From contig CAZPFK010000005.1 of NCBI GenBank assembly GCA_964585855.1, forward strand, positions 1,807 to 65,806: a DNA stretch of 64,000 nucleotides. Direction: 5' to 3'. The notes under the pieces are model-generated. The model saw only the letters and a list, made by a program, of their open reading frames with translations. It made no database searches and was not told the DNA's origin. How positions within the stretch are numbered: position 1 is the first letter of the stretch; every line of letters begins with the position of its first letter. This DNA comes from an uncultured Vicinamibacteraceae bacterium (lineage in GTDB: Bacteria > Planctomycetota > Phycisphaerae > Phycisphaerales > UBA5793). The position numbers and the translations under genes are program-made. Shown piece by piece: positions 1 to 64,000 of this stretch.

Positions 1-338
1 GGTGCGGAAGGATACGGGGCCGGCACTCGCTCGGGGACGATCAAGGGTCCGTGCCTCGAAACTGCCCGGCTTGGGCGACGGATGCCTGGAGAGGGATTGC
101 CGGATCGAGGGGTTTTGTGTATTGTCTTCGGGGTGAAATCCCCGCTCTGACGCGGGACGCACAGGGCCCCGATGCCCCGATTGTCGTTGAGAGAGAGTTT
201 CGTAATCATGCGGTCGTGCGGTGGCTGGAAGCGGCGGTCTCGCCGTGCGCTGCGGTTGCCGTCACGTCTGCGAGTCCGGGTCATCAAGTCTGTTCAGCGA
301 AAGGCAGTGCAGTGAAGGACGGAGAGAAGAGTGCGTCG

Positions 339-1736
339 ATGCGTGAGGTCGTCATGCGCGCCGCCCGCGTCAACGCCTATCGAAGCGCCCAGGCCAGCGA
401 ACTGGAGAACGCCGACAACCCCTTTCGTCGCCCGGTTCGGCCTGAAGACTTCGACGAAATGGTCCATTTCGAGAAGCCGCTGACCGCGCAGACGATGCTC
501 GACCTCGGCGGCCTGCTCTCCCACCGCCTGCTGTTGAACGTCTACGAGTCTGACTACACCTACCTCGCCGAATCCGGCTCTGCACCGGTCGTCGCCGACG
601 ACGGCCGCGCCTTCTACGGCGATGAGGCCCGCATTACCGGGGAAACCGCCCGGCCGCACCTGGAATCCTTTGTCTTCGGGTTCCTTGAGGACGAGATTCC
701 TGCCGGGGCCGGCGTCGGGAACGGGGCGGCTCTTCGGGTTGAAATCCTCAAGCGGGCAGAGGCGATGCGTGCCCGGCCCTGCCGGATGTGCGCCGCCGTC
801 GAGGGAGCCCACGATCGCGCCCGGGCAGCCCGGATGTTTGCGATTCAACTGGCCGGCGCCGGGGCCAGCCGTCCCGCCGCCCTCTGCCGAGGACTCTTCG
901 GAGAATTCGGCCCGGCTCAGCAGGCGATGATGAAGTGGGCGATGTCGGACCGGAGTCTCGGAATCGTCGAGGCCGCCGGCGGCGAAGGACGCCGCGCCCT
1001 GCTGCGATCCTGCGGCCTCAATGAGCACCTGCACGCCCACTGGCAGTTCTATCTCACCAGCGCCATGGCCGTGACGACCTTCCTGCACAGTCTCGGCCGC
1101 CACCACAACCGCTTGCCGGAATTCATCGGCGCGTGGCTCTGCGAGCGGGTCCACTTCGCCGCCTTCGCCCCGCGCTGGGCCGGGTCGATCGCCAACGCGA
1201 TCGGCACCGGCAGCGATGTTCGCTGGCTTACGCAGGCGGCCCGGGTCGATCTCGACTCCGGACCGGGAGGATTCGCCGACGTGGTTCAGCCGCTGCTCTC
1301 GCGGCTTGAGCCGGATGCCGCGGGTCGGGTGCTGGCCGGATGGGACCGGATGGCCCGCCTGTGGGACCTGGCCGAGGAGGACTTCCACGAGCAGATCAGG
1401 TTCGCCGATAACTTCGAGGAGTACCTGACGCTCGCCCGCCAACTCTCCGATCATCTGGAGAGCAACAGCATTGAGGTGGACCTCGAAACCTTCGTCGAAC
1501 CGCGCGAAATGTGTTCGACGACGCACGTGCACACGGAGGATCGCCTCATCGTCATCGAATCGGGCACGATGGAGTTCTGGAACGCTTATGGGAACTCGTT
1601 TGTCTTCAACGAGGGCGACCGATTCCTCGTCCCGCGCTTCCGTCTGCACGGTTCGACGATTCTCACAGAATCCTGCACCTATCACCAGCCGATCATCACT
1701 CCTGAGATCATGAACCAGGTCGTCGGAGCGACCTGA
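339..1736 (+). CDS. Two-domain protein with an N-terminal ~370-aa helical region of unknown function and a C-terminal cupin carrying a 3-His metal motif. Candidate tailoring metalloenzyme.
   Basis: Part of ORF 51..1736. The in-frame ATG at 339 is preceded by GGAGAG at 321-326, so I prefer it over 51. The C-terminus reads THVHTEDRLIVIESGTMEF...RFRLHG, giving HxH then 38 residues then H, a cupin-type triad. It lies 33 nt upstream of the next same-strand gene. Confidence 0.6.
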   Translation: MREVVMRAARVNAYRSAQASELENADNPFRRPVRPEDFDEMVHFEKPLTAQTMLDLGGLLSHRLLLNVYESDYTYLAESGSAPVVADDGRAFYGDEARITGETARPHLESFVFGFLEDEIPAGAGVGNGAALRVEILKRAEAMRARPCRMCAAVEGAHDRARAARMFAIQLAGAGASRPAALCRGLFGEFGPAQQAMMKWAMSDRSLGIVEAAGGEGRRALLRSCGLNEHLHAHWQFYLTSAMAVTTFLHSLGRHHNRLPEFIGAWLCERVHFAAFAPRWAGSIANAIGTGSDVRWLTQAARVDLDSGPGGFADVVQPLLSRLEPDAAGRVLAGWDRMARLWDLAEEDFHEQIRFADNFEEYLTLARQLSDHLESNSIEVDLETFVEPREMCSTTHVHTEDRLIVIESGTMEFWNAYGNSFVFNEGDRFLVPRFRLHGSTILTESCTYHQPIITPEIMNQVVGAT

Positions 1737-1769
1737 GACGGCCCCTCGAAGACGTGGAAGAGACCCGCG

Positions 1770-2537
1770 GTGCTGCAGGCAGAGATCAACATTACTGACT
1801 GGATTCAGTCCCGCCTGCTTCTCGGCAGCCGGCTCGGCACCATCACGCCCCCTCCCTGGCTCGTCGATTCCATCAGTCGTTATCGCCGCGATGTGCTTGA
1901 TCCGGCCTATCCCTGCTACCTGGGCTCCATCACCGAGGCCCGGGGCGACATGATGTACACATTCGTCGAAGATCGTCGGCTCGACGACCTCCCCGACGCC
2001 CTGCGGACCTTCCTGACAATCTCCGAAGACAATCGCGCCCGCCGGCACGCCTTGGCGGCCTTCTTCCAGCCCGAACCCGTGGAACGAACCCACGAGGAGT
2101 ACGGCTCGCTCTTCTGGGAAACGCTCCAGTACCTGCACGAACATGACTCCTCCGACTGGCCCGGCTCCGTCGCGCCCGACCCGGAGGACCCGACCTGGGA
2201 GTTCTCCTACCACGGTGTTGCAATGTTTGTCTTCGCCGCCTCTCCCAGTTACAGGAACCGCCGAAGCCGCAACCTCGGGCCGAGTCTGGTCCTGCTCTTC
2301 CAGCCGCGCAGCGTCTTCGACGGCATGGAGGGGGGAACGCCCAACGGCCGGCGCATTCGTGACCGCATCCGCAACGCCCTGCGCCTCTGGAACGGCATGG
2401 AGCCGCACCCTGCCCTGGGCGCCTACGGCGACCCTGCCAACCGCGAGTGGCAGCAGTATTTCCTGCCCGACACCAACGAACCCGTCACCGGCGGCTGCCC
2501 CTTCCGTTTCCTCTTCAATCGCCGTTCACCTGGTTGA
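1770..2537 (+). CDS. YqcI/YcgG family protein. This family contains the heme-dependent N-hydroxylases DcsA and GntA.
   Basis: GTG start at 1770 with GGAAGAG upstream. Family-typical strings are present: PAYPCYLGS, WEFSYHGVAMFVFAASPSYRNRRSR, LVLLFQPRSVF and a C-terminal GGCPFRF. Its stop TGA at 2535-2537 abuts the NRPS start. Confidence 0.8.
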   Translation: MLQAEINITDWIQSRLLLGSRLGTITPPPWLVDSISRYRRDVLDPAYPCYLGSITEARGDMMYTFVEDRRLDDLPDALRTFLTISEDNRARRHALAAFFQPEPVERTHEEYGSLFWETLQYLHEHDSSDWPGSVAPDPEDPTWEFSYHGVAMFVFAASPSYRNRRSRNLGPSLVLLFQPRSVFDGMEGGTPNGRRIRDRIRNALRLWNGMEPHPALGAYGDPANREWQQYFLPDTNEPVTGGCPFRFLFNRRSPG

Positions 2538-5500
2538 TTGCATCTCCTGAATGTTGACCACGCAGAGATGAACGATCACCCCTCTACTACATCGGCGCGC
2601 AGCAAGGACGTCTGGGCACTGGCCGGCCGGGGCGCCTTCCTTGTCGAGTGCGGCCGCATCCTGCTGCAGCGGGAGCATCCGATCGCCGCCGTCATCTCCG
2701 AGGATGTGCGTCTGCACGAATTCGCCGACGCCTCCGGCCTGCCGCGATACGCCACGATGCAGGAGTGGATCGACACCGGCGGCACTGTTGACTTTCTCGC
2801 GGCCGTGATGGTCGAGGATGATCTCTCCGCCGCGCTGCCGCGCATTAATCACGCAGCGCTTCGATTCCAGGACGGCCCGGCCTGCGGCGGGCACATCGGC
2901 TGGCACGCTCCGGCCTGGGCGATCCTCACGCAGGTGCCGCAGCACGGCATCTGCTGGCTGAAGCAGGGCCCGACGGGCTTTGCGGGTGCGGTTGCCGAGA
3001 AGCGTTTCGATCTCGAAGCCGGTCTCGACGCCCGCGCCCTGGCGACGCGCTGCTTCGATGAGGGACTGGTTCTCTTCGCCTCGCTGCTGGATCGACTCGC
3101 CGCCGACGCGGCCGCCGCCGATGCCGTGACTCCCTACGACTCGCGTTTCCACGAGACCGATGAACCGCCCCCCGATGCCGGGCTGATCGATCTCCATCGG
3201 CCAGCCTCCTCCTGCCAGGCCGTCGTCTCCGCATTGGGCATTGACGGTGCGGAGAACACCTTTGCGTCGGCGCGGATCGCTCTCGGAACCGCCGGCTCCA
3301 AAGCGATGGTCTTCCTCCTTCCGATGCGGGCCGAAATTGAGACTGATTCATCCGACCACCCTCCCGGCACGATTCTCGGAGCCGACCATAACACGCTCAC
3401 TCTGGCTGTGGCCGACAGCGCCGTCCGCTTCTCCGCGTTGCGCCACGAGGACGGTCGACGCGCCGACGTGCCGGCCCTGCTCTCCGCGCTGGGGATTCAA
3501 GTGGGCGATGTCCTGCCCCGACTCGGTCGCGAGGAGATCAATCGGCTCCTTGATGAGTCCCGACGCGCTGCGCCCGTTGAACGGCTCTGGCGGCAGCGGC
3601 TGGAGGAGTCGCAGCCGCTGGAGTGCCCGATGCCGCTGCGCTCGGCCGTCGTCGCCGGTGTGCAGCGCCAAACGCTCTCGGTGTCGCTCGCCCCGGTGCG
3701 GGACCTCATCACCGGTCACCCCTGCGGCCAGGCCGCGCTCATTGCCGCCTTCTTCGCCCGCATCGGCGACCGGCGTGAGTTCGACCTCGGGTTTTGCCGC
3801 GAGTGTCCGAAGGTTTCCTTGCTGGCTTCGGTGACTCCGCTTCGGCTCCTCATCGACCCCGAGACATCGCTGCACGAACTGCTGCCGGCATTGGCCGAAT
3901 CCATCGACACGCAGCGTCACACTCCGCCCTTCCGAAGGGACCTCATCGCCCGGACGCCGGGCCTCTCGCAGCGCCTCGGGCGCGGCGAGGACCCCACCAT
4001 CTTTCCGATCACACTCTCACTCGAGGGCCCGGTCGATCGCCCCCTGCCGCAAGGGGCCGTCTGCGAGTGGATTCTCGACAACTCCGAGACGCTCACCCTC
4101 GCCTTCGACGCTTCCCGACTCAGCCCCGCCGACGCCCAGGCGTTGCTTGCCTCCTTCCGGCTCTACTCGGCCGAGGCAGCGGCCGACCCCTCCGCTCCGC
4201 TCTGGTCGATTCCTTTGCTCGACGCGCAAGAGCGTCGGCGGATTCTCATCGACTTCAACGACAACGCCAAGCCCTATCCCTTCGACCGCTGTCTGCACCA
4301 GCACGTTGAGGATGTCGCCGTACGCCTCCCCGACCACATCGCCGTTGAGTTTGAGGGAATGACGCTTACTTACGGCGAGCTGGATCGCCGCGCCAATCGC
4401 CTCGCGCATCTCCTGCGTGAGCACGGCGTGAAGCCCGATGACGTCGTCGGCATCTGCATGGAGCGCTGCCTCGAGATGCCGCTGGCGGTCCTCGCCGTCT
4501 GGAAGGCCGGCGCTGCCTACGTGCCCCTCGACCCCGCCTATCCCCGCGCCCGCCTGGCGGACCTGCTGACCGACACGCAGACCCGCATCGTGCTCTGTGA
4601 CGACCGCTTTCTCAATCTCTTCGACGCTGCCTTCACGCTGATTCCCCTCTCGCACTTCGACTCGCACACTCGCACCCTCCCCGAGACTCCGCCGCAGACC
4701 GGCGTGACCGCCGACAACCTCTCCTACGTCATCAACACCTCGGGCTCCACCGGCCGCCCCAAGGCCGTCGCCACCGACCACCGCGCCATCGCCAACAACC
4801 TCCTGTGGATGCAGGATCAGTGGCCGCTGACCCCAGAGGACCGCCTGCTCCAGAAGACCAGCTTCTCCTTTGACGTCAGCGTCAAGGAACTCATCTGGCC
4901 CCTCATCGCCGGCAGCCGACTCGTGCTGGCCCGGCCCGGCGGCGAGATGGACCCGGAGTACCTCTGCGCCCTGATGCGCGATGCCGGCATCACGATCACC
5001 CACTTCGTGCCGACCATGCTCGATCGTGTTCTCAGAGAGCCCGCAGCCCGGCAATGCAACTCGTTGCGCCTGCTGATGTGCGGCGCGGAAACGCTCCCGA
5101 TCGCCCTCAAGCGGCGATTCTTTGACATCTTCAACGCCGACCTGCTGCACCTCTACGGCCCGACCGAAGCCGCAATCGCCGTCACCGCCTGGCTCTGCCG
5201 GGCCGATGACCGCGATGAACAGCAGGAGCGCGTGCCGCTGGGCTTCTCCATGCCCAACGTGCGAATCCACCTTCTCGACTCGCATCTGCAGCCCGTTCCC
5301 GTCGGCGTCCCGGGCGAACTCTTCATCGGCGGTGTCGCGCTGGCGCGGGGATACCTCAACCGCCCCGACGAAACCGCCCGCCGCTTCATCCCCGACCCCT
5401 TCTCCGGCAATCCCGCCGACCGGCTCTATGCCACCGGCGACCTCGCCCGCTATCTCCCCGACGGCAACATCGAGTTTCTCGGCCGCAAGGACCACCAGGT

Positions 5501-6869
5501 GAAGGTGCGCGGGTTCCGTATCGAACTCGGAGAAATCGAGTCGCGCCTGGTCAGTCATCCGGCGATCCGGCAGGCGGCCGTCCGCGTCTGGGAGACGCCC
5601 GGAGCCGAGAAGCGCCTCGCGGCCTACTACGTCACGGAGTCAGCGGCGCAGCCCCCGACGGATGCCGACCTGCGCGCTTTCCTGCGCGAGACGCTGCCGC
5701 ACTTCATGATCCCCTCGCACTTCCATCGCCTTGAGCGCATGCCCCTGACCACCAGCGGAAAGATCGATCGCAACGCCCTCCCCGCCGTCGGCTCCCGGCG
5801 TCCCGAAACAGGCCGGCCGCTGGTTCTTCCCCGCAACGCCGCCGAGCGCGCGCTGGCCGAGATCTTCGCCGAGGTCCTCGGCTACGACCGTGTCGGCGTG
5901 CAGGATGCCTTCCTCGATCTGGGAGGCAGCTCACTTTCGGCCGTTCGCCTCTTCGGCCTCATTCGTGAACGCCTCGGCACGCACCTGCCCCTCTCCACCC
6001 TCTTTGCCGCCCCGACCGTCGAAACGCTGGCGAAGACGATCGAACAGGAGGCTGCCGGCGGCCTCGCCGGTCGCTGGAAGAGTCTCGTGCCACTCAAGCC
6101 CAGCGGATCGCGCCGACCGCTCTACTTCATCCACCCTGCCGGCGGCAACGTACTCTTCTATCACGAACTGGCCAAACACCTCCCCGACGACATGCCCCTC
6201 TACGGCATTCAGTCGCGCGGCCTCGACGGCGAGGAAGAGCCCCTCACCACCGTTGAAGCCATGGCCGAGGCCTATCTCGAGGAAATCCGCTCTCTCCAGC
6301 CCGAAGGGCCGTACTTCGTCTGCGGCGCTTCCTTCGGCGGGCTGATTGCCTATGAGATCGCCCAACGGTTGACGGCCATGGGCGAGACGCTCGGACTGCT
6401 CTGCATGGTGGACACCTACGGCCCCGACTTCCGTGAACCGACCAAGTGGCTGCGCGTGGGCTACAAGGTCGCCGACCAGATGCGTCCTCTGCTCACGCTT
6501 CCGCTCAAGGAAAAACTCGAGTTCGTCCGCAAGCGCGCCCGACGGATTAAGGGCAAGATCGCCTCGAAAGTCGGGCAGGGTGAAGAGATTCCCTATCACC
6601 TCCGCGCCATCTTCATCGCCAACGCGGCCGCCGACGACCAGTACGTCGCAAAGCCCTACCCCGGCACGCTCCACCTCTTCAAGGGCACCATCCAGCCCAG
6701 CGGCGGACCGAAGGAGCCCGGCTTCGGCTGGGAGAAGTACGTCGCCGAAGTCGTGCCCATAGAAATCCCCGGCGACCACCTCACTATGGGGCAGGAAGAG
6801 GGGTCGATCGTCATGGCCGGCCACCTTCAGCGCATCCTCTACGACGTTGAGTCCCGCGTGCTGGTCTGA
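2538..6869 (+). CDS. Single-module nonribosomal peptide synthetase with domain order formyltransferase-like, C-terminal half of a condensation domain, adenylation, thiolation, thioesterase.
   Basis: 1443-aa ORF. A-domain core motifs: LSYVINTSGSTGRPKAV, FSFDVSVKE, LYGPTEAAI, GELFIGGVALARGYLNRPDETARRF, YATGDLARYLPDGNIEFLGRKDHQVKVRGFRIELGEIE, SGKIDRNAL. PCP motif FLDLGGSSLSAVRL. TE motifs GASFGG and GDHLTM. The start is TTG at 2538 or ATG at 2568. Confidence 0.95.
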   Translation: MHLLNVDHAEMNDHPSTTSARSKDVWALAGRGAFLVECGRILLQREHPIAAVISEDVRLHEFADASGLPRYATMQEWIDTGGTVDFLAAVMVEDDLSAALPRINHAALRFQDGPACGGHIGWHAPAWAILTQVPQHGICWLKQGPTGFAGAVAEKRFDLEAGLDARALATRCFDEGLVLFASLLDRLAADAAAADAVTPYDSRFHETDEPPPDAGLIDLHRPASSCQAVVSALGIDGAENTFASARIALGTAGSKAMVFLLPMRAEIETDSSDHPPGTILGADHNTLTLAVADSAVRFSALRHEDGRRADVPALLSALGIQVGDVLPRLGREEINRLLDESRRAAPVERLWRQRLEESQPLECPMPLRSAVVAGVQRQTLSVSLAPVRDLITGHPCGQAALIAAFFARIGDRREFDLGFCRECPKVSLLASVTPLRLLIDPETSLHELLPALAESIDTQRHTPPFRRDLIARTPGLSQRLGRGEDPTIFPITLSLEGPVDRPLPQGAVCEWILDNSETLTLAFDASRLSPADAQALLASFRLYSAEAAADPSAPLWSIPLLDAQERRRILIDFNDNAKPYPFDRCLHQHVEDVAVRLPDHIAVEFEGMTLTYGELDRRANRLAHLLREHGVKPDDVVGICMERCLEMPLAVLAVWKAGAAYVPLDPAYPRARLADLLTDTQTRIVLCDDRFLNLFDAAFTLIPLSHFDSHTRTLPETPPQTGVTADNLSYVINTSGSTGRPKAVATDHRAIANNLLWMQDQWPLTPEDRLLQKTSFSFDVSVKELIWPLIAGSRLVLARPGGEMDPEYLCALMRDAGITITHFVPTMLDRVLREPAARQCNSLRLLMCGAETLPIALKRRFFDIFNADLLHLYGPTEAAIAVTAWLCRADDRDEQQERVPLGFSMPNVRIHLLDSHLQPVPVGVPGELFIGGVALARGYLNRPDETARRFIPDPFSGNPADRLYATGDLARYLPDGNIEFLGRKDHQVKVRGFRIELGEIESRLVSHPAIRQAAVRVWETPGAEKRLAAYYVTESAAQPPTDADLRAFLRETLPHFMIPSHFHRLERMPLTTSGKIDRNALPAVGSRRPETGRPLVLPRNAAERALAEIFAEVLGYDRVGVQDAFLDLGGSSLSAVRLFGLIRERLGTHLPLSTLFAAPTVETLAKTIEQEAAGGLAGRWKSLVPLKPSGSRRPLYFIHPAGGNVLFYHELAKHLPDDMPLYGIQSRGLDGEEEPLTTVEAMAEAYLEEIRSLQPEGPYFVCGASFGGLIAYEIAQRLTAMGETLGLLCMVDTYGPDFREPTKWLRVGYKVADQMRPLLTLPLKEKLEFVRKRARRIKGKIASKVGQGEEIPYHLRAIFIANAAADDQYVAKPYPGTLHLFKGTIQPSGGPKEPGFGWEKYVAEVVPIEIPGDHLTMGQEEGSIVMAGHLQRILYDVESRVLV
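2607..3107 (+). other. NRPS N-terminal formyltransferase-like domain (Formyl_trans_N-like) with a non-canonical catalytic motif.
   Basis: aa ~24-190. RINHAALRFQDGPACGGHIGWHAPAWAIL and HGICWLKQGPTGFAGAV...LDARALATRCFDEGLVLFASLL follow the Fmt/ArnA/LgrA-F pattern (xNxHxSLLPxxRG....WAI, then G.T.H.M..G.D.G.I...L). The N-x-H spacing is not preserved; this protein has I-N-H. Confidence 0.5.
3570..4262 (+). other. Partial condensation-like region (C-terminal subdomain only); no HHxxxDG motif found.
   Basis: aa ~345-575 begin LWRQRLEESQPLECPMPLR and end LLDAQERRRILIDFNDN. That resembles the post-C4 half of C domains that runs into the A domain. I found no HHxxxDG string anywhere in aa 190-580. Confidence 0.5.
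4290..5792 (+). other. NRPS adenylation domain.
   Basis: Core motifs A3-A10 as listed for the CDS, aa ~585-1085. Confidence 0.95.
5835..6047 (+). other. NRPS thiolation (PCP) domain.
   Basis: AFLDLGGSSLSAVRLFGLI, aa ~1100-1170, with the carrier serine in GGSS. Confidence 0.9.
6105..6827 (+). other. NRPS C-terminal type I thioesterase domain.
   Basis: PLYFIHPAGGNVLFY, the GxSxG nucleophile elbow in VCGASFGGLIAYE, and a distal GDHLTM histidine; aa ~1190-1430. Confidence 0.85.
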
Positions 6870-6931
6870 ACTGCGGGTTCGGCACATCGGGCGCGTAGTA
6901 TTGCCGGTTCAACCGTTCCGGACGGCTTCCC

Positions 6932-7732
6932 ATGACCGCTCCGACTGCGCCCGCTGACAATGATCTCGACCTCGCCGTCGCCGTAACGGCCTGTAACAAC
7001 ATGCGCACCATCGAGCGCGTCCTCGAGAGCGCCCGGCCGCTCGCCCGCCGCATCGTCGTCGTTGACAGCGGCTCCACCGACGGCACGGTCGAGGCCTGCC
7101 GGAATCTCGGCGCGGAAGTCATCTACCAGCAGTGGCTGGGCCACACTGCCCAGAAGCAGTTCGCCATCGACCTCTGCCGAATGCACGCCTGGGTGCTCCT
7201 GCTGGATTCCGATGAAATCCTCGAACCCGACCTGCGGGCCTCCATCCGCACCGCCATCGAGACCGACGACGGCTCCATCGACGGCTGGCACATCAACCGC
7301 AAGACCTGGTTCCTCGGCGGCTGGCTCCACTACACCTACCAGCCCGAATGGCGCCTCCGACTCGTTCGCGGCGGACGCGCCGTCGTTCGCGGCCCCGATC
7401 CGCATGACCGTCTTGAAGTCGAGGGCCGGACCGGCCGTCTGCGCGGCGACATCCGCCACGAATCCTCGGCCGGTGTCGAGGATCTCGCACGCAAACAGAT
7501 CTTCCACGCCCGGGTGACCGCTGAAAGCGCCCGTCGCGGCGGGGGAGTCCTCGATCTGGTCGTCCGGCCGCCGGCCGCGCTCATCAAGCAACTCATCCTC
7601 CGCAGGGGATTCATGGACGGCAGGCGCGGTCTGATTCTCGCCGCGCTCAGCGCCAACTACACCATGCTCAAGCATGTCTTCATCGCCGCGCGGCGTCTGG
7701 AGGAACGGCGCGAGGCCGGGAGCCGCGCCTGA
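6932..7732 (+). CDS. Glycosyltransferase family 2.
   Basis: LAVAVTACNNMRTIERVLES...IVVVDSGSTDGT...LLLDSDEILEP is a GT2 Rossmann-like N-terminus with a DxD-type motif. The stop overlaps the next start (TGATG at 7730-7734). Confidence 0.85.
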   Translation: MTAPTAPADNDLDLAVAVTACNNMRTIERVLESARPLARRIVVVDSGSTDGTVEACRNLGAEVIYQQWLGHTAQKQFAIDLCRMHAWVLLLDSDEILEPDLRASIRTAIETDDGSIDGWHINRKTWFLGGWLHYTYQPEWRLRLVRGGRAVVRGPDPHDRLEVEGRTGRLRGDIRHESSAGVEDLARKQIFHARVTAESARRGGGVLDLVVRPPAALIKQLILRRGFMDGRRGLILAALSANYTMLKHVFIAARRLEERREAGSRA

Positions 7733-8994
7733 TGGGGCTGTTTCGCCCGAAATCAGAATGTCTTCCGCCCAACGCCATCGAGTGCGCTGCTGACGCCCGT
7801 CTCTACGCCCGGCAGCGCGACCCCATCGGCGACCGCTTCCACTTCGCCTTCGCTCTCCTCTACCTCTTCTGTCTCTCCGTCTCGGCAAGCGCCGCCGCCG
7901 TCGCCTACGCCATCCTCGGCGTCTACGCCGCCCTCCGCCTCCACTGCACCTGGCGCGCCTGTCTCTTTGTCCTCGACCGCCCGCTCTGGAACCTCATGCT
8001 CCTCTGGACCGCCTGGCAGGCCCTCTCGATTCTCTGGAGCCCGGACCAGTCCCAGGGACTCGACGAACTCAGCCCCTTCCGCGCTGTCGCCGCCATCCTC
8101 TTCCTCTGGCCCCTCTTCGATCGTGCTGCCCTCCTCGTCGCCGCCTTCCTCGCCGGCGTCTTCTTTGAGAACCTCGTCCAGGCCCTGCAGGGCTTCGGCC
8201 TCCTCGAAGCGCGCTCCGGAGCCGGCGACCGCCTCACCGGCCTCATTCACCCCATTCAGACCGGCGCCCTCTGCGCCATGGCGATCTTCTGGCACGCCTC
8301 GGCTGCCCTCCGAGGCCGCAGCAGCATCCGTCTGCTTGCCCTCATCGGCGGGCTTTCGGCGCTGCTGGGTCTTGTCCTCACCGGCAGTCGCGGTCCCTGG
8401 ATTTCTGCCGCCGCTGCCGGCAGTCTCGGTCTTCTCGCCCTCCTTTGGAAACTCCCCTGGAAGGGCCGGGTCCTTCTACTGACCGCAGTGACCGTCTCCG
8501 CTGTCCTGGTCGCGGTGATTCCCGCCTCACGAAACCTCGTAACGCAGCGCTGGGAGCGGGCCGTGCTCGACCTCTCCGAGGCTGCTGAGGGCCAGTTGAA
8601 GACCGATGTCGGCCTGCGTCTTGCCAACTGGCAGGCCGCTCTTGAGGTCTACCGGGCGCATCCGGTCATCGGCGTTGGAGCCGGGGGCTTCAACGAAGCC
8701 GTTGAGGAAACCTCCCGCCGCGAGGAAGTGCGCTGGTCGCAGCACGCCCACAGTCTGTATGCACAGGTCGCCGCCACCACCGGCACCATCGGCCTCGTGC
8801 TGATGGGGCTGGTCCTGATCGGCGGGCTGGTCGCCTCGGTGCGAGTCTCCCGGCGCGGAATCTTCTCCGGCGGCACGCCCTTTGTGCTCCTCTCCTGGTG
8901 GGCCGGCGCTGCCTTCGACGCCTACCACCACGTCGGCCTGCTCATGGGCGCGCTGACCTTCGCCTTCGCGCTGATCCTCGCGGAGGAGCGCTGA
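7732..8994 (+). CDS. O-antigen ligase-like polytopic membrane protein (Wzy_C type).
   Basis: About 10 hydrophobic segments. LTGSRGPWISAAA and WSQHAHSLYAQVAATTGTIGL resemble the O-antigen ligase signature. It overlaps both neighbours by 1 nt. Confidence 0.75.
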   Translation: MGLFRPKSECLPPNAIECAADARLYARQRDPIGDRFHFAFALLYLFCLSVSASAAAVAYAILGVYAALRLHCTWRACLFVLDRPLWNLMLLWTAWQALSILWSPDQSQGLDELSPFRAVAAILFLWPLFDRAALLVAAFLAGVFFENLVQALQGFGLLEARSGAGDRLTGLIHPIQTGALCAMAIFWHASAALRGRSSIRLLALIGGLSALLGLVLTGSRGPWISAAAAGSLGLLALLWKLPWKGRVLLLTAVTVSAVLVAVIPASRNLVTQRWERAVLDLSEAAEGQLKTDVGLRLANWQAALEVYRAHPVIGVGAGGFNEAVEETSRREEVRWSQHAHSLYAQVAATTGTIGLVLMGLVLIGGLVASVRVSRRGIFSGGTPFVLLSWWAGAAFDAYHHVGLLMGALTFAFALILAEER

Positions 8995-10064
8995 TGCACA
9001 TCGTCCACGTCTCCACTCAGCGGCTCTGGCACGGCGGCGAGGAACAGGCCCGCCTCCTCATCGAAGGCCTGCGCGCGCGCAACCACGAATGCACGGTCCT
9101 GGCCGCTGCCGGGGGAGAGTTTGCCCGACGCCTGGCCCGAGCCGGTGTGGCCGTGCATGAGATCGCCGGTCGCAGCCCGCGGGCGATCTGGCGGATGCGC
9201 CGGGCGCTGAATCGCCTCAGGCCCGACATCGTTCACTTCCACGATTCCCACGCCGTCACCGGCGCTGGCCCCGCAGCCCGCCTCAGCGGCGTTGGCGCCA
9301 CGGTGGCGAGTCGGCGCGTCATCTTCCCCCTCCGCTCCCCCTGGCTCTACCGCCTGGTCTGCTCCCGCATCATCGCCGTCTCCTCAGCCGTCGCTGACCG
9401 CTGCGACTCCTGCGGCATCCCCGTCGAAATCCTGCGCATCGTCCACGACGGCGTCGATCCCGCCTTTGCCGCAAGCGGTGACCGCGCCCGGGGCCGCGCT
9501 GCAATCGGAGCCGAGGTGGAAGGCTTTGTGCTGCTCACCGTCGCATCCCTGACAAGCGCCAAGGGCCACGATGCCCTCCTGCAGGCGCTTCCTTCACTCC
9601 TGCAACGCCGGCCCGACGTCCTGGCCGTCCTGGCAGGCGACGGCCCCCTCCGCGAGCGGTTGACGCAACAGGTCCATCGACTCGGCCTTGCCGGTCGCGT
9701 TCGCTTCCTCGGCTATCGGCAGGACATTCCCGATCTCCTCGCCGCAGCCGACCTCTTCGTCTTCCCCTCCCGCGAGGAAGGGCTCGGCTCCTCGCTCATC
9801 GACGCCATGCTCGCCGGTCTCCCGATCGTGACCACGCTTGCCGGCGGGATCGGCGATCTGCTCTCGCCCGCCCCGGACGAACTGGCATGGACCGTTCCGC
9901 CGGGGAACGCTGATGCGCTGGCCGCTGCCCTCATCGACGCCGTCGAAGACCCGCAGACGCGACAGCGCAGAAGTCGTGCAGCCGCAGAGCATGCCGCCAC
10001 TCGCTTCACCGCTGATCGAATGGTGGAGAACACGCTGGCTGTCTACGTCGACGCGCTGCGCTGA
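8994..10064 (+). CDS. Glycosyltransferase family 4.
   Basis: ATG at 8994 overlaps the upstream TGA. MHIVHVSTQRLWHGGEEQ at the N-terminus and FVFPSREEGLGSSLIDAMLAGLPIV (the GT4 E-x7-E region). Confidence 0.85.
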   Translation: MHIVHVSTQRLWHGGEEQARLLIEGLRARNHECTVLAAAGGEFARRLARAGVAVHEIAGRSPRAIWRMRRALNRLRPDIVHFHDSHAVTGAGPAARLSGVGATVASRRVIFPLRSPWLYRLVCSRIIAVSSAVADRCDSCGIPVEILRIVHDGVDPAFAASGDRARGRAAIGAEVEGFVLLTVASLTSAKGHDALLQALPSLLQRRPDVLAVLAGDGPLRERLTQQVHRLGLAGRVRFLGYRQDIPDLLAAADLFVFPSREEGLGSSLIDAMLAGLPIVTTLAGGIGDLLSPAPDELAWTVPPGNADALAAALIDAVEDPQTRQRRSRAAAEHAATRFTADRMVENTLAVYVDALR

Positions 10065-10068
10065 GCGC

Positions 10069-12813
10069 TCAGTGGATGTCCAGCCGCAGGTTGATGCGGC
10101 CCGCTCCGTCAACATCCCGCAGGCCGACGCGGATGAATCGTCCGCGAAGCGCCTCGATGCCGGCCCCGGAGTACCGGAAGACGCGAAAGGCCGTCTGGTT
10201 GGGCTCAAGTCCCGCCACATCCGCCTCCTGCACGGGGAAACCCGGCGCAATCGCATAGGTGCGGATCCACACCGCCTCGCTCGAGCGGTTCACAATCTCA
10301 TGGGTGACCACCAGCACCGGATCGCCTCCCTCATCTTCCTCCCAGTGATGGCCGGCGTTGAGTGTGACATTGCGGAAGCCGATCTCCAGCCCCGCATCAA
10401 TCCGGAACTCCAGCTCCCGGTCTGTCTGCAGACGAACAAGAAACTCCAGGTCCCGTCGGCCCGCCAGCTCATACCGCGGAAACGAAAACGAAAAGGGCAG
10501 CCGCGCCGTCTCCCCCGCCCGCAGCGAGAAACTCTGCACCCGCTGCTGGAAGGTCCACGACGCCGGCTCCAGCACACGGATCTCTCCCGTTATCGTCGAT
10601 GGCCACGGATTGTGCAGGCTGATCTCGTGGTGATGCACCGCCGCATCGGCCTGGACGAACTCCGGCTCAAGCCGGAATCCCGCCCGGAACATCGCAAGGC
10701 GAAGGTCAGCCCCCTCTACGAAGATCGGACTCCGCCCGACCTGCAGGCGGTGTCGCCCATCGTCACCGCGTGCTGCCGCTCTGCGATTACCCTGCACGTC
10801 GATCACCGACACCATCTCCCGGCCCAGGTAGATCGGCGTCTCAACTGTCTCCTGAAGAACCGAGTCATTCCACATCGCCAGTACGCCGCGATCCTCCTCC
10901 ATGAAGATGATCGCCGTCACTCCCTCGCCAAGCGCCAGCCGGTCGTAGGGCCGACAGCCCGACAGCAGCCGTGAGAGGTTCGCAATCGCGGCGTAGGTCT
11001 CCGTCGGCTCCAGGCCCCGGGCATCGGCCGTCAGTCTCCACGGCGCTTCAAGGTCAAACTCCGTCGCCCCGGCCTCAGCGGCCAGCACGATTCGTTTGAC
11101 CAGGTCGATCACAACGCCGTCACCGCCGTAATGCTCTGTATTCAGCGCCTCGACCCCCGCTCGAAACGGCGCCGTCGAGTCGCTCCACTGCGCAAGGTAA
11201 TCGCGGATTGATTCCGGCCGAATTCCTGCCGCGATCCACAGCACGCTGGTCAATCCCGCCGGAAGTTGCGACTGGCTCACAGCCGAACCGCCGTCGCCGA
11301 CATCCACGGCCACAACGGCCGACTCGGCCGCCCGTTCGACCGGGAAGTCGTAATCCGCCGGCCAGGGAAGCGAAAGCGAGAGCACCGGCGCGGCTTCGCG
11401 CAGAAACGCGCTGGCCCCGTGCAGCAGCGGTCCCGGATCGCCAACCAGATGAAATCGCGAGGACGAGGCGGGGCCGATCTGCCAGTCAGCCACCAGTTGC
11501 CCGTATCGGAAGAGGAACTCATCCAGGTAGGGCATCACCGCCGTCTGTGCCGACGCAAGCGCCTCGGCCACCTGCTCCGGCCGCAGCCGTGCAGCCGCCG
11601 CCAGCGCCTCGGGCAGCTGATCGAGCGAAAAAGTCAGCGTCGGCGGATTGCCGGGCAGCGCGGCGATGACCGCCTTGATGTGCCCTCGCCATGTCTCCAT
11701 CGACTCGGGCGTCAGACCCGCATGCCAGATCGGAAGCGTGAATCGCTTCGGCCCAAGCGCTGCCGCCAGCGTTCTGAGATCACCCAGCGGCGTCTCCGTG
11801 TCGTGTTTCAGAATCAGCCCGAAGTCGCTCGCACGGCCTCGCGCCTCCGCATCCTCCGGCGGAAGCCAGGCAAAGGTGAACGTCGTGTGCGCAAAGGGCG
11901 CTCCGTCCTGCAACAGCGTCAGCGAGCCGCTGTGAAACCCGTACCCGGCCAGCGCCGGCTCCCAGGTCCACTGATCGGGGTGCAAGCGCATCTCCACAAC
12001 CTGCGATGCGATGACCTGACCGCTGAGGTCGCGCACCTCAAGGTGTGCTGAAAGATCAGACGTCGAAACATCCGAGATGTCCACGGCGATTCTCGGCGAC
12101 GCCCCGCCCACTGATACCCGCCCCGGCTCAACGGCTACCTCCACACGAGGCATCCGCCAGATCACAAGTTCATCGAACTCCGCAGCCGCGTTGAGGTCCT
12201 CGACCAGGCGGTTGGGGTCGAGCGTCGGCTCGCCCCTCACCGGCTCGGGCTGCTCAATCAGCAGTTCCACCCCGATCCACGCCGCTTCCGGGGAGCGACC
12301 CGGAAGGTGCAGCGAGACCTCGCTCCATTGCCCGCCCGTGCGAACCGGCTCCGTCTCCACGAGACTTCCCGGCAGGATGCGCCCGTCCTCGGCCAGCAGA
12401 TATGCACGAAGGCGGGCCCCTGCGCGAGTGACCCCCTCGGTCCGCACGTTCACGCCGAGGATGTAATCCGTCTCCGGCAGCACCGGAACGATGCCCGGCA
12501 CCAGGCGGATGCCGACATCCCCGCCGATGCTTCGCATTCGGTAGGTTCGCGCATTCGTGTCTGGAGCCCTGCCGGCTCGCGGCGTGGGGTTGAACTCCAC
12601 CGTGTTCCACAGCGGAAAGCCATCGTCGCTGATGCGGACCCAGTATTGCGGAATCGGCAGCGGGTTGTCCGGCTCGTCGAAGTCAAACCGCTCCACCTCC
12701 CGCCGAAGCAGGTCCAGCCCCTCGCCCGACAGCGCACGCTCAGCCGGCAGCGTCTGGGAAACGACGGCGACGGGCCAGCACAACAGAAGAAGTATGGCAG
12801 AAAGAGCGCGCAT
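10069..12813 (-). CDS. Large secreted protein of unknown function (914 aa).
   Basis: Signal-peptide-like N-terminus MRALSAILLLLCWPVAVVSQ. The long ORF has the codon bias of its neighbours. I recognised no catalytic motif. Confidence 0.7.
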   Translation of the reverse strand: MRALSAILLLLCWPVAVVSQTLPAERALSGEGLDLLRREVERFDFDEPDNPLPIPQYWVRISDDGFPLWNTVEFNPTPRAGRAPDTNARTYRMRSIGGDVGIRLVPGIVPVLPETDYILGVNVRTEGVTRAGARLRAYLLAEDGRILPGSLVETEPVRTGGQWSEVSLHLPGRSPEAAWIGVELLIEQPEPVRGEPTLDPNRLVEDLNAAAEFDELVIWRMPRVEVAVEPGRVSVGGASPRIAVDISDVSTSDLSAHLEVRDLSGQVIASQVVEMRLHPDQWTWEPALAGYGFHSGSLTLLQDGAPFAHTTFTFAWLPPEDAEARGRASDFGLILKHDTETPLGDLRTLAAALGPKRFTLPIWHAGLTPESMETWRGHIKAVIAALPGNPPTLTFSLDQLPEALAAAARLRPEQVAEALASAQTAVMPYLDEFLFRYGQLVADWQIGPASSSRFHLVGDPGPLLHGASAFLREAAPVLSLSLPWPADYDFPVERAAESAVVAVDVGDGGSAVSQSQLPAGLTSVLWIAAGIRPESIRDYLAQWSDSTAPFRAGVEALNTEHYGGDGVVIDLVKRIVLAAEAGATEFDLEAPWRLTADARGLEPTETYAAIANLSRLLSGCRPYDRLALGEGVTAIIFMEEDRGVLAMWNDSVLQETVETPIYLGREMVSVIDVQGNRRAAARGDDGRHRLQVGRSPIFVEGADLRLAMFRAGFRLEPEFVQADAAVHHHEISLHNPWPSTITGEIRVLEPASWTFQQRVQSFSLRAGETARLPFSFSFPRYELAGRRDLEFLVRLQTDRELEFRIDAGLEIGFRNVTLNAGHHWEEDEGGDPVLVVTHEIVNRSSEAVWIRTYAIAPGFPVQEADVAGLEPNQTAFRVFRYSGAGIEALRGRFIRVGLRDVDGAGRINLRLDIH

Positions 12814-12875
12814 TTTGTGCGGATATCGGTCCGCAGGGCATTGCCGCTCAAATCAACTCGGTACACTATGGGACG

Positions 12876-13643
12876 ATGAGATCGGCACGACGCCGGCTGT
12901 GGGCATGGATGACCTACTCAGCGCTTCTCGCCGCCACGGCGGGAATTGGTGGGGCGTACCTGCACTATCGACACGTCCGCGACAGCGCCGTCGCCCGCCT
13001 GCAAGAGGAAAACGAAGCCCTTCGGGCACGTCAGGCCGAGTTGGAGGCCATCGTCACCCGCCTCAAGGCCTCCCGCCGCCTCGCACAGGTCGTCGTGACA
13101 AGGCAGAAGCGCGATGACCGGGGCCGCGCCCTCGAGACCTCGCTGGCCCTCTTTGAACTCACCGCCGACGGCCAAAACGTACTGCGCCGGCAGGATTTCA
13201 CGATTCCCGGCGAGGTCGCCTTCTTTGACGCCCTGGTCATCAAGTTCGACGCCGAAAGCGTCTCCGCCGGCGACCCGCTTCGCGGCCACACCATCGCCCT
13301 GCTCCGCCGAATCTACTCCGAAACCCAGCCGCCGCAGACCGGCCAGCCCATCGACGAGCCGGGCCGCATCCCCGACATCTACCGCACAGCCGAAGCAAGC
13401 CCCGACTTTCAGGAAAATCTCTGGCGTCGATTCTGGACGCTGGCCACCGATCCTGCCGCCGCTGCCGAGGCCGGCGTCAGGGTCGCCCAGGGTGAGGCCG
13501 TCTACAAGCCCCTGCGCCCCGGCGTGCTGTACCTGCTCACCCTTGACGCCATCGGCGGCCTGAACCTCGAAACCAGGCCCCTCGTCGAGGCCGCCCCGGA
13601 AGTTCTCTTGGCGGTGGGTCGTGCGGAGGGACAGGAGCCGTGA
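12876..13643 (+). CDS. Membrane-anchored hypothetical protein with a short coiled coil.
   Basis: N-terminal hydrophobic segment WAWMTYSALLAATAGIGGAYL followed by LQEENEALRARQAELEAIVTRLK. Divergent from 10069..12813 across a 62-bp gap. Confidence 0.6.
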   Translation: MRSARRRLWAWMTYSALLAATAGIGGAYLHYRHVRDSAVARLQEENEALRARQAELEAIVTRLKASRRLAQVVVTRQKRDDRGRALETSLALFELTADGQNVLRRQDFTIPGEVAFFDALVIKFDAESVSAGDPLRGHTIALLRRIYSETQPPQTGQPIDEPGRIPDIYRTAEASPDFQENLWRRFWTLATDPAAAAEAGVRVAQGEAVYKPLRPGVLYLLTLDAIGGLNLETRPLVEAAPEVLLAVGRAEGQEP

Positions 13644-13845
13644 CCTTCACCGAAGAAAATCGTGGCGCATGGTCGATGAACGAACGGAGTGCAAACGCAT
13701 TCAGAGACAGTGATTTCGCAGGAAAGGGGCCGGAATCCGACGGTGCGACCGTCAGGAGTCAGTAGAATGGGTATGAAACGGGTGGGCTTGTGCCGTTTTT
13801 CGCGGCAGGCAAGGATGCAGCAGCGGTGCTGGTGAGGAAGATCTG

Positions 13846-15534
13846 ATGGGCATTGGAACGATTCTGCTTGAACGCGGGGTCATCACTCGCGAACAGCTCG
13901 AAGAGGCCATCGCCGCGCAGAAGCAGACCGGGGCGCGCCTTGACCACACCCTCGTCTCCCTCGGCTTCTGCACACAGACCGAAGTGCTGGCCGCCATCGG
14001 TGAGCAGTTTTCCATGGAGATCGTCGACCTCGCCGACGTCTCCCCGAACCGCGATGTCCTCGACCTCCTCCCCGCCCAACTGGTCTACAAGCAGAACTGC
14101 GTCCCCGTCTCACGAACCAACGGCACCCTCCGTGTTGCCACCAGCGACCCCTTCGAACTCACCGCCTTCGATGAACTCCGGCTCCTCACCGGCTGCTCCA
14201 TCGAACTCGTCCTCGCCGATGAGGAAGACCTGCACAAGTTCATCCGCCGCCACTACGGTGTGGCCGGCGACACCCTCGACGCGCTGAACTCCGAGGTCGA
14301 TCTCGACCGTGACACGGCCGAGGCGACGGCGAAACTCACCGGCGAAAGCCAGGCCGAACTCGAGGAGGCCCAGCAGGCCTCGGTCATCCGGCTGGTCAAC
14401 GAACTGCTCATCGAGGCGATCTCCACCCGCGCCACCGACGTTCACATCGAACCCTACGAAAACGCCCTCGAAGTGCGCTACCGCATCGACGGCGTGCTCT
14501 TTCGCCCTTCGGTCGCCTCAACCATCAACCGCTTCCGCCACGCCATCGTCAGCCGCATCAAGATCATGGCGAACATGAACATCGCCGAAAAGCGCCGTCC
14601 ACAGGACGGCCGCATCAATCTGCGCCACAAGGGCCGCGAGTATGACCTTCGCGTCTCGATCATCCCCATGATCTTCGGCGAGGGTGTGGTGATGCGCATC
14701 CTCGACAAGTCCTCGGTCCTGCTCTCGCTCAATGACCTCGGCATGCCCGATGACATCCTCGAGACCTGGGATGCCCTGATCAGCAGGCCTCACGGCATCA
14801 TGCTGGTCACAGGCCCGACCGGCTCCGGTAAGTCAACGACGCTGTACGCCTCCCTCAACCGCATCGTCTCCGAGGAGATCAAGGCCATCACCGTTGAGGA
14901 TCCCGTCGAATACCACATTCACGGCGTCAACCAGATCCCCGTCAATCACAAGATCGGCCTCACCTTTGCCGCCGGGCTGCGCTCCATCCTCCGCCACGAT
15001 CCGGACGTGATCATGATCGGGGAAATCCGCGACCTTGAGACGGCCGAGGCCGCCATCCAGGCCTCGCTGACCGGCCACCTGGTCTTCTCCACGCTTCACA
15101 CCAACGACGCTCCCGGCGCCACGACGCGACTGCTGGATATGGGCGTCGAGCCCTTCCTGGTCGCCAGTTCCATCGAGGGCGTCCTGGCGCAGCGCCTGGT
15201 TCGGCGCATCTGCCGCCACTGCAGCGAAGAAATCGATGCGCCGGAGATGGAGATCGCGCCGGAATGGCGTGAATTCGCCGACGGCCCCTGGTTCCTCGGC
15301 AAGGGCTGCAAGCAGTGCCGCCAGACCGGCTACCACGGCCGTCTCGGCATCTTCGAGCTGCTCCGCGTCGGCGAGGAGACGCGCGACCGCATCATGGAGC
15401 GGAAGAACGCAACACAGATTGCGCGCGAGGCGCTGCAGCGCGGCGAGTTGCAGCCGCTGGCCCGGGACGGCTTCGGTAAGGTCCGCCAGGGGCTGACCTC
15501 GGTGACCGAAGTCCTCCGCGCCGTCGCCACCTGA
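13846..15534 (+). CDS. pilB: GspE/PilB-family secretion or type IV pilus assembly ATPase; all catalytic motifs are canonical.
   Basis: Walker A GPTGSGKSTTLYA, Asp box ITVEDPVEY, Walker B DPDVIMIGEIRDLETA, His box TGHLVFSTLHTNDA, tetra-Cys CRHC...CKQC, and an N-terminal MshEN-like region. Confidence 0.9.
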   Translation: MGIGTILLERGVITREQLEEAIAAQKQTGARLDHTLVSLGFCTQTEVLAAIGEQFSMEIVDLADVSPNRDVLDLLPAQLVYKQNCVPVSRTNGTLRVATSDPFELTAFDELRLLTGCSIELVLADEEDLHKFIRRHYGVAGDTLDALNSEVDLDRDTAEATAKLTGESQAELEEAQQASVIRLVNELLIEAISTRATDVHIEPYENALEVRYRIDGVLFRPSVASTINRFRHAIVSRIKIMANMNIAEKRRPQDGRINLRHKGREYDLRVSIIPMIFGEGVVMRILDKSSVLLSLNDLGMPDDILETWDALISRPHGIMLVTGPTGSGKSTTLYASLNRIVSEEIKAITVEDPVEYHIHGVNQIPVNHKIGLTFAAGLRSILRHDPDVIMIGEIRDLETAEAAIQASLTGHLVFSTLHTNDAPGATTRLLDMGVEPFLVASSIEGVLAQRLVRRICRHCSEEIDAPEMEIAPEWREFADGPWFLGKGCKQCRQTGYHGRLGIFELLRVGEETRDRIMERKNATQIAREALQRGELQPLARDGFGKVRQGLTSVTEVLRAVAT

Positions 15535-15535
15535 G

Positions 15536-15967
15536 TCATTCGGCCAACATCATTGTCGTAACGGTCGCCGCCGCGATCACAATTGCGATCACCGCGATTC
15601 CAGTCAGCGCCATCCTGCCCAGCAGATGCTCATCCTGCAGCACCTTCACCCACGACTCCCGCTTGCCGTGCTGGATGAGCGCATACTGCGCACGAAAGAG
15701 GCCGATCAGGCCGATCAGACCGACCACACCCGAGCCGATGATCGGCTCGGTCCGGGTCAGCAGCAGGTAGGCGCAGGCGGCAAAGGCGCCCAGGGCGGAA
15801 ATGACTCCCGAGATCGCCTCGATGAGCATGCCCCTGCGGTACATGAAGGTGCGGGGCTGCGACTCGTAAGTGCGGTTCAGGCCCGCCACGGCGAGCGTGA
15901 CGACGACCAGCGAGACCGCGAGCACCACCATCAACTTGAACTCACCAGAGAGATCGGCCGCGGGCAT
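15536..15967 (-). CDS. Small integral membrane protein (about 4 TM segments).
   Basis: Four hydrophobic stretches. Convergent with pilB, with 1 nt between the ends. Confidence 0.55.
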   Translation of the reverse strand: MPAADLSGEFKLMVVLAVSLVVVTLAVAGLNRTYESQPRTFMYRRGMLIEAISGVISALGAFAACAYLLLTRTEPIIGSGVVGLIGLIGLFRAQYALIQHGKRESWVKVLQDEHLLGRMALTGIAVIAIVIAAATVTTMMLAE

Positions 15968-16049
15968 GGCAGGCGTATCCTTGCGCAGAAATCGGCTGCG
16001 AGTGTAGCACGCCCGGTCTCCCGGAAAACCCGCTCACGAAAGACGCTCC

Positions 16050-16934
16050 ATGCTCCTTCGGTCCAGTCTCGTTGTTCTCCTTGCCCTGATGCTTATCGGT
16101 TGCGCCACGACTCAAACGACAGATCCGGCCCGATCCGGAGCCCTCGCCGTTGACGCCATGACCTTCAACATCCGCTACGGAACCGCCGGCGATGGCCCGG
16201 ATGCCTGGCCGCTGCGGCGGGAGGCCCTGCTGGCCTGGCTGGCCTCGAAACAGCCCGGTGTGCTCGGAGTTCAGGAGGCCCTGCACTTCCAGATCGAGGA
16301 GCTTGCCGCCGCGCTTCCGGGATACGGCTGGGCCGGCGCGGGTCGCGACGATGGGCGGGAGCAGGGGGAGTACGCCGCCGTCATCTTTGATCGCAACCGG
16401 TTCGAGATGCTCGAAAGCGATAACTTCTGGTTCTCTGATTCTCCGCAGACTCCGGGCTCAACCTCGTGGGGCAACCGTGTCACTCGCATCTGCTCCTGGG
16501 TGCGACTGCGCGATCGCCTTAACGGGGGACACTTCTACGTCTACAACCTTCACCTCGATCACGAAAGCCAGTCCTCCCGGGAGCGCAGCATCGAGTTGCT
16601 CCTCCGACGCATCGAATCGCGTTCCCACGCCGACGCTCCGGTCCTGGTCATGGGCGATTTCAACGCCGGTGAGTCCAACCCCGCCATCGTCGCCCTTCAC
16701 GACGCTGGGTACATTGACACCTTCCGCGTGCTCCATCCCGGCGAGCGTACAGTCGGCACCTTCAACGGCTTCAGTGGGACCGCCGACGGCGAGAAGATCG
16801 ACCACATCTTCATCAGGGCCGATGCCGGCTGGACCGTCCGGGACGCCCGCATCCACCGCGACACAACGCCGCAGGGGCGCAACCTCTCGGATCACTTCGC
16901 CGTCTCGGCCGATCTCTTTCGCCCCGCCGAGTGA
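16050..16934 (+). CDS. Endonuclease/exonuclease/phosphatase (EEP) family lipoprotein.
   Basis: Lipobox LMLIGCATT. EEP strings MTFNIRYG, LGVQEA, NLHLDHES, VMGDFN and a C-terminal LSDHFAV. Confidence 0.8.
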   Translation: MLLRSSLVVLLALMLIGCATTQTTDPARSGALAVDAMTFNIRYGTAGDGPDAWPLRREALLAWLASKQPGVLGVQEALHFQIEELAAALPGYGWAGAGRDDGREQGEYAAVIFDRNRFEMLESDNFWFSDSPQTPGSTSWGNRVTRICSWVRLRDRLNGGHFYVYNLHLDHESQSSRERSIELLLRRIESRSHADAPVLVMGDFNAGESNPAIVALHDAGYIDTFRVLHPGERTVGTFNGFSGTADGEKIDHIFIRADAGWTVRDARIHRDTTPQGRNLSDHFAVSADLFRPAE

Positions 16935-16979
16935 GCCATCTCCCGGCAATCTCCGACCTCCCTCACCTACAGTTGCTGC

Positions 16980-18197
16980 GTGATGCTGGCGCCGATTCCT
17001 GACATCCTCGATGAACTCCGGGCCGGGCGAATGGTCGTCCTCGTGGACGATGAGGGCCGCGAAAACGAGGGAGACCTCGTGGCCGCTGCGGAACTGATCA
17101 CGCCGGCCCAGATCAATTTCATGACCAAGCACACGCCGGGATACCTCTGCGTAGCCCTTTCGGGCACCGACTGCGACCGCCTCGAACTCCATCCGCAGAC
17201 CGTCGCCAACACCGCCCTGCGCGGCACGGCCATGGCGGTCTCCGTTGACGGTCATCCCCGCCACGGCGTCGGCACCGGCATCTCCGCCTCTGACCGGGCA
17301 AAGACGGCCCGTTTGCTCGCCGACCCCGACGCTCAGCCCGAAGACCTCGTCCGTCCGGGCCACCTCGTGCCGCTGCGCGCCCGCGACGGCGGCGTGCTGG
17401 TCCGCACCGGGCAGACCGAGGGCTCCGTGGACCTGATGCGCCTCGCAGGCCTTCGCCCCGCAGCCGTGATCAGCGAAATCAGCCGGGACGATGGCGAAAT
17501 GGCCCGCCGACCGGAACTGGAAGTCTTCTGCGCCACCCACGGCCTGAAGATGTGCTCCGTCGAGCAGATCATTCACTACCGCCTGGAGCGTGAACGACTG
17601 ATCCGCCGTCTCGAACCGCTTGAAGGAACAGTCATCGAGACCGATCACGGCCCCTTCACCCTCATTGCCTACCAGAGTCTCGTTGATCCGCTGCCGCACA
17701 TCGCGCTGACGACCGGCGGCATCGGGGCGCTTGGCCCCGCAGGGCACTCCGGGGATGTTGACGATGCAATTCTTGTGCGCATGCATCGCCGCAACGTCCT
17801 GGGCGATATCTTCGGCGACCGCTCCCAGCCGACCAACCGCCTGTTGGCCGAATCCATGCGCCGCATTCAGCACGAGGGGCGCGGAGCCCTGGTGTATCTG
17901 CGGCCCTCAAACGTCGGCGAGGGCTTGCTCGGCGAACTTCAGACGCTCCGCCACCACGCTCCGTTCAACGTCCACTCGCCGAACCTGACGATGTTGCCCA
18001 ATCCCGGTGCCGGACCCTCTGAGGCCTACCAGCGCGACTTCGGCGTCGGCGTGCAGATTCTGCGCGACCTGGGCCTGCGACGTGTCCGCGTCCTTTCCAA
18101 CAACCCCCGTCGCCTGCCCAACCTCGGAGCCTTCGGCATCGAGATCACCGAGATCCTGCCCCTGGGCGAGGGCGACCCGCCGGAATCTGCGGGCTGA
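16980..18197 (+). CDS. ribB: 3,4-dihydroxy-2-butanone-4-phosphate synthase (RibB) fused to a GTP-cyclohydrolase-II-like domain that lacks the zinc cysteines (RibBX-type).
   Basis: N-terminal MVVLVDDEGRENEGDLVAAAE. In the C-terminal half, HRRNVLGDIFGDRSQPTNRLL stands where canonical RibA has HSECLTGDVFGSxRCDCGxQL. Confidence 0.85.
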   Translation: MMLAPIPDILDELRAGRMVVLVDDEGRENEGDLVAAAELITPAQINFMTKHTPGYLCVALSGTDCDRLELHPQTVANTALRGTAMAVSVDGHPRHGVGTGISASDRAKTARLLADPDAQPEDLVRPGHLVPLRARDGGVLVRTGQTEGSVDLMRLAGLRPAAVISEISRDDGEMARRPELEVFCATHGLKMCSVEQIIHYRLERERLIRRLEPLEGTVIETDHGPFTLIAYQSLVDPLPHIALTTGGIGALGPAGHSGDVDDAILVRMHRRNVLGDIFGDRSQPTNRLLAESMRRIQHEGRGALVYLRPSNVGEGLLGELQTLRHHAPFNVHSPNLTMLPNPGAGPSEAYQRDFGVGVQILRDLGLRRVRVLSNNPRRLPNLGAFGIEITEILPLGEGDPPESAG

Positions 18198-18199
18198 CC

Positions 18200-18236
18200 G
18201 GGGGGAAGTGGGGGGCGCAGGAGGGGAAGCGGGGGG
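18200..18236 (+). other. G-quadruplex-type motif (four G runs of 6, 6, 4 and 6) inside a purine-rich tract.
   Basis: GGGGGGaagtGGGGGGcgcaggaGGGGaagcGGGGGG starts 3 nt after the ribB stop, in the 196-bp spacer before pilT. Confidence 0.5.
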
Positions 18237-18393
18237 AACAAGAGGGAATAATTGTCGGCGGCAGAGGATTCTCCGAAGCCGCTCCAGTGTCGCGACGTCG
18301 GCTGACGCTCCTTCACGGTTCCCGTGAGGCGGTTGTCCCCGTAGAATCGGCACCGGTCCGCGACCTGACCGCCCGACACGCAGGAGATCGAAC

Positions 18394-19536
18394 TTGAGTA
18401 CGCACAACACTTTGACGCTCAACACCGTTCAGCACGATGAAGGAACGGAGACCGGCGCCGGCGAAGCCCTCTTCAAGACCTTTCTGAAGGCCACGATCCA
18501 TTTCGAGGCCTCCGACCTCATCATCAAGTCCGGCGCGTCGCCGAAGGTTCGGCTGCGCGGCTCGCTCAAGCCCCTGAAGGTTGACAAGGTCAGTCGCCAG
18601 CAGATGTTCCAGATTGCCAAAGACGTCCTCGACGAGGAGCAGTACGCGGGCTTCAAACGCCGGGGCTCGGCTGACTTCGCCTACTCCTACGACGAAGACA
18701 ATCGCTTCCGCGTCAACCTCTTCATGGCCCGCGGCAACCCCGCCATTGCCGCCCGTCTGATCACCAGCAACATCAAACGATTCGAGGATCTCTACCTCCC
18801 CAACCCCGAGGTCATGGCAAAGATGGCCATGAGCGCTCAGGGCCTCGTACTGCTGGCCGGCGTGACCGGCTCCGGCAAGAGCACGACGATCGCCTCGATG
18901 CTCCAGTACATCAACGAGCGCAAGCCCGTCCACATCGTCACCATCGAGGACCCTATCGAATACATCTTCAAGGATGCGATGGCCTTTGTGAACCAGCGCG
19001 AAGTCGGCATCGACTGCACTGACTTCAACGACGCCCTCCGGGCGCTGGTCCGTGAGAATCCCGACGTCGTGCTCATCGGCGAAATGCGCGACAAGGAAAC
19101 CTTCGAGGCCGCCATCCGGGCCGCCGAAACGGGCCACCTGGTCTTCGGAACCATCCACGCGTCATCTTCGTGGCAGGCCTTCGGCCGTATCTACGACCTC
19201 TTCACGCCTGACGAGCGCGACCAGATCCGAAAGCTGCTGGCCTACAACCTCCAGGGCATCGTCTACCAGAAGCTGCTCCCGACCCTTCATGCCGACATCG
19301 CCCGCGTCCCGGCCGTTGAGATTCTGATCAACAACGTCGCCGCCCGGAAGTACATCCTCGAGGCCCGTGAGGGCGAACTGCTCGACGTGATCCGCAACAA
19401 CCGCGAGTCGGGCATGCTGGACTTCACCAGCGCTCTGGTGCAGCTGGTCGAGCAGGAATTCATCCACTACAAGGTCGCCATGGACGCCACGCCAAACCCC
19501 GAAGAACTCTCCATGCGCCTCAAGGGCATCAGTTAA
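18394..19536 (+). CDS. pilT: PilT/PilU-family type IV pilus retraction ATPase.
   Basis: TTG start with GGAG 7 nt upstream. Walker A GVTGSGKSTTIASML, TIEDPIEY, DVVLIGEMRDKETF, TGHLVFGTIHASS, and AARKYILE resembling the PilT AIRNLIRE motif. Confidence 0.9.
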   Translation: MSTHNTLTLNTVQHDEGTETGAGEALFKTFLKATIHFEASDLIIKSGASPKVRLRGSLKPLKVDKVSRQQMFQIAKDVLDEEQYAGFKRRGSADFAYSYDEDNRFRVNLFMARGNPAIAARLITSNIKRFEDLYLPNPEVMAKMAMSAQGLVLLAGVTGSGKSTTIASMLQYINERKPVHIVTIEDPIEYIFKDAMAFVNQREVGIDCTDFNDALRALVRENPDVVLIGEMRDKETFEAAIRAAETGHLVFGTIHASSSWQAFGRIYDLFTPDERDQIRKLLAYNLQGIVYQKLLPTLHADIARVPAVEILINNVAARKYILEAREGELLDVIRNNRESGMLDFTSALVQLVEQEFIHYKVAMDATPNPEELSMRLKGIS

Positions 19537-19660
19537 CCGCGCTCGCCGCAGTTTTCCCGCCGGGCGGCTATGATCGCTCCGGTGCCCGCCAGCCCCCGGC
19601 CCCGGACTCCAACAGCCCCGTTGCTCTCTCCAAGGACTGACGAAGCGAGATTCACCGTTC

Positions 19661-21352
19661 ATGCTTCAAACCCCGCTGATTGCAGACAACTGGTACATCC
19701 TCGTCAGCCCCTGGAAGCCGTTTTTCGGCTTCGCAGCCGTGCTCGCCCTCGGCTGGCTGGCCTCGAGCAAGCTGGACAAGGACGCCCAGTACTTCCACCT
19801 CCCCCGCCGACAGTGGAATCTCGCGCATCTTCTTTCCATCATCGCGGGCCTCGCCGTCATGTGGATGCCCATCGAGCAGTGGTGGTGGTTCTATGCCGCC
19901 CTGCCGCTGGGGCTGATTGTCATGTCCTCCTCCACGCTGGCCTACTGGTGGTATCGCAACCGTAACGTTCCCGCCGACAAGCGCTTTTACCTCACGATGG
20001 ATTCGGTCCGACACGCAATGGCCGCCCGCGAGGAGGCGCGCGCCCTTCGCTCCTCGACGCTCGCCCTTCGCGGTGCCGACGGCAAGACCTACACGCTGCC
20101 TCCCTCAAAGGATGATCCTCTGCACAACGTGCACATCGCCATGGAGGAGATCATCGGCAGCGCTCTGCTGGCCCGTTCCGAGGTCATCGAAATGGGACCG
20201 ACCTCGCAGGGGCCCTACCAGGTCTTCCAGACCGTCGACGGCGTGCGCTACAAGCGCGATCCCATCGACCCCGCCCTCGCAAACGCCATCATCGACTACC
20301 TCAAGACCGTTGCCGGAATGGACGCCTCCGACAAACGCCGCAAGCAGGTCGCCGACCTCAACGCCACCTACGGCGCTGAAAACGTCGAGATGCGCCTCCG
20401 CACCGCCGGCTCCTCAGCGGGCCAGGCGCTTTCGATCGACGTTGAGCCGCGCCGCTCCATGAAGATGCGCTGCGAGCAGATCGGCATGTTCCCGCGCCAG
20501 CTGGAGACGCTGGAGGAGATGACCCGCGATCAGCACGGCGTCGTTCTCGTCGCCGCCGGCCCAAACCAGGGTCGCACAACGACGCTCTATGCCCTGATCC
20601 GCCGTCACGACGCCTTCACCAACAACGTCCGTACGCTGGAGCTGGAGCAGCTCGCGCAGATTGACGGCGTCGGCCACATGGAGTTCAAGCCCACCGGCGA
20701 CAGTGAGTACGCGATTCAGATTCGCTCCATGCTCCGCCGCGATCCGCACATCCTGGTCTCGATGGAGATTCCCGATGAGCGCACCGCAAAGGAGATCGCC
20801 GCTCCCGGCCTCAAGGGGCCGCTGATTTACGCCAGTCTCGTCGCCGAGGGCGGCATGGAGGCGCTGGCGGCCTGGGCGCGGATGGTGGGCGACCTGGAGA
20901 CGGCGGCGGCGCCGTTGCGGGGGGTGGTCGCTGAGAAGCTCCTGCGAACGCTCTGCCCCAACTGCCGTGTGCCCTATCGCCCCGCGCCGGAGCAGCTCAA
21001 GCGGCTCAATCTTCAGCCCGATCAGGTCAAGCAACTCTACAAGGCCTCCGGCAAGATCATGGAGCGCAACCGCGAGGAGACCTGTCCCAACTGCGGCGGT
21101 CTCGGCTATCTCGGGCAGACCGGCGCCTTTGAGATCTACTCCTTTGACGATGAGGCGCGCAAGCTGATTGCCAAGGGAGACCTGAATTCGCTCAAGACGC
21201 ACCTGCGCCGCCAGAAGTACATGAGCATTCAGGAAGCGGCCCTTCGCAAGGCCCTGGAAGGTGTGACGAGCATCGAGGAAGTCATGCGCGTCACGCAGCA
21301 GAAGAAGTCATCCTCGTCCCGGCAGCCGTCGGGCACGGCCCCGGCAGCCTGA
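19661..21352 (+). CDS. Membrane-anchored GspE/PilB-like protein with a degenerate ATPase active site.
   Basis: Three N-terminal hydrophobic segments. The T2SSE-like core reads AAGPNQGRTTTLYA (Walker A Lys replaced by Arg), TLELEQLAQ (no ED Asp box), DPHILVSMEIPDERTA and GPLIYASLVAEGG (no His-box histidines). The tetra-Cys CPNC...CPNCGGLGYLGQTGAFE is retained. Confidence 0.8.
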   Translation: MLQTPLIADNWYILVSPWKPFFGFAAVLALGWLASSKLDKDAQYFHLPRRQWNLAHLLSIIAGLAVMWMPIEQWWWFYAALPLGLIVMSSSTLAYWWYRNRNVPADKRFYLTMDSVRHAMAAREEARALRSSTLALRGADGKTYTLPPSKDDPLHNVHIAMEEIIGSALLARSEVIEMGPTSQGPYQVFQTVDGVRYKRDPIDPALANAIIDYLKTVAGMDASDKRRKQVADLNATYGAENVEMRLRTAGSSAGQALSIDVEPRRSMKMRCEQIGMFPRQLETLEEMTRDQHGVVLVAAGPNQGRTTTLYALIRRHDAFTNNVRTLELEQLAQIDGVGHMEFKPTGDSEYAIQIRSMLRRDPHILVSMEIPDERTAKEIAAPGLKGPLIYASLVAEGGMEALAAWARMVGDLETAAAPLRGVVAEKLLRTLCPNCRVPYRPAPEQLKRLNLQPDQVKQLYKASGKIMERNREETCPNCGGLGYLGQTGAFEIYSFDDEARKLIAKGDLNSLKTHLRRQKYMSIQEAALRKALEGVTSIEEVMRVTQQKKSSSSRQPSGTAPAA

Positions 21353-21371
21353 ACCTGGAGCACCTGTCCCC

Positions 21372-22484
21372 ATGATGAACATCGCGGTCATCGGAGTCGT
21401 CGGCATCATCGCCTGGGTCTGGGCGTCCTACGGCTTCTTTTCCTCACTCCTGCACTTCATCTCCGTCGTCGTCGCCGGCGCACTCGCCTTCGCCTCCTGG
21501 GAGGCCGCCGTCTATTTCGGCCTCAACCGCGTCGAGCAGCTGGCGGACATGCAGTGGGGCATCACCCTGATGCTGCTCTTTACCGTCTACCTTGTGATTC
21601 TCAAGACGGTGACCAACAAGGCCTGCCCCGGCAACATCGACTTCTCCGTCCTGGTCAATCTCATCGGCGGCGGCGTCCTCGGGGCGCTTTCGGGCGTCAT
21701 CTCCGCCGGCATCATTCTCATCGGCGTCAACTTCATCCAGGGCCCCAGCGAGCTGCTTGGCTACCGGGGATGGATCGTCGACAGCACCGGAAACATCACC
21801 CGCGACCAGAAACTCTGGCTCCCCGCCGATGAATGGACCTACTGGTTTTATTCAACTGCCAGTCTCGGGCCCTTCTCGGTTCCTAATCCCGTAGCCGAAT
21901 GGCATCCGCAGCTGGCCCAGCAGGCCGATCTCTATCGTGAGAGCTACGACAACGGCGCCAGCCGCATGGGCATGACACTGGGCGACTACTCCGTCAGCCG
22001 CGTCATCCGACTCGATGAGCAGCTCGACCCCGAACAGATCGCCGACTTCAGGGGCATTGCCGATCCCGAAACCGGCCGGCCCCCGACCGTCGGCGAGCGC
22101 TACGTCATCCGCACAATCCTCAACAACTCCACCTGGGATGACGGCGGCAAACTCCGCCTCACCAAGGCCCAGGTCCGGCTGGTGGTGCGCACTCCCGGCG
22201 GCGAGATGAAGCCCGTTCACCCGCACGCCTTCTACCAGCAGTTCCTCACCGAATCCAATGCCGAGTATCGCTTCGTCTATGACGCCGGCGACGTCGCCGC
22301 CTCCTCAGTCGGCAGCCCCTCGGAGACGAAACTGGCCTTTGAGTTTCTCGTGCCGCCCGGAGCCGTGCCGCACCACCTCATCATCCGCCAGGCCCGTCCC
22401 TCCAATGATCTGCCGACCGGGAACGACGTCGAACTGCTCTCAGCCGAGGAAGTGCTGGCCCAGGCCCTGACCGGCACGCTCTGA
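21372..22484 (+). CDS. Polytopic membrane protein (CvpA-like N-terminal half is possible) with a C-terminal soluble domain.
   Basis: Four to five hydrophobic segments in aa 1-125, then about 240 aa that look non-membrane. Starts 19 nt after the GspE-like gene. Confidence 0.65.
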   Translation: MMNIAVIGVVGIIAWVWASYGFFSSLLHFISVVVAGALAFASWEAAVYFGLNRVEQLADMQWGITLMLLFTVYLVILKTVTNKACPGNIDFSVLVNLIGGGVLGALSGVISAGIILIGVNFIQGPSELLGYRGWIVDSTGNITRDQKLWLPADEWTYWFYSTASLGPFSVPNPVAEWHPQLAQQADLYRESYDNGASRMGMTLGDYSVSRVIRLDEQLDPEQIADFRGIADPETGRPPTVGERYVIRTILNNSTWDDGGKLRLTKAQVRLVVRTPGGEMKPVHPHAFYQQFLTESNAEYRFVYDAGDVAASSVGSPSETKLAFEFLVPPGAVPHHLIIRQARPSNDLPTGNDVELLSAEEVLAQALTGTL

Positions 22485-22502
22485 TCCAGCGGCTGCGTTG
22501 CG

Positions 22503-23411
22503 ATGCGACCCTCCATCTCGATCCTCGCGCCGGCGAAGCTGAACCTCAGCCTCGCCGTGGGTCCGCCGCACTCCGGCATGCATCCGATCTGTTCCTGGAT
22601 GGCGCCGGTTTCGCTCTACGATGAATTGACCCTCACCGCCCTTGAGCCCGGCTACTTCTCCCGCTACGCCATCCTCTGGGCGCCCGGCGCCCGCCGCACC
22701 CGTGACATCGACTGGTCGATCACGAAGGATCTCGCCGTCCGCGCCCATCTCCTGCTGGAGCGCACCCTCGGCCGAGCCCTTCCGGTGCAGATGAAACTTG
22801 AGAAGCGCATCCCCGTCGGCGGGGGCATGGGCGGCGGCTCTAGCGATGCCGCGGCAATGCTGCGCGGCTGCAATGAACTCTTCCAACTGGGCCTCTCCGC
22901 CGATGAACTGCGCACCCTTGCCGCGCGGATCGGCAGCGACGTTCCTTTCTTCATCGACCCCTCGCCGGCAATCGTCAGCGGAATCGGCGATCGGATCGAA
23001 CCCCTCGCCTCACCGCGTGACCTCAGCGCCGTTGTCATCCTTCCCGAACTCGAAAGCGCGACACCGGCGGCCTACCGGCACTTCGATGAACTCAACACCG
23101 ATGTCGAGGCAGTTGCCGCCCGATTTGCCGCAGCCGCCGACGCCCTCAGAGAGACTTCCGCCTCATCCGAGGTATCGGCGACGTCCTTGATCAACCATCT
23201 TGAGGAGGCGGTCTTTGCGCTGCATCCCCCGTTGGGTGCGCTGCGACGGCAACTTCAGGAACTCCTTGATCTCCCGGTTCACCTCACCGGCAGCGGATCG
23301 ACGCTCTTTGTGCTTGCTCCCAATGCCGCCTATGCCGAACTTCTGGCCGAAAGGATTGAGCAGGTGCTGGAGATTCCCGCCCTGCCCGTCTCGCTGCATA
23401 CCCCTCTGTGA
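22503..23411 (+). CDS. ispE: 4-(cytidine 5'-diphospho)-2-C-methyl-D-erythritol kinase.
   Basis: APAKLNLSLAV and the GHMP kinase motif IPVGGGMGGGSSDAAAML. Confidence 0.85.
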   Translation: MRPSISILAPAKLNLSLAVGPPHSGMHPICSWMAPVSLYDELTLTALEPGYFSRYAILWAPGARRTRDIDWSITKDLAVRAHLLLERTLGRALPVQMKLEKRIPVGGGMGGGSSDAAAMLRGCNELFQLGLSADELRTLAARIGSDVPFFIDPSPAIVSGIGDRIEPLASPRDLSAVVILPELESATPAAYRHFDELNTDVEAVAARFAAAADALRETSASSEVSATSLINHLEEAVFALHPPLGALRRQLQELLDLPVHLTGSGSTLFVLAPNAAYAELLAERIEQVLEIPALPVSLHTPL

Positions 23412-23514
23412 CGGAGGCGACCCCGCAGGCGCATCCTGCAGAATGGGAAGGCCGCACGAAGCGCCGCCCGGCCGCGTACAGTCTCCAACAGACACCCCAA
23501 CCGGAGGATCGTCC

Positions 23515-24915
23515 ATGACCTATCGGACCGGCAGACTGGCAGCCCTGATCGCCCTGCTTTCACTGGCCCCGGCTGCCGCATTGGTGGCGCAGGAAAACGA
23601 CGTCCAGCCCGCCGCGCACGGCATTCCCCTGGGTGATACTCGGCTCTCGCTCAGTCGCTCCTTCCAGGATGTCGCCGAGATCGCCACTCCCTCGGTCGTC
23701 CGCGTCATCGGCCATGTGCGCCGCGGCGAGGTCACGGGCTCGGGATTCGTCATCCGGTCCGGGGCCTACATCGTGACCAACCACCACGTCGTCAGCCGCG
23801 CCAACAGTCTGCTCGTCGAGTTCGTCAACGGCGAGCGTTACCCCGCTGAGGTCGTCGGCTCCGACGCTCTCACCGACCTGGCCGTGATCAGCATCGATCA
23901 TCCCGACGTGCCCGCCCTCTCCTTCGGCGACGATACGAATCTGAAAGTCGGCGAGTGGGTCGTCGCCGTGGGACACCCGCAGGGACTGCCGCAGACGGTC
24001 ACCTCGGGGATCGTCTCGGCCCGCAATCGCCGCCTCGACATTCTCAACGATGGGCAGGTGGCCGGCTACGAGGCGTACATCCAGACCGATGCCGCGATCA
24101 ACCAGGGCAATTCCGGGGGCCCGCTGCTCAACCTGAATGCGGAGGTCGTCGGCGTCAACGCTGCGATCGTCACCTCCAGCGGCGGCTCGCAGGGACTCGG
24201 CTTTGCCATCCCGACGTCGCTTGCCAGCCACGTTGTCGATCAGCTGATCCGCCACGGCGAAGTGCGACGCGGGCAGCTGGGCGTCTACATCCAGGACATC
24301 TCCGGCGCGCTGGCCCGCAGTTACGGTGTTCGTGACGGCGAGGGCGGTGTGCTTGTGACGCGCGTGCTCTCGGGCGGCCCGGCCGAGGGAGCGGGGCTTG
24401 AGGCCAATGATGTCGTCATTTCCGTCAACGGCGAGGCCGTGCGCAGCGACGGCGAATTGCGCAACCGTGTCGCCTTTATGGAGCCCGGCTCCTGGGTTAC
24501 CCTCGCCGTGCTGCGCGACGGTCGGCAGCGCGAGTTTCGTGTCCGCCTGGCGGAGCTGCCGACCTCGTCGCCGCGGGTGACGACGATGGTCTTCAATCCG
24601 GAGCGCGACGGGAGACTCGGTGTCGAGTTCGACGACCTCACCGCCCCGGAGCGCGGTGTTGCGGTGCGCTCCGTCGTCTACGGCGGCCCCGCCTTCCTGG
24701 CCGGCATCGAGCCCGGAGACATCGTCGGCCGTATGGAAGTTGTAGACGTTTCGCAGGTCGAGCCGCGCGTGGTTCGTGAAATCAGGCCCGACTCAGCGGA
24801 TGAACTCTCGAAGATGATCGCCGAGGCGCCGGCCGGGCGTGTGCTTCGCCTGCACCTGATCCGCCGCATCGGACGGATGACGACGGAGGTCGTCCAAGGC
24901 GTTGAGTTACCCTGA
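23515..24915 (+). CDS. htrA: HtrA/DegP-family periplasmic serine protease with PDZ domains.
   Basis: ATG at 23515 with GGAGG 7 nt upstream. Signal peptide, TNHHVV, DLAVI and GNSGGPLLN form the His-Asp-Ser triad context. C-terminal PDZ-like GVLVTRVLSGGPAEGAGLEANDVVISVNG. Confidence 0.9.
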   Translation: MTYRTGRLAALIALLSLAPAAALVAQENDVQPAAHGIPLGDTRLSLSRSFQDVAEIATPSVVRVIGHVRRGEVTGSGFVIRSGAYIVTNHHVVSRANSLLVEFVNGERYPAEVVGSDALTDLAVISIDHPDVPALSFGDDTNLKVGEWVVAVGHPQGLPQTVTSGIVSARNRRLDILNDGQVAGYEAYIQTDAAINQGNSGGPLLNLNAEVVGVNAAIVTSSGGSQGLGFAIPTSLASHVVDQLIRHGEVRRGQLGVYIQDISGALARSYGVRDGEGGVLVTRVLSGGPAEGAGLEANDVVISVNGEAVRSDGELRNRVAFMEPGSWVTLAVLRDGRQREFRVRLAELPTSSPRVTTMVFNPERDGRLGVEFDDLTAPERGVAVRSVVYGGPAFLAGIEPGDIVGRMEVVDVSQVEPRVVREIRPDSADELSKMIAEAPAGRVLRLHLIRRIGRMTTEVVQGVELP

Positions 24916-24924
24916 CAGCGCGGG

Positions 24925-25941
<1,017 letters not shown>

Positions 25942-26008
25942 CGGGCAAGGATAATCACCCGGAAGTGCCGATCACAGTCGCAGGCGCTTGGAGATTCGAG
26001 GATTGGCC

Positions 26009-26338
26009 ATGAGCACTCAGGACACGAACACCGTGCAGACTCCGCCCGCTAAGGCCCCGACGACGCCGCGCCCGGAGCGGAAGGAGCGGCCGAAGCTCGA
26101 CCAGCTGCCGCCCTACCGGGTGCTGCTGCACAATGATGCGCACAATCTGATCGAGTACGTCGTCCTCACGGTACACAACCTGACGCCGCTCTCACGCCTG
26201 GCATCGGTCCGTGTGACGCTGGAGGCCCACCGCCGCGGCATCGCCCTGCTCTGCGTGACCCACCGCGAACGGGCGGAACTCTACTGCGAGCAGTTCAAGT
26301 CTTGCGGACTTACGGTGACGGCCGAACCGGCCGAGTAA
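26009..26338 (+). CDS. clpS: ATP-dependent Clp protease adaptor ClpS.
   Basis: PPYRVLLHNDAHNLIEYVVLTV...EAHRRGIALLCVTHRERAELY. ATG at 26009 follows GAGGA; the ORF opens at TTG 25988. Confidence 0.85.
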   Translation: MSTQDTNTVQTPPAKAPTTPRPERKERPKLDQLPPYRVLLHNDAHNLIEYVVLTVHNLTPLSRLASVRVTLEAHRRGIALLCVTHRERAELYCEQFKSCGLTVTAEPAE

Positions 26339-26482
26339 GTTTCGGCAGTTCAGGACCGAGTTTTTCCGGACCTTGCTCCGGGAATGTTCTCAAGTCGTCT
26401 CTGGCCCGCAGTGGGGGCGTCGTGAATAATTGATGCAGTGGAATCGAAGCCGGGGATGGCCCACGTCCGATGTTCTCCAGAG

Positions 26483-26815
26483 ATGAGGCTCAGCATGAAC
26501 ATGGTCGAAACCGGTCTGGACCTGGCGCTCGATGAGTTGTACGCCACCGGCTGGAGTGCGCTTGATACCCTCGGGTGCGAGCATCACTCCGATGGACGCC
26601 CCTTCCCCGCCGTCGTCCGCGTGCAGCGGGAGTTCGCCCAGGCAGGATACGAACTGCATGTCCGCTTCGTTGAGCTCTTCGGCTGCTACCGCGCCGAGTG
26701 GTGCGACCACGCGGGAACGGTCCTCGGCTCCGTCATCGGCGCCAGCGAGTCTGAAGCTGCCATCTATGCCCTCGCCCAGGTCCGCCGAAACCAGCGGTCC
26801 CATGTCCGGCCGTAA
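26483..26815 (+). CDS. Small hypothetical protein.
   Basis: ORF 26438..26815 with candidate ATGs at 26483, 26495 and 26501. Its 3' end overlaps the next start by 14 nt, which suggests translational coupling. Confidence 0.45.
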   Translation: MRLSMNMVETGLDLALDELYATGWSALDTLGCEHHSDGRPFPAVVRVQREFAQAGYELHVRFVELFGCYRAEWCDHAGTVLGSVIGASESEAAIYALAQVRRNQRSHVRP

Positions 26816-27704
26816 GCCGGGTGTGGATCCGCCGATTCACCTGGTCATCCCCACGCACACGCCGCACCGGCTCGATCTGGTGCTTTTCAGCATCGCACAG
26901 CAGGTGGCGCCGCCGACGACGCTGACTGTCTCCTGTGACGTCGATGATCCGGCCATCGAGGCCGTGATCCGAAGGTCGGCGAATCGCTTCAATTTGTGCG
27001 CGCGCTATGTGCATCGGCCGCACCAGGGGACGGCCCGCATCAGCCAGGTTCGCAATAACGCCGTGCGGGCGCTTCTTGAGTCGGGAGTCGAGCCGACCGG
27101 GCGGATTCTGATCATCGACGGGGACACCTGCCTGCTTCCCGAGACCGTCGCTCTGCACGCCCGCCTCGGCGGAGTGCAGGGAATGGTCTGCGCCAGCCGG
27201 GTGATGCTCAGCCCGGAGCGATCTGATGCCTTTGACCTCGAATTGCTCGCGGCCGGGCGGCAGCGGCTGGCCCTGGAGCCGGGCGACGATCAGCCCTTGC
27301 AGGAGGCGCACCGGCGGGCGCGGATTCAGCAGTTGTTGCGGCACTTCCGGCTGGCCAAGGCGCACAAGCCCAAGATTCTCGGGGGACACTTCTCGATCCG
27401 CTTTGACCTGTATTGCGAGGTCAACGGCTGTGATGAGGAGTTTGAGGGCTACGGCATGGAGGATGATGACCTGGCCCGGAGGGCCTATCGGGCCGGGGCG
27501 GACTCGGTCGTGGCGATCCGGGACATTCCCGTGCTGCACCTGCACCACCCGACGCGGGCAGCGCGGGACTGGGCGGACAATCCGGGTTTTGCGCGCATGA
27601 AACGCCGCGATCTGCCGGTTGCCTGCCTCCGCGGCCTGCGGAACCCGATGGATCAGGACGACGTATCAATGGATGTGATAGGGCCACGGTCGGCGCTATC
27701 ATGA
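26802..27704 (+). CDS. Glycosyltransferase family 2-like.
   Basis: IHLVIPTHTPHRLDLVLFSI, ILIIDGDTCLLP (DxD) and GGHFSIRFDLYCEVNGCDEEFEGYGMEDDDLARR. ATG at 26802 inside the longer ORF 26532..27704. Confidence 0.75.
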   Translation: MSGRKPGVDPPIHLVIPTHTPHRLDLVLFSIAQQVAPPTTLTVSCDVDDPAIEAVIRRSANRFNLCARYVHRPHQGTARISQVRNNAVRALLESGVEPTGRILIIDGDTCLLPETVALHARLGGVQGMVCASRVMLSPERSDAFDLELLAAGRQRLALEPGDDQPLQEAHRRARIQQLLRHFRLAKAHKPKILGGHFSIRFDLYCEVNGCDEEFEGYGMEDDDLARRAYRAGADSVVAIRDIPVLHLHHPTRAARDWADNPGFARMKRRDLPVACLRGLRNPMDQDDVSMDVIGPRSALS

Positions 27705-27764
27705 TTGCGTGCGTCGGGGTGTTACACAGACGGTATTTGAGACTGGAAGGGACGGACAGGAATC

Positions 27765-28097
27765 ATGGGAATCACGCTGACGGAAACGGCGGCTCGCGAG
27801 ATTCAGGCGATCATTGCCCAGCAGGAGCTCAAGGCCGAGTCGGTGCGCCTGCGGGTGGGCGTCAAGGGCGGAGGTTGCTCCGGCTTCAGTTACGTGCTGG
27901 ACCTGACTGAGACGCAGCGGCCCAACGATGAGGAGCAGGAGCAGCACGGCATTCGCATCATCTGCGACCCCAAGTCGCTTCTCTATCTCGACGGGGTGAC
28001 GATCGACTTCCGGGATGAGATCATGGGCCGGGGCTTTGTCTTCAACAACCCCAACGCCTCCAGCACCTGCGGGTGCGGGTCCTCGTTCTCGGCCTGA
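27765..28097 (+). CDS. Iron-sulfur cluster insertion/assembly protein (IscA/ErpA/HesB family).
   Basis: GGGCSGFSY and a C-terminal CGCGSSF. Confidence 0.9.
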   Translation: MGITLTETAAREIQAIIAQQELKAESVRLRVGVKGGGCSGFSYVLDLTETQRPNDEEQEQHGIRIICDPKSLLYLDGVTIDFRDEIMGRGFVFNNPNASSTCGCGSSFSA

Positions 28098-28315
28098 CCG
28101 ACGTCACAGCCGCGACTTTTTCGCCACTTTCCGGGCAGGATGTGCATAAGTCCTTGCCGTTACTGGTATTGTGTACAGAATTGATGAAGACTGCCGTCGG
28201 GCTCGGTTGAGCGTGCCGACCGGGCGGTCACCTGTGTTCAGCGGTTTCATCGGGAATCACTCGATTCCGTGCCGCGATTCGACGTAGGCTTGTGGCCTGC
28301 GAGATCGGTTGAGAA

Positions 28316-28714
28316 GTGGAAGTTGAGATTCAGATGTCCGAGGCGCGCAATCCGAAGGCATCGCCCGGAGCCCCTGCGCCGGCGGCGCCGGTGTACCACA
28401 CCCCTGCGGACATGACCGATGAGGATTCCATCCGACGGATGGTCCGCTGGGGTGAACGGGCGCTGGAACGGGGATACCGCGCGCTGGTCGTCGATATGTC
28501 CGCCATGCGCGACGTTAACTCCGCACTCCTGGCCGGCCTGATTCTCCTGAGCCGGCGAACCCGCCCGCTGGGAGCGCAGGTGCGGCTGGTCGGAGCGCCG
28601 GCCCGCTTTGAATCGCTGATGAAGGTCTACCGGGTCGACGATCCGCTCAGCCAGGCTGGGGTCTACCTCGACCGCGACGGTGAGAAAGACCCCCCACAGA
28701 CCGAGCACTCCTGA
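28316..28714 (+). CDS. STAS-domain protein (anti-sigma-factor-antagonist-like).
   Basis: LVVDMSAMRDVNSALLAGLILLSRRTRPLGAQVRLVGAPARFESLMKVYRVDD. An alternative ATG lies at 28334. Confidence 0.7.
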   Translation: MEVEIQMSEARNPKASPGAPAPAAPVYHTPADMTDEDSIRRMVRWGERALERGYRALVVDMSAMRDVNSALLAGLILLSRRTRPLGAQVRLVGAPARFESLMKVYRVDDPLSQAGVYLDRDGEKDPPQTEHS

Positions 28715-28719
28715 AGACC

Positions 28720-30138
28720 TCAGGCAATGGCCGGCTCCGCCGCTGATCTCTCCGGCTCCATGACTGCCTTTTCAGGCGTCTCGCGACGTTGAACGGTGAC
28801 GACGAGGATGTCATCCAGCGATGAGCCGTTGCGGTAGCGTCGCACCGCTTCAGGAACGAACTCCACCAACGGACCGCCCTCCTGCAGATCCCAGGCCGCG
28901 ACGATCCGCTCCAGCCCGTCGATTCCCAGCTGGCGGCCGCGTGCGTCGGCGGCCTCACAGGCCCCATCGGTGTAGAGCAGCAGCGTGTCGCCGGCTTCGA
29001 GGGTGAGCGATTGTGAGTCGGCCTCGAACTCCCCATCGTCGCAGACGCCAAGCAGGAAGGTCGTCGAGTTGAGCCGTTCCACGCGGCCGTCGCGGCGGCG
29101 CAGCAATGCGGGCGGGTGACCGCAGTTGCACCACTCGAGCCGACCCTCGCGGTCGAGGGTGAGCCAGAAGCCGGTTGCGAAGATGCCGTGGCGCGCCAGT
29201 GTGAGGGTGAGGTAGCGGTTGAGCCGGCAGATGAGGTCAACCGCAGCGCGGCCGGGGTTCTCGGCCAGGAGCCGGTCGAGTTCACCGATAATGCGATTGA
29301 CGGTCAGCGCGGCGCTGATGCCGTGCCCGGTGACGTCGATGAGGGCGATGTGGTGCCGGCCCTCCGGATCGCGATGGTAGTGGACGAAGTCGCCGCCGAT
29401 CTGCCGCATGGGCTCATATGAGTAGACGAATTCGAGGTCGCGGAGGCGCATGGGCGGGGGGAAGCGCGTCTCGTGAATCTTGCGCGCATCCAGCAGGGTG
29501 CGTCGGGCGGTATCGACACGCCGGCGCAGGACAACGAGGTTGAGCAGGGCGCTCAGTCGCCGGAATCGCCAGGCGCACAGCAGCAGCCCCGCGGTGCTGA
29601 GCAGTGCCGCCGATCCAGCAGAACTGATGACGGTGGTGGAGCCGGGCGTGTAGGTGATGGCGACGGCGACAAACCAGAGGGGGTAGATGATCAGCAGGGG
29701 GGCGAAGGCCTGCCGGGTGCGCCAGGGAAGCACGGCGCAGGACATCACATGGATGATCGAGAGGATGACAATCGAACGCGAGAGCGCGCCTTCCACGAAG
29801 GTGTCATCGGTCGCCCAGGCGCCGATCGAGCCGGCCAGCAGCAGAATCGCAATGCCGGCCAGGTCGAGGTAGGCGGCGGTCAGGATGCGATCGTTGCCGG
29901 AGCGACGCAGCCCCAGCGCGGTGAAGGCCACCAGGAGCATGGCTGCGAGGTGGGAGGCCAGGAGGATGACGGGGCCGAGAGAGATCGGCGCCCCTTCGGG
30001 CAGACTGAAGATGCGAAAGAGAAAGACCGAAGCGCCCAGGGCAAGAAAGAGAATCCACCCCGCCGAGAGCCAGAGGAAGCGGCGGCGCAGCAACACTCCG
30101 AACTCCCGGTCAACGTCGGCTCCCGGAAGGCGGGTCAT
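28720..30138 (-). CDS. Membrane-bound SpoIIE/PP2C-family serine phosphatase.
   Basis: About 8 N-terminal TM segments. GGDFVHYH...IALIDVTGHGISAALTV and LLLYTDGACEA. The start overlaps the upstream stop (ATGA at 30135-30138). Confidence 0.85.
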   Translation of the reverse strand: MTRLPGADVDREFGVLLRRRFLWLSAGWILFLALGASVFLFRIFSLPEGAPISLGPVILLASHLAAMLLVAFTALGLRRSGNDRILTAAYLDLAGIAILLLAGSIGAWATDDTFVEGALSRSIVILSIIHVMSCAVLPWRTRQAFAPLLIIYPLWFVAVAITYTPGSTTVISSAGSAALLSTAGLLLCAWRFRRLSALLNLVVLRRRVDTARRTLLDARKIHETRFPPPMRLRDLEFVYSYEPMRQIGGDFVHYHRDPEGRHHIALIDVTGHGISAALTVNRIIGELDRLLAENPGRAAVDLICRLNRYLTLTLARHGIFATGFWLTLDREGRLEWCNCGHPPALLRRRDGRVERLNSTTFLLGVCDDGEFEADSQSLTLEAGDTLLLYTDGACEAADARGRQLGIDGLERIVAAWDLQEGGPLVEFVPEAVRRYRNGSSLDDILVVTVQRRETPEKAVMEPERSAAEPAIA

Positions 30139-31586
30139 GGCGTCGCTCCTGCGGGAACTGGCGTCCGGGGGCGGGCGTCCGATGCGACACTGACCGGGGC
30201 GATCTCGGCAGCGACAATGAGCAGGTCCTGACCGGGCGGGCGATCCGTATCGCGGAAGGCGTCAAGACGGCGAAGCAGTTCCTGCGGCCAGCGGCGGGCC
30301 GGATGCGCCGGCATCGATTCGATGATCCGCCGCAAGCCCCTGAATCCCAGAACGCGGTTGTCAGCGTTGACCTCCGAGACGGCACCGTCGGAGACGGCCA
30401 GCAGCACATCGCCGGGCCCGAGGCGAGTGTGGCGCGTGGCGTGGTCGGCGGTGCAGCCCGGCTCCGCGCCGAGGGTCCATGAAGTTGATTCGAGCTGTTC
30501 GACGCCGCCGCCGCAACGGACGACAAACGCCGGGAGGTGGCCCGCGCCGGCCCACTCCAGTGTGCCGCCGGGAGTCATTCGGAAGCACATGGCGACGGCA
30601 AAGACGCCGTGCGGGGCCAGGGTGAGGTCGGCGTAATGGTTGAGGGCCTCGATGGCTTCGCCAGGGCGGTCGGCAAGCCCTTCGGCCGAGAGCCGTTCGA
30701 GTTCGCCGTGAATGCGGTTGACGGTGAGCGCTGCGGCGATGCCGTCGCCGGTGACGTCGAGGACGACGAGATTCAGTGAGCCGTCGGGCAACGTGGCCGC
30801 GTGCAGGTAATCACCGCCGATTCCGCTGCGCGGCCGATCGAGGAAGTTGAATCGGATGGGGCCGTCGAGGACTGGTGCGGGAAAGATGGCGGCGTGGATG
30901 GCCTGGGCATCGAAGAGTTCGCGTTGAAAGCCCTCGTCAAGGCGGCTGAGGACGCCGGTCTCGAATCGCTGACCGAAGGAGCGGTGGCGCCAGCGGCAGA
31001 AGAGCAGGCCCATGCCGAGGAAGAAGGCGCCGATGAGGCCGTTGCCGATGAGGGTTCCGATGGTGACCTGCTCGGCAAAGAGGAGTGTGGCGACAGCCCA
31101 GATGAGCCACAGGGCAATCGCGGGCTGAGCGGCCTGAAGCGGTGACCAGGGCAGCACGAGGCAGGCGAGGAAGTGGGAGAAGACGCTCAGGAGGAATCCC
31201 GGCGCCTGATCGACGCCGGAGGCAATACCGAAAGCGCGCGGCAGGAAGCGCGTCATCACGGTGACCGTCGCCACGGCGATGATGATCCAGAAGACCAGGC
31301 GGATCAACTCGGCGCGCCCGGTCAGGCGAGTGGCTCCCAGCCACAGGCCAAGCGCCAGGATCGCCGTCACGACGGTGCGCTCGATGAGCGTGACAGCGTC
31401 GGTCTGAATGGTGAGGCCGGCCGGCAGCCCGACAATCACCTCCCAGGCGAGCCCGATTCCGATGGCGGTCAGGAGGAGGATGTTGAATCCGAGCCAGAGC
31501 CCGACCCAGAGGGTGAAGCGTTGCCGGAAGAAGTCGGACAGCGCCGCTTCAAATTCAGCCGACATCCCCGGATCGCGCTGGTCCAT
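30135..31586 (-). CDS. Membrane-bound SpoIIE/PP2C-family serine phosphatase (paralog of 28720..30138).
   Basis: Multi-TM N-terminus. GGDYLHAA...LVVLDVTGDGIAAALTV and VLLAVSDGAVSE. Starts 9 nt downstream of the eno stop. Confidence 0.85.
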   Translation of the reverse strand: MDQRDPGMSAEFEAALSDFFRQRFTLWVGLWLGFNILLLTAIGIGLAWEVIVGLPAGLTIQTDAVTLIERTVVTAILALGLWLGATRLTGRAELIRLVFWIIIAVATVTVMTRFLPRAFGIASGVDQAPGFLLSVFSHFLACLVLPWSPLQAAQPAIALWLIWAVATLLFAEQVTIGTLIGNGLIGAFFLGMGLLFCRWRHRSFGQRFETGVLSRLDEGFQRELFDAQAIHAAIFPAPVLDGPIRFNFLDRPRSGIGGDYLHAATLPDGSLNLVVLDVTGDGIAAALTVNRIHGELERLSAEGLADRPGEAIEALNHYADLTLAPHGVFAVAMCFRMTPGGTLEWAGAGHLPAFVVRCGGGVEQLESTSWTLGAEPGCTADHATRHTRLGPGDVLLAVSDGAVSEVNADNRVLGFRGLRRIIESMPAHPARRWPQELLRRLDAFRDTDRPPGQDLLIVAAEIAPVSVASDARPRTPVPAGATP

Positions 31587-31595
31587 GGGTCACGC

Positions 31596-32918
<1,323 letters not shown>

Positions 32919-32945
32919 TTATCGCGTCTTCGGTCGCGGCGCTTC

Positions 32946-33899
32946 TCAGGCGCTGCAGGGGTGTTTCGGAGGTTCGCCGCTGAGCACGGCCCAGAGGTCG
33001 TAGACCACCTCGCTCATCCGCCGGCCCGCGGTCTCGGTCTTGCCGGCCATGTGCGGCAGCAGGCGGCAGTTGCGCAGCCCGAGCAGGGGCGAGTCGGCGG
33101 GAAAGGGCTCGGGGTCGTGCACATCCAGCCAGGCGGAGGCGTCGGGATGAGTCCTTAGAAAATCGGCGAGGGCTATAGCGTCGATAATGTGGCCGCGCGC
33201 TGTGTTGATCACAATCAGATCGGCTTTGGCCCTGGTCAGAGCCGAACGCGAGACCTGGCCGCGATTCTCCGCCCGCCCGTCCACATGGATCGAGAGAATG
33301 TCCGACTCCTCAAACAGGGTCTCCTTCGTCACGGGCTCAGCGCCGAAGCGGAGGTTGGGGGGGACCTCGATGATGTCGTGGTAGATCGTGCGCATGCCCA
33401 GCGACCGCGCGACCTCGGCGACCCTTCGGCCGATGCGTCCCAGGCCGAGCACCCCGAGGATCATCTCATCGAGCTGGCGCGGGGCGCGGCCCTGATCGCG
33501 AAGGGCCTCCCATTCAGCCAGCGGCAGCGCGGTCTCCAGAGCCGTCACGGGTCGAAGCGCGTGCAGCATGATGCTGAAGACGTACTCGACGACGGCCTGC
33601 CGGTTGGCGTCGGGCGTGTTGACGACGGTGATGCCGCGCGCGGCACAGGCGGCGACGTCGATGTTCTCGATGCCGACTCCGGCCCGACCCACGACCTTCA
33701 GCCGCGGCGCGCTTCGCAGGAGCGTTTCGGTCACACGGGTGTAGGTGCGGACGACAAGCCCCTCGGCCAATGAGAGGTAGGCCGGCAGGGAAGGATCGTC
33801 GGGGGCGGAGCGAATGACCTCGGCCCGTTCGGCCAGCCAGCGAAGGCAGGAGTCGTGCAGCGGCTCAGTCTGGACCACGATGGGGCGGGGCGGGGTCAT
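32946..33899 (-). CDS. D-isomer-specific 2-hydroxyacid dehydrogenase (phosphoglycerate dehydrogenase-like).
   Basis: NAD fold GVLGLGRIGRRVAEVARSLGM, VINTARG and a late HMAG catalytic histidine. Confidence 0.85.
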   Translation of the reverse strand: MTPPRPIVVQTEPLHDSCLRWLAERAEVIRSAPDDPSLPAYLSLAEGLVVRTYTRVTETLLRSAPRLKVVGRAGVGIENIDVAACAARGITVVNTPDANRQAVVEYVFSIMLHALRPVTALETALPLAEWEALRDQGRAPRQLDEMILGVLGLGRIGRRVAEVARSLGMRTIYHDIIEVPPNLRFGAEPVTKETLFEESDILSIHVDGRAENRGQVSRSALTRAKADLIVINTARGHIIDAIALADFLRTHPDASAWLDVHDPEPFPADSPLLGLRNCRLLPHMAGKTETAGRRMSEVVYDLWAVLSGEPPKHPCSA

Positions 33900-33955
33900 G
33901 GGCAGTGATGGTAGACGGGCGTCCGGCGCAGTCAGGATCGACTACCATCCCGCCG

Positions 33956-35173
33956 ATGCGGATTCTCCACATCTCAACGCGACTGATCCTGGGCGGCTCG
34001 CAGGAGAACACCGTGCTCTCCTGTGAAGGGCAGGCCCTGGCCGGACACGAGGTGCATCTGGCGTACGGCCCGATTTACGGCCCGGAGGGGTCGCTGCGGG
34101 ACCGCGTGGAGGCGTTTCGCACCGACGACGGGCGAGGAGTCACGTTGCACCTGCTGCCGCACATGGTGCGGGAGATCGCCCCGTGGTCGGACTGGCGCGC
34201 CCGGCGGGAGTGCCGACGGCTGATCCGCACCCTCAAGCCCGATGTGGTGCATACGCATTCCAGCAAGGCGGGCGTGCTTGGTCGCGCTGCGGGCTGGAAG
34301 GAGGGGGGGCGAGGGGGCCGGCCGGCGGTGGTGCACACGATCCACGGTCTGCCCTTTCATCCATACCAGTCGAGGGCGGTCAACGCGCTCTATGTGGCCT
34401 CGGAGCGATTTGCAGCCCGGCGGTGTCATCGCCTGGTGACTGTCTGCGATGCCATGCGCGAGCAGGCGCTGGCGGCAGGCGTGGGGCGGCGGGAGCAGTA
34501 CCAGACCATCTATTCGGGGATGGAAGTTGAGGCGTTTCTTGAGGCCTCCCTGCGCCGGACGGAGGCGAGACGGGCTCTTGAGATTGCCGAGAGCGATTTC
34601 GTCATCGGAACGGTGGCGCGACTGGCGGAACTCAAAGGCCACGATGACCTGCTTGATGCGCTCGGGGAGACGCTGGCGCGGCATCCTGACTGGAAACTCC
34701 TCTGGGTCGGCGACGGGTGGTGGCGGGAGCGGCTTGAGGGGCGAATCGCCGAACTGGGAATCTCCGATCAGGTGATGCTCACCGGGCTTGTGCCGCCCGA
34801 GCGGGTGCCGATGCTGATGGCCGCGATGGATGTGCTGGTGCATCCATCCTACCGGGAGGGTCTTCCGCGCACGGTTCCGCAGGCGCTGCTGGCGGGGACG
34901 CCGGTCGTCGCCTACGACCTCGACGGGACGCCGGAAGTCTGCATCGACGGGGAGACGGGCCGGCTGGTGCGGGCCGGCGACCTTGCGGGCCTGCGGGAGG
35001 CGGTGGTGTGGATGGCCGACAACCCCGGACTTCGGCGGCAGATGGCGGCGCGGGGGCAGGAGCAGTGCCGCGAGCGTTTCAGCGCGGAGCGGATGGTGGA
35101 CGATCTGCTGGCGCTGTATCAGTCGCTGCTGGAGGAGAAGTCTCCCAGCACGCGCGGCAGCGCAGCGCGGTAG
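33956..35173 (+). CDS. Glycosyltransferase family 4.
   Basis: MRILHISTRLILGGSQENT, VVHTHSSKAG and VLVHPSYREGLPRTVPQALLAGTPVV. The ORF opens at 33905. Confidence 0.85.
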   Translation: MRILHISTRLILGGSQENTVLSCEGQALAGHEVHLAYGPIYGPEGSLRDRVEAFRTDDGRGVTLHLLPHMVREIAPWSDWRARRECRRLIRTLKPDVVHTHSSKAGVLGRAAGWKEGGRGGRPAVVHTIHGLPFHPYQSRAVNALYVASERFAARRCHRLVTVCDAMREQALAAGVGRREQYQTIYSGMEVEAFLEASLRRTEARRALEIAESDFVIGTVARLAELKGHDDLLDALGETLARHPDWKLLWVGDGWWRERLEGRIAELGISDQVMLTGLVPPERVPMLMAAMDVLVHPSYREGLPRTVPQALLAGTPVVAYDLDGTPEVCIDGETGRLVRAGDLAGLREAVVWMADNPGLRRQMAARGQEQCRERFSAERMVDDLLALYQSLLEEKSPSTRGSAAR

Positions 35174-35697
35174 CGCTCGTACATCGACTCCAGCGAGGCG
35201 CTGGCGACGCGGATCTCGCCGACTGCGGTCATGAAGTTGGTGTCGCCGCCCCAGCGCGGCACGGCGTGGGCGTGCAGGTGCTCGGGAACGCCGGCCCCCG
35301 CCGCCCGCCCCTGGTTGATGCCGATGTTGACGCCCTGGGGGTTGAGCGTCTCCTCGACAAGGGCGACGGCAAGGTCTACGAGGCGCCAGAGCGCAGCACG
35401 CTGATCGGGCGCGTAATCCAGGAGTCGCGGCCGGGCGTCGCCGAGTGCGATCAGGAGATGGCCGTTGCTGTAGGGGTAGCGATTGAGCAGGATGAAGCCG
35501 ACCTCATCGCGATGCACGACGAAATTGACAGGATCGTTGTGCGGATGTGTCCAGTATTCGGCCAGGAAGTTCTGCGGCGGCTGACCTGTGTCCTTGAGGC
35601 CCCGCGCCGCGGCGGCGTGGTCGTCCTTGAGGCCTTCGAGATAGGCCAGTCTCCACGGGGCCCAGAGGTTCTGGATCTTCATCGTTCTGACTGACAC
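35119..35697 (-). CDS. HIT-family nucleotide hydrolase/transferase.
   Basis: Histidine triad HLHAHAVPRW and NRYPYSNGHLLI. Start is GTG at 35697 or ATG at 35682. The 3' end overlaps the convergent GT4 gene by 55 nt. Confidence 0.8.
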   Translation of the reverse strand: MSVRTMKIQNLWAPWRLAYLEGLKDDHAAAARGLKDTGQPPQNFLAEYWTHPHNDPVNFVVHRDEVGFILLNRYPYSNGHLLIALGDARPRLLDYAPDQRAALWRLVDLAVALVEETLNPQGVNIGINQGRAAGAGVPEHLHAHAVPRWGGDTNFMTAVGEIRVASASLESMYERYRAALPRVLGDFSSSSD

Positions 35698-35776
35698 CTT
35701 TCTGTCCCGCCGCTACACTTCGCGTTCCCCGGCCGAGCGGTATTCGGCTCGGGAACAATGATAGTTCCGCCGCAGC

Positions 35777-37312
35777 ATGGACCTGCGGCAGCCACAGACT
35801 GATGGAGGACATCGCTTGTATCGCAGCATCAGGACCACGACGTCAACGGCACGCCCCGACGCGATTGTGCATTTCATCTTCTCCGACGGCAAGCCGAGTG
35901 CCGACCTGACCTCCATCGATGACCGTGACTACGGCGGGGCGATCGCCCGGGCGCTGGCCTCGGGCAGCCGGCGCGGCGACTCCGGGCGCGTGACGGTCGT
36001 GCCGCCGCTGAAGAAGGGGGGCGCCTCGGCGGTTGTCGTCGGTCTGGGTGAGGCGAAGTCGCTTAACGGAAACACGCTCCGATCCGCCGGCGCTGCGCTG
36101 GGTCGCTCACTGGACTCTCTTGCCGCCGGAAGTGCGACGCTGGAGACGCCGGCGCACAAGGCGATGACGATGAAGGCGGCCGAGATCGGTTCAGCGCTTG
36201 GAGAGGGCATCGGCCTGGGGTGTTTCAGCTTCACGGCATTCAAGAAGTCAACGCTCAAGGATGAGAAGGCGCGCACGCTGGCGCTTCGCGGCTCGCACAA
36301 GGTCCTCACCGACGGGCTGAAGCGGGGGCTGGCCTTTGCCGAATCCGCCAATTTCTGCCGTACGCTGGCCGCGACGCCTCCCAACATCGCGACGACGACA
36401 GGGATCGCCCAGGAGGCGATGAAACTGGCTCGAAAGAGTTCGGCCGTGAAGTGCCGCGTGCTCAAGGGTGAGGTGATCCGCAAGCACCGCTTCGTCGGGC
36501 TGGAGAATGTCGGCAAGGCCTCAGAGAACGCGCCGTGCATGATCGAGCTGACCTACACCCCGCCGCGTGCCGGCAAGTCCGCCGCGACCGTCCTGCTGGT
36601 CGGCAAGACGATCTGTTACGACACGGGCGGCCTCTCGCTGAAGATCAGCAACGGTATGAAGGGCATGAAGTACGACAAGAACGGCGGCATGGCGGTGCTC
36701 GGCGCGATGCACGCCATCGCAACCGGCGCGGTCAAGCCCCGGTGCAAGGTCGTGGCACTGCTGCCGGCTGCCGAGAACTCCATCTCCGATGAGGCGTATC
36801 GCCCCGACGACATCATCGAGTATCCAAACGGCGTCTTCGTGGAAGTGACCAACACCGACGCCGAGGGCCGCCTCGTGCTGGCTGATGCGCTGGTTTTCGG
36901 CGAGAAGACGCACAAGCCCGATGCAATCATCGATCTGGCAACGCTCACCGGCGGCGTCGTTGTGGCGCTTGGCGATATCTGCGCCGGCCTCTTCTGCAAT
37001 GACGACAAACTCCGAGGAAAGGTTGAGGCGGCGGCCGAGGCCTCCGGTGAAGCCGTCTGGCGGCTGCCGCTCAACGAGGAGTATCGGGAGATGATGAAGA
37101 GCAAGCACGCCGACATCTGGAACAGCGCGCCAGTGCGCCACGCCCACCCGATTCAGGGCGCGGCCTTCCTGAGCTACTTCGTCGGAAAGACGCCCTGGGC
37201 CCACCTCGATATCGCCGGCGTCTCCGCCCTCGATCGCGACAAAGGGCCGTTCCCGGCCGGGCCGACGGGCTTTGGCGTCCGCCTGCTGGCAAACCTGCTG
37301 GAAAACTGGTGA
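35777..37312 (+). CDS. pepA: Leucyl aminopeptidase (M17).
   Basis: NTDAEGRLVLADAL, VGKTICYDTGG and DLATLTGG. An in-frame TTG at 35816 with GGAGGA 6 nt upstream is a plausible alternative start. Confidence 0.9.
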   Translation: MDLRQPQTDGGHRLYRSIRTTTSTARPDAIVHFIFSDGKPSADLTSIDDRDYGGAIARALASGSRRGDSGRVTVVPPLKKGGASAVVVGLGEAKSLNGNTLRSAGAALGRSLDSLAAGSATLETPAHKAMTMKAAEIGSALGEGIGLGCFSFTAFKKSTLKDEKARTLALRGSHKVLTDGLKRGLAFAESANFCRTLAATPPNIATTTGIAQEAMKLARKSSAVKCRVLKGEVIRKHRFVGLENVGKASENAPCMIELTYTPPRAGKSAATVLLVGKTICYDTGGLSLKISNGMKGMKYDKNGGMAVLGAMHAIATGAVKPRCKVVALLPAAENSISDEAYRPDDIIEYPNGVFVEVTNTDAEGRLVLADALVFGEKTHKPDAIIDLATLTGGVVVALGDICAGLFCNDDKLRGKVEAAAEASGEAVWRLPLNEEYREMMKSKHADIWNSAPVRHAHPIQGAAFLSYFVGKTPWAHLDIAGVSALDRDKGPFPAGPTGFGVRLLANLLENW

Positions 37313-37319
37313 TCTGAGG

Positions 37320-38912
37320 TCAGCGGAGAATCGGCAGCGAGGTGCGTCGCTCGAGTTCCTCGGTCGGCTGGGCGATGAGGTCGTAGCCGTCGCTGTCCAC
37401 GATCGTGCAGCGTACTACTTCGCCGGGGCTCAGCTTGACGCGGCTGCGTACATACGTTGCCGAATCAATGTCCGGCGCCTGAAAGTAGCACCGCCCGCGA
37501 TAGAGCCGGCCCTCGGAGTCGGCGACTCCCGCCGTCGAGCGGCCCTGCGTTTTCGTCTCGGCGTCAATGAGCACGTCGAACTGAACGGGCTCTCCAGCCG
37601 ACTCCTCGGAATCCTGCTTGAACCCCGAGGCGAGGTAGGCCGCCTGCTCGAAGGCGATGCGCTGCTGCAGGGCCATGATCTCGTCGCTTCGGCGCTTCTT
37701 GGTCTCCTCGGGCACCAGCAGCGAGGCATCCTCTTCAAGGCGGTAGGCCGTCGTGCCCGGCTCCGGTGAATAGGTGAAGACGCCCAGCATGTCGAAGCCG
37801 AACTCCTCGATGAACTCGAGCAGTTCCTCGTGCTCGGCCTCAGTCTCGCCCGGATAGCCGGTGATGAAGGTCGTGCGGATGGCGATGCCGGGGATCCGCT
37901 CGCGCAGTTTCCACAACAGCGTCTCGATCTGTTCGCGGCTGGTGTTTCGCCGCATCGAGTTCAGCACGCGATCGTTGATGTGCTGCAGCGGCATGTCGAT
38001 GTACTTCACGACGTTGGGCAGCGAGGAAATCGTCTCGATCATCTCGTCAGTGAAACAGCTCGGATAGGCGTACATCAGCCGCAACCACGCCGATCCGTGC
38101 TCGGACGCCGCATCATTGAGGGCGGTGAGCATTCCGGAGAGCCCGGCGTCAAAACCGACGTCGTCGCCGTAGGAGGTCGTATCCTGGCCGATGAGGTTCA
38201 GTTCGAAGGCGCCGTCGGCGAAGAGCTCCCGCGCTTCGGTGATGATCGCAGGCAGGGGCTTGCTGCGCATCTTGCCGCGAATCGAGGGAATCGTGCAGAA
38301 CGAGCAGTTCTGGTTGCATCCCTCGGAGACCCGGAGGTAGGCGTAGTGACGCGGCGTCAGTCGCAGGCGGGCCGCGTCCGACTCGAAATACCCTACGCCG
38401 CGCCCGTCCTTGCCGTTGACGGTCAGCCCCACTGTCTGCCGGCCGCGCTCTCGCGCTGCCGTCAGCGCGTTGGCGGCAATCCAGTACGAGGGCCGGACAG
38501 ACGCTTCCGGCAGTCCCTCCCGCCGGGCCGCCTCGCCTCGGACCGCTTCGACGATGTGGTCGCGATCGAAGACGCCGACGAGCGCATCGATGTCCGGACA
38601 CCACTCCAGCATCTTCGCCCGATGCCGCTGCACGAGGCAGCCGGCGACGACCAGCCGCTTGACCTGCCCCGTTCGCTTGCGCTCCGCCGCTTCGGAGATG
38701 ACCTCCATCGACTCGATCTTGCTTGCTTCGAGGAAGCCACAGGTGTTCACAACGATCGCGTCGGCGTCATCGTGATCGGAAACGGGAGTCAGCCCGTCTT
38801 CGGCGAGCAGGCCGAGCATCTTCTCGGAATCGACGAGGTTCTTCGGACAGCCGAGGCTGACGAAGGCGACGGTGCGCACCTCGGAGGATGTTGTGGCTGT
38901 GGGCGGAGTCAT
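37320..38912 (-). CDS. rimO: Ribosomal protein S12 methylthiotransferase RimO (radical SAM, TRAM domain).
   Basis: VAFVSLGCPKNLVDSE, radical-SAM CNQNCSFC, and a C-terminal TRAM-like segment. Longer than typical because of two insertions. Confidence 0.9.
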   Translation of the reverse strand: MTPPTATTSSEVRTVAFVSLGCPKNLVDSEKMLGLLAEDGLTPVSDHDDADAIVVNTCGFLEASKIESMEVISEAAERKRTGQVKRLVVAGCLVQRHRAKMLEWCPDIDALVGVFDRDHIVEAVRGEAARREGLPEASVRPSYWIAANALTAARERGRQTVGLTVNGKDGRGVGYFESDAARLRLTPRHYAYLRVSEGCNQNCSFCTIPSIRGKMRSKPLPAIITEARELFADGAFELNLIGQDTTSYGDDVGFDAGLSGMLTALNDAASEHGSAWLRLMYAYPSCFTDEMIETISSLPNVVKYIDMPLQHINDRVLNSMRRNTSREQIETLLWKLRERIPGIAIRTTFITGYPGETEAEHEELLEFIEEFGFDMLGVFTYSPEPGTTAYRLEEDASLLVPEETKKRRSDEIMALQQRIAFEQAAYLASGFKQDSEESAGEPVQFDVLIDAETKTQGRSTAGVADSEGRLYRGRCYFQAPDIDSATYVRSRVKLSPGEVVRCTIVDSDGYDLIAQPTEELERRTSLPILR

Positions 38913-38916
38913 GCGA

Positions 38917-41715
<2,799 letters not shown>

Positions 41716-41885
41716 TCACATGAGGCGCAAAGCGAATCCTGCGGCCCGCATCAGTGTGCGGAAATTCGGGGTCTGAACGGGAGTTGTTTCCGCCGGAATC
41801 CGCCCTCCGTTCCGGAAACCGCTTCCTACCATCGCTCGCGCCCTTGCGTGTCCAGGGCCGCTTTCCTCCCTCAGGTCGGGGTGCC

Positions 41886-42815
41886 ATGACCGGACTCATC
41901 TCCCTCCTCCTGCTGGGCTTGGCACTGCTTCTGCTGCTGATGTGGGTCATGCTCGCCTGGGGGCTCACCCATCCGCCACGCCTCACCGCCGGCGTCGCCG
42001 CCGCACGCGACCTCCCGCTGGACCCGGATGAACTCGGGCTGATGTACGAGGACTGGGTGCTCGCCCGGCCCGGTGCGGACCTTCCGGTCTGGGACCTCCG
42101 CAACCCCGAGAATCCCAGGGGCAGCATCATCATCATCACCCACCCCTGGGGAGGCAGCCGCCATACCTCCCTCGAACGTGTCACACTCATCTGGGATGAG
42201 GCCTCCCGCGTCATCCTCTGGGACATGCGCGGCCACGGTGACGCCTCTCCCGGCGGAAGCAAACTGGGCGCCGAGGAGATCGACGATCTGCGCGAACTGA
42301 TCGAGGCCGTCGCCGATCCCCCGGGTCCGAACGCCCGGCCGCTGATTCTCTACGGAATGTCGATGGGGGCAGGGGTCTCCATCGGCGCAGCAGCCGAGAA
42401 CCCGCGCGTTCACGGTGTGATTGCCGACGGCCCCTATCGCTGGACGGGCGAGCCGATCCGCGCCATCTTGCGCCTCAGCGGGCTCCCCGTCACTCCGATC
42501 ACCATGGTCTGCTCGCGGTGGCTGGCTTACCGCCTGCCGCGCCTGCGGGAGTACGACCGTGCCCGCGCTGCGGCGCGACTCACCTGCCCGCTCCTGGTCC
42601 TCCACGGAGCTGACGACCCGATCTGCTCCATCGACTCCGCCCTGGAGATCTCAGAGGCGGCTCCCGATGCCGAACTGATCGTCGTCCCCCGGGCGACACA
42701 TCTCGACCTGCACAGCACCGATGAGGCGCGGTACCGCATGACCATGCGCGCCTTCATCCGCCGTTGTCGCCACCAGCACCGGATCGGCCTCGATGCTCCC
42801 GCCGAATCCGCCTGA
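41886..42815 (+). CDS. Alpha/beta hydrolase with an N-terminal membrane anchor.
   Basis: MTGLISLLLLGLALLLLLMWVML, then the nucleophile elbow YGMSMGAG, LVLHGADDP and ATHLDLH. Confidence 0.8.
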   Translation: MTGLISLLLLGLALLLLLMWVMLAWGLTHPPRLTAGVAAARDLPLDPDELGLMYEDWVLARPGADLPVWDLRNPENPRGSIIIITHPWGGSRHTSLERVTLIWDEASRVILWDMRGHGDASPGGSKLGAEEIDDLRELIEAVADPPGPNARPLILYGMSMGAGVSIGAAAENPRVHGVIADGPYRWTGEPIRAILRLSGLPVTPITMVCSRWLAYRLPRLREYDRARAAARLTCPLLVLHGADDPICSIDSALEISEAAPDAELIVVPRATHLDLHSTDEARYRMTMRAFIRRCRHQHRIGLDAPAESA

Positions 42816-42828
42816 CGCGTCGAGACGA

Positions 42829-43713
42829 TCAGAGCGGCCACGAGCCGGTGAAGACGCGCTGGGCAGGCCCGGTGATGCGGACGCCTCCCTGCCCATCCCA
42901 CTGGCCCTGGAGCGTACCACCGGGCAATGCGAGTCTGATGTCGCCGTCTGTCCGATGCTCCGCGATGCACGCAACAGTGACGGCCGCCGCGCCGCTGGCA
43001 CACGCCTGCGTCTCCCCGGCCCCGCGCTCCCATGAGCGCATCCGCACCTCCTGTCGTGACTCGATGCTGACGAGGTGCGCATTGATCCGCTCCGGAAATC
43101 GCGGATGATGCTCAATGGCCGGCCCGAGCGTGCGCAGATTCACGCACTCCACATCCTCGACGAAGATCACCGCGTGTGGATTGCCCACGCCGACGATCGT
43201 CGCCTCGACAGGTCCGCCGCTGCCCGGATCAAGCCGCAGACGCGGAGCCCTGCCGGGCTCCATCGCTCCGACCACCGGGAGGTGTTCCGGGTCGAGCGTC
43301 GGGGGGCCGAAGTCGCTCTCAATCAGCCACACCTCAGCGGCCTCCCCGCCCTGCTCAAGGATGCGCACCCGCACTGCGCGTCCGCCGCAGCCGATCGCAA
43401 AGGAGCGCCCGGGCGAGATCAGTTGCTCCTCAAGAAGGAATCGCGCCACACACCGGAGGCCATTGCCGCACATCTGCGCCTCGGAGCCATCGGAGTTCAG
43501 AATCCGCATCGTCGCAGCCGGGCCATCCGGACGAGACTCCGGGGAGACCAGAATAATGCCGTCGGCCCCGACGCCTCGATGGCGGTCGCTCAGGGCGATC
43601 GCGAGCGGACCGAGCGCAACACCTTGCAGGCAATCGGCTTGAGAGACGGCATCGATGAGGAGGTAGTCGTTGCCCAAGCCGTGCATTTTCGTGAACGTCA
43701 GCATTCCAGCCAT
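42829..43713 (-). CDS. dapF: Diaminopimelate epimerase.
   Basis: FTKMHGLGNDYLLID, MCGNGLRC and ETQACASGA (the two catalytic Cys contexts). Confidence 0.9.
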   Translation of the reverse strand: MAGMLTFTKMHGLGNDYLLIDAVSQADCLQGVALGPLAIALSDRHRGVGADGIILVSPESRPDGPAATMRILNSDGSEAQMCGNGLRCVARFLLEEQLISPGRSFAIGCGGRAVRVRILEQGGEAAEVWLIESDFGPPTLDPEHLPVVGAMEPGRAPRLRLDPGSGGPVEATIVGVGNPHAVIFVEDVECVNLRTLGPAIEHHPRFPERINAHLVSIESRQEVRMRSWERGAGETQACASGAAAVTVACIAEHRTDGDIRLALPGGTLQGQWDGQGGVRITGPAQRVFTGSWPL

Positions 43714-43842
43714 CGGATTTCCGCCGGAGGGGGGTGTCGGGAGGCGTCGGGACGGGAGACGGGCCGACGGCCGCGTCCCCGGGGATGATAGTTCTGCCCC
43801 CGATTCCGACTGCCCCCTCTGAGAATCGAAAGGAACCTGATC

Positions 43843-45414
43843 ATGCGTGAACGCTCGCTTCTCTCACCTCGTTGCCGACGAATTGCCGGCCTCTGCCTGG
43901 GCGCCGCCCTGGCTCCTGGCGCACTGGCGCAGTCCGATGCCGAAGTCGGAGCCGAACTGCAGGAGGTCGTCAATCAGGCGGTGCAGGGCGCCCTGGCCGA
44001 GAGCGTCCGCATGCCGCCCCCGAGATCGATGCGGGTGGGTGGGAGCGATCCCTTCGAGCCGACCATCACCTCGTCCGAACTGGAACGCATGCAGGCGCGG
44101 CTTGCCTTCGACGCCGAGCAGCAGGCCATCCTCGACCTTCTCTACAGCGGCTATACCGAGGCGATCGATGCCGAGGGCCGGACCATGCGCGACTCGGTTC
44201 CGCCGGCCCGGTTTGATCTGAACTCCGAGGAGGGAATGGCGAAGTTTCACGAGTTGATGCAGCAGCGCGATGAGATGATGAAGCAGTGGCGGCAGCGCCG
44301 TCAGGAACTCACCTCCGATTTCCTCTCCAACGTCGAGTCACTCCTGGCTCCCAGTCAGGAGGGTTCCTGGAGTGCCTATGAACGCGACCTCCGTCGCCGG
44401 CAGCAGTTGTCACGGCCCGGACAGGTCTCCGGTGAGAATGTCGATCTCGTGGCGGTCGTGGAGCGGCTTGAGATGTCAGCCGACATTCGTGTCGAGATCG
44501 ATCCGATTCTGGAGCAGTACGCGGCCGAGATGGATGCCGCGCTTACCGAACGGCAGACCGCTCTCGACGCCCGGCGGGAGATCATCGGCGACCCCGGCCA
44601 GCCGCGACAGGAGGGCATTGACCGGGAGTCGATGCAGGACCGGCAGGTCGATGTGCTCAAGGCCGGCCACGCCGTGACGCAGATCAATCGGCGGTACCTG
44701 GAGACCATCGCCGGCCTGCTGGACGGATCGACGGCGTCGGCACTTCGGGCCGAGTTCAACCGCAGCGCGTTTCCGTACGTCTTTTCGCCGACACCGGCGG
44801 AGGGGTATCTTGAAGATGTGCTGGCGATGGAGTCGCTGAGCGACTCGCAGCGGGAGCAGGTGCGGATGATCGGCGCTGAGCATGAGGAGCAGCTGGCCAT
44901 CGCCAACGACGAGATCGTCGGCGTCGAGATTCGCGCTGAACGCGAGCAGTATGAGATCCTCGCCGGCATCAGGGAGCTGCCGCAGGAGGAGGGCGATCAG
45001 GTGCGCATGATGACCTTTGTCTCCTCCGGCGACGATCAGCCCATGATGCACATGAGTCTCGGGGAGTCGCAGGAGATTCGTGAGGCGAGATTCGCCGCGC
45101 TGCAACGCAAGGACACTCTCGTCCGGGAGACGATCGATCGCATCTTCGGCATCCTCAACCCGGAGCAGCAGACATTGGCGGCTAAGCCCGAGTTCAATCG
45201 AAACCAGCCCATCTTCTCGCCGACCGGCGCCCAGGTGCAGGAGTTCCGTCTGCCCGGAGGCGGCCAGGGCCGTGTCATGTTCATAGGCCCCGAAGGCGGG
45301 TTGCCGGAGGGAGCGGAGGTCAGCGTGATGGTCGCGCCGGGAGGCGAGGCGACTGTCGAGATTCAGGCCGAGGAGGGGGCCGGCGGCGACGATGCTGAGG
45401 ACGATGAGAACTGA
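43843..45414 (+). CDS. Secreted, helical, charge-rich hypothetical protein with an acidic C-terminus.
   Basis: Signal peptide ending ALAPGALAQS and an AAAGGAA RBS. Repeated xxEQQ/xxSQR strings; tail EEGAGGDDAEDDEN. Confidence 0.65.
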   Translation: MRERSLLSPRCRRIAGLCLGAALAPGALAQSDAEVGAELQEVVNQAVQGALAESVRMPPPRSMRVGGSDPFEPTITSSELERMQARLAFDAEQQAILDLLYSGYTEAIDAEGRTMRDSVPPARFDLNSEEGMAKFHELMQQRDEMMKQWRQRRQELTSDFLSNVESLLAPSQEGSWSAYERDLRRRQQLSRPGQVSGENVDLVAVVERLEMSADIRVEIDPILEQYAAEMDAALTERQTALDARREIIGDPGQPRQEGIDRESMQDRQVDVLKAGHAVTQINRRYLETIAGLLDGSTASALRAEFNRSAFPYVFSPTPAEGYLEDVLAMESLSDSQREQVRMIGAEHEEQLAIANDEIVGVEIRAEREQYEILAGIRELPQEEGDQVRMMTFVSSGDDQPMMHMSLGESQEIREARFAALQRKDTLVRETIDRIFGILNPEQQTLAAKPEFNRNQPIFSPTGAQVQEFRLPGGGQGRVMFIGPEGGLPEGAEVSVMVAPGGEATVEIQAEEGAGGDDAEDDEN

Positions 45415-45442
45415 TTCGTCACACGGCTGCATGCAGAAAAGC

Positions 45443-45478
45443 CAACAACGGGCAATCCGACCGGGTCGCCCGTTGTTG
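45443..45478 (-). terminator. Intrinsic terminator for paralog A; may also serve the convergent + strand gene.
   Basis: An 11-bp perfect stem, CAACAACGGGC (45443-45453) pairing with GCCCGTTGTTG (45468-45478). On the minus strand it is followed by CTTTTCT. Confidence 0.7.
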
Positions 45479-45513
45479 CTGCAAATGGGGGAGTGAGTGC
45501 CCTGCAGTCAAAC

Positions 45514-46647
45514 TCAGCCGATGATGATCACGTTCGACGTGCCGCACGTCGCGCCGTCAATGGCCTGAACGTGAATCCGATTGCAGGCGGCCTGGGGAAC
45601 GTTTCCGGAGATAGATGCGTTGCCGGAGCCGTTCGCATTCACAATCTGGATCAGAGTGACCGGAGCGGCCAGACCAGTCGTCGTGCCGGCGCAGGCGCCG
45701 CCCGGGATCACGAACGAGCCGGCGTTGTTGGACCGCAGGAACGCAACCGGGCCGCCCGGCGTTGCCCCTGTGGCCGATACGGTCTTGCTTCCCGGGCAGC
45801 CGGGTGACTGGCTGATGACAAAACCGCCGCCGCAATTGGGCTTGATGGCACCGTCGCTGGTCTCATACTCGGGGAGACCGGTGCCGAAGTTGAACGGGCC
45901 GATGACGTCAACGCGGGCCTTCGGGCCGGTTCCGGTCCAGAGCTCAGTCAGGAAGGCACCGGCGTTGAAGGCACAGTGGTAGAAGGTTCCTGAGCCGGTG
46001 CGGTCCGTCGTCGTGCCTTGGGCGAAGTTCGCATCGAACCCCTGGAAGGGCAGGAGCACCGCCGCTCCGACCGGGCCGGCCCAGCTGAACTCTGCATCAT
46101 TGACGAGATCCTGCGCATAGAAAGTGCCGCCTGCATCAATGGCCAGACCGGTACACAGTGCGGAGAACCCACCCGTCGTCGTCGAGCCGAGATTCGTCGC
46201 CAGGCCCGTCGTCAGGTTGATCGAGTAGATGTTGAAGTTCGGCACCGACGAGGACGCTCCGATTCCGTACATTGTGCCGGAGCCATGGTCAAAGGCCATA
46301 TCCGTAATGATCTGCCCGGACAGTACGCCGCCTGAGCCGATGAATGTCGCCGCCCCGGTGGACTGGCTGATGCTGTAGAGGCCGACAGCGCCGGTCTGAA
46401 CGTAGCCGTACAGGTTGCCGTTGCAGTCAAAGTCCATACCGGAGAAGAGCGAACCCGTGAAGCCGGTACGGCCGATGACCACATCGCTGAAGGCGGGAGC
46501 CGCGGCGTCAAAGGTGATGATGCGGTCCCCTCCTGGGCCGACGTTGAAATCGGCGAGGTTATCGGGCGCCCAGATGGTGGGGGCCGCAAAGGATGTGGCT
46601 CCAGCGAAGCACAACGACACGATAAAACCAGTTGCAGCAGACTTCAT
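45514..46647 (-). CDS. Secreted repeat (beta-propeller-like) protein, paralog A of a tandem trio, with a Cys-rich C-terminal domain.
   Basis: ATG at 46647 preceded by AAGGAGAG. Signal peptide then APTIWAPDNLADFNVGPGGDR. Repeated blade-like strings MDFDCNGNLYGY, MAFDHGSGTMYGIG and LAIDAGGTFYAQDL. Confidence 0.8.
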   Translation of the reverse strand: MKSAATGFIVSLCFAGATSFAAPTIWAPDNLADFNVGPGGDRIITFDAAAPAFSDVVIGRTGFTGSLFSGMDFDCNGNLYGYVQTGAVGLYSISQSTGAATFIGSGGVLSGQIITDMAFDHGSGTMYGIGASSSVPNFNIYSINLTTGLATNLGSTTTGGFSALCTGLAIDAGGTFYAQDLVNDAEFSWAGPVGAAVLLPFQGFDANFAQGTTTDRTGSGTFYHCAFNAGAFLTELWTGTGPKARVDVIGPFNFGTGLPEYETSDGAIKPNCGGGFVISQSPGCPGSKTVSATGATPGGPVAFLRSNNAGSFVIPGGACAGTTTGLAAPVTLIQIVNANGSGNASISGNVPQAACNRIHVQAIDGATCGTSNVIIIG

Positions 46648-46723
46648 GACTGCTCTCCTTCGTTGGTCCTTCAATCGTCCCGAAAGGAACACCCTTTCCG
46701 GCGACATATCCGGACCATCAGTT

Positions 46724-46751
46724 AATCTGCATCCGAAAACCAAAACGTCAA
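46724..46751 (-). promoter_or_regulatory. Sigma70-like promoter candidate for paralog A.
   Basis: Minus strand reads TTGACG, 16 nt, CAGATT, about 77 nt upstream of the start, followed by TGATGGTCCGGA, which is shared with paralog B. Confidence 0.35.
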
Positions 46752-46810
46752 GATGCCGCAAGTCACACGCCATCTGATTGCTGCAAGTCGGCCTGCGGAA
46801 TGGAGTTGCA

Positions 46811-46854
46811 GACGAAGAAAAAAGCATCGAGCGGCCCGGAAGGACCGCTCGATG
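46811..46854 (-). terminator. Intrinsic terminator for paralog B.
   Basis: CATCGAGCGG (46825-46834) pairs with CCGCTCGATG (46845-46854). Minus-strand T tract CTTTTTTCTTC. Near-identical to the element at 48193-48233. Confidence 0.75.
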
Positions 46855-46886
46855 GCTTGCCCGTGTGCAGGATTCATCCTGTTCCG

Positions 46887-48020
46887 TCAGAGAACGATAT
46901 GGACATTCGACGTCGCACAGGTCGTCTGGTCAACGGCCTGAAGCATCAGCCGGCCGCAGGCGGCATCCGGCAACGTTCCGCCGATGATGACGGTTCCATC
47001 GCCGTCGGCCTGAAAGGTGCCGACGAGAACGACCCGGGGGCCGAGGTCAAGCACGGTTCCGGCGCAGGGTCCGGTCGGCAGGGTGAAGTTGCCTCGGTTG
47101 AATGATCGGAAGAGGCAGACGTCTCCATTGGGGGTTGCACAGGTGATGCGCAGGCGGTAGTCGCCGGGGCAGTCGCCTTTGCCGGTCAGTTCAAGTTCGC
47201 AGGCGCCGCAATTGGGGCGAATCGCGCCGTCGCTGGTTTCATACTCAGGAAGGCCGGTGCCGAAGTTGAACGGACCGATGACATCTACGCGGGTCTTAGC
47301 GCCCCCGTAGGCCCCGCCCTCGTACTTCCACAACTCGCAGAGAAACGCCCCGCTGTTGAAAGCGCAGTGGTAGAAGTCGTCGTCTCCGGTGCGATCCGTC
47401 GTCGTGCCCTGGGCGAAGTTGGCGTCGAAGCCCTGGAAGCCGATGCTCACGCCCGCACCGACTGGGCCGGCCCAGACGAACTCAGAGTCTGAGATCAGAT
47501 CCTGACCGTAGAAGTCTCCGGCCGCATCGATGGCCAGACCGGTGCAGAGAACGCCGGTGGTGCTGACGGTGCCGAGGTTGGTGGCCACGCCGCTGCTCAG
47601 GTCGATCTCGTAGATGTTCGGATTGCTGAACGAGCCGATGCCGTACATCGTGTTTGCGTCGTGATCGAAGGCGATGTCGGTGATGATGTCGCCCGAGAGC
47701 ACGCCGCCGGAGCCGATGAAGGTGGCCGCGCCTGTGGACTGATCGATGCTGTAGAGGCCGACTGCTCCGGTCTGCACATAGCCGTACAGGTTGCCGTCGC
47801 AGTCAAAGTCCATGCCCGAGAAGAGCGAGCCCGTAAAACCGGTGCGCCCCACGACGGCGGGCACTGCCGGTGCGGCAGCGTCATAGGTGATGACGCGGTC
47901 ACCACCCGGGCCGACGTTGAAGTCAGCGAGGTTGTCGGGGGACCAGATGGTGGGACCTGCGGCCAGCATCGAGCCGGTCGTCATCGCTGCAACAACAAAA
48001 CCAGTGACACGCAATCTCAT
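46887..48020 (-). CDS. Secreted repeat protein, paralog B.
   Basis: ATG at 48020 preceded by AAAGGAGAG. GPTIWSPDNLADFNVGPGGDRVITYDAA and MDFDCDGNLYGYVQTGAVGLYSI. Its C-terminal Cys-rich domain is more diverged than in A and C. Confidence 0.8.
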   Translation of the reverse strand: MRLRVTGFVVAAMTTGSMLAAGPTIWSPDNLADFNVGPGGDRVITYDAAAPAVPAVVGRTGFTGSLFSGMDFDCDGNLYGYVQTGAVGLYSIDQSTGAATFIGSGGVLSGDIITDIAFDHDANTMYGIGSFSNPNIYEIDLSSGVATNLGTVSTTGVLCTGLAIDAAGDFYGQDLISDSEFVWAGPVGAGVSIGFQGFDANFAQGTTTDRTGDDDFYHCAFNSGAFLCELWKYEGGAYGGAKTRVDVIGPFNFGTGLPEYETSDGAIRPNCGACELELTGKGDCPGDYRLRITCATPNGDVCLFRSFNRGNFTLPTGPCAGTVLDLGPRVVLVGTFQADGDGTVIIGGTLPDAACGRLMLQAVDQTTCATSNVHIVL

Positions 48021-48099
48021 GGCTTCTCTCCTTTTGATTGGCTGTTTCCGGAAACTCCCGCGGATCACGCCTCGGGATTAAGTTTCCGGACCATCGTTC

Positions 48100-48128
48100 A
48101 GAATGCAATGAGAACCAGCCTCTGTCAA
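48100..48128 (-). promoter_or_regulatory. Sigma70-like promoter candidate for paralog B.
   Basis: Minus strand reads TTGACA, 17 nt, CATTCT, about 80 nt upstream of the start. Confidence 0.35.
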
Positions 48129-48192
48129 GGGAACAGAGTGCGAACGATGATCCGATCGTTCAGAAGATGCTGTAGATACTCGGGTTGAAGTT

Positions 48193-48233
48193 GCAGAAAA
48201 ATACATCGAGCGGCCCGGAAGGGCCGCTCGATG
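48193..48233 (-). terminator. Intrinsic terminator for paralog C.
   Basis: Perfect 13-bp stem CATCGAGCGGCCC / GGGCCGCTCGATG with a GGAA tetraloop (48204-48233). Minus-strand T tract TATTTTTCTGC. Confidence 0.85.
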
Positions 48234-48274
48234 AGTCAAATCAGAGTGCGAACCGAATCCAGAGTCAGCAGACC

Positions 48275-49396
48275 TCAGTTGAGGGTGATGACGTTGGACG
48301 TGCTGCAGGTCGCGCCGTCAACGGCCTGAACTTCGATCACGCCGCAGGCGGCCGCAGGGACGTTACCGGAGAGGACCGCAGTGCCGGAACCGTTGGCATT
48401 GACGATCTGCACCAGGGTCACGGGAGCGGCCAGACCGGTCTGCGTGCCGGCGCAAGCGCCGCCGGGGATCACGAAGTTACCGGGGTTGTTGGAGCGGATG
48501 AAAGCAACCGGACCGCCGGCGGTGGCGCCGGTGGCGGTGATGCTCTTGTTGCCGGGGCAGCCCGAAGACTGATCGATGGAGAAGCCGCCGCCGCAGTTGG
48601 GGACGATGGCGCCGTCGCTGGTCTCATACTCGGGGAGACCGGTTCCGAAGTTGAACGGGCCGATGACGTCAACGAGGGTCTTGGGGCCGGTGCCGGTCCA
48701 GAGCTCGGTCAGGAACGCGCCGGAGTTGAAGGCACAGTGGTAGAAGGTGTCATCGCCGGTGCGATCGGTCGTCGTGCCCTGAGCGAAGTTGGCGTCGAAG
48801 CCCTGGAAGCCCAGGCCGGTGCCGGCGCCGACCGGGCCGGTCCACACGAACTCCTGGTCCGTGATGAGATCCTGACCGTAGAAGTTGCCGGCCGCGTCGA
48901 TGGCCAGACCGGTGCAGAGGACGCCGGTGGTGCTGACGGTGCCGAGGTTGGTGGCCAGACCGGTGCTCAGGTTGATCGAATAGATGTTCGGATTGCTGAA
49001 CTGGCCAATGCCGTACATCGTGCCTGAGTCGTGATCGAAGGCGATGTCGGTGATGATGTCGCCGGAGACCAGACCGCCGGACCCGATGAGGGTCGCAGCG
49101 CCGGTGGACTGATTGATGCTGTAGAGGCCGACGGCGCCGGTCTGAACGTAGCCGTAGAGGTTGCCGTCACAGTCGAAGTCCATACCGGAGAAGAGCGAAC
49201 CGGTGAACCCGGTGCGGCCGATGACCACGTCACTCGTGGCGGGGTTGGCGGCGTCGAAGGTGATCACTCGGTCACCGCCGGGGCCGACGTTGAAGTCAGC
49301 CAGGTTGTCCGGAGCCCAAATGGTCGGGGCTGCAAAAGCGGCCGACGACACTGTAGCAAAACCGATAGCAACAAGAAGGTTCTTCACTTTACTCAC
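48275..49396 (-). CDS. Secreted repeat protein, paralog C.
   Basis: GTG at 49396, or GTG at 49387, which sits 8 nt after AAGGAG. The sequence is very similar to paralog A along its whole length. Confidence 0.8.
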   Translation of the reverse strand: MSKVKNLLVAIGFATVSSAAFAAPTIWAPDNLADFNVGPGGDRVITFDAANPATSDVVIGRTGFTGSLFSGMDFDCDGNLYGYVQTGAVGLYSINQSTGAATLIGSGGLVSGDIITDIAFDHDSGTMYGIGQFSNPNIYSINLSTGLATNLGTVSTTGVLCTGLAIDAAGNFYGQDLITDQEFVWTGPVGAGTGLGFQGFDANFAQGTTTDRTGDDTFYHCAFNSGAFLTELWTGTGPKTLVDVIGPFNFGTGLPEYETSDGAIVPNCGGGFSIDQSSGCPGNKSITATGATAGGPVAFIRSNNPGNFVIPGGACAGTQTGLAAPVTLVQIVNANGSGTAVLSGNVPAAACGVIEVQAVDGATCSTSNVITLN

Positions 49397-49470
49397 TCCT
49401 TTGTGTGGCGCTCAGGAAAACCTGCGGCAGGACGTTCCGCCGAGATTGACAGGCCTTCCCAAGTGCTACA

Positions 49471-49499
49471 AACGTACCAGATGATAGCGGAGGCGTCAA
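49471..49499 (-). promoter_or_regulatory. Sigma70-like promoter candidate for paralog C.
   Basis: Minus strand reads TTGACG, 17 nt, TACGTT, about 75-85 nt upstream of the start. Confidence 0.3.
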
Positions 49500-49665
49500 T
49501 GCATCGGAACCGCGATTCCATCGAGAATTGCAGATTTATTCCTGACTTCGTACTTTCACACGCACTCTCAGGACGAGTCGCAAGATTCAGCGGACATCTC
49601 CGCAATCCTAACGTCAGATAACGTTGATCGTGTGACGCCGCGAGACGTCCAATAAGCGAGATGTG

Positions 49666-51249
49666 TCAGATCCCGCCCGCCGTCCCCGTCTCGCCGCGGC
49701 TCCGGCATCGCGCCACCACGATCGTGATGTCATCGGGCTGCTCGTTGAAGCCGAGGAATCGCCGCGCCTCCCAGTACACATGGTCCACGATCCCCTGAGC
49801 CGTCGCATCCGCGTGCTCGGCCAGGTACGTCCGCACCGCCTGCTGCGCTGCATCCTTTCCGAAGCGCCGGCCTTCGAAGTTCATCACGTCGGTCAGCCCA
49901 TCCGAGTACACGACCAGCACATCGTCGGGACGCAGATGGAAGATGCCCTTCTCATACCGTTCCGTCGGATCGATCCCCAGCGCCATCCCGCCCACATCAA
50001 GCGTCGAGGTCTCGATCGTGCCGCCGGGTGAACGACGGAAAATCCACGGCCGCTCATGTCCGGCATTGGCGTAGGTGAGCCGCGCGTGCATGGGATCGAA
50101 GACGCCGTACCACAGGGTTGCGAACTCCTCCTCAAGCGTGTCCTGAACGAGGGCGCGGTTGGTGCGCGCCATGACACCATCGAGGTCGTAGAGATCCAGC
50201 GCGTGTGCCCGCAGACTGGCCCGGACCGAGGCCATCAGCAGCGCTGCCGGGATGCCCTTGCCCACGACGTCGCCCAGCGCCAGGCCGACACTTTGGCCCA
50301 GTGCGATGAAGTCGAAGAAGTCGCCGCCCAGTTCACGTGAGGGCAGGTAGCGCGCTGCAAACTCGATCGTCGGTAAACTCGGCAATTTCTGCGGGAGCAT
50401 GCGCTTCTGCACATCAGTCGCCAGCCGCAACTGCCGCTTCATTTCCCGCTCCGCCCGACGCTCCTGTATCAGCCGGGCATTCACCACGGCGACCGCAATC
50501 TGCTGGGCCGCGAGGCGCAGCAGATCCCGCTCATGCGGGTCGAAGCGACGGACGCTGCGCGTAAAGAGCCGCATCACACCGACGGCCTTGCCTCGGAACA
50601 TGATGCCCGTACAGAGGAAACTCCGCAGCCGCTCGCTCTCGACAAGGTCGGGAAAGCGCACGCGATCGTCGGTGCGAAGATCCTCCACGTACACGACCTC
50701 GCCTGCGAGCGCTGCCTGGTCCAGTTCGCTGTCGGCGGCGAAGACGGGCCCGCGTTCCCGATAATCCTCCGAGAGGTTCATCCAGGCCGTCGGTACCAGG
50801 ACGCCCGTATTCTCATCCAGCAGACGGATTGATCCGGCGTCCACCTGCATGACCTGGATCACGACCCGCAGGGCGCACTCCAGGATCTCCTGCACCGATG
50901 CCAGTCCGGCCAGTGCCGCGGAGACGCGGTAGACGGCCGCGAGCTCCGAGACCCGGTGGATCAGCTCATCCTCTTCGGTAAGTATCGTGCCCAGGACGTC
51001 GGCGGCGAAATCCAGCCATCGCTGGAGGTCGGCTGTCGGTGTGGCGGCGGATTCCGGTCCCCGAAGCCAGCCGACGGTCCGCCCGCCGAGGCGAAAGGGA
51101 GAGCAGGGGGTCGATTCGGGGGAGGTGGGGCCCCAGTGGATACTCAACGGGGCATCGAGAAGGCCCGAAAGTGCGCGGACAAAGTCAAGGGCCCGTTCCT
51201 GCCCCGCAGGAGGCTGAGCGGGGTCGGCAGTCGTTGGTGGGATGGTCAT
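49666..51249 (-). CDS. GAF-domain SpoIIE/PP2C-family phosphatase (cytoplasmic).
   Basis: ATG at 51249. GAF-like VDAGSIRLLDENTGVLV...VYVEDLRTDDRV. PP2C strings GGDFFDFI...GLALGDVVGKGIPAALLM and VLVVYSDGLTD. Confidence 0.85.
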   Translation of the reverse strand: MTIPPTTADPAQPPAGQERALDFVRALSGLLDAPLSIHWGPTSPESTPCSPFRLGGRTVGWLRGPESAATPTADLQRWLDFAADVLGTILTEEDELIHRVSELAAVYRVSAALAGLASVQEILECALRVVIQVMQVDAGSIRLLDENTGVLVPTAWMNLSEDYRERGPVFAADSELDQAALAGEVVYVEDLRTDDRVRFPDLVESERLRSFLCTGIMFRGKAVGVMRLFTRSVRRFDPHERDLLRLAAQQIAVAVVNARLIQERRAEREMKRQLRLATDVQKRMLPQKLPSLPTIEFAARYLPSRELGGDFFDFIALGQSVGLALGDVVGKGIPAALLMASVRASLRAHALDLYDLDGVMARTNRALVQDTLEEEFATLWYGVFDPMHARLTYANAGHERPWIFRRSPGGTIETSTLDVGGMALGIDPTERYEKGIFHLRPDDVLVVYSDGLTDVMNFEGRRFGKDAAQQAVRTYLAEHADATAQGIVDHVYWEARRFLGFNEQPDDITIVVARCRSRGETGTAGGI

Positions 51250-51547
51250 CGGGTGGCTGGAAGTCAGGGTATCCGGCGGCCTCGGAGCGTCAACGTGTGC
51301 GCAATTCTCAAGAGCGCACGGGGCCCGGTCCGGACGACATCGGCCTAGAATGGCGGCCCGTCTTGCCGCGGGGGTCGTGTTCCCGGCCGGGATCGCCGAT
51401 GGAGGGTCATGGCGGCCCCCGAATCTGGCCGATTCGACAGAACAGATTCGTTCGTCTCTGCGGACATCGGAGCCCCCGCACAATTCGACATCTCAGTCTC
51501 ACTCCCGTCTCCGCATAAAACCGGAGGCGACTTCAGGAAATCGCACG

Positions 51548-52894
51548 ATGCGCCTTACGATGGTTGGAACCGGATACGTCGGGCTGGTGACCGGAACGTG
51601 CTTTGCCAACACCGGCAACAAGGTCACCTGCCTCGACATCGACCAGAAGAAAGTCGACATGCTTCGCCGGGGCGAAGTGCCCATCTACGAGCCGGGACTG
51701 GATGAACTGATCAAGCGCAACGTGGCAGCCGGCCGGCTGAAGTTCACGACCGACAAGCGCGAGGCGTACACGGATGCGGAAATGATTTTCGTCTGCGTCG
51801 GCACGCCCTCTGATGAGGCGGGTCATGCTGATCTCCGCTACATCAAGGCGGCGGCGGAGGACATCGCAGAGGTCATTGATTCGCTGGGGCCGGACCAGAA
51901 GCCGAAGGTGGTGGTTGTGAAGTCGACGGTTCCGGTTGGGACGACGTGCATGGTGCGCGACATCATCCGCTCGAAGACCGACTGCCCGTTCCACATCGCC
52001 AACAATCCGGAGTTTCTCAAGGAGGGTGCGGCGCTCAACGACTTCAACAAGCCCGATCGCGTGGTCTGCGGCGTGGAGGATCCGGGAGTCGGCGAGTTGA
52101 TGCGCGACCTGTACGACCCCTTTGTCCGCCAGGGCAATCCGGTCTACATCTTCGACATTCCCAGCAGCGAAATGGTCAAGTACGCCAGCAATGCGATGCT
52201 GGCGACGAAGATCTCCTTCATCAACGAGATCGCCAATCTTTGCGAGCACTACGGCGCCAACGTCAGCCGCGTCCGCGAGGGTATGTGCGCTGACAGTCGC
52301 ATCGGCAACCAGTTCCTCTACCCGGGGCTGGGCTATGGCGGCTCCTGCTTCCCCAAGGACACGCTGGCCTGCATCGCCATGGGTGAGACGGTCGGCTTCC
52401 CCACGCCGCTTCTTCAGGCCGTGCACGATGTGAATCAGAATCAGCGCGAACTCTTCCTCCAGAAGATTCTCGCCGAGATGGGCGAGAACCTCACGGGCAC
52501 GACGATCGCCGTCTGGGGTCTTGCCTTCAAGCCCCGCACCGATGACATCCGCGAAGCGCCGGCGATTGATCTTGTCAAGGGGCTGGCGGCCCGCGGCGCC
52601 GCCATCCGCGCCTACGACCGCGTCGCCCTCGGAAACGCCAAGGCCCTGCTCAAGGGGATGTTCACGCCTGCCGAGGACATGTACGACGCCCTGCGCGGCG
52701 CCGATGCGCTGGTCATCTGCACCGACTGGGATGAGTTCAAGAATCCCGATTTCGAGCAGATGAAGTCGCTGATGAAGCAGCCGATCATCTTCGACGGCCG
52801 CAACCTCTACCGTCGCCCCCACCTCGCCGAAATGGGTTTCACCTACATCTCAATCGGTCGCAAGACGGTGCGCCCGGGCGTGCCCGTGGCGTGA
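51548..52894 (+). CDS. ugd: UDP-glucose 6-dehydrogenase.
   Basis: MRLTMVGTGYVGLVTGTCFA, NPEFLKEGAA, GGSCFPKD and LAFKPRTDDIREAP. Confidence 0.92.
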   Translation: MRLTMVGTGYVGLVTGTCFANTGNKVTCLDIDQKKVDMLRRGEVPIYEPGLDELIKRNVAAGRLKFTTDKREAYTDAEMIFVCVGTPSDEAGHADLRYIKAAAEDIAEVIDSLGPDQKPKVVVVKSTVPVGTTCMVRDIIRSKTDCPFHIANNPEFLKEGAALNDFNKPDRVVCGVEDPGVGELMRDLYDPFVRQGNPVYIFDIPSSEMVKYASNAMLATKISFINEIANLCEHYGANVSRVREGMCADSRIGNQFLYPGLGYGGSCFPKDTLACIAMGETVGFPTPLLQAVHDVNQNQRELFLQKILAEMGENLTGTTIAVWGLAFKPRTDDIREAPAIDLVKGLAARGAAIRAYDRVALGNAKALLKGMFTPAEDMYDALRGADALVICTDWDEFKNPDFEQMKSLMKQPIIFDGRNLYRRPHLAEMGFTYISIGRKTVRPGVPVA

Positions 52895-52942
52895 AGCGGG
52901 GGGCTTGGCCTGCAGAACCGGCCTCGACTATACTCGGCCCCT

Positions 52943-53326
52943 ATGAAAGCCGCCCCACTTCTGCTCGCCGCGCTCATCCTTGCGTTCACGATCACCCGTT
53001 CTGTTGCGGCCGGGCCGATGCCTGCTGCGGTGTCAGCGCTCGGTGTCGTCGCCGTGGCCGCGCCGGAGCCGCATGGGGATGAGGAGCACGGCGATCATCA
53101 CGGCGACAACTCCCGGGCTGAGGCGCTGGCCGTCAGCGAGCCGCCTCCGTGGTACGGCAAGGTCGTCACCGGCTTTCTCGTGCTTTTCCTGCTGGCTGTC
53201 TTCGTCGGCTCCGCGGCCATCATCGTCCGAGGCCCTGAGCCGCCCGATCCTGCCGACGATCACGGACACGGGCATGGCGACGGCCACGGCCATGGGCACG
53301 GGCACGGGCACGACCATCATCACTGA
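52943..53326 (+). CDS. Small bitopic histidine-rich protein (candidate metal-binding).
   Basis: Signal/anchor MKAAPLLLAALILAFTI, His-rich EPHGDEEHGDHHGD, a TM segment VVTGFLVLFLLAVFVGSAAII, and a tail DDHGHGHGDGHGHGHGHGHDHHH. Confidence 0.6.
   Translation: MKAAPLLLAALILAFTITRSVAAGPMPAAVSALGVVAVAAPEPHGDEEHGDHHGDNSRAEALAVSEPPPWYGKVVTGFLVLFLLAVFVGSAAIIVRGPEPPDPADDHGHGHGDGHGHGHGHGHDHHH
53255..53323 (+). repeat. Coding His-Gly/His-Asp dipeptide repeat.
   Basis: gac gat cac gga cac ggg cat ggc gac ggc cac ggc cat ggg cac ggg cac ggg cac gac cat cat cac. Confidence 0.8.
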
Positions 53327-53349
53327 TTTCCAGGCTGCGGGGATTCGCC

Positions 53350-54141
53350 GTGAGCGTGAGCCCGACGCCGCCTCTCTCAGTCGTACACGAGGGTGACAAC
53401 CTCGAGTTTCTGCGGTCGCTCCCCGACGACTCGGTTGACCTCTTCTACGCCGATCCGCCCTTCAACACCGGGCGGACGCGCCGCGATGCGGCCGGCGCCT
53501 ATCGCGACGGCTGGCCGGAGATGGCCGACTACATCGCCTTTCTGCGACCTCGGCTTGCGGAGATGCACCGGGCGCTGCGGGAGACCGGGTCGATCCTGCT
53601 GCACTGCGACTGGCGCAGCAGTCACCACCTGCGTCTGCTGCTTGATGAAATCTTCGGGCCGGAGCGCTTCATCAATCACCTGATCTGGGCCTACGGCCTC
53701 GGCGGCTCCAGCCCGCGACGCTTTGCGCGCAAGCACGATGACATCTTCTTCTACGGCAAGTCGTCGAAATACTGGTTCCAGGCGCCGCAGGTGCCGGCCC
53801 GGAGCGTGCGACTGCGCGGGCAGTCGAAGAAGGCGACCGATGTGCTGGAGGTCCCGAGTCTGAACAACATGGCGCTGGAGCGGACCGGCTACCCGACGCA
53901 GAAGCCGCTGGCCCTGCTGACGCTGTTGGTCGAGGCGTGTTCGCCTCCCGGAGGCGTAGTTGCAGATGTCTTCTGCGGCAGCGGAACAACGCTCGTTGCC
54001 GCCGCTCGGCTCGGCCGCTCCTGGATCGGCTGCGATTGTTCGCCGCAGGCCGTGGAGATTACGCGTCGGCGGCTCAGCGCCAGCGAAGATCAACGACGAC
54101 CGGAAGGTGATCCGACGCCTGGGCGCAATCGTCGCCGTTGA
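53350..54141 (+). CDS. Beta-class (motif IV before motif I) N6-adenine or N4-cytosine DNA methyltransferase.
   Basis: Motif IV LFYADPPFNTGR precedes the AdoMet motif VADVFCGSGTTLVAAARLGR. GTG start. Confidence 0.85.
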   Translation: MSVSPTPPLSVVHEGDNLEFLRSLPDDSVDLFYADPPFNTGRTRRDAAGAYRDGWPEMADYIAFLRPRLAEMHRALRETGSILLHCDWRSSHHLRLLLDEIFGPERFINHLIWAYGLGGSSPRRFARKHDDIFFYGKSSKYWFQAPQVPARSVRLRGQSKKATDVLEVPSLNNMALERTGYPTQKPLALLTLLVEACSPPGGVVADVFCGSGTTLVAAARLGRSWIGCDCSPQAVEITRRRLSASEDQRRPEGDPTPGRNRRR

Positions 54142-55708
54142 GGCCCAGCGCTTCGCAGGTCTCGGCGGCAAGCCCTTCCGTATCGAAGATGAAGGTGTCG
54201 ATGACCTCCAGCGAGGAGTCCGAGACCAGCGCGACATCCAGCCGGCCCGGCAGGAATGCAGCGCCGGGGCTTCGCCAGGTTGTGGCGTCGCCGGCATCGG
54301 TAAGGCGCAGGGGCAGGAGTTCCTGCAGGTCGGAGGAGTCGAGGTCGTTGTCGTCCATGAGGAAGTCAACGGGCGTGCGCGTGCCGACGATGTTGAAGTC
54401 GCCGACGATGACAAGGCCGCGCGGCATGGCGTCGTAGCGGGCCTCGCGCATGGCGCGGTAAATGGCTTTGGCCTCGTCGAGTCGACGCTGATCCTCAGGG
54501 CCACCGATGCGTCCGCAGCATTTGAGGTGCAGACTCCAGACCAGCAGACGGCGATCCTGCACGGCGGTGATCAGCGAGGTGGCGCGCACGGGGCGCTCAT
54601 CACCTTCGATGACGACGTGTTCCTCTCCAGGCATGACGCCCGCCGTCCGCGTGGCGACGCCTGTACCGGTTCCCGAGGCGACTTCGACGGTCCAGCCGTG
54701 CGGAATCGGCACGTGCGTGTCCAGCCAGTCGGCCAGACCCGCCGAGGTTGTCTCGAAGCCCAGTTCCTGGAAGGCGATCACATCGGGCCGCAGGGCGTTG
54801 AGGATGCGGACGAAGGGCTCCGGCCTCTCGAAGAGGGAGCCGCGCTCGGCGTTCCAGGAGACAAGGCGGATGGTCCCGCGCGCCCGGTTGGCGATGCGGG
54901 AGCGGGCGTCCTGCGGTTTGTCGTCGCGGGCCGAGTGTTCAATGACGGTGACGACGGGAATGTCGGGCGTCTGATCGGCGACGAGGCCGTCGGCGTCGGT
55001 GACAACGGCTCGAAGCGTGTACGTGGGACCCTGGAAGGCGTGGACAGTGGAATCGGTGAGGAGTTCGCCGCGCGGCAGACGGAGTTCGAAGTTCAGCCCC
55101 GCCGATGTCGGAGCGCAGAGTACCGAGGCGTCGTAGGCGTCGATGGGATGGGCGATGATCCGGGACTCATGGATGGCGGCGTCAACGCCCTGGAAGCGTC
55201 CCTCGCCGCGCCGGGGGGAGAAGCGCACTTCCAGATCGGCTCCCGGGAGGATGGTGGGGGCAATGTCGCCGGCGCCGGTCATGGAGTTGCCGTCGACGTT
55301 GAACTGCAGGGTCAGCGTGCCGTCAAGCGCCTGAAGGTTCACCGGCCGGTCTACGCCGATCATCAGGTAAATCCAGTCGGCATCGTGCGCTGCGGAGAGA
55401 CTGATGATGCGCGGCGTGTATGGAACGGCCGACTCCAGCGGGCCGGGATCGGTGAAGTACCACGGGATGAGCGCGAGGTCGGCCGGACGGAGGATCATCG
55501 CGCCGTCCCAGTCCTCGAAGCGCCCGTCGATGGTGATTGAGCGCGGCTCGCTGTTGAGCACGGCGCGGCGGGCGACCGCGGTCTGCGGCGTCTCGGCGGT
55601 GGCCGTCTGTGCCGACGCCGTCGGCAGGGCCGTCAGCAGCAGTGCGGCCAGGGTCAGCAGGGGACGGGTCCACAGCGCTGCGCTGCAGCGGGGCGAAGTT
55701 CGAAACAT
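54074..55708 (-). CDS. Secreted protein with a C-terminal endonuclease/exonuclease/phosphatase (EEP) domain.
   Basis: Signal peptide ending LPTASAQT. EEP strings IRLVSWNAERG, IAFQELG, VIVGDFNIV and ASDHLPVVVDL. The 3' end overlaps the methyltransferase gene by 68 nt. Confidence 0.8.
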   Translation of the reverse strand: MFRTSPRCSAALWTRPLLTLAALLLTALPTASAQTATAETPQTAVARRAVLNSEPRSITIDGRFEDWDGAMILRPADLALIPWYFTDPGPLESAVPYTPRIISLSAAHDADWIYLMIGVDRPVNLQALDGTLTLQFNVDGNSMTGAGDIAPTILPGADLEVRFSPRRGEGRFQGVDAAIHESRIIAHPIDAYDASVLCAPTSAGLNFELRLPRGELLTDSTVHAFQGPTYTLRAVVTDADGLVADQTPDIPVVTVIEHSARDDKPQDARSRIANRARGTIRLVSWNAERGSLFERPEPFVRILNALRPDVIAFQELGFETTSAGLADWLDTHVPIPHGWTVEVASGTGTGVATRTAGVMPGEEHVVIEGDERPVRATSLITAVQDRRLLVWSLHLKCCGRIGGPEDQRRLDEAKAIYRAMREARYDAMPRGLVIVGDFNIVGTRTPVDFLMDDNDLDSSDLQELLPLRLTDAGDATTWRSPGAAFLPGRLDVALVSDSSLEVIDTFIFDTEGLAAETCEALGLNGDDCAQASDHLPVVVDLRWR

Positions 55709-55846
55709 CTCGGCTCTCCACGGATGTCAGGAACGGGTCATCCACTCCGGACGCCCCCGGATCGGGCGTCGGGCTCAGGCAGTCAGCGAATGCAGAGCGC
55801 CTGAGCGACCGCATTCTAGTCGCGCTTCGAAGTCGGACCGGGGGTC

Positions 55847-56578
55847 TTACGAGTTCAGGCCGGGAGAAAGGATTTCGTTCTGCCAGATCTGGCCGCGACG
55901 GATCTTGTTGGAGACGCCGCGCGGAATGGGCAGGTGAAGGATGGCGGGGTCCTTGAGCTCCAGTTCGCCGGAGAGTTCGTGGGAGCCGGTTCGAAAATTT
56001 GTTCCCCAGTCCACATGGAAGGTACCGCAGGGGATGCCCCGGTGAGAGCGGAGCTTGTCGCCGCGATTGTGCGGGTAGTTGACGGCGGCGCAAAGCCGGA
56101 CGTCGATGACCTGGCCGGCGAGCTTGGGATGGACGGCGATGGGTTGCTTGAGGACACCGACGGCTCCGCCCGGACAGGTGAAGGCGAAGTGGATGTCGCG
56201 TGCGCCGGGCTGGTGCATGATGGCGTTTTCGGGCGGGCGCAGGTGGACGATGGCGTTGCACTCGCCCTCGTAGCGGTTTTCGTAGTAGAGGTGGACGAAG
56301 GCCTGCTCACCGTCCTTGCGGATCACCGGCATGATGCAAAGCCCGTCGCGCTCGTAGTAGATGCCGCTGGTGTACTTGGCGAGTGTGTCGGGCAGTTTGT
56401 CTTCGTAGAGGAGGGCCCAGAAGAGAAATGCGCCGCAAACAATCATGCCCGGTAGGGCCACCCAGCGCTGGGCGTTGAGATAGCCCGTATCCGGCGATGC
56501 CATCAGCCAGGCCCAGAAGGTCCACGCAAAGAGGAGGAAGAGGGCGAGAACGAGCAGGGCGTTTCGCGTTTCACGCAT
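55847..56578 (-). CDS. Membrane-anchored hypothetical protein (2 TM segments plus a soluble domain).
   Basis: ATG at 56578 with GGAG 9 nt upstream. ALLVLALFLLFAWTFWAWL and ALPGMIVCGAFLFWALL. Confidence 0.6.
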   Translation of the reverse strand: MRETRNALLVLALFLLFAWTFWAWLMASPDTGYLNAQRWVALPGMIVCGAFLFWALLYEDKLPDTLAKYTSGIYYERDGLCIMPVIRKDGEQAFVHLYYENRYEGECNAIVHLRPPENAIMHQPGARDIHFAFTCPGGAVGVLKQPIAVHPKLAGQVIDVRLCAAVNYPHNRGDKLRSHRGIPCGTFHVDWGTNFRTGSHELSGELELKDPAILHLPIPRGVSNKIRRGQIWQNEILSPGLNS

Positions 56579-57096
56579 GTGGGTCGTCTCCTGCGCCGGC
56601 GGGCTGCGGCGTATCGGTGGGGTTCCCCTCTTCGGTTGCCAGTCACTTGACAGCTTTAACATACCGGATGGATGTCGATTTGGGAAGTGTGCAGGTTCCC
56701 TATTCTCACAGATCACTTTCGCGAGATTGCGGAAGCCGCGGCGGCCAACCAAAGGAGCGGCAGGGGTTTGACCTGCCGCAACCCGCTTGGGGATCGGTGG
56801 TTATGGTGAATCGCGCCTGCACAGGCTGGAAGGGCAGTGACGGTGTCCGGGAAGTCTGGGCGGACTTTTGCACGATTTTCCCGACTCCCTGAAACCGTTA
56901 ATCCGGATGGGGCGTATGTCCTCCCCTGCGACGTATTCCCGGCATGCCGGGGGGCGGCGCGGGTCAACGGCCTGAAGGGCCGCTGACTGACAATGCAGCG
57001 CAAGGCCGGATGCCCGCCGCGATTGGTCCCTGGTATCCCCACGAGTACCAGGAAGTGCCGATTCGGCATCTCTCATGAACCCTGGCATCCGGTATT

Positions 57097-57137
57097 GATT
57101 GGCTCGGTTAGCCACGGACCGAGCCAATCGTTTTTTT
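57097..57137 (+). terminator. Strong rho-independent terminator on the + strand with no upstream + strand gene.
   Basis: Perfect 12-bp stem GATTGGCTCGGT (57097-57108) / ACCGAGCCAATC (57118-57129), a 9-nt loop, then TTTTTTT (57131-57137). Confidence 0.85.
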
Positions 57138-57151
57138 CTCCCTCACCGTTT

Positions 57152-57835
57152 TCAGCCGACGACCGGCCGGTCGATGACCATGACCTCATCGAGCGGCTTG
57201 CGTGTGATGGCCGGAACCATGCAGCCCTCCGCCGGGTAGCCGACAGGGATGAGCAGGTAGGGACGTTCATGCGCCGGTCGGCGCAGGATTTGTGCAAGGA
57301 ACTTCATCGGACTTGGCGTGTGCGTCAGAGTTGCGAGGCCGGCATGGTGTGCGGCGGCCAGCAGCAGGCCGACGGCGATGCCGACGGACTCATCGACGTA
57401 GTAGACCTGCCCGCCCTGATCAGTTCGGACGAGCTTGAAGACGACGATGAGCCAGGGAGCAATTTCCAGGAAGGGCTTGTGCTCATCCGTACCGAGCGGG
57501 TGCAGATCGGCCAGCCAACGCTCTGACGCTCGGCGTGTGTAGAACTCGCGCTCCTCGGCTTCGGCCGCCTCACGGATCTCCCGCTTGATCGCCGCATCCC
57601 GGACGGCGACAAAGCGCCAGGGCTGGATGTTGGCGCCGGAGGGGGCGGTGGCGGCGGCGGCGATGATGGTGCGGATCAGTTCCTCGGGTACATCACGGTC
57701 AGAGAAGTCGCGGACGGAGCGGCGTTGCGCCATGATCGTGCGGAAGCCCTCCACGGCGGCCAGCGGATCGCCGGGCGGGAGATAGGGCCGCAGCGGAGCC
57801 ATGACCGGCGGCTTGGGGTGATCGGGGGCGGCCAT
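57152..57835 (-). CDS. Nitroreductase-superfamily flavoprotein (iodotyrosine-deiodinase-like subgroup by motif resemblance).
   Basis: RRSVRDFSDRDVPEELIRTIIAAAATAPSGANIQPWRFVAV and PWLIVVF. Confidence 0.85.
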   Translation of the reverse strand: MAAPDHPKPPVMAPLRPYLPPGDPLAAVEGFRTIMAQRRSVRDFSDRDVPEELIRTIIAAAATAPSGANIQPWRFVAVRDAAIKREIREAAEAEEREFYTRRASERWLADLHPLGTDEHKPFLEIAPWLIVVFKLVRTDQGGQVYYVDESVGIAVGLLLAAAHHAGLATLTHTPSPMKFLAQILRRPAHERPYLLIPVGYPAEGCMVPAITRKPLDEVMVIDRPVVG

Positions 57836-58001
57836 GGGGTTCTCCTGGGGGCCGGGGCGGGCTCGTGATTTTTTTCACAGATTCCGGCGGATCGGTGCGG
57901 AATGGTCTTTTTCGCATCAATATACTTCCGCCACAACGCTCTACCGACCACAGGCCCGCTCTGCATTTCGGGCCGCGGATGGCTTGCGCAGGAGAGGCTC
58001 C

Positions 58002-61000
58002 ATGCCGGTTACGACAGAAACTTTCCGCAATCAGAACGTGCTTCACCGGGTCTTCGCAGTCGCGTCGATGCTGCTGGTGCTCTCGGTGATCATCGCCGTG
58101 ATTCAGGACTGGAACCGGGAGTTCCGCCGGCCGCAGACGCAGGCCCGAATCTGGAACGGGGCGATGGCGCAGTTCGAGACGGAGATCGCCGAGTACAAGG
58201 CCGAGCAGGCGGACCTTGAGGCGAAGGAGTCGCAGCTGGCTGAGATGATCGCCTCGGTGGAGATGAGCGAAGAGTATCGCGAGCTGGAGTCGCGCATCGA
58301 GGAACTGACCGTCGCGCGGAACATGCTGGCCAAGAACCTCTCGCTGCACGTCACGGGCAACATTGCGCCGGTGCAGCAGCAGATTCAGAACCTCGAAGCG
58401 CTTCTTGACATCAATGAAGGCACCGACGAAGAGCGGCAGCAACTCCAGACGCTGCGCGATGAACTGAAGGGCTACCTCAGCCAGAAAATCGAAGGCGAAA
58501 ACCAGATCGCCGCATGGGATGCCGAGATCAGCGAGCTCAAGGGCAGGCAGCGGGAACTGCGAGCGGCCTTTGCCGATCTCGAAGCCCAGGTCACGCAGAT
58601 GAAGACGGATCTGGCCAAGAAGGTCGAGACCTTCAAGAGTTTCGAGCCCGACCTGGCCGGCCGCATCGGCAACTTTGTGCGCAATCAGCCGCTGCTTGAC
58701 TGGATGAACCCTTCGATCCGGGTCAAGCAGCAGCAGGTCACAGGCGTGCTGACGGACCTGAACGTGATGACGACCTTCACGCTGGACCGGTGCATGTCCT
58801 GCCACACCAACATCGACGATCCGAAGTTCACCGAAGAGGCGGTCATCGACTTCCTCGAGTCGCAGGTCGCCTCCGACGAAGGCGAGGCGGTGCTCGCCCT
58901 GGGCGACATCAGCCCTGTCACGGCGCTGGACTATTGGGAGAACTCCATCCTCGCCATCCCTGACAGCAGCGAGGGCGCCTCGCGCCGGCTTCGGATCGCC
59001 CGCCGGCAGGCGATGGAGTCCTTCAACCGCCTGCTCCGGCGCGCCGAGCCCGAACATGCCTTCGCCTCGGCCTGGAAGTCGCAGGAGGCGCCCGATGCTG
59101 AGAGCGTTCCGGTGCTTGAGGACGATGCCGATCTCCAGTCCTTCTTTGTACTCGTGCGCACCTCGTCGCAGCGTCCGCTGGACTGGCAGGAGTGGTACCG
59201 CCCGCTGACGGTCTACCGCACAATGCTGCACGAGATCGTGCGCGACACGCTCGATGAATCTGACTACCGCGCCTTCATGGACGGCTATCGCCGGGAGCTG
59301 ATCGCCCGATACAACGGCAACGCCGATGAGACCGGTCGTCGGAAGCTGGCGGCCGGCCGTGAGTTGCTGGCGCATCCGCGTCTTGATCTCTACGCCCACC
59401 CGGACTCGCGGCACCCAATCGCGACGATGGGGTGTACGAGCTGCCACTCGGGCTCGGGTGAGGAGACGCAGTTTGTGCACACGGCGCACACGCCGTCGGC
59501 CATCTGGGTCGATGAGGAGACGGGCGCTCTCGTGGCCGACTTCCAGGTCGCGATGACCGGCTCGAAATCCGACGTTTCGCGGGCATTGCTCAACGGCTCG
59601 GGCGAGGCCTCGGCGGCTGCGCCGGGCGAGGCGACTGTGCTGCAGGCGTCCTACGACGAAACCGCGTCAGAGCAGGACCCAGCCCACGACGAGGCGCATG
59701 GCGACGAGACAGCGCACGATCACGACCATGGGCACGGCCCGACAGTGATGGATGGCCGCTACTACTCCGACGCCTCAGAACTGGAGAATCCATTCGGCCC
59801 CATCGGCGCGTATGACCATGCCGAAGCGGCGATTTACGTCGATCCGGTGAGCGGGGAGCGCCGCCGCGCGGTGCATCAGAAGGATTACTGGAAGAAGCGC
59901 TACGGGTGGAAGCAGATCGAGTTCCACTACTGGGAGCGGCCGATGCACGAGCTCCGGTACGTGGAGTCATCCTGCATCCGCTGCCACACGGAAGTCGCGG
60001 AGATCGACCAGGAGGCGACGACGCTGGCCAAGGGCCGGGAACTCTTCACCGAGGTCGGCTGCATCACCTGCCACCCGGTGGAGGGTCTGGGCAGCCCGAT
60101 TCGCGGACAGCAGACAATCCCGGACGTCCGGCAGGTCGGGCCGAGTCTGGAGAACGTGCGGCACAAGCTCAGCGAGGAGATGATGGCCTCGTGGATCTGG
60201 GCGCCCAAGGCGCTGCGGCCCAACACGCGCATGCCGCACTACTTCATGCTGGAGAACAACTCCACGCCGCTGGACATCCGCCGCACCCGCGCGGAGGTGG
60301 CGGCAATGGCCCACTTCCTCGCCTCTGAGCCGCAAGACGCCGGCTGGACGCCGTCGGGCGACGCCTACGAACCTGCGCCGATTCCGCAAGAGGTGAACGG
60401 TTCGGCCTCACGCGGTCGAGAGCTCTTTGCATCGCTTGGGTGCCTTGCGTGCCACGCCAATGTGAACGAGCATGGGCAGGAGATGGTGGCGCTGGACCTG
60501 CAGGAGCGGTTCGGCCTTGATCGCGACGGCGCCCTGGCCCGCATGGCCGAGGATGCACGTGCGGTGGCGGAACTCCCCGACGCCTCGGAGGCCGATGAGG
60601 AGAACGTCGGCTTCTTCGAGCTTGATGAGTCCGGCCGGCCGACGACGCGCATCCGCCCTGATCAGTTCAATCGCCTGCAGTGGTACCTCATGGCGCACCA
60701 GTCGGAGGAGTACACGCGGGTCGGCCCCGATCTGTCCACGGTCGGCACCAAGCTGCTGACCGGCCAGAGCGAGGAGAAGGCGCGGCAGTGGCTCTTCAAC
60801 TGGCTGCTGGCTCCGGAGCACTACTCCAGCTACACGGTCATGCCCTCCTTCCGTCTGACCGAGCAGGAGTCGGCCGACCTGACCGAATACCTGCTGACGC
60901 AGAAGCATCCGCAGTATGAGATCGCGCCTTTCGAGGTCGATCCGCTGATGGTCGATGCGATCCTGATTTCGCTTGACCGCAATGCGATCTCGGAAGCCGC

Positions 61001-63926
61001 GGCGACGGCCCGTGTCGAGGCGATGAGTCTCGAGGAACGCCGGCTCGAACTCGGCAAGCGCATGATCCAGCACTACGGCTGCTACGGCTGCCACCAGATC
61101 GGCGGCTTCGACTCCTCGCTGACCGTCTCGGCCGACCTCACGACATGGGGCCGCAAGGACCCGCACAAGCTCGACTTCGGCTACTTCGATCACGCCTACG
61201 ACGATCGCCGGCCGCCGGATGCGGATGTCTGGACGACGCACCGCAGCGGCCTGGATGTGACGGCGCCGATGGTCACCGAGAAGAGCGTCGGCGAGGGCGG
61301 CATCGAGAAGAAGACCGTTCCGTGGGAGCACCTGCACATCGATCGGCGCGGATACCTCGAGTCGAAGCTGCACAACACGCGCATCTTCGACCGCAACCGC
61401 GCCTCGCTCGAAGGCGAGATGGCGGACGACGGCCGCACGATTCTGACCGACAAGGGCGGCCAGGGGCTGCGCCTTGTCGAAGAGAATGGGCGATTTATCG
61501 ATCTGGCGACCGGCGAGGACAGCGGACTTTCGGCAGATGAGGTGCGAATCGCGGGCCTCGGCGATCCGTATCTGAAGCTGCGTATGCCGACCTTCTTCCT
61601 GCAGGATGAAGAGGTGCATGCGCTGGTGACGTATGTGACGGGGCTTCAGCCCCCGCTGGTGCGTGCCGAGTTGCAGGACACGACCGATGAGTTCGGGCAG
61701 ATGCGTGCCATGGGCAAGTACATGGCCAAGGCCTTCAACTGCTACGGCTGCCACAACATCGAGCGCAACACCCCGCTGATCCAGCAGTATTTCACGATCC
61801 GAAACGACGACGGCTCGATGGATTACTCGGCAACGCAGGAGAACCTGACCAATGCGCCGCCGCGCATTGTCGGCAACGGCGCCAAGACGCAGCATGACTG
61901 GTTCTACACCTTCCTCTCCAACGTGGAGATGCTGCGGCCGTGGCTGGAAATCCGCATGCCCAGTTACAATCTGGAACCGGCCCACAATCAGTTCCTTGTG
62001 GAGTACATCGCCGGGCAGACGCGGACCGACAGCCGCCACCTCGAAGAGGCGCTGGCGCCGGTGAACAGCCGCGTGCGTCAGGCCTTCGAGACGACGTACT
62101 CAAAGACCTACGCCGACGCGGTCGCCTCCGGACAGGCCGGTATGGCCGCGGATACGCTGGCCAAGTCCGCCGCCTCGCTTGAGGCCGGACGGATTATGCT
62201 TGAGCCGGCCAACCGCACGGCGCGGCGGCATCTTGCCGAGCTGGCGTCGAAGTATCAGTTGTATTCGCCCAACCAGTTGCCCTCGATCGACATGCCCGAG
62301 GAGGAACTGGCACGGAAATACGGCCAGATCTGGTACGACTTCGCCTTCCTGCGCGATGCCTACGAGCAGGTCCACTATCCCTTCCAGGACAGCAAGCGCC
62401 CGGAACTCACGCCTGAACTGCACGCCCGGGGACTTGGCCTCGTCGAGACGCTGGGGTGCTTCAAGTGTCACGCCTTCGGCGACGAGGAGAAGCTGCAGCG
62501 CATCTTCGATCTCAAGCAGGAGGAGATGGCAGCGCTGATGGGCGACATGGGCGGCGATGATGAGGAGGGCTACGAGGGCTACGGCGACGAGGAGGGCTAC
62601 GGAGACGAGGGCGGGTACGGCGAGGAGGATGGGTACGGAGAAGACGACGGGTACGGAGACGAGGGTGGCTACGGTGACGATGACGGTTACGGCGAAGAGC
62701 CGACCGAGGCCCCCGAGCCGACGATGTACGACGCCATCACCGCGCCCAACCTCGCCATCGCGCACGAACGCCTGCACGCCTCCTTCTTCAAGAACTGGCT
62801 CCACAAGCCGCCGACGCTCATGCCCGGCACGAAGATGCCCAACCTCTTCGGGCCCGACGGCAACCAGAGCGCCTTTGCCGCCTTCCCCGAGCCGCAGAAG
62901 TCGGAGTACGAAGCGCTCTACGGCAAGACGGCCGATGAGCAGATCGAGCTGATCATCCGCTGGATGGAGGCGGCCGGCGCTGCGGGGTACACCTACGAGG
63001 AGGAGAAGTACCTCGCCGGTGAGTCTGCAGCTGCCGTCGATCGTCAGGCGATCCTCGACCAACTCGCCGCCGAAGCGGAGGCACAGGCAGCCGAGGAATC
63101 CGCCGAGTCCGGCGACGCAGGCGGCGTTATCGAGGAGGTCCCATCCGATGAGCCCGTCGAACAGCCGGCCGAGCAGCCGGCAGAGACGCCGGCCCCGGTC
63201 GAGGAGGCCCCGATGGAGATGAGCCAGGAGGAGAAGGCCTCCGCACGCGATGATGCCGTCAGCAGCGTGATGGATGGTGTTGCGGCCGGTGTGGGCCGGA
63301 TCGTGGGGGTGGTGGTGGCGGAGAATCCGCCGAGGCCACGACGCCTGCGGAACAACAATGCCGACTGCATCGCTGCCCGTTCAAGGATCGGGACGCCGCT
63401 CTTCGAGTCTGCTGTCACCGTCAACCGTAACGGCACGCTTTCGGATGTCGTTATTGGCGTCGGCAATCCTCCCGAAGGGGACTGGTCGCCGCCTTCAACG
63501 CCGGTTGTCATTGATCAGCTGGGCTGCGAGTACATCCCGCATGTCTCGGCTTCGATGACGGGGCAGAACATCGAGATCAAGAACAGCGAGCCGATTTCCC
63601 ACAACGTCAACTCGACGCCGCAGTTCAACCCTGCGTTCAACGTCAGCCAGCCCATGCAGGGGATGGTTCACAACGTCGTGATGGAGAAGCCCGAGGACGC
63701 CATTCGGCTCAAGTGCGACGTTCACACCTTCATGAACGCCTTCCTCTTCGTCTTCGAGCATCCCTTCTTCGACGTCACACGCACCGACGGCGTCTACGTG
63801 ATCGACAACCTGCCTCCCGGCGAGTACACCCTCGAAGTCTGGCACGAGCGTGGCGGGACGCAGACGGTGACAGTCACCGTCGAGGCCGGCAAGGCGGTGC
63901 GGCAGGATCTCACCGTCGCCTTCTGA
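58002..63926 (+). CDS. Giant membrane-anchored multiheme c-type cytochrome with an N-terminal coiled coil and a C-terminal cupredoxin-like domain.
   Basis: ATG at 58002 after GGAGAGG. TM segment VFAVASMLLVLSVIIAVI. A ~250-aa heptad-rich E/Q/L segment. Eight CxxCH sites at 58791, 59433, 59973, 60060, 60441, 61080, 61740 and 62457. The C-terminus carries H...CDVHTFM. Confidence 0.9.
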   Translation: MPVTTETFRNQNVLHRVFAVASMLLVLSVIIAVIQDWNREFRRPQTQARIWNGAMAQFETEIAEYKAEQADLEAKESQLAEMIASVEMSEEYRELESRIEELTVARNMLAKNLSLHVTGNIAPVQQQIQNLEALLDINEGTDEERQQLQTLRDELKGYLSQKIEGENQIAAWDAEISELKGRQRELRAAFADLEAQVTQMKTDLAKKVETFKSFEPDLAGRIGNFVRNQPLLDWMNPSIRVKQQQVTGVLTDLNVMTTFTLDRCMSCHTNIDDPKFTEEAVIDFLESQVASDEGEAVLALGDISPVTALDYWENSILAIPDSSEGASRRLRIARRQAMESFNRLLRRAEPEHAFASAWKSQEAPDAESVPVLEDDADLQSFFVLVRTSSQRPLDWQEWYRPLTVYRTMLHEIVRDTLDESDYRAFMDGYRRELIARYNGNADETGRRKLAAGRELLAHPRLDLYAHPDSRHPIATMGCTSCHSGSGEETQFVHTAHTPSAIWVDEETGALVADFQVAMTGSKSDVSRALLNGSGEASAAAPGEATVLQASYDETASEQDPAHDEAHGDETAHDHDHGHGPTVMDGRYYSDASELENPFGPIGAYDHAEAAIYVDPVSGERRRAVHQKDYWKKRYGWKQIEFHYWERPMHELRYVESSCIRCHTEVAEIDQEATTLAKGRELFTEVGCITCHPVEGLGSPIRGQQTIPDVRQVGPSLENVRHKLSEEMMASWIWAPKALRPNTRMPHYFMLENNSTPLDIRRTRAEVAAMAHFLASEPQDAGWTPSGDAYEPAPIPQEVNGSASRGRELFASLGCLACHANVNEHGQEMVALDLQERFGLDRDGALARMAEDARAVAELPDASEADEENVGFFELDESGRPTTRIRPDQFNRLQWYLMAHQSEEYTRVGPDLSTVGTKLLTGQSEEKARQWLFNWLLAPEHYSSYTVMPSFRLTEQESADLTEYLLTQKHPQYEIAPFEVDPLMVDAILISLDRNAISEAAATARVEAMSLEERRLELGKRMIQHYGCYGCHQIGGFDSSLTVSADLTTWGRKDPHKLDFGYFDHAYDDRRPPDADVWTTHRSGLDVTAPMVTEKSVGEGGIEKKTVPWEHLHIDRRGYLESKLHNTRIFDRNRASLEGEMADDGRTILTDKGGQGLRLVEENGRFIDLATGEDSGLSADEVRIAGLGDPYLKLRMPTFFLQDEEVHALVTYVTGLQPPLVRAELQDTTDEFGQMRAMGKYMAKAFNCYGCHNIERNTPLIQQYFTIRNDDGSMDYSATQENLTNAPPRIVGNGAKTQHDWFYTFLSNVEMLRPWLEIRMPSYNLEPAHNQFLVEYIAGQTRTDSRHLEEALAPVNSRVRQAFETTYSKTYADAVASGQAGMAADTLAKSAASLEAGRIMLEPANRTARRHLAELASKYQLYSPNQLPSIDMPEEELARKYGQIWYDFAFLRDAYEQVHYPFQDSKRPELTPELHARGLGLVETLGCFKCHAFGDEEKLQRIFDLKQEEMAALMGDMGGDDEEGYEGYGDEEGYGDEGGYGEEDGYGEDDGYGDEGGYGDDDGYGEEPTEAPEPTMYDAITAPNLAIAHERLHASFFKNWLHKPPTLMPGTKMPNLFGPDGNQSAFAAFPEPQKSEYEALYGKTADEQIELIIRWMEAAGAAGYTYEEEKYLAGESAAAVDRQAILDQLAAEAEAQAAEESAESGDAGGVIEEVPSDEPVEQPAEQPAETPAPVEEAPMEMSQEEKASARDDAVSSVMDGVAAGVGRIVGVVVAENPPRPRRLRNNNADCIAARSRIGTPLFESAVTVNRNGTLSDVVIGVGNPPEGDWSPPSTPVVIDQLGCEYIPHVSASMTGQNIEIKNSEPISHNVNSTPQFNPAFNVSQPMQGMVHNVVMEKPEDAIRLKCDVHTFMNAFLFVFEHPFFDVTRTDGVYVIDNLPPGEYTLEVWHERGGTQTVTVTVEAGKAVRQDLTVAF
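62551..62700 (+). repeat. Imperfect 18-nt tandem coding repeat giving about nine G-Y-G-(D/E)3 units.
   Basis: GGDDEEGYEGYGDEEGYGDEGGYGEEDGYGEDDGYGDEGGYGDDDGYGEE. Confidence 0.85.
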
Positions 63927-64000
63927 GGCGGCTCAGCGGCGGGCCTGCTCCCGGGCGTCGGTGACTTCGATGGAAGCAGGGGGTTCCTCGTCGGCGCCCC

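What the first reader, a model, noticed from the sequence alone, without database searches (positions are those of the whole stretch)
19661..21352. Membrane-anchored GspE/PilB homolog with a dismantled ATPase site but an intact zinc-finger
The canonical PilB in the same window serves as an internal control.
- Walker A: GPTGSGKST in PilB versus GPNQGRTT here, so the catalytic Lys is replaced by Arg.
- Asp box: VEDPVEY versus LELEQLA.
- His box: TGHLVFSTLHTNDA versus GPLIYASLVAEGG, so both histidines are lost.
The tetra-Cys motif (CPNC...CPNC) and the overall fold signature are kept. Three N-terminal transmembrane segments are fused on, whereas normal GspE/PilB proteins are soluble. The gene sits 124 nt after pilT and 19 nt before a polytopic membrane protein gene. 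This looks like a pseudo-enzyme that could act as a membrane docking or regulatory subunit for the active hexameric ATPases.
Basis: partly seen in the sequence, partly recalled or inferred. Interest (0 to 1): 0.55.

Follow-up and report, generated by a model that had tools for sequence, protein, structure and literature searches.

The report
Membrane-anchored dead PilB-like ATPase module
This gene encodes a membrane-anchored, catalytically dead relative of the pilus/secretion motor PilB/GspE that, across planctomycete bacteria, almost always sits between an intact PilT motor gene and a CvpA-like membrane protein gene, pointing to an undescribed three-protein membrane module.

Summary
ORF 19661-21352 (+, 563 aa) has a complete PilB/GspE N2+C-terminal fold and both CxxC pairs. 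It lacks the Walker A Lys (Arg here), most of the Asp box, the Walker B Gly/Arg and both His-box histidines. Three N-terminal transmembrane helices replace the usual soluble N-domain.

It is not a decaying one-off. About 220 distinct sequences in Phycisphaerae and other Planctomycetota share the architecture and the losses. dN/dS is 0.13 overall, 0.17 for the membrane region and 0.095 for the dead ATPase domain.

- The gene belongs to a near-invariant triad. An intact PilT-like ATPase lies directly upstream in 73 of 77 loci, and a CvpA/Colicin_V-like membrane protein lies directly downstream in 76 of 76. The outer flanks vary, and the window's PilB is not part of it.
- A sister clade, with one member labelled Ca. 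Brocadiia, has the same anchor and the same triad but fully canonical ATPase motifs. So the anchor predates the catalytic loss.

The most likely role is a static membrane scaffold or adaptor for the PilT-like motor and the CvpA-like protein; this is inferred, not shown. No dedicated Pfam/NCBIfam model and no paper were found. Verdict: new variant of a known kind, interest about 0.6.

The parts
18394..19536 (+). PilT-like hexameric ATPase gene (380 aa), catalytically intact; first gene of the conserved triad
   Evidence: It scores 392 bits on NCBIfam TIGR01420 pilT_fam, above the 319 cutoff. The best PDB match is A. aeolicus PilT 2ewv at 1.2e-82. Walker A GVTGSGKST, IEDPIE, GEMRD and TGHLVFGTIH are all present. 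A full-length copy lies directly upstream of the target's homolog in 73 of 77 loci. dN/dS is 0.036.
19537..19660 (+). 124-nt intergenic spacer between the PilT-like gene and the target
   Evidence: It contains no sigma-70-like promoter, no intrinsic terminator and no Rfam match. The equivalent gaps in related loci are 23-364 nt.
19661..21352 (+). Target: membrane-anchored PilB/GspE-like pseudo-ATPase (563 aa)
19700..19966 (+). N-terminal membrane module (residues 14-102): three TM helices. Predicted topology is N-terminus out and ATPase-like domain in the cytoplasm.
   Evidence: The AF2 helices are 18-44, 49-68 and 76-102. The WW-octanol sums are -6.6, -9.0 and -10.8 kcal/mol. K/R versus D/E counts are 4/2 in loop 37-54 and 8/4 after TM3, against 1/1 and 0/1 on the other side. 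W30, W32, K40, D41, W52, N53, P72 and Y95 are at least 90% conserved in 116 sequences. dN/dS is 0.17.
20120..20470 (+). N2-like domain (residues 154-270); keeps the RR.Q motif (R226 invariant; R227 and Q229 at least 90% conserved) that aligns with EKRRPQDGR of PilB
20471..21295 (+). C-terminal RecA-like domain (residues 271-545) without a catalytic set; the most constrained part of the protein
   Evidence: Foldseek places it on PilF 5oiu and PilB 5tsh with TM-score 0.85 and rmsd 3.4 A. dN/dS is 0.095.
20555..20581 (+). Walker A remnant AGPNQGRTT (residues 299-307): Lys replaced by Arg, and the first and middle Gly lost
   Evidence: Alignments are. Within the target's cluster of 126 sequences this position is L in 90, R in 24 and K in 1.
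20636..20656 (+). Asp-box remnant LELEQLA (residues 326-332): only the first Glu (E327) is kept
20741..20776 (+). Walker B remnant DPHILVSMEIPD (residues 361-372): Asp and Glu kept, Gly replaced by Met, Arg replaced by Pro
   Evidence: Alignments are. The Glu position is D in 65 and E in 37 sequences of the cluster.
20813..20854 (+). His-box remnant KGPLIYASLVAEGG (residues 385-398): both His lost, replaced by the family motif GPLIY (Y390 invariant)
20954..20965 (+). First CxxC (CPNC, residues 432-435) of the tetracysteine Zn motif
   Evidence: C432 and C435 are invariant in 116 sequences.
21083..21094 (+). Second CxxC (CPNC, residues 475-478) of the tetracysteine Zn motif
   Evidence: C475 is invariant and C478 is at least 90% conserved.
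21372..22484 (+). CvpA/Colicin_V-like polytopic membrane protein (370 aa) with four TM helices and a beta-rich soluble domain; third gene of the triad
   Evidence: The window copy scores 14.6 bits on Pfam Colicin_V, aligning residues 4-127 to profile positions 3-126; orthologs in L001-L003 score 24-27 bits. Those of the intact clade score 30.9-39.6 bits, above the 29.3 cutoff. The AF2 model has pLDDT 80 with helices 2-20, 22-50, 61-84 and 93-121. There is no PDB fold match with E <= 0.001. It lies directly downstream in 76 of 76 loci. dN/dS is 0.14-0.18.

Best explanation
**What it is.** The gene encodes a catalytically inactive, integral-membrane paralog of the PilB/GspE extension/secretion ATPases.
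- Three N-terminal transmembrane helices replace the soluble N1/MshEN domain. Ordinary GspE/PilB use that domain to reach the membrane through GspL/PilM.
- The helices hold an otherwise complete N2 + RecA-like + Zn-finger body on the cytoplasmic face.

**The module.** It is the middle component of a conserved three-gene module:
- a PilT-like ATPase, which is intact and highly constrained;
- this protein;
- a CvpA-family polytopic membrane protein with a soluble domain.

**Evolution.** The ancestral module still exists in a sister clade that includes a Ca. Brocadiia MAG. There the membrane-anchored PilB-like subunit has all catalytic motifs, so the ancestral module carried two motors. In the lineage of this window the PilB-like subunit lost ATP hydrolysis but was kept.

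**Proposed role.** It most likely serves as a static membrane-fixed scaffold or adaptor. It would position the PilT-like hexamer, now the only motor, against the CvpA-like membrane partner or the pilus base.

**Shown:** architecture, loss of the catalytic residues, conservation, purifying selection, synteny, and the existence of the intact sister state.

**Inferred:** lack of ATPase activity, physical association of the three proteins, the adaptor role, and any link to type IV pilus retraction.
For: **Fold kept, catalytic set lost.**
- Pfam T2SSE matches end to end.
- Foldseek gives TM-score 0.85 to PilF/PilB.
- The AF2 model has pLDDT 92.9.

**Family-wide pattern.**
- Among 304 sequences the intact cluster has K in 77 of 80 and HH in 76 of 80.
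- The roughly 220 others lack both.
- New invariant residues appear: H316, D317, Y390, and the motif GPLIY.

**Purifying selection.** dN/dS is 0.128 overall, 0.172 for the TM region and 0.095 for the CTD.

**Membrane anchor.**

**Triad.**
- It is seen in L001-L003.
- A full PilT-like gene lies upstream in 73 of 77 loci, and a CvpA-like gene lies downstream in 76 of 76.
- A deeply divergent subclade has it too.
- The outer flanks are unrelated.

**Intact sister clade.** It has the same anchor motifs and the same triad.

**PilT-like partner.** It is catalytically intact in both clades.

**Precedent.** An inactive PilT-family hexamer can act as an adaptor for an active paralog. Walker A/B-inactivated PilT still supports PilU-driven retraction, and PilU cannot work without PilT (PMC6762196).
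Against: - No interaction, oligomeric state or enzymatic property was tested.
- In one lineage (L011, L012, L015, L017) the adjacent pilT is deleted, leaving a 41-70 codon remnant. The pseudo-ATPase and the CvpA-like gene nevertheless remain intact and constrained. The protein may therefore work without that PilT, or with a copy elsewhere in the genome.
- The P-loop backbone (G304, T307) and the N2 RR.Q arginines are conserved, which could mean a ligand is still bound.
- No pilin, PilC or PilM-Q genes are near the triad in the window, so a link to pili is unproven.
- The PilT-like proteins of the two clades are only 42-47% identical, and the CvpA-like proteins are not BLAST-alignable between clades. 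Orthology of the two triads rests on synteny and architecture.
Confidence: 0.5

Rival explanations
1. It is a nucleotide- or ligand-binding sensor or regulator. The protein no longer hydrolyses ATP, but it still binds ATP/ADP or another phosphate-bearing ligand in the remodelled pocket. It uses that state to gate the PilT-like motor or the CvpA-like protein.
For: - The P-loop shape is partly conserved: G304 is invariant, T307 is at least 90% conserved, and the consensus is AP.G.G[LR]TT.
- The N2-domain RR.Q motif (R226, R227, Q229) and R359/R360/D361 are conserved.
- New invariant residues (H316, D317, Y390) lie around the former site.
- This window's clade has Arg at the Lys position, which could still contact phosphate.
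- The CTD is the most constrained region, with dN/dS 0.095.
Against: - In most of the family the Lys position is Leu, Val, Ile, Gln or Met, which is hard to reconcile with phosphate binding.
- In this protein two of the three P-loop glycines are also gone.
- The Mg-coordinating Asp box is lost.
Confidence: 0.2
2. Its functional partner is the CvpA-like membrane protein alone. The pseudo-ATPase is a cytoplasmic cap or regulator of a CvpA-family membrane protein, in envelope or export-related function. The upstream pilT is a conserved neighbour rather than a subunit.
For: - The CvpA-like gene lies directly downstream in 76 of 76 loci, with short gaps of 13-240 nt and 19 nt here.
- The pair persists under purifying selection in the lineage where pilT was deleted.
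- PilT evolves much more slowly (dN/dS 0.036) than the other two genes (0.13-0.18). That fits a housekeeping pilus motor with its own constraints.
Against: - A full PilT-like gene is directly upstream in 73 of 77 loci, and also in the intact sister clade and in a divergent subclade. Such synteny across 26-27% protein identity is unusual without functional coupling.
- CvpA's function is itself largely unknown (bioRxiv 10.1101/2020.09.25.314492).
Confidence: 0.2
3. It is still an ATPase that uses non-canonical catalytic residues, with Arg305 in place of Lys, and Glu327 and Glu369 retained.
For: E327 and, in this protein, E369 are retained, and R305 is basic.
Against: - Both His-box histidines, the Asp-box Asp and second Glu, the Walker B Gly and Arg, and two P-loop glycines are lost.
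- The Arg is not conserved in the family; Leu predominates.
- The Walker B Glu position varies: D in 65, E in 37, others in the remainder.
- In PilT, Walker A and Walker B substitutions inactivate the motor (PMC6762196).
Confidence: 0.05
4. It is a non-functional, decaying PilB paralog, or the N-terminal extension is an annotation artefact with the true start downstream.
For: Catalytic motifs are lost. In-frame ATG codons exist at codons 67, 69, 88, 113, 120 and 161.
Against: - More than 200 distinct full-length homologs have conserved length and 23 invariant residues.
- dN/dS is 0.13 overall and 0.17 in the TM region.
- GC3 is 0.85 in codons 1-105, as in the rest.
- N-terminal motifs are conserved down to 26-27% identity, including in the catalytically intact clade.
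Confidence: 0.02

Closest known systems
GspE / PilB / PilF extension and secretion ATPases (Pfam PF00437 T2SSE; NCBIfam TIGR02533, TIGR02538; structures 4ksr, 5tsh, 5oiu)
   Same: It has the same N2 + RecA-like C-terminal fold (Foldseek TM-score 0.85; PDB sequence hits at 1e-45). It has the same tetracysteine Zn motif, which PilT lacks. The RR.Q motif of the N2 domain is kept.
   Different: The Walker A Lys, the Asp box, the Walker B Gly/Arg and both His-box histidines are missing. There is no N1E/MshEN domain; three transmembrane helices stand in its place. It scores far below every equivalog cutoff. It is not encoded next to GspF/PilC, GspL/PilM or pilins.
Catalytically intact membrane-anchored GspE-like clade found here (e.g. 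P0237, P0302, P0303, P0276; one member labelled Ca. Brocadiia)
   Same: It has the same N-terminal three-helix module with shared motifs (W..S..D....WN; Y..RN..VPE). It has the same length, the same Zn motif and the same triad with a PilT-like gene upstream and a Colicin_V-like gene downstream.
   Different: That clade keeps GPTGSGK[ST]T, IE[DN]PIE, GEIRD and TGHxVFTT[LI]H in 74 of 74 full-length members. It is only 26-27% identical to the target. As far as the searches show, this clade is also undescribed.
PilT/PilU pair of type IVa pili, where ATPase-dead PilT still enables PilU-driven retraction (PMC6762196; PMC6821130)
   Same: It is a functional analogy: an inactive hexameric PilT-superfamily ATPase acts as the adaptor that lets an active paralog work, and the two are encoded side by side.
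   Different: There the inactive state is an engineered or rare allele of a soluble PilT. Here the inactive partner is a PilB-type protein, naturally and anciently degenerate, and an integral membrane protein. No interaction has been shown here.
CvpA (Colicin V production protein, PF02674), relevant to the downstream partner
   Same: It has a four-helix N-terminal membrane domain that aligns with the Colicin_V profile. The intact-clade orthologs score above the gathering score, and the window's clade scores below it.
   Different: It carries an extra beta-rich soluble domain of ~240 aa or more with no PDB fold match. E. coli CvpA is not known to be linked to PilT-family ATPases (own knowledge), and its function is largely unknown.

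Membership tests
GspE/PilB-type secretion ATPase (PF00437; TIGR02533/TIGR02538) | N2 + RecA-like C-terminal domain fold | tested here: met
   Pfam T2SSE scores 140 bits against a cutoff of 24.9, covering profile positions 13-370 of 370. Foldseek to 5oiu/5tsh gives TM-score 0.85 and rmsd 3.4 A.
GspE/PilB-type secretion ATPase (PF00437; TIGR02533/TIGR02538) | Walker A GxxxxGK[ST] | tested here: not met
   The sequence is AGPNQGRTT, with Arg in place of Lys and two Gly lost. The family has L, R, V, I, Q or M at the Lys position.
GspE/PilB-type secretion ATPase (PF00437; TIGR02533/TIGR02538) | Asp box (E-D-P-x-E) | tested here: not met
   The sequence is LELEQLA; only the first Glu is retained.
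GspE/PilB-type secretion ATPase (PF00437; TIGR02533/TIGR02538) | Atypical Walker B Dhhhh-GE-x-RD with catalytic Glu and adjacent Arg | tested here: not met
   The sequence is DPHILVSMEIPD. Asp and Glu are present but Gly is replaced by Met and Arg by Pro. The Glu position is not conserved in the family.
GspE/PilB-type secretion ATPase (PF00437; TIGR02533/TIGR02538) | His box with two histidines | tested here: not met
   The sequence is KGPLIYASLVAEGG, with no His.
GspE/PilB-type secretion ATPase (PF00437; TIGR02533/TIGR02538) | Tetracysteine Zn-binding motif in the C-terminal domain | tested here: met
   CPNC is at 432-435 and CPNC at 475-478. C432, C435 and C475 are invariant and C478 is at least 90% conserved. 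Zn binding itself was not tested.
GspE/PilB-type secretion ATPase (PF00437; TIGR02533/TIGR02538) | Soluble N-terminal domain (N1E / MshEN) for docking to GspL/PilM | tested here: not met
   There is no MshEN or other Pfam hit in residues 1-160, whereas the window's PilB has MshEN at 74.8 bits. Three TM helices stand in its place.
GspE/PilB-type secretion ATPase (PF00437; TIGR02533/TIGR02538) | Score above the NCBIfam equivalog cutoff | tested here: not met
   GspE scores 182 against 630, PilB 139 against 676, and TfpB 146 against 850.
GspE/PilB-type secretion ATPase (PF00437; TIGR02533/TIGR02538) | ATP hydrolysis and hexamer formation | not testable with these tools
   This needs purified protein. 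No multimer prediction was available.
PilT/PilU retraction ATPases (TIGR01420) | Score above the subfamily cutoff; no tetracysteine motif; ~350-400 aa | tested here: not met
   The target scores 20 bits against a cutoff of 319, has the tetracysteine motif, and is 563 aa. The upstream gene does qualify, at 392 bits.
   
   Related loci show 73 of 77 and 76 of 76.
CvpA / Colicin_V (PF02674), for the downstream gene 21372..22484 | Score above the Pfam gathering threshold (29.3 bits) | tested here: inconclusive
   The window copy scores 14.6 bits (E 0.033), although it aligns over profile positions 3-126 of 144. Syntenic orthologs score 24-27 bits and 30.9-39.6 bits. NCBI names one ortholog 'CvpA family protein'.

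The most novel reading that the evidence does not exclude
The PilT-like ATPase, the membrane-anchored PilB/GspE-like protein and the CvpA-family protein form a self-contained inner-membrane machine that has not been recognised before. It is ancestral in Planctomycetota and independent of the classical PilC/PilM-Q pilus apparatus. In this reading:
- the CvpA-family protein takes the place of the platform or conduit;
- the integral-membrane PilB-like ring is the stator, active in some lineages and fossilised in most;
- PilT is the motor.

This would be the first integral-membrane member of the PilT/GspE ATPase superfamily. It would also give the first mechanistic context for the widespread but unexplained CvpA family.
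Probability: 0.2. Interest if true: 0.8.

Novelty: new variant of a known kind. Interest (0 to 1): 0.6.

Why it matters
**An unusual architecture.** ATPases of the PilB/GspE/PilT superfamily are textbook soluble hexamers. They reach the membrane only through partner proteins. A large and old family that is itself an integral membrane protein is a distinct architectural solution.

**A natural experiment.** The family exists in both a catalytically intact and a catalytically dead state, inside the same conserved three-gene module. That asks what the non-catalytic functions of a pilus or secretion motor ring are. The engineered ATPase-dead PilT that still supports PilU suggests an adaptor role, and here nature appears to have fixed such a state.

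**A handle on CvpA.** The strict linkage to a CvpA-family protein gives a testable lead on a widespread membrane protein family whose function is still largely unknown.

**An annotation problem.** These proteins are currently labelled GspE/PulE, TadA or 'T2SS/T4P/T4SS ATPase'. Metabolic and trait inference from planctomycete MAGs will therefore count them as active secretion or pilus motors.

Tried and rejected
**Division of labour hypothesis.** I tested whether the dead subunit needs PilT because it lost its own activity, so that intact forms would lack PilT. This is rejected: the intact clade has the same PilT-like neighbour.

**First synteny count.** The 77 of 77 figure for PilT upstream was too generous. 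Four loci have only a 41-70 codon pilT remnant next to an opposite-strand IMPDH gene. The corrected figure is 73 of 77. Masking by runs of N was excluded.

**First dN/dS run.** The run on 1,523 divergent pairs gave ratios of 0.45-0.78. Synonymous sites are saturated at GC3 of about 0.85, so I discarded it and redid the analysis on 36 close pairs. Those pairs are not phylogenetically independent.

**Hydropathy.** Kyte-Doolittle at threshold 1.6 found only one of the three helices, because they are Trp-rich. The octanol scale and the AF2 model settle the point.

**Related-locus search.** The search with the 27-sequence alignment failed because no stretch was conserved enough. I redid it with 8 closer sequences.

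**Searches that found nothing.**
- PADLOC defence models: no hit for the target or the CvpA-like protein.
- Rfam and promoter/terminator scans of 18100-22700.
- PDB fold search with the CvpA-like model: no match with E <= 0.001.
- Six literature searches for a membrane-anchored or degenerate GspE/PilB, or for a PilT-CvpA link, in Planctomycetes. The library lacks most subscription-journal papers, so prior description cannot be excluded.

**Other pilus genes.** A scan of the whole window found no PilC, PilM-Q or pilins.
Full report
**1.

The ORF 19661..21352 (+) encodes 563 aa from an ATG. It lies 124 nt after a PilT-like gene (18394..19536) and 19 nt before a 370-aa membrane protein gene (21372..22484). 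Its codon-position GC profile (GC3 0.85) matches the neighbouring genes.

Pfam T2SSE matches it over profile positions 13-370 of 370, but at only 140 bits. The canonical PilB in the same window (13846..15534) scores 447 bits. Every NCBIfam equivalog model is far below its cutoff; GspE, for example, scores 182 against 630.

Ungapped BLASTP and HMMER alignments to the window's PilB and to V. cholerae EpsE give these motif states:

| Motif | PilB in window | Target | What is lost |
|---|---|---|---|
| Walker A | GPTGSGKST | AGPNQGRTT | Lys becomes Arg; in this register the first and middle glycines are also lost |
| Asp box | VEDPVEY | LELEQLA | all but the first Glu |
| Walker B | DPDVIMIGEIRD | DPHILVSMEIPD | Gly and Arg (Asp and Glu kept) |
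| His box | TGHLVFSTLHTNDA | KGPLIYASLVAEGG | both His |

Both CxxC pairs are kept (432-435 and 475-478).

**2. The fold and the membrane anchor**

An AlphaFold2 model built on 116 homologs is confident (pLDDT 92.9, pTM 0.80). It contains:
- three long N-terminal helices (18-44, 49-68, 76-102);
- a linker helix (113-131);
- an N2-like domain and a RecA-like C-terminal domain.

Foldseek places the soluble part on T. thermophilus PilF and G. metallireducens PilB with TM-score 0.85 and rmsd about 3.4 A.

Several results show that the helices are membrane helices and that they are translated:
- Each of the three helices contains a 19-mer with favourable octanol transfer energy (-6.6, -9.0 and -10.8 kcal/mol; scale values from memory). 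No other 19-mer in the protein is below zero.
- The charge distribution fits an N-out, C-in topology, with the ATPase-like body in the cytoplasm.
- Residues W30, W32, K40, D41, W52, N53, P72 and Y95 are at least 90% conserved in 116 sequences.
- GC3 is 0.85 in codons 1-105, as in the rest.
- dN/dS for residues 15-100 is 0.17.

**3. It is a large, constrained family, not a decaying copy**

A word-indexed search found at least 120 full-length relatives at 37-60% identity. Where they carry a name, it is Phycisphaerae or Planctomycetota. An exhaustive HMMER search over 1.84 billion cluster representatives found more than 100 further 50%-identity clusters. These align from about residue 10-30 to the C-terminus, down to about 28% identity.

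A motif table and a clustering of 304 sequences give the family-wide states:
- One cluster (n=80, which includes soluble PilB) has K/EDE/E/HH.
- All other clusters, about 220 sequences in several deep subclades, lack the Lys and both His. L, R, V, I, Q or M stands at the Lys position.
- The target's own cluster (n=126) has L in 90 and R in 24.
- The family has also gained invariant residues of its own: H316 and D317 in RHDAYTSNI, and Y390 in GPLIY.

On 36 close gene pairs, dN/dS is as follows:

| Gene or region | dN/dS |
|---|---|
| Target, whole protein | 0.128 |
| Target, degenerate C-terminal domain | 0.095 |
| PilT-like neighbour | 0.036 |
| CvpA-like neighbour | 0.14-0.18 |

An earlier run on divergent pairs was saturated, and I discarded it.

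**4. The real unit is a three-gene module**

Contexts of three relatives at 37-49% identity share only three genes:
- a PilT-like ATPase of 380-393 aa;
- the anchored pseudo-ATPase;
- a Colicin_V/CvpA-like membrane protein of 422-592 aa.

A scan of one genome per species found 128 genomes with a relative. In the 80 loci kept, plus the first three:
- A full PilT-like gene lies directly upstream on the same strand in 73 of 77 loci that have enough flank.
- A CvpA-like gene lies directly downstream in 76 of 76.
- No canonical PilB lies within the flanks of any locus. The PilB 4 kb upstream in this window is therefore not part of the module.
- A deeply divergent subclade (P0117) shows the same order.

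Four loci from one lineage carry only a 41-70 codon 3' remnant of pilT, next to an opposite-strand IMPDH gene. The other two genes stay intact and constrained in that lineage.

No sigma-70-like promoter, intrinsic terminator or Rfam element lies within 18100-22700. That is compatible with co-transcription but does not prove it. The rest of the 64-kb window holds no PilC, PilM-Q or pilin genes.

**5. The partners**

The PilT-like protein passes the PilT/PilU family cutoff (392 against 319 bits). Its best solved relative is A. aeolicus PilT (1.2e-82). All four catalytic motifs are intact in every triad examined.

The downstream protein has these features:
- It has four TM helices plus a beta-rich soluble domain (AF2 pLDDT 80).
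- No PDB fold match reaches E <= 0.001.
- Its membrane domain aligns with Pfam Colicin_V. The score is below threshold in this clade (14.6-26.8 bits) and above threshold in the intact clade (30.9-39.6 against 29.3 bits).
- CvpA's own function is described as largely unknown (bioRxiv 10.1101/2020.09.25.314492).

**6. An intact sister state exists**

Distant hits P0237 and P0249 carry the same N-terminal membrane motifs but have canonical GPTGSGKTT, IE[DN]P[IV]E, GEIRD and TGHxVF.T[IV]H. P0226, P0262 and P0269 look intermediate: the Lys is kept and the His box is lost.

A search seeded with P0237 found a sizeable clade, and 74 of 74 full-length members have canonical motifs. One cluster member is labelled Candidatus Brocadiia. 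Three of their contexts show the same triad.

Lost catalytic motifs are unlikely to be regained (inference). The anchored, catalytically active protein in a two-ATPase module is therefore the ancestral state, and the window shows the derived, inactive state. Between the clades the anchored proteins are 26-27% identical, the PilT-like proteins are 42-47% identical, and the CvpA-like proteins are not BLAST-alignable. The homology of the two triads thus rests on architecture and synteny.

**7. Mechanism**

*Shown:*
- It is an integral-membrane, PilB-type body without a catalytic set.
- It is under purifying selection.
- It is locked in synteny with an intact PilT-family motor and a CvpA-family membrane protein.

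*Inferred:*
- It no longer hydrolyses ATP. According to PMC6762196, Walker A is needed for ATP binding, the Walker B Glu for hydrolysis, the Asp box for Mg2+, and the His box is also conserved.
- It acts as a membrane-fixed scaffold or adaptor that positions the PilT-like hexamer relative to the CvpA-like protein or the pilus base.

The nearest functional precedent is the PilT/PilU pair. Walker A/B-inactivated PilT still supports PilU-powered retraction, and PilU cannot function without PilT (PMC6762196).

The rivals are:
- a ligand-binding regulator, suggested by the conserved G304, T307, RR.Q, H316 and D317;
- a partnership with the CvpA-like protein only, suggested by the pilT-deleted lineage;
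- residual non-canonical ATPase activity, which is unlikely;
- a pseudogene or a wrong start codon, which is effectively excluded.

**8. Comparison and novelty**

By fold and Zn motif it belongs to the PilB/GspE branch of the superfamily, not the PilT branch. It fails four of the five catalytic-motif criteria, lacks the N1/MshEN domain and misses all equivalog cutoffs. It should not be annotated as a GspE, PilB or TadA ATPase.

No Pfam or NCBIfam model is specific for it. Source annotations are inconsistent: 'GspE/PulE family', 'TadA', 'T2SS/T4P/T4SS ATPase' and 'hypothetical'. Six literature searches found no description of it. That library lacks most subscription-journal papers, so prior description cannot be excluded.

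I rate it a new variant of a known kind. My confidence is high in the descriptive findings and moderate (about 0.5) in the scaffold/adaptor mechanism. Interest is about 0.6.

Noticed in passing
window 13846-15534 (+): The canonical PilB of this window carries an MshEN domain (74.8 bits) and an MshE-type c-di-GMP-binding motif (NF053729, 59 bits against a cutoff of 38). It stands alone: no pilC, pilM-Q or pilin genes occur anywhere in the 64 kb. It is separated from the PilT triad by a small membrane ORF, an Exo_endo_phos gene and what I read from the translation as a RibBA-like gene (not scanned against any library).
   Followed up: partly
L011:2071-2193, L012:1581-1703, L015:5749-5958, L017:3638-3835: In one Phycisphaerales/Planctomycetota MAG lineage the pilT gene of the triad has been deleted. 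Only the last 41-70 codons remain (60-83% identical to PilT), abutting an opposite-strand IMPDH gene. The pseudo-ATPase and the CvpA-like gene remain intact, with pN/pS of about 0.2. Whether another pilT exists elsewhere in those genomes is unknown.
   Followed up: partly
proteins P0225, P0232, P0254, P0258 (and P0239, P0245, P0251 etc.): These ~1000-aa proteins have two tandem T2SSE domains and four CxxC motifs. In some, only one of the two domains has a canonical Walker A (GPTGSGKT). This would be a fused version of an active plus degenerate PilB pair. One related cluster is labelled Candidatus Moranbacteria.
   Followed up: no
protein P0019: This close relative of the target (R-clade) has Lys back at the Walker A position (PPDNGKTT), while its Asp box, Walker B signature and His box remain degenerate. 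It is probably a single-step Arg-to-Lys change without restored catalysis.
   Followed up: no
loci L009, L014, L018, L073, L077, L081: Contigs carrying the Phycisphaerae-type triad sit in MAGs labelled Isosphaeraceae, Candidatus Kuenenia stuttgartiensis, Klebsiella sp. and Limnohabitans sp. These are probably binning or labelling errors, so taxon labels in this family should be treated with caution.
   Followed up: no
window 57834-63926 (+): This 2030-aa ORF has cytochrome c / multihaem-like matches around residues 690-830 and a CarboxypepD_reg domain at the C-terminus. It is a giant putative surface or periplasmic redox protein.
   Followed up: no
window 28720-31586 (-) and 49666-51483 (-): Two adjacent SpoIIE/PP2C-type phosphatase genes (472 and 483 aa) lie here, with a third GAF-SpoIIE phosphatase (605 aa) further on. 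That is an unusual density of partner-switching-type phosphatases.
   Followed up: no
window 46887-48068 (-) and 48275-49396 (-): Two tandem paralogous genes have weak DUF4394 matches. They lie in the stretch with the lowest GC of the window (0.61-0.62 against ~0.65).
   Followed up: no
window 1770-6869 (+): A YqcI/YcgG family gene is immediately followed by a single-module NRPS-like protein of 1443 aa (AMP-binding, PP-binding, thioesterase). GT2 and Wzy_C (O-antigen ligase-like) genes come next.
   Followed up: no
window 20336-20347 (residues 226-229 of the target): The N2-domain arginine motif (RR.Q, aligned with EKRRPQDGR of PilB) stays invariant or nearly so, although the protein's own catalytic site is gone. 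Arginines of this kind surround the ATP site in PilT-family motors (PMC6762196 describes a network of arginine residues around the ATP-binding site). Why they are retained here is unexplained.
   Followed up: no

Follow-up and report, generated by a model that had tools for sequence, protein, structure and literature searches.

Proteins of the DUF4394/DUF6923 type (PF14339, PF21959) are secreted bacterial beta-propellers with a signal peptide and a blade motif of the form h-x-h-D-x-x-G-x-h-Y, and many have PEP-CTERM tails; the relatives of the proteins described here measure 260-320 aa, and their C-terminus is PEP-CTERM or a different TM-plus-Arg anchor. Under the established definition of PEP-CTERM, the sorting signal of exosortase (Haft et al. 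2006, PMC1569441), such a tail measures ~25 aa and comprises a PEP motif, a TM helix and an Arg cluster. Propellers of the NHL/YWTD type, such as the PknD sensor, Pizza, LRP6/LRP2 and TolB, are extracytoplasmic non-catalytic binders, and the C-terminal domains of T9SS are beta-sandwiches of ~80-100 aa that many otherwise unrelated secreted proteins carry at their extreme C-terminus. In the literature that was searched, no paper names DUF4394, and none combines Planctomycetes, PEP-CTERM and FG-GAP.

We describe herein three tandem minus-strand genes, designated A, B and C, from an uncultured bacterium; the window, i.e., the whole stretch of DNA analysed, comprises 64,000 nucleotides of contig CAZPFK010000005.1. 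Like DUF4394/DUF6923 proteins, the products have the blade motif and a signal peptide, but they end in a folded 105-aa domain (the tail) with predicted disulfides. Compared with NHL/YWTD propellers, they show 11-19% identity and lack the kinase, EGF or TolB N-domain context. The features of the array are as follows.

45514-46827, minus strand, ORF as scanned, paralog A
46887-48068, minus strand, ORF as scanned, paralog B
48275-49396, minus strand, ORF as scanned, paralog C
45514..46647, minus strand, paralog A, 377 aa, ORF starting 7 nt after AAGGAG; stop codon 45514-45516
46887..48020, minus strand, paralog B, 377 aa, ORF identical to database protein P0003
48275..49387, minus strand, paralog C, 370 aa, ORF with GTG start, identical to database protein P0001
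45517..45840, minus strand, tail module of A, 108 aa, PNCGGG to end, matched by the tail-family profile
46890..47216, minus strand, tail module of B, 109 aa, divergent subtype, matched by the tail-family profile
48278..48601, minus strand, tail module of C, 108 aa, used for the AF2 model
45430..45475 (approximate), minus strand, GC-rich hairpin followed by TTTTCT, downstream of A, read by eye (CAACAACGGGCGACCCGGTCGGATTGCCCGTTGTTGGCTTTTCT)
46825..46854, minus strand, intrinsic-terminator-like hairpin plus T-run downstream of B, from a hairpin scan
48204..48233, minus strand, intrinsic-terminator-like hairpin plus T-run downstream of C, from a hairpin scan

The likely true starts, at 46647 (A), 48020 (B) and 49387 (C), each lie 7-8 nt downstream of AAGGAG, and the choices for B and C agree with the database proteins; the exact sequence of paralog A is P0191 in a public protein collection. 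The initial annotation had described a tandem triplication of ~375-aa secreted propellers with signal peptides and a distinct C-terminal module. This description holds, as the three ORFs align end to end, encode proteins of 377, 377 and 370 aa, and all have signal-peptide-like N-termini of the Sec type. The motif strings that it quoted are likewise present in every copy, namely (A/G)PTIW(A/S)PDNLADFNVGPGGDR, FDANFAQGTTTDRTG and GPFNFGTGLPEYETSDGAI, along with the blade motifs MDFDC(D/N)GNLYGY, (I/M)AFDH..(G/N)TMYGIG and LAIDA(A/G)G.FY(A/G)QDL. In paralog A, a signal peptide (~residues 1-21, with ...SFA preceding APTIW) is followed by a predicted six-bladed propeller and a C-terminal beta-sandwich. 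Paralog B has the same layout, but with a divergent tail subtype, and carries a 5-residue insertion (KYEGGAYGGAK loop) ahead of the last blade. The three copies terminate in ...SNVIIIG, ...SNVHIVL and ...SNVITLN. On inspection by eye, a lipoprotein reading of the signal peptide of A (VSLC) was rejected: Leu at position -1 is not typical of a lipobox, and neither B nor C has Cys at this site.

A, B and C each appear to form their own transcription unit. AAGGAG is present separately before each gene, and the hairpins 3' of B and of C are homologous by alignment (repeat family D6, 86% identity); the hairpin downstream of A is unrelated to these and absent from the hairpin-scan list. A scan for sigma-70 promoters found none, and an Rfam search of the whole window gave no match. 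The neighbours of the array in the window (gyrB, dapF, UDP-glucose dehydrogenase and a SpoIIE phosphatase) are uninformative on function.

According to the initial annotation, A and C were identical at most positions by eye and shared long identical stretches of DNA, and the pattern suggested recent duplication or gene conversion, unless the copies were an artefact of assembly through collapsed or expanded repeats. It is true that the genes stand in tandem with a period of ~1370-1390 nt, and that related Logan assemblies fragment into 1.2-kb single-gene contigs. However, DNA identity between copies is just 68-78%, and A and C, with 78% identity at the protein level and 77% at the DNA level, are not nearly identical; the longest identical DNA run in any pair of copies is 36 nt. 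The A/C tract around 45851/48611 consists of two identical runs, of 30 and 32 nt, separated by a single mismatch, 63 nt in all. Moreover, dS between copies is 0.6-1.1, the copies differ by indels, and all three are under purifying selection, with a dN/dS of 0.14-0.17 in the propeller and, when each gene is compared with its counterpart in other samples, of 0.04-0.08 in the tail. Four other runs, assembled independently, also contain A-like and B-like genes, ~85% identical, and this suggests that a related organism already had A and B as separate types. Because the copies have diverged in this way, a recent or artefactual triplication is refuted, and we give it practically no credence. A, B and C are old, still-conserved tandem paralogs that arose via tandem duplication of a ~1.37-kb unit, terminator included.

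The copies are mosaics. Paralog C resembles B in the central part of the propeller, whereas its flanks and tail resemble those of A. Within nt 287-666, C agrees with B at 78 sites and with A at 19, versus 49 and 156 sites, respectively, outside this segment. The max-chi2 value of the segment, 86.3, was reached by 0 of 200 permutations, and significant segments were also obtained by max-chi2 from triplets including A2 and B2, the counterparts of A and B from other samples. At nt 406-540, B2 is 95-98% identical to C, above the 92-94% found between B and B2. This strong mosaic signal supports gene conversion among the copies, as had been surmised at the outset. Segments have been exchanged repeatedly between copies by gene conversion, such that A, B and C represent three combinations of two central-propeller types and two tail types.

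The tail of B, already noted as diverged, is 44-46% identical to those of A and C, versus 78% between A and C. The module measures ~105 aa rather than the ~95 aa first given, and the 5-6 cysteines ascribed to it are borne out from the PNC motif onward in A and C (5 each), but not in B (8). The B tail is no closer to the A/C tails than to tails of unrelated proteins. The C tail is 78% identical to that of the unrelated protein P0004, equal to C versus A. Since the B tail is a separate subtype that is itself tightly conserved (B versus B2 dN/dS 0.04), ongoing diversifying selection is a poorer explanation than a module swap or an ancient split, and the suggestion that a binding module was diversifying needs to be qualified.

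To judge from sequence searches, the tail is a family common in uncultured bacteria that lies outside Pfam and NCBIfam. Both family libraries were searched and, like the PDB, gave no match. The consensus of ~105 aa reads G.CPG...GATP.G.VA...G(S)..IP.G.(P)CAGT.LGL...AD..G.A...VP..ACG...QA.D..TC.TSNV, and a profile built from 83 sequences matches A, B and C with E values of 1e-39, 2e-38 and 1e-38, respectively. An exhaustive profile search with the tail recovered 2278 representative clusters, and the subset at E <= 1e-10 numbers 833, whereas a word-index homolog search with the tail alone gave no match. Scans of genomes and of metagenomes with a narrow degenerate tail pattern yielded two loci each, with one Planctomycetota contig in common; named carriers are MAGs of Planctomycetota, Gemmatimonadota and Myxococcota. 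In 149 of 153 proteins, no more than 3 residues separate the end of the tail from the C-terminus, and a hydrophobic N-terminus is present in 126 of the 140 tail-bearing proteins that are complete. Its partner domains include FG-GAP, DUF4394, PQQ, Kelch, PD40, LTD and C-type lectin, among others. In 18 of the 153 proteins it stands alone behind a signal peptide, and in 11 it occurs in two or three tandem copies. Four conserved cysteines are all found in the A, B and C tails, where the domain ends at the last residue. Across the family, all four are present in 129 cases and none in 7, while the second and fourth alone remain in 6 and the first and third alone in 2. This pattern of co-loss predicts two disulfides, Cys1-Cys3 and Cys2-Cys4.

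Structure prediction, which the initial annotation had proposed, gave models of a six-bladed propeller and a tail that folds as a beta-sandwich of eight strands (AF2, copy C, pLDDT 94.7). A Foldseek search of the tail against PDB returned generic FN3/Ig-like matches alone, with E values of at least 0.035, and the tail profile against PDB sequences gave noise alone (E of at least 0.14). The propeller (AF2, pLDDT 80) has ~19 strands by DSSP, in fours over residues 22-241, followed by short strands. Its best Foldseek matches are the six-bladed LRP6 (5e-9), megalin, DFPase, Drp35 and Pizza, and the family profile matches Pizza6/7 (6e-20 to 1e-15), LRP2 (2e-13), PknD (2e-11) and also TolB in PDB. 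The N-terminal domain is thus modelled as an NHL/YWTD-type six-bladed beta-propeller, the blade count coming from the secondary-structure string and the fold matches.

Among sequence families, this propeller appears closest to DUF4394, although the match is borderline. The PF14339 scores are 38.9 bits for C, 32.2 for B and 27.6 for A, against a gathering cutoff of 29.6 bits, so that the early guess of a DUF4394-type propeller is about right for C and B, with A just below. Coverage is partial (positions 2-74 or 21-67 of 230, two stretches per protein), which places the match at the level of the blade repeat. PF14339 is also listed for P0001-P0003 in precomputed annotation, while an NCBIfam search of A, B and C gave no match at E <= 1. 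The nearest non-self homologs, P0005-P0008 (36-41% identity), are DUF4394/DUF6923 proteins. Among 37 distant propeller homologs, 15 end in canonical PEP-CTERM and ~9 more in other TM-plus-Arg tails (termini read by eye). Homologs P0005 and P0006 carry PEP-CTERM; a search of A, B and C with PF07589 (PEP-CTERM) gave no match. In the array genes the tail replaces the PEP-CTERM anchor of the propeller's nearest relatives, and the tail and PEP-CTERM-type anchors alternate within this propeller family; ...GDLAVKAVPEP... and ...SDGAIVPNCGGG... occupy the same slot after the last propeller strand. Unlike PEP-CTERM, the tail is a predicted folded soluble domain with no PEP motif, TM helix or Arg cluster.

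On balance, the array probably consists of old tandem paralogs of an exported propeller plus tail that act as surface or extracellular binders, with the tail attaching or targeting them. Sec would carry the proteins across the inner membrane, oxidation would take place in the periplasm, and the proteins would then act at the cell surface or in the extracellular matrix, where the propeller would bind a putative ligand. As the tail sits in the exact PEP-CTERM/TM-plus-Arg slot of the relatives, this module would anchor the propeller to, or direct it towards, some component of the envelope or matrix, and the three retained copies would offer a limited set of specificities for ligands and for attachment. 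That the propeller is instead an enzyme of the SGL, DFPase or Drp35 lactonase type is very doubtful. Drp35 and DFPase are indeed among its Foldseek matches (~E 1e-7), and the distant homolog P0006 scores above the Pfam SGL cutoff (28.5 versus 26.3 bits), but A, B and C themselves have no SGL match, no conserved group of metal-ligand residues was identified, and the top profile matches are to non-catalytic NHL/YWTD propellers, with Pizza/PknD (6e-20) ahead of LRP2 and TolB.

As to the tail, its beta-sandwich fold, its tandem and stand-alone occurrence, typical of CBMs, and best Foldseek matches that include the CBM-bearing glucanotransferase 3wnn, CBP21 and the FN3 of chitinase A1 might point to a carbohydrate- or matrix-binding (CBM-like) module that fixes the propeller to a polysaccharide, e.g., an algal glycan or the cell's own exopolysaccharide. 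We regard this as unlikely, because those matches are not significant, and the Pfam families listed for 146 tail-bearing proteins include no glycoside-hydrolase or polysaccharide-lyase catalytic domain, the partners being mostly propellers and lectin-like binders. Rather improbable, too, is that the tail, rather than being a binding domain, is a sorting signal recognised by a secretion or attachment machine and perhaps removed, as with T9SS C-terminal domains and PEP-CTERM. The extreme C-terminal location of the tail, its very diverse secreted passengers and its place in the PEP-CTERM slot would all suit such a role, as would the likeness of the C tail to that of P0004, a pattern that co-evolution of the tails with a common partner would produce. 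The tail further resembles T9SS C-terminal domains in size, fold and position. Yet it differs from them in its four conserved cysteines, in occurring alone and in tandem, and in its named carriers, which are MAGs of Planctomycetota, Gemmatimonadota and Myxococcota; the existence of stand-alone and tandem secreted tails is easier to reconcile with a binding or structural module than with a sorting signal that is cleaved. Nor did Por_Secre_tail/T9SS models (PF18962, TIGR04183) or any NCBIfam sorting domain match A, B or C at E <= 1; no T9SS C-terminal domain is among the 50 Foldseek matches listed. No candidate sorting enzyme was seen near the array or the stand-alone tail loci, where a conserved neighbour was also sought and none found.

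The array is a clear case of gene conversion yielding mosaic paralogs, and curating the tail family would allow the annotation of thousands of hypothetical proteins. More speculatively, and decidedly less probably than attachment or targeting as such, the tail may be the recognition domain of an undescribed sorting or surface-attachment system in Planctomycetota, Gemmatimonadota and Myxococcota, analogous to T9SS or PEP-CTERM/exosortase. If so, the A/C and B tail subtypes would send similar propellers to different destinations or partners. An anchoring or sorting role of the tail could reveal how surface proteins are displayed in poorly studied diderm phyla.

Three minus-strand open reading frames succeed one another at 45514-49396, and their products align end to end, with protein identities of 64% (A-B), 78% (A-C) and 69% (B-C). 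The initial annotation was largely right in its description of the locus, and the motifs that it quoted all occur in A, B and C. The start codons were chosen as the most likely ones, each being preceded by AAGGAG 7-8 nt upstream. No further copies of the propeller or of the C-terminal domain (the tail) were found in the 64-kb window. In each protein, a positively charged N-terminus is followed by a hydrophobic stretch, resembling a signal peptide, that stops just ahead of (A/G)PTIW.

Genes of the array and their terminator-like hairpins
C: GTG at 49387, minus strand; 370 aa, start in agreement with database protein P0001
48233-48204, minus strand: terminator-like hairpin 3' of C, 13-bp stem and T-run
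B: ATG at 48020, minus strand; 377 aa, start in agreement with database protein P0003
46854-46825, minus strand: terminator-like hairpin 3' of B, 13-bp stem and T-run
A: ATG at 46647, minus strand; 377 aa, exact sequence present in a public protein collection (P0191)

The repeat unit of the array is ~1370-1390 nt long, intergenic terminator included. The hairpins 3' of B and C are homologous (86% over 50 nt), and a different hairpin, read by eye, lies downstream of A. Blocks are also shared by the spacers 5' of A and 5' of B, one of them a TTGAC element located ~100 nt ahead of the start codon. The sequence upstream of C is unrelated to them, and a sigma-70 promoter scan found no site. Judging from these signals, A, B and C each appear to form their own transcription unit.

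The neighbours of the array (gyrB, an alpha/beta hydrolase, dapF, a 523-aa secreted protein, a GAF-SpoIIE phosphatase and a UDP-glucose dehydrogenase) suggest no functional link. The 523-aa protein (43843-45414, plus strand) has a signal-peptide-like start, an acidic C-terminus and no Pfam match; its gene is convergent with A, and the common 100-nt spacer contains the terminator-like hairpin of A. The GAF-SpoIIE (PP2C-type) phosphatase (49666-51483, minus strand) is the immediate upstream neighbour of C in the same orientation, across a gap of ~280 nt, and nothing supports regulation of the array by it. The G+C content falls to 0.61-0.62 across the array (46001-50000), versus ~0.64-0.69 elsewhere in the window. 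Farther away, a 2030-aa open reading frame (57834-63926, plus strand) combines cytochrome c domains (PF00034 at 5e-20), additional sub-threshold MtrC/MtrF-like and c554 matches and a C-terminal CarboxypepD_reg domain, and looks like a giant haem-binding protein. No Rfam family reached its gathering score over positions 1-64000.

Pairwise comparison, as proposed in the initial annotation, gave identities from 68% to 78% for DNA (A-B 68%, A-C 77-78%, B-C 73-74%) and from 64% to 78% for protein. The "long identical stretches" noted earlier near 45851 and 48611 were overstated: they amount to a 63-nt tract with one mismatch, coding for the invariant peptide VIGPFNFGTGLPEYETSDGAI, and the longest identical DNA run between any two copies is 36 nt. 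Since dS between the copies over the propeller is 0.6-1.1, near saturation, the duplication is old, and the earlier reading of it as recent was wrong. At such divergence, the array cannot be an assembly artefact, a possibility that had also been raised. Independent short-read assemblies (Logan) contain an A-like gene (A2, P0002; SRR27710282 and SRR27710280) and a B-like one (B2, P0190; SRR27710278 and SRR27710276), with a single gene on each contig. As A2 is 86% identical to A and B2 is 85% identical to B in DNA, these counterparts from other samples suggest that a related organism already had separate A and B types. The homolog search found no C-like gene beyond this genome.

The copies are mosaic. 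By sliding-window identity, C resembles B in the central propeller; in the N-terminal part, as in the last blade and the tail, it resembles A. Three-sequence informative sites were scored by max-chi2 with 200 permutations: in the segment nt 287-666, B groups with C at 78 sites and A with C at 19, compared with 49 and 156 elsewhere. The gene conversion suspected in the initial annotation was borne out by a max-chi2 of 86.3, a value reached in none of the 200 permutations, and significant segments were also found in the triplets A/A2/C and B/B2/C. Over nt 406-540, B2 is 95-98% identical to C and only 92-94% to B; over nt 811-900, A2 is 87-88% identical to C versus 80-81% to A. Local dips in dS, to 0.24 for A-C in the last propeller segment and to 0.33 for B-C in the middle segment, mark the converted tracts. 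On account of the mosaic sites, the A2/B2 comparison and these dips, gene conversion, ongoing at differing times in differing lineages, is well supported, and the mosaicism of A, B and C is its product. In terms of modules, A combines middle type 1 with tail type 1, B middle type 2 with tail type 2, and C middle type 2 with tail type 1.

For the propeller, dN/dS lies at 0.14-0.17 when paralogs are compared and at 0.07-0.12 when each gene is set against its counterpart from other samples, values indicative of purifying selection on all copies. Between the tail of B and the tails of A and C, dN is ~0.6, a strong difference, as had been noted; between B and B2, however, the tail is very well conserved (dN/dS 0.04), which marks the B tail as a constrained alternative subtype, neither decaying nor diversifying fast. 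The B tail is 44-46% identical to the A and C tails, versus 51% and 49% to those of the unrelated proteins P0092 and P0045, and the C tail is as close to the tail of P0004 as to that of A (78% each); tails may therefore have been shuffled between genes, or else co-evolve across genes. The N-terminal domain of P0004 (Logan SRR15237806, locus L001, 682-1653; 323 aa) is unrelated and matches nothing in Pfam.

The sole Pfam match of the three proteins is DUF4394, covering just the first third of the model. The earlier guess at this family was borderline correct: C (38.9 bits) and B (32.2) exceed the cutoff of 29.6, but A (27.6) falls below it. Nothing matched in NCBIfam. Structure prediction, another proposal of the initial annotation, supported the propeller through fold matches: the AF2 model of C (mean pLDDT 80, pTM 0.73) is all-beta with strands grouped in fours, and Foldseek matches it to six-bladed propellers, namely YWTD domains (LRP6 and megalin, E 5e-9 and up), Pizza designs, DFPase and Drp35. 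Against PDB sequences, the family profile matched Pizza6/7 (6e-20 to 1e-15), the PknD sensor domain (2e-11), LRP2 and TolB. The N-terminal domain is thus predicted to be an NHL/YWTD-type six-bladed propeller, and we take the recurring h-x-h-D-x-x-G-x-h-Y motif to be the blade signature of NHL repeats. The nearest homologs outside this lineage are 260-320 aa long, with 36-41% identity and DUF4394/DUF6923. A canonical PEP-CTERM terminus, in the sense of Haft et al. 2006 (PMC1569441), ends 15 of 37 distant propeller homologs, and termini read by eye revealed other hydrophobic-helix-plus-Arg tails in ~9 more. In A, B and C, by contrast, the tail replaces these C-terminal anchors.

In a model built with 83 homologs, C's tail is an eight-strand beta-sandwich (pLDDT 94.7). 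No PDB sequences matching it were found, and Foldseek matches to PDB were weak and generic FN3/Ig-like folds (E >= 0.035, TM <= 0.54). No Pfam family covers it. The tail belongs to a large uncurated family: an exhaustive search of 1.84 billion representative proteins with its profile retrieved 2278 at E <= 1e-3 and 833 at E <= 1e-10. Named carriers are metagenome-assembled genomes of Phycisphaerales, 'Planctomycetes', Gemmatimonadetes and Myxococcota, and another propeller-plus-tail protein is encoded in a Planctomycetota one (JALUVI010000258). Four cysteines are nearly invariant (all present in 129 tails, none in 7, Cys2 and Cys4 only in 6, Cys1 and Cys3 only in 2); because they are lost in those pairs, disulfides Cys1-Cys3 and Cys2-Cys4 are predicted. 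The architecture of A, B and C is that of an exported propeller joined to a beta-sandwich with predicted disulfides. The Cys-free pattern (7/145 aligned tails) is seen in P0040 of an uncultured Planctomycetales (CAYFOM010000043.1, locus L005, 3323-4327), in which the four conserved cysteines are jointly replaced.

The tail stops no more than three residues short of the C-terminus in 149/153 retrieved proteins, and a hydrophobic N-terminus is present in 126/140 complete ones. That it might be a cleaved sorting signal is made less likely by its stand-alone and tandem copies: 18 of the 153 proteins consist of a signal peptide and tail and nothing else, and 9 carry two and 2 carry three tails (142 carry one). 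In a Planctomycetes bacterium (GCA_013112555.1, JABFGK010000002.1), two stand-alone genes lie in tandem at 5283-5672 and 5998-6375, each encoding a signal peptide and a four-Cys beta-sandwich; given these adjacent genes, members of the family are evidently tandemly duplicated elsewhere too. Most partner domains are binding modules. The commonest is FG-GAP (PF14312, 16/146); others are DUF4394, PQQ, Kelch, PD40, DUF4082, LTD, C-type lectin and CBM96. The families listed for tail proteins include no glycoside-hydrolase or lyase catalytic domains, and this absence of enzyme partners makes it less likely that the tail is a carbohydrate-binding module. That the propeller is itself an enzyme is doubtful. 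A, B and C probably act as binding proteins on the cell surface or outside the cell, and the tail would provide attachment or targeting.

A, B and C are old tandem paralogs, individually signalled and under purifying selection, and the locus represents a family of secreted propellers of the DUF4394 type that has undergone tandem amplification and shows concerted evolution. The most valuable lead to come from it is the uncurated C-terminal domain family.

Follow-up and report, generated by a model that had tools for sequence, protein, structure and literature searches.

The closest described counterparts of the protein analysed here are found in the Rieske/cytochrome b complexes of anammox bacteria, where multihaem c-type cytochromes replace cytochrome f and where, in an AF3 model, the long helices of the octahaem Kustd1485 wrap halfway round the complex (PMC12954380). 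That multihaem cytochromes serve as acceptors for the Rieske protein is a proposal for which a passage in PMC5317091 cites Dibrova 2013. Kustd1485 and Kuste4573 (hexa-/octahaem proteins of Kuenenia stuttgartiensis) resemble the octahaem family described below in being membrane-anchored multihaem cytochromes whose gene comes after those for the Rieske protein, cytochrome b6, and subunit IV. Kustd1485, likened here by its description, is an octahaem protein with long alpha-helices, matching the TM helix and three long helices of our protein. Whereas the anammox complexes have NAD(P) oxidoreductase or HAO-like subunits, the octahaem family is accompanied by an aa3 oxidase, CtaA/B, and a cupredoxin gene. 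Our protein differs further from the anammox subunits in being 1.3 to 2.5 times the length of complete related ORFs, in its fusion to a cupredoxin, and in its detachment from the operon.

A built-in link between respiratory complexes is also provided by actinobacterial QcrC, the membrane-anchored tandem class-I dihaem cytochrome cc of the bcc-aa3 supercomplex, which carries electrons from complex III to CuA with no soluble carrier. In contrast to QcrC, our protein has eight haems rather than two, a long helical arm, and a terminal copper domain, and it falls outside that family, scoring 26 bits against a cut-off of 200 (NF050122). Scores also lay below the cut-offs for the cbb3 subunits CcoO/CcoP (TIGR00781, TIGR00782, PF02433; 24–32 bits against 180–200) and for FixO (28.9 bits against 29.6). 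In caa3 oxidases, with their fused cytochrome c domain, and in the membrane-anchored cytochrome c_y, a redox domain on a flexible linker shuttles between fixed partners; in our protein, by contrast, the mobile domain would be the copper protein, tethered by a linker of 92 aa to its donor cytochrome and neither to the oxidase nor straight to the membrane.

Electron transfer from cytochrome c4 to the cupredoxin AcoP has been demonstrated in a respiratory chain (PMC5982212; PMC4059628). AcoP and rusticyanin of Acidithiobacillus ferrooxidans (cytochrome c4, aa3) place a cupredoxin between c-type or Rieske/b donors and the oxidase. In these chains, as with sulfocyanin, which has such a role in the archaeal SoxM system, the cupredoxin gene lies with or next to cytochrome c and cox genes. 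The likeness to our protein is drawn from role; AcoP, rusticyanin, and sulfocyanin are separate proteins without CarboxypepD_reg and have mono- or dihaem donors. With amicyanin, plastocyanin, pseudoazurin, and NirK, our cupredoxin has in common the fold and the ligand order His, Cys, His, Met, but its identity to known type-1 cupredoxins is only 14–24%, and it is set apart by CarboxypepD_reg, by an extra Cys (C1842), and by being tethered rather than soluble.

The gene lies at the 3' end of a 64,000-nucleotide stretch of DNA, the whole of which we call the window. Its overall extent and its N-terminal part are as follows.

58002..63926, + strand: whole gene, encoding a 1974-aa membrane-anchored octahaem cytochrome c fused to a cupredoxin/CarboxypepD_reg module; intact ORF, GC3 0.84
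58035..58112, + strand: single N-terminal TM helix, a signal-anchor (aa about 12–37), from hydropathy, AF2, and conservation
58119..58640, + strand: three long amphipathic helices (aa 40–87, 90–136, 142–213), AF2 pLDDT 80–94

The translation is uninterrupted over 1974 aa, and its codon-position GC of 0.66/0.43/0.84 is typical for genes of this 65% GC window. The open frame extends 5' to an ATG at 57834; homologue N-termini conserve M1, P2, V3, T5, and T7 and support a start at 58002, where an earlier, sequence-only reading had also begun its single ORF ending at 63926. Fifteen full-length homologues (1944–2028 aa, 46–49% identity) come from NCBI, JGI, ENA, and Logan assemblies. Because they recur in independent assemblies, the protein is real and not a product of frameshift or misassembly, the outcome that the sequence-only reading had named as its possible undoing.

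Strong hydrophobicity (KD>1.6) is confined to aa about 12–37, besides one borderline stretch at aa 1755. AF2 draws the TM helix over aa 6–37, and its residues F18 and L25 are invariant in the homologue alignment (A1). The first CxxCH is reached about 245–290 aa from the N-terminus in all lineages sampled (residue 264 here), and the TM helix and helical region are strongly conserved, with the same length as in operon-encoded members. Fold matches of the long-helix region were only generic coiled-coil ones. A single TM helix and a long coiled-coil-like region had been read from the sequence, and both are upheld: hydropathy and AF2 agree on the one helix, and AF2 gives about 175 residues of long helices for the other.

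The haem-bearing part of the protein follows, together with the segments inserted in it and the linker behind it.

58791..58805, + strand: haem site 1, CMSCH (aa 264–268), in an invariant DRCxxCH motif; 100% conserved in 71 ORFs
58833..59336, + strand: lineage-specific all-helical insertion domain between haems 1 and 2 (aa 278–445), AF2 pLDDT about 85–95
59373..59489, + strand: haem site 2 region, CTSCH (aa 478–482, nt 59433–59447), flanked by H458, H471, and H496
59598..59819, + strand: disordered acidic His-rich insertion (aa 533–606), including DPAHDEAHGDETAHDHDHGHG; AF2 pLDDT below 50
59973..59987, + strand: haem site 3, CIRCH (aa 658–662), 29 aa ahead of haem 4
59994..60401, + strand: class-I module 4, CITCH at 60060, distal M744 in RMPH; PF00034 32.1 bits
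60384..60911, + strand: class-I module 5, CLACH at 60441, distal M947, insertion of ~85 aa; PF00034 32.0 bits
61014..61676, + strand: class-I-like module 6, CYGCH at 61080, distal M1195, insertion of ~125 aa
61683..62036, + strand: class-I-like module 7, CYGCH at 61740, distal M1319; hhalign 95–96% to modules 5, 6, and 8
62394..62981, + strand: class-I-like module 8, CFKCH at 62457, distal M1612, split by an acidic repeat
62549..62699, + strand: (D/E)-G-Y-G acidic repeat in module 8, an 18/36-nt tandem DNA repeat (TRF)
62994..63269, + strand: A/E/P/Q-rich flexible linker tethering the copper module (aa 1665–1756, 92 aa)

The eight CxxCH sites (nt 58791, 59433, 59973, 60060, 60441, 61080, 61740, and 62457) use 16 of the protein's 19 Cys. 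Shuffled sequences contained 0.008 CxxCH on average and 1 at most, so eight sites are far beyond chance. The octahaem family has no curated model; we defined it from the 1033-aa cytochrome of one locus, L005, and 70 further ORFs, all 71 having exactly eight CxxCH, three invariant extra His, and five Met-Pro motifs. H458, H471, and H496 are exactly the three additional His that are invariant (100%) in these ORFs, a pattern that makes them candidate distal ligands of haems 1–3. Pfam matches around aa 646–693 were weak: c554 (PF13435) exceeded its cut-off, with 26.5 bits against 20.8, but along a stretch of just 38 or so residues that covers haems 3–4, and MtrC (25.4 against 30), c7 (23.8 against 24.8), and c3 (20.2 against 25) all stayed below theirs.

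For haems 4–8, distal Met motifs of the form (R/K/V)MP occur at M744, M947, M1195, M1319, and M1612, conserved in 100% of the 71 ORFs except for M1612 (96%); in A1, none of the eight CxxCH or the five Met-Pro motifs varies. Modules 4 and 5 match class I cytochrome c (PF00034/PF13442; PF00034 cut-off 21.3 bits), the whole protein scoring 73.2 bits. Module 6, at 19.4 bits with PF00034, lies just under the cut-off, and the Pfam profile search gave no match for modules 7 and 8. In hhalign comparisons, nine of the ten module pairs had probabilities of 82–98% and the remaining pair, modules 5–6, 53%; module 4 was paired with module 5 at 96% and with module 8 at 97.6%, and module 6 with the other modules at 53–95%. 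Profile similarity thus indicates that the five class-I modules are homologous to one another. The sequence-only reading had divided eight CxxCH sites into three multihaem-type and five class-I-type ones and had assigned five (R/K/V)MP motifs to the latter; that division and those motifs stand, and the coordinates it gave for the sites are exact.

Between and inside these modules, the sequence comparison indicates that the protein is doubled in length through insertions in the Phycisphaerales lineage. Haems 1 and 2 are separated by 214 aa here versus only about 42 aa in compact family members, from which the acidic His-rich insertion is absent. That insertion includes the His-rich acidic patch, at about aa 560–580, which had been noticed earlier. 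The (D/E)GYG repeat (aa about 1515–1568; 39% D/E, 28% G) is likewise present as first described, but it is not the linker it had been taken for: it sits inside the eighth cytochrome module, as an insertion between the CxxCH (1486) and the Met (1612). Relatives have a DPYG-type repeat in the same position, and the compact homologue L005 has no GYG repeat. The helical domain 278–445, the His-rich patch, and the GYG repeat have no role in the conduit model set out below. The A/E/P/Q-rich linker proper, correctly recognised before, is 55% A/E/P/Q and 28% D/E, and its counterpart in stand-alone homologues of the domain that follows is the intergenic gap together with the signal/lipobox and the P/A-rich leader.

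63270..63923, + strand: C-terminal module (aa 1757–1974), an amicyanin-like cupredoxin plus a CarboxypepD_reg beta-sandwich
63600, 63714, 63723, and 63732, + strand: putative type-1 Cu ligands H1867, C1905, H1908, and M1911, respectively

AF2 models the C-terminal module with a pLDDT of 92.2 and a pTM of 0.88. The best Foldseek matches in the PDB are amicyanin, plastocyanin, pseudoazurin, and the NirK cupredoxin domain (E 4e-5 to 1e-3), together with CuA, and almost all of the top 50 are cupredoxins, which places the module in the Greek-key beta-barrel cupredoxin fold. A profile search against solved blue-copper domains returned 5fc9, 9cck, and amicyanin (E 3e-5 to 9e-5), with the first His and the C-x2-H-x2-M loop aligned to the ligand motifs of 9cck and 5fc9; no cupredoxin family model in Pfam or NCBIfam matches the module. 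H1867, C1905, H1908, and M1911 are invariant in 39 fused and stand-alone sequences and form a His...Cys-x2-His-x2-Met set in canonical order, with spacing 38/3/3 and Asn directly after the first His. An extra invariant Cys, C1842, lies within a GCxYxPH motif. The cupredoxin is packed with, or inserted in, the CarboxypepD_reg beta-sandwich, for which PF13620 scores 33.9–36.1 bits against a gathering cut-off of 32.3 (aa 1925–1972, nt 63774–63917), the match taking in profile positions 33–81 only. Fold and ligand conservation together point to a putative amicyanin-like type-1 copper cupredoxin, in agreement with the copper-site-like residues earlier noticed in a C-terminal beta-rich domain. Segment-wise AlphaFold prediction, which the same reading had proposed, recovers both the helical arm and the cupredoxin, with low confidence around the haem sites. 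Among 21 stand-alone homologues (P0021–P0041), 12 have a lipobox-like motif near the N-terminus, followed in about 10 of those by a P/A-rich leader; these features suggest that the stand-alone forms are tethered too.

At least 486 related loci turned up in a scan of species-level genomes. The 71 ORFs come from Planctomycetota, Omnitrophota, Acidobacteriota, Methylomirabilota, Eisenbacteria, Binatia, and others; the sole locus labelled 'Kuenenia' (L066) has 52% GC and is probably misbinned. The family plan is a TM anchor, about 200 aa of long helices, three CxxCH with three His, and five class-I modules. The L005 cytochrome shares with our protein the TM helix, the coiled coil, and the order of its eight haems, and the two are collinear (BLASTP E 1e-25 and further collinear segments); in many loci, tblastn alignments reach from residue 1 to about 1970. 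From these comparisons the octahaem family is widespread and biochemically uncharacterised, and the window protein appears as an enlarged member of it.

At L005 the gene order is COX4-like, Rieske, cytochrome b, subunit IV, cytochrome c, cupredoxin (P0029), CtaA, CtaB. Subunit IV is encoded within 1 kb upstream on the same strand in 34 of the 51 loci with at least 3.5 kb of upstream flank, and COX1 within 6 kb downstream in 26 of the 57 loci with at least 6 kb of downstream flank. The typical order is Rieske, cytochrome b6, subunit IV, octahaem cytochrome, cupredoxin gene, and then COX2-COX1-COX3 and/or CtaA/CtaB. The sequence-only reading had recognised the architecture in no characterised respiratory complex subunit; this no longer holds, since collinear homologues are the fourth gene of Rieske/cytochrome b/subunit IV operons. 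The cupredoxin/CarboxypepD_reg protein is usually the product of a gene of its own downstream, and is often a lipoprotein on a P/A-rich tether. Most lineages have the cytochrome and cupredoxin genes side by side; fusion is confined to Phycisphaerae-type loci, at least 12 of which carry the fused ORF.

The 57.8 kb of the window upstream of the gene contain no genes for Rieske, cytochrome b, subunit IV, cox, or ctaA/B, and none of these lies in the 4–10 kb flanks of the four closest genome relatives (L001/L009, L002/L010, L011, and L012). On this synteny, the gene of the Phycisphaerales lineage has moved away from both operons. Downstream partners, which the sequence-only reading had noted as unseen past the window's end, probably do not exist, as in L001, a syntenic relative, the downstream gene is a sigma factor on the opposite strand. 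Because respiratory genes are missing from the flanks covered, the link of our gene to complexes III and IV is carried over from more distant relatives.

On balance, we favour the reading that the gene encodes a membrane-anchored periplasmic electron-transfer subunit carrying electrons from a Rieske/cytochrome b quinol oxidase of b6 type to a haem-copper oxidase of aa3 type. The membrane anchor and the long helices behind it would dock on the Rieske/cytochrome b dimer, replacing cytochrome f/c1, and the mobile Rieske head would reduce the membrane-proximal haem. Electrons would then hop along the eight haems, three probably bis-His and five His/Met, and reach the type-1 copper of the cupredoxin, whose tether would let it swing to CuA of COX2. 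The idea of a periplasmic electron wire ending in a copper centre is retained from the sequence-only reading as the best interpretation, the cupredoxin fold and ligands being consistent with it. COX2, COX1, and COX3 are Pfam-confirmed in the operons of L032 and L013, and Pfam finds no cytochrome c domain in their COX2 proteins, which implies that an external donor is needed. The natural fusion in Phycisphaerae is Rosetta-stone evidence for a direct redox partnership between the last haem and the copper centre.

Alternatively, the protein may be a free-standing membrane-tethered periplasmic electron hub or capacitor that is no longer docked on a bc complex, taking electrons from any quinol dehydrogenase (e.g. 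alternative complex III) and delivering them through its copper domain to several acceptors, for example oxidases, peroxidases, or nitrite reductase. Both in the window and in its closest relatives the gene is monocistronic and stands apart from respiratory operons, and insertions have doubled the protein's size; both points are consistent with this idea. The copper module, moreover, belongs to a very large family (5040 representatives at E<=1e-30), and one stand-alone homologue, P0032, directly follows a di-haem CCP/MauG peroxidase gene, suggesting that such modules serve partners besides an oxidase. We nevertheless consider a hub rather unlikely, because the N-terminal TM helix and helices, the expected bc-docking part, have been strongly conserved at the length seen in operon-encoded members, and because relatives of 28–36% identity in Phycisphaeraceae and Tepidisphaerales remain directly upstream of COX2-COX1.

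The position of the module gene immediately before COX2 and near the assembly genes CtaA/CtaB would also suit a copper chaperone or assembly factor for CuA/CuB, like PCuAC or Sco, with the cytochrome alone carrying electrons. PCuAC too has a cupredoxin-like fold, and the His-rich patch could capture metal. However, the invariant His...Cys-x2-His-x2-Met set with its Asn is a type-1 electron-transfer signature; its spacing is close to that of amicyanin and differs from the chaperone motif, H(M)x10Mx21HxM. In both fold and sequence searches the module comes closest to redox cupredoxins, its covalent attachment behind a chain of haems better suits a relay, and the paralogue beside the peroxidase is paired with an enzyme that needs an electron donor. 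A chaperone role therefore seems quite improbable.

Still further from our expectation is an enzyme of substrate oxidation or extracellular electron transfer, such as an Fe(II)/Mn(II) oxidase or a conduit out of the cell, which we judge very improbable. The many haems with a cupredoxin do recall the cytochrome-cupredoxin chains of iron oxidisers, but the family context is a bc complex with an aa3 oxidase, in phyla whose aerobic respiration is of the ordinary kind. The acidic and His-rich stretches of low complexity could capture metal cations, yet these are clade-specific insertions and not family features. The weak Pfam matches around haems 3 and 4 include MtrC, c7, and c554, but those to MtrC, c7, and c3 fall below curated cut-offs, and the anchor is in the inner membrane with no outer-membrane porin or MtrB-like partner. 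Finally, although cytochrome and cupredoxin are separate adjacent genes in most lineages, an assembly or frameshift artefact joining them has already been refuted by the 15 independent homologues from four assembly sources, the fused ORFs at distinct genome loci, uniform codon bias along the ORF, and a junction that is a 92-aa in-frame linker, not a short read-through.

Returning to the conduit from bc-type complex to aa3 oxidase, we tentatively propose that the family may define an undescribed complex III–IV electron link of which the window protein is a derived form. In its general form, an octahaem cytochrome with a helical arm may replace cytochrome c1/f, and a tethered type-1 copper protein may replace soluble cytochrome c as the donor to aa3. 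Such a link would occur widely across Planctomycetota, Acidobacteriota, Omnitrophota, Methylomirabilota, and Binatia. The window protein itself may by now act as an autonomous hub or capacitor for electrons in the periplasm, and its extra domains (278–445, His-rich patch, GYG repeat) may add metal-binding or partner-docking functions.

Our findings bear on how electrons leave b6-type complexes in the many non-photosynthetic phyla that have no cytochrome f/c1, a subject so far covered only by gene lists and anammox AlphaFold models. The principle is already known from actinobacteria, acidophiles, and archaea, in which a built-in cytochrome joins bc and aa3 or a cupredoxin acts as carrier, and we do not see here a new kind of system. 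The window protein ties together a conserved octahaem subunit, an aa3 oxidase, and a previously unremarked cupredoxin/CarboxypepD_reg partner with thousands of stand-alone relatives. It would allow transfer from haem to copper to be measured within one polypeptide, and it offers a concrete, testable model of what would be a hard-wired pathway from complex III to complex IV in abundant environmental bacteria.

Relatives of the window protein are encoded at at least 486 loci in a scan of one genome per species across 185,579 species, and our locus comparisons draw on the best 80 of these. When the C-terminal copper module was searched alone, it retrieved stand-alone proteins of 230-300 aa, some named 'plastocyanin' by their sources. 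One of them, P0029, is encoded in an operon (L005) that runs COX4-like, Rieske, cytochrome b, a 311-aa subunit-IV-like membrane protein, a 1033-aa cytochrome c, P0029, CtaA and CtaB. This cytochrome is collinear with the window protein, with a TM helix, a coiled coil of about 200 aa, and eight CxxCH motifs in the same order (DRCxxCH, GCxxCHxGxG and onward). The sequence-only reading had recognized no known respiratory subunit in the architecture; a collinear relative in a Rieske/cytochrome b operon overturns that statement and makes the architecture less mysterious. The whole protein had no match among PDB sequences, and a further word-index homology search, this time with alignment A2, added essentially nothing beyond the close relatives and reached no named distant ones.

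All eight CxxCH motifs read from the sequence are present, positions included, and use 16 of the protein's 19 cysteines; shuffled sequences hold a mean of 0.008. The five (R/K/V)MP motifs, the His-rich patch, and the A/E/P/Q-rich linker are there as well. The single TM helix and the long helical region behind it also stand: the sole strongly hydrophobic segment covers residues ~12-37, and AlphaFold2 places a TM helix at 6-37 and further helices at 40-87, 90-136, and 142-213 (pLDDT 80-94). A fold search with the N-terminal 750-aa model gave generic coiled-coil matches only (SMC, MukB, EmrA), none at E<=0.001, and haem packing cannot be assessed from this model because its haem regions have pLDDT below 50. 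In the alignment of full-length homologues, the eight CxxCH motifs, five Met-Pro motifs, and C-terminal Cys/His/Met are invariant or nearly so. Among the best 80 of at least 486 loci, 71 ORFs carry exactly eight CxxCH motifs, and across these three further histidines in the haem 1-4 region (H458, H471, H496) are 100% conserved, just as many as haems 1-3 need for their sixth ligands. M744, M947, M1195, and M1319 are likewise 100% conserved, and M1612 96%. The five Met-containing modules are mutually homologous (hhalign 82-98% in nine of ten pairs, 53% for modules 5 vs 6); two pass the Pfam cytochrome c cut-off, one falls just below it, and two are missed. Conserved His and Met residues and module homology together suggest a cofactor plan, constant in the family, of three haems that are probably bis-His and five His/Met class-I haems.

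Among the best 80 of at least 486 loci, a subunit-IV gene ends within 1 kb upstream on the same strand in 34 of the 51 that have at least 3.5 kb of upstream flank, preceded by Rieske and cytochrome b, and COX1 lies within 6 kb downstream in 26 of the 57 with enough downstream flank. Pfam confirmed COX2, COX1, and COX3 downstream of relatives, followed by CtaA and CtaB, and detected no cytochrome c domain in the COX2 proteins of these operons; some other loci pass straight to CtaA/CtaB. Relatives in Phycisphaeraceae and Tepidisphaerales (28-36% identity) have lost any Rieske/cytochrome b neighbour (within 10 kb) and still lie directly 5' of COX2-COX1-CtaA-CtaB-COX3. The window and its four closest genome relatives (among the best 80 of at least 486 loci) have neither Rieske/cytochrome b nor cox neighbours. 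Upstream of the cytochrome gene lie genes for GAF-SpoIIE, UDP-glucose dehydrogenase, a DNA methylase, an Exo_endo_phos protein, an unknown, and a divergent nitroreductase, a block syntenic with Phycisphaerales MAG JB034, in which a sigma-factor gene on the opposite strand lies next downstream. The remainder of the window holds housekeeping genes only.

We propose that the TM helix and long helices would dock on a Rieske/cytochrome b6 dimer in the position of cytochrome f/c1, that the Rieske head would reduce a membrane-proximal haem, and that electrons would then travel the chain of eight haems, reach the tethered type-1 copper, and continue to CuA of an aa3 oxidase. Electron transfer from cytochrome c4 to AcoP offers a respiratory-chain precedent for the cytochrome-to-cupredoxin step (PMC5982212). 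The weak point of this bc-to-aa3 mechanism is the isolation of the gene in its present genome context. That isolation would suit a free-standing electron hub, the best placed of the alternatives; set beside the operons of relatives, we consider it unlikely, if worth keeping in view.

The predicted structure of the copper module (aa 1757-1974; AlphaFold2 with a 39-sequence alignment, pLDDT 92.2, pTM 0.88) is a cupredoxin fold: Foldseek against the PDB gave 39 matches at E<=0.001, among them amicyanin, the NirK cupredoxin domain, plastocyanin, pseudoazurin, and CuA domains. Profile searches agree.

Copper-module profile matches to solved structures
5fc9, Nitrosopumilus blue-copper protein, E 3e-5
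9cck, NirK, E 9e-5
several entries, amicyanin, E about 2e-3

These matches align the first His and the C-x2-H-x2-M loop (CTLHPWMK in 9cck, for example), and the putative ligands H1867, C1905, H1908, and M1911 show no variation in either the fused or the free forms; their 38/3/3 spacing, with Asn after the first His, we take to be amicyanin-like. None of the curated cupredoxin models matches the module, and the last ~50 residues match CarboxypepD_reg above cut-off. The module family has 5040 representatives at E<=1e-30, mostly ~260 aa, with repeat-rich giants contaminating the top of the list. These giants (P0044-P0060) reach 6305 aa, carry 20-73 tandem CarboxypepD_reg-like repeats, and have no relation to the cytochrome; they swell the head of the profile's match list. 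A copper chaperone might also be encoded near cox genes; given the blue-copper likenesses and the invariant ligand set, we give that role for the module little credence. At L007 4949-6756 and L008 204-2011, the gene for another stand-alone homologue, P0032, shares 4 nt with the end of a di-haem CCP/MauG peroxidase gene and is followed by a 350-aa unknown and a YceI protein. Its place directly after the peroxidase gene fits an electron-donor role and indicates that the module serves more than one redox partner.

The window protein is far larger than the compact members of the family (900-1050 aa; Omnitrophota, Acidobacteriota, Binatia, and Methylomirabilota). In all lineages compared, the first haem lies ~245-290 residues from the N-terminus.

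Spacing of successive haem sites and tail past the last site, in residues
Compact members: ~42/38-55/28/105/127/120/110; tail ~100
Window protein: 214/180/29/127/213/220/239; tail 489

Sources of the extra length
aa 278-445, helical domain, confidently predicted (AlphaFold2)
aa 533-606 (window 59598-59819), disordered His-rich acidic segment
insertions inside modules 5-8, among them the (D/E)GYG acidic repeat in module 8 (62549-62699 (+), aa ~1515-1568, an 18/36-nt tandem DNA repeat)
linker and copper module

The acidic GYG repeat had been read as a linker between domains; it is present, but lies within module 8, between CxxCH 1486 and Met 1612. Relatives have a DPYG-type repeat at the equivalent place, and the compact L005 homologue has none; a role in calcium binding or partner docking is speculation. 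The segment at aa 533-606, which holds the His cluster DPAHDEAHGDETAHDHDHGHG, shows partial conservation within the clade; compact members lack it, and it could serve as a metal-binding patch. Such a patch on a chain of eight haems might suit metal oxidation or extracellular electron transfer, which the respiratory genes beside relatives make very improbable.

Most lineages encode the copper module in a gene of its own downstream of the cytochrome, and it shares the cytochrome's ORF only in Phycisphaerae-type loci. At one Phycisphaeraceae locus, L013, a fused module (14705-15334) coexists with a free copy (15579-16376), the next gene, just before COX2; L014 and L017 probably also have both. 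Such paired copies point to duplication followed by fusion. Because a lipobox-like motif lies near the N-terminus in 12 of 21 stand-alone homologues, followed by a P/A-rich leader in ~10, the module is normally tethered to the membrane through a flexible segment, a job done by the 92-aa linker in the window protein.

The ORF (58002..63926, +) is single and uninterrupted, translating to 1974 aa, with GC by codon position (0.66/0.43/0.84) that is usual for genes in this window of 65% GC. Its frame is open 5' of 58002 (57834-58001) as far back as an ATG (57834) overlapping the start of the nitroreductase gene; we place the start at 58002 because homologue N-termini share M1, P2, V3, T5, and T7. 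Among 5.8 billion proteins searched, 15 were full-length homologues (1944-2028 aa, 46-49% identity, 100% coverage), labelled Phycisphaerales or Planctomycetota. The fusion artefact named earlier as a refutation is ruled out for practical purposes by the recurrence of these homologues across NCBI, JGI, ENA, and Logan assemblies. The nitroreductase-family gene (57152-57835, -) is divergent, 166 nt upstream, a pairing kept in JB034 (L001) and not in L002. A promoter scan, uninformative for Planctomycetota, found no sigma-70-like site in the 166-nt gap. On the minus strand, a frame (63933-64000, -) runs uninterrupted from the end of the window up to a stop that lies 7 nt past the cytochrome stop (…GADEEPPASIEVTDAREQARR, then stop). 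Its 21 codons, too few to identify, may belong to the 3' end of a convergent gene, which would agree with the lack of an operon partner downstream. The window's last 66 nt, a very short tail, have no recognizable similarity to the L001 sigma factor.

Other genes in the window
2538-6869 (+), NRPS-like protein, 1443 aa, single module with AMP-binding, PP-binding, and thioesterase, N-terminal ~590 aa unannotated, adjoining an O-antigen-ligase-like gene (7732-8994)
13846-21352 (+), cluster of three T2SSE/PilB-family secretion ATPase genes (562, 380, and 563 aa)
16980-18197, fused ribBA, between the first and second of these
28720-31586 (-), two tandem SpoIIE-type phosphatase genes
45514-49396 (-), three tandem paralogues (437, 393, and 373 aa), each with a partial DUF4394 match
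49666-51483 (-), third SpoIIE-type gene, GAF-SpoIIE

QcrC, CcoO/CcoP, and MtrC-type identities were rejected on scores under curated cut-offs. We also rejected a link to Kuenenia Kustd1485 through L066, a locus labelled Candidatus Kuenenia stuttgartiensis MAG, whose gene order is unlike that implied for Kustd1480-1485. Its 52% GC is far higher than the ~41% of Kuenenia; it is probably misbinned, and so was left out of the case for an anammox member.

Multihaem cytochromes are known as the c-subunit of b6-type Rieske/cytochrome b complexes (PMC12954380; also Dibrova 2013, as cited in PMC5317091), and outside anammox none appears to have been characterized. A limited literature search found no description of the cupredoxin/CarboxypepD_reg partner or its fusion. 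By analogy, the window protein may work like QcrC of the actinobacterial bcc-aa3 supercomplex, although it scores 26 bits against the 200 of the curated QcrC model. Relative to known multihaem c-subunits, it is enlarged, fused, and detached from the operon. Both the family-level picture and this natural haem-copper fusion merit experimental follow-up.
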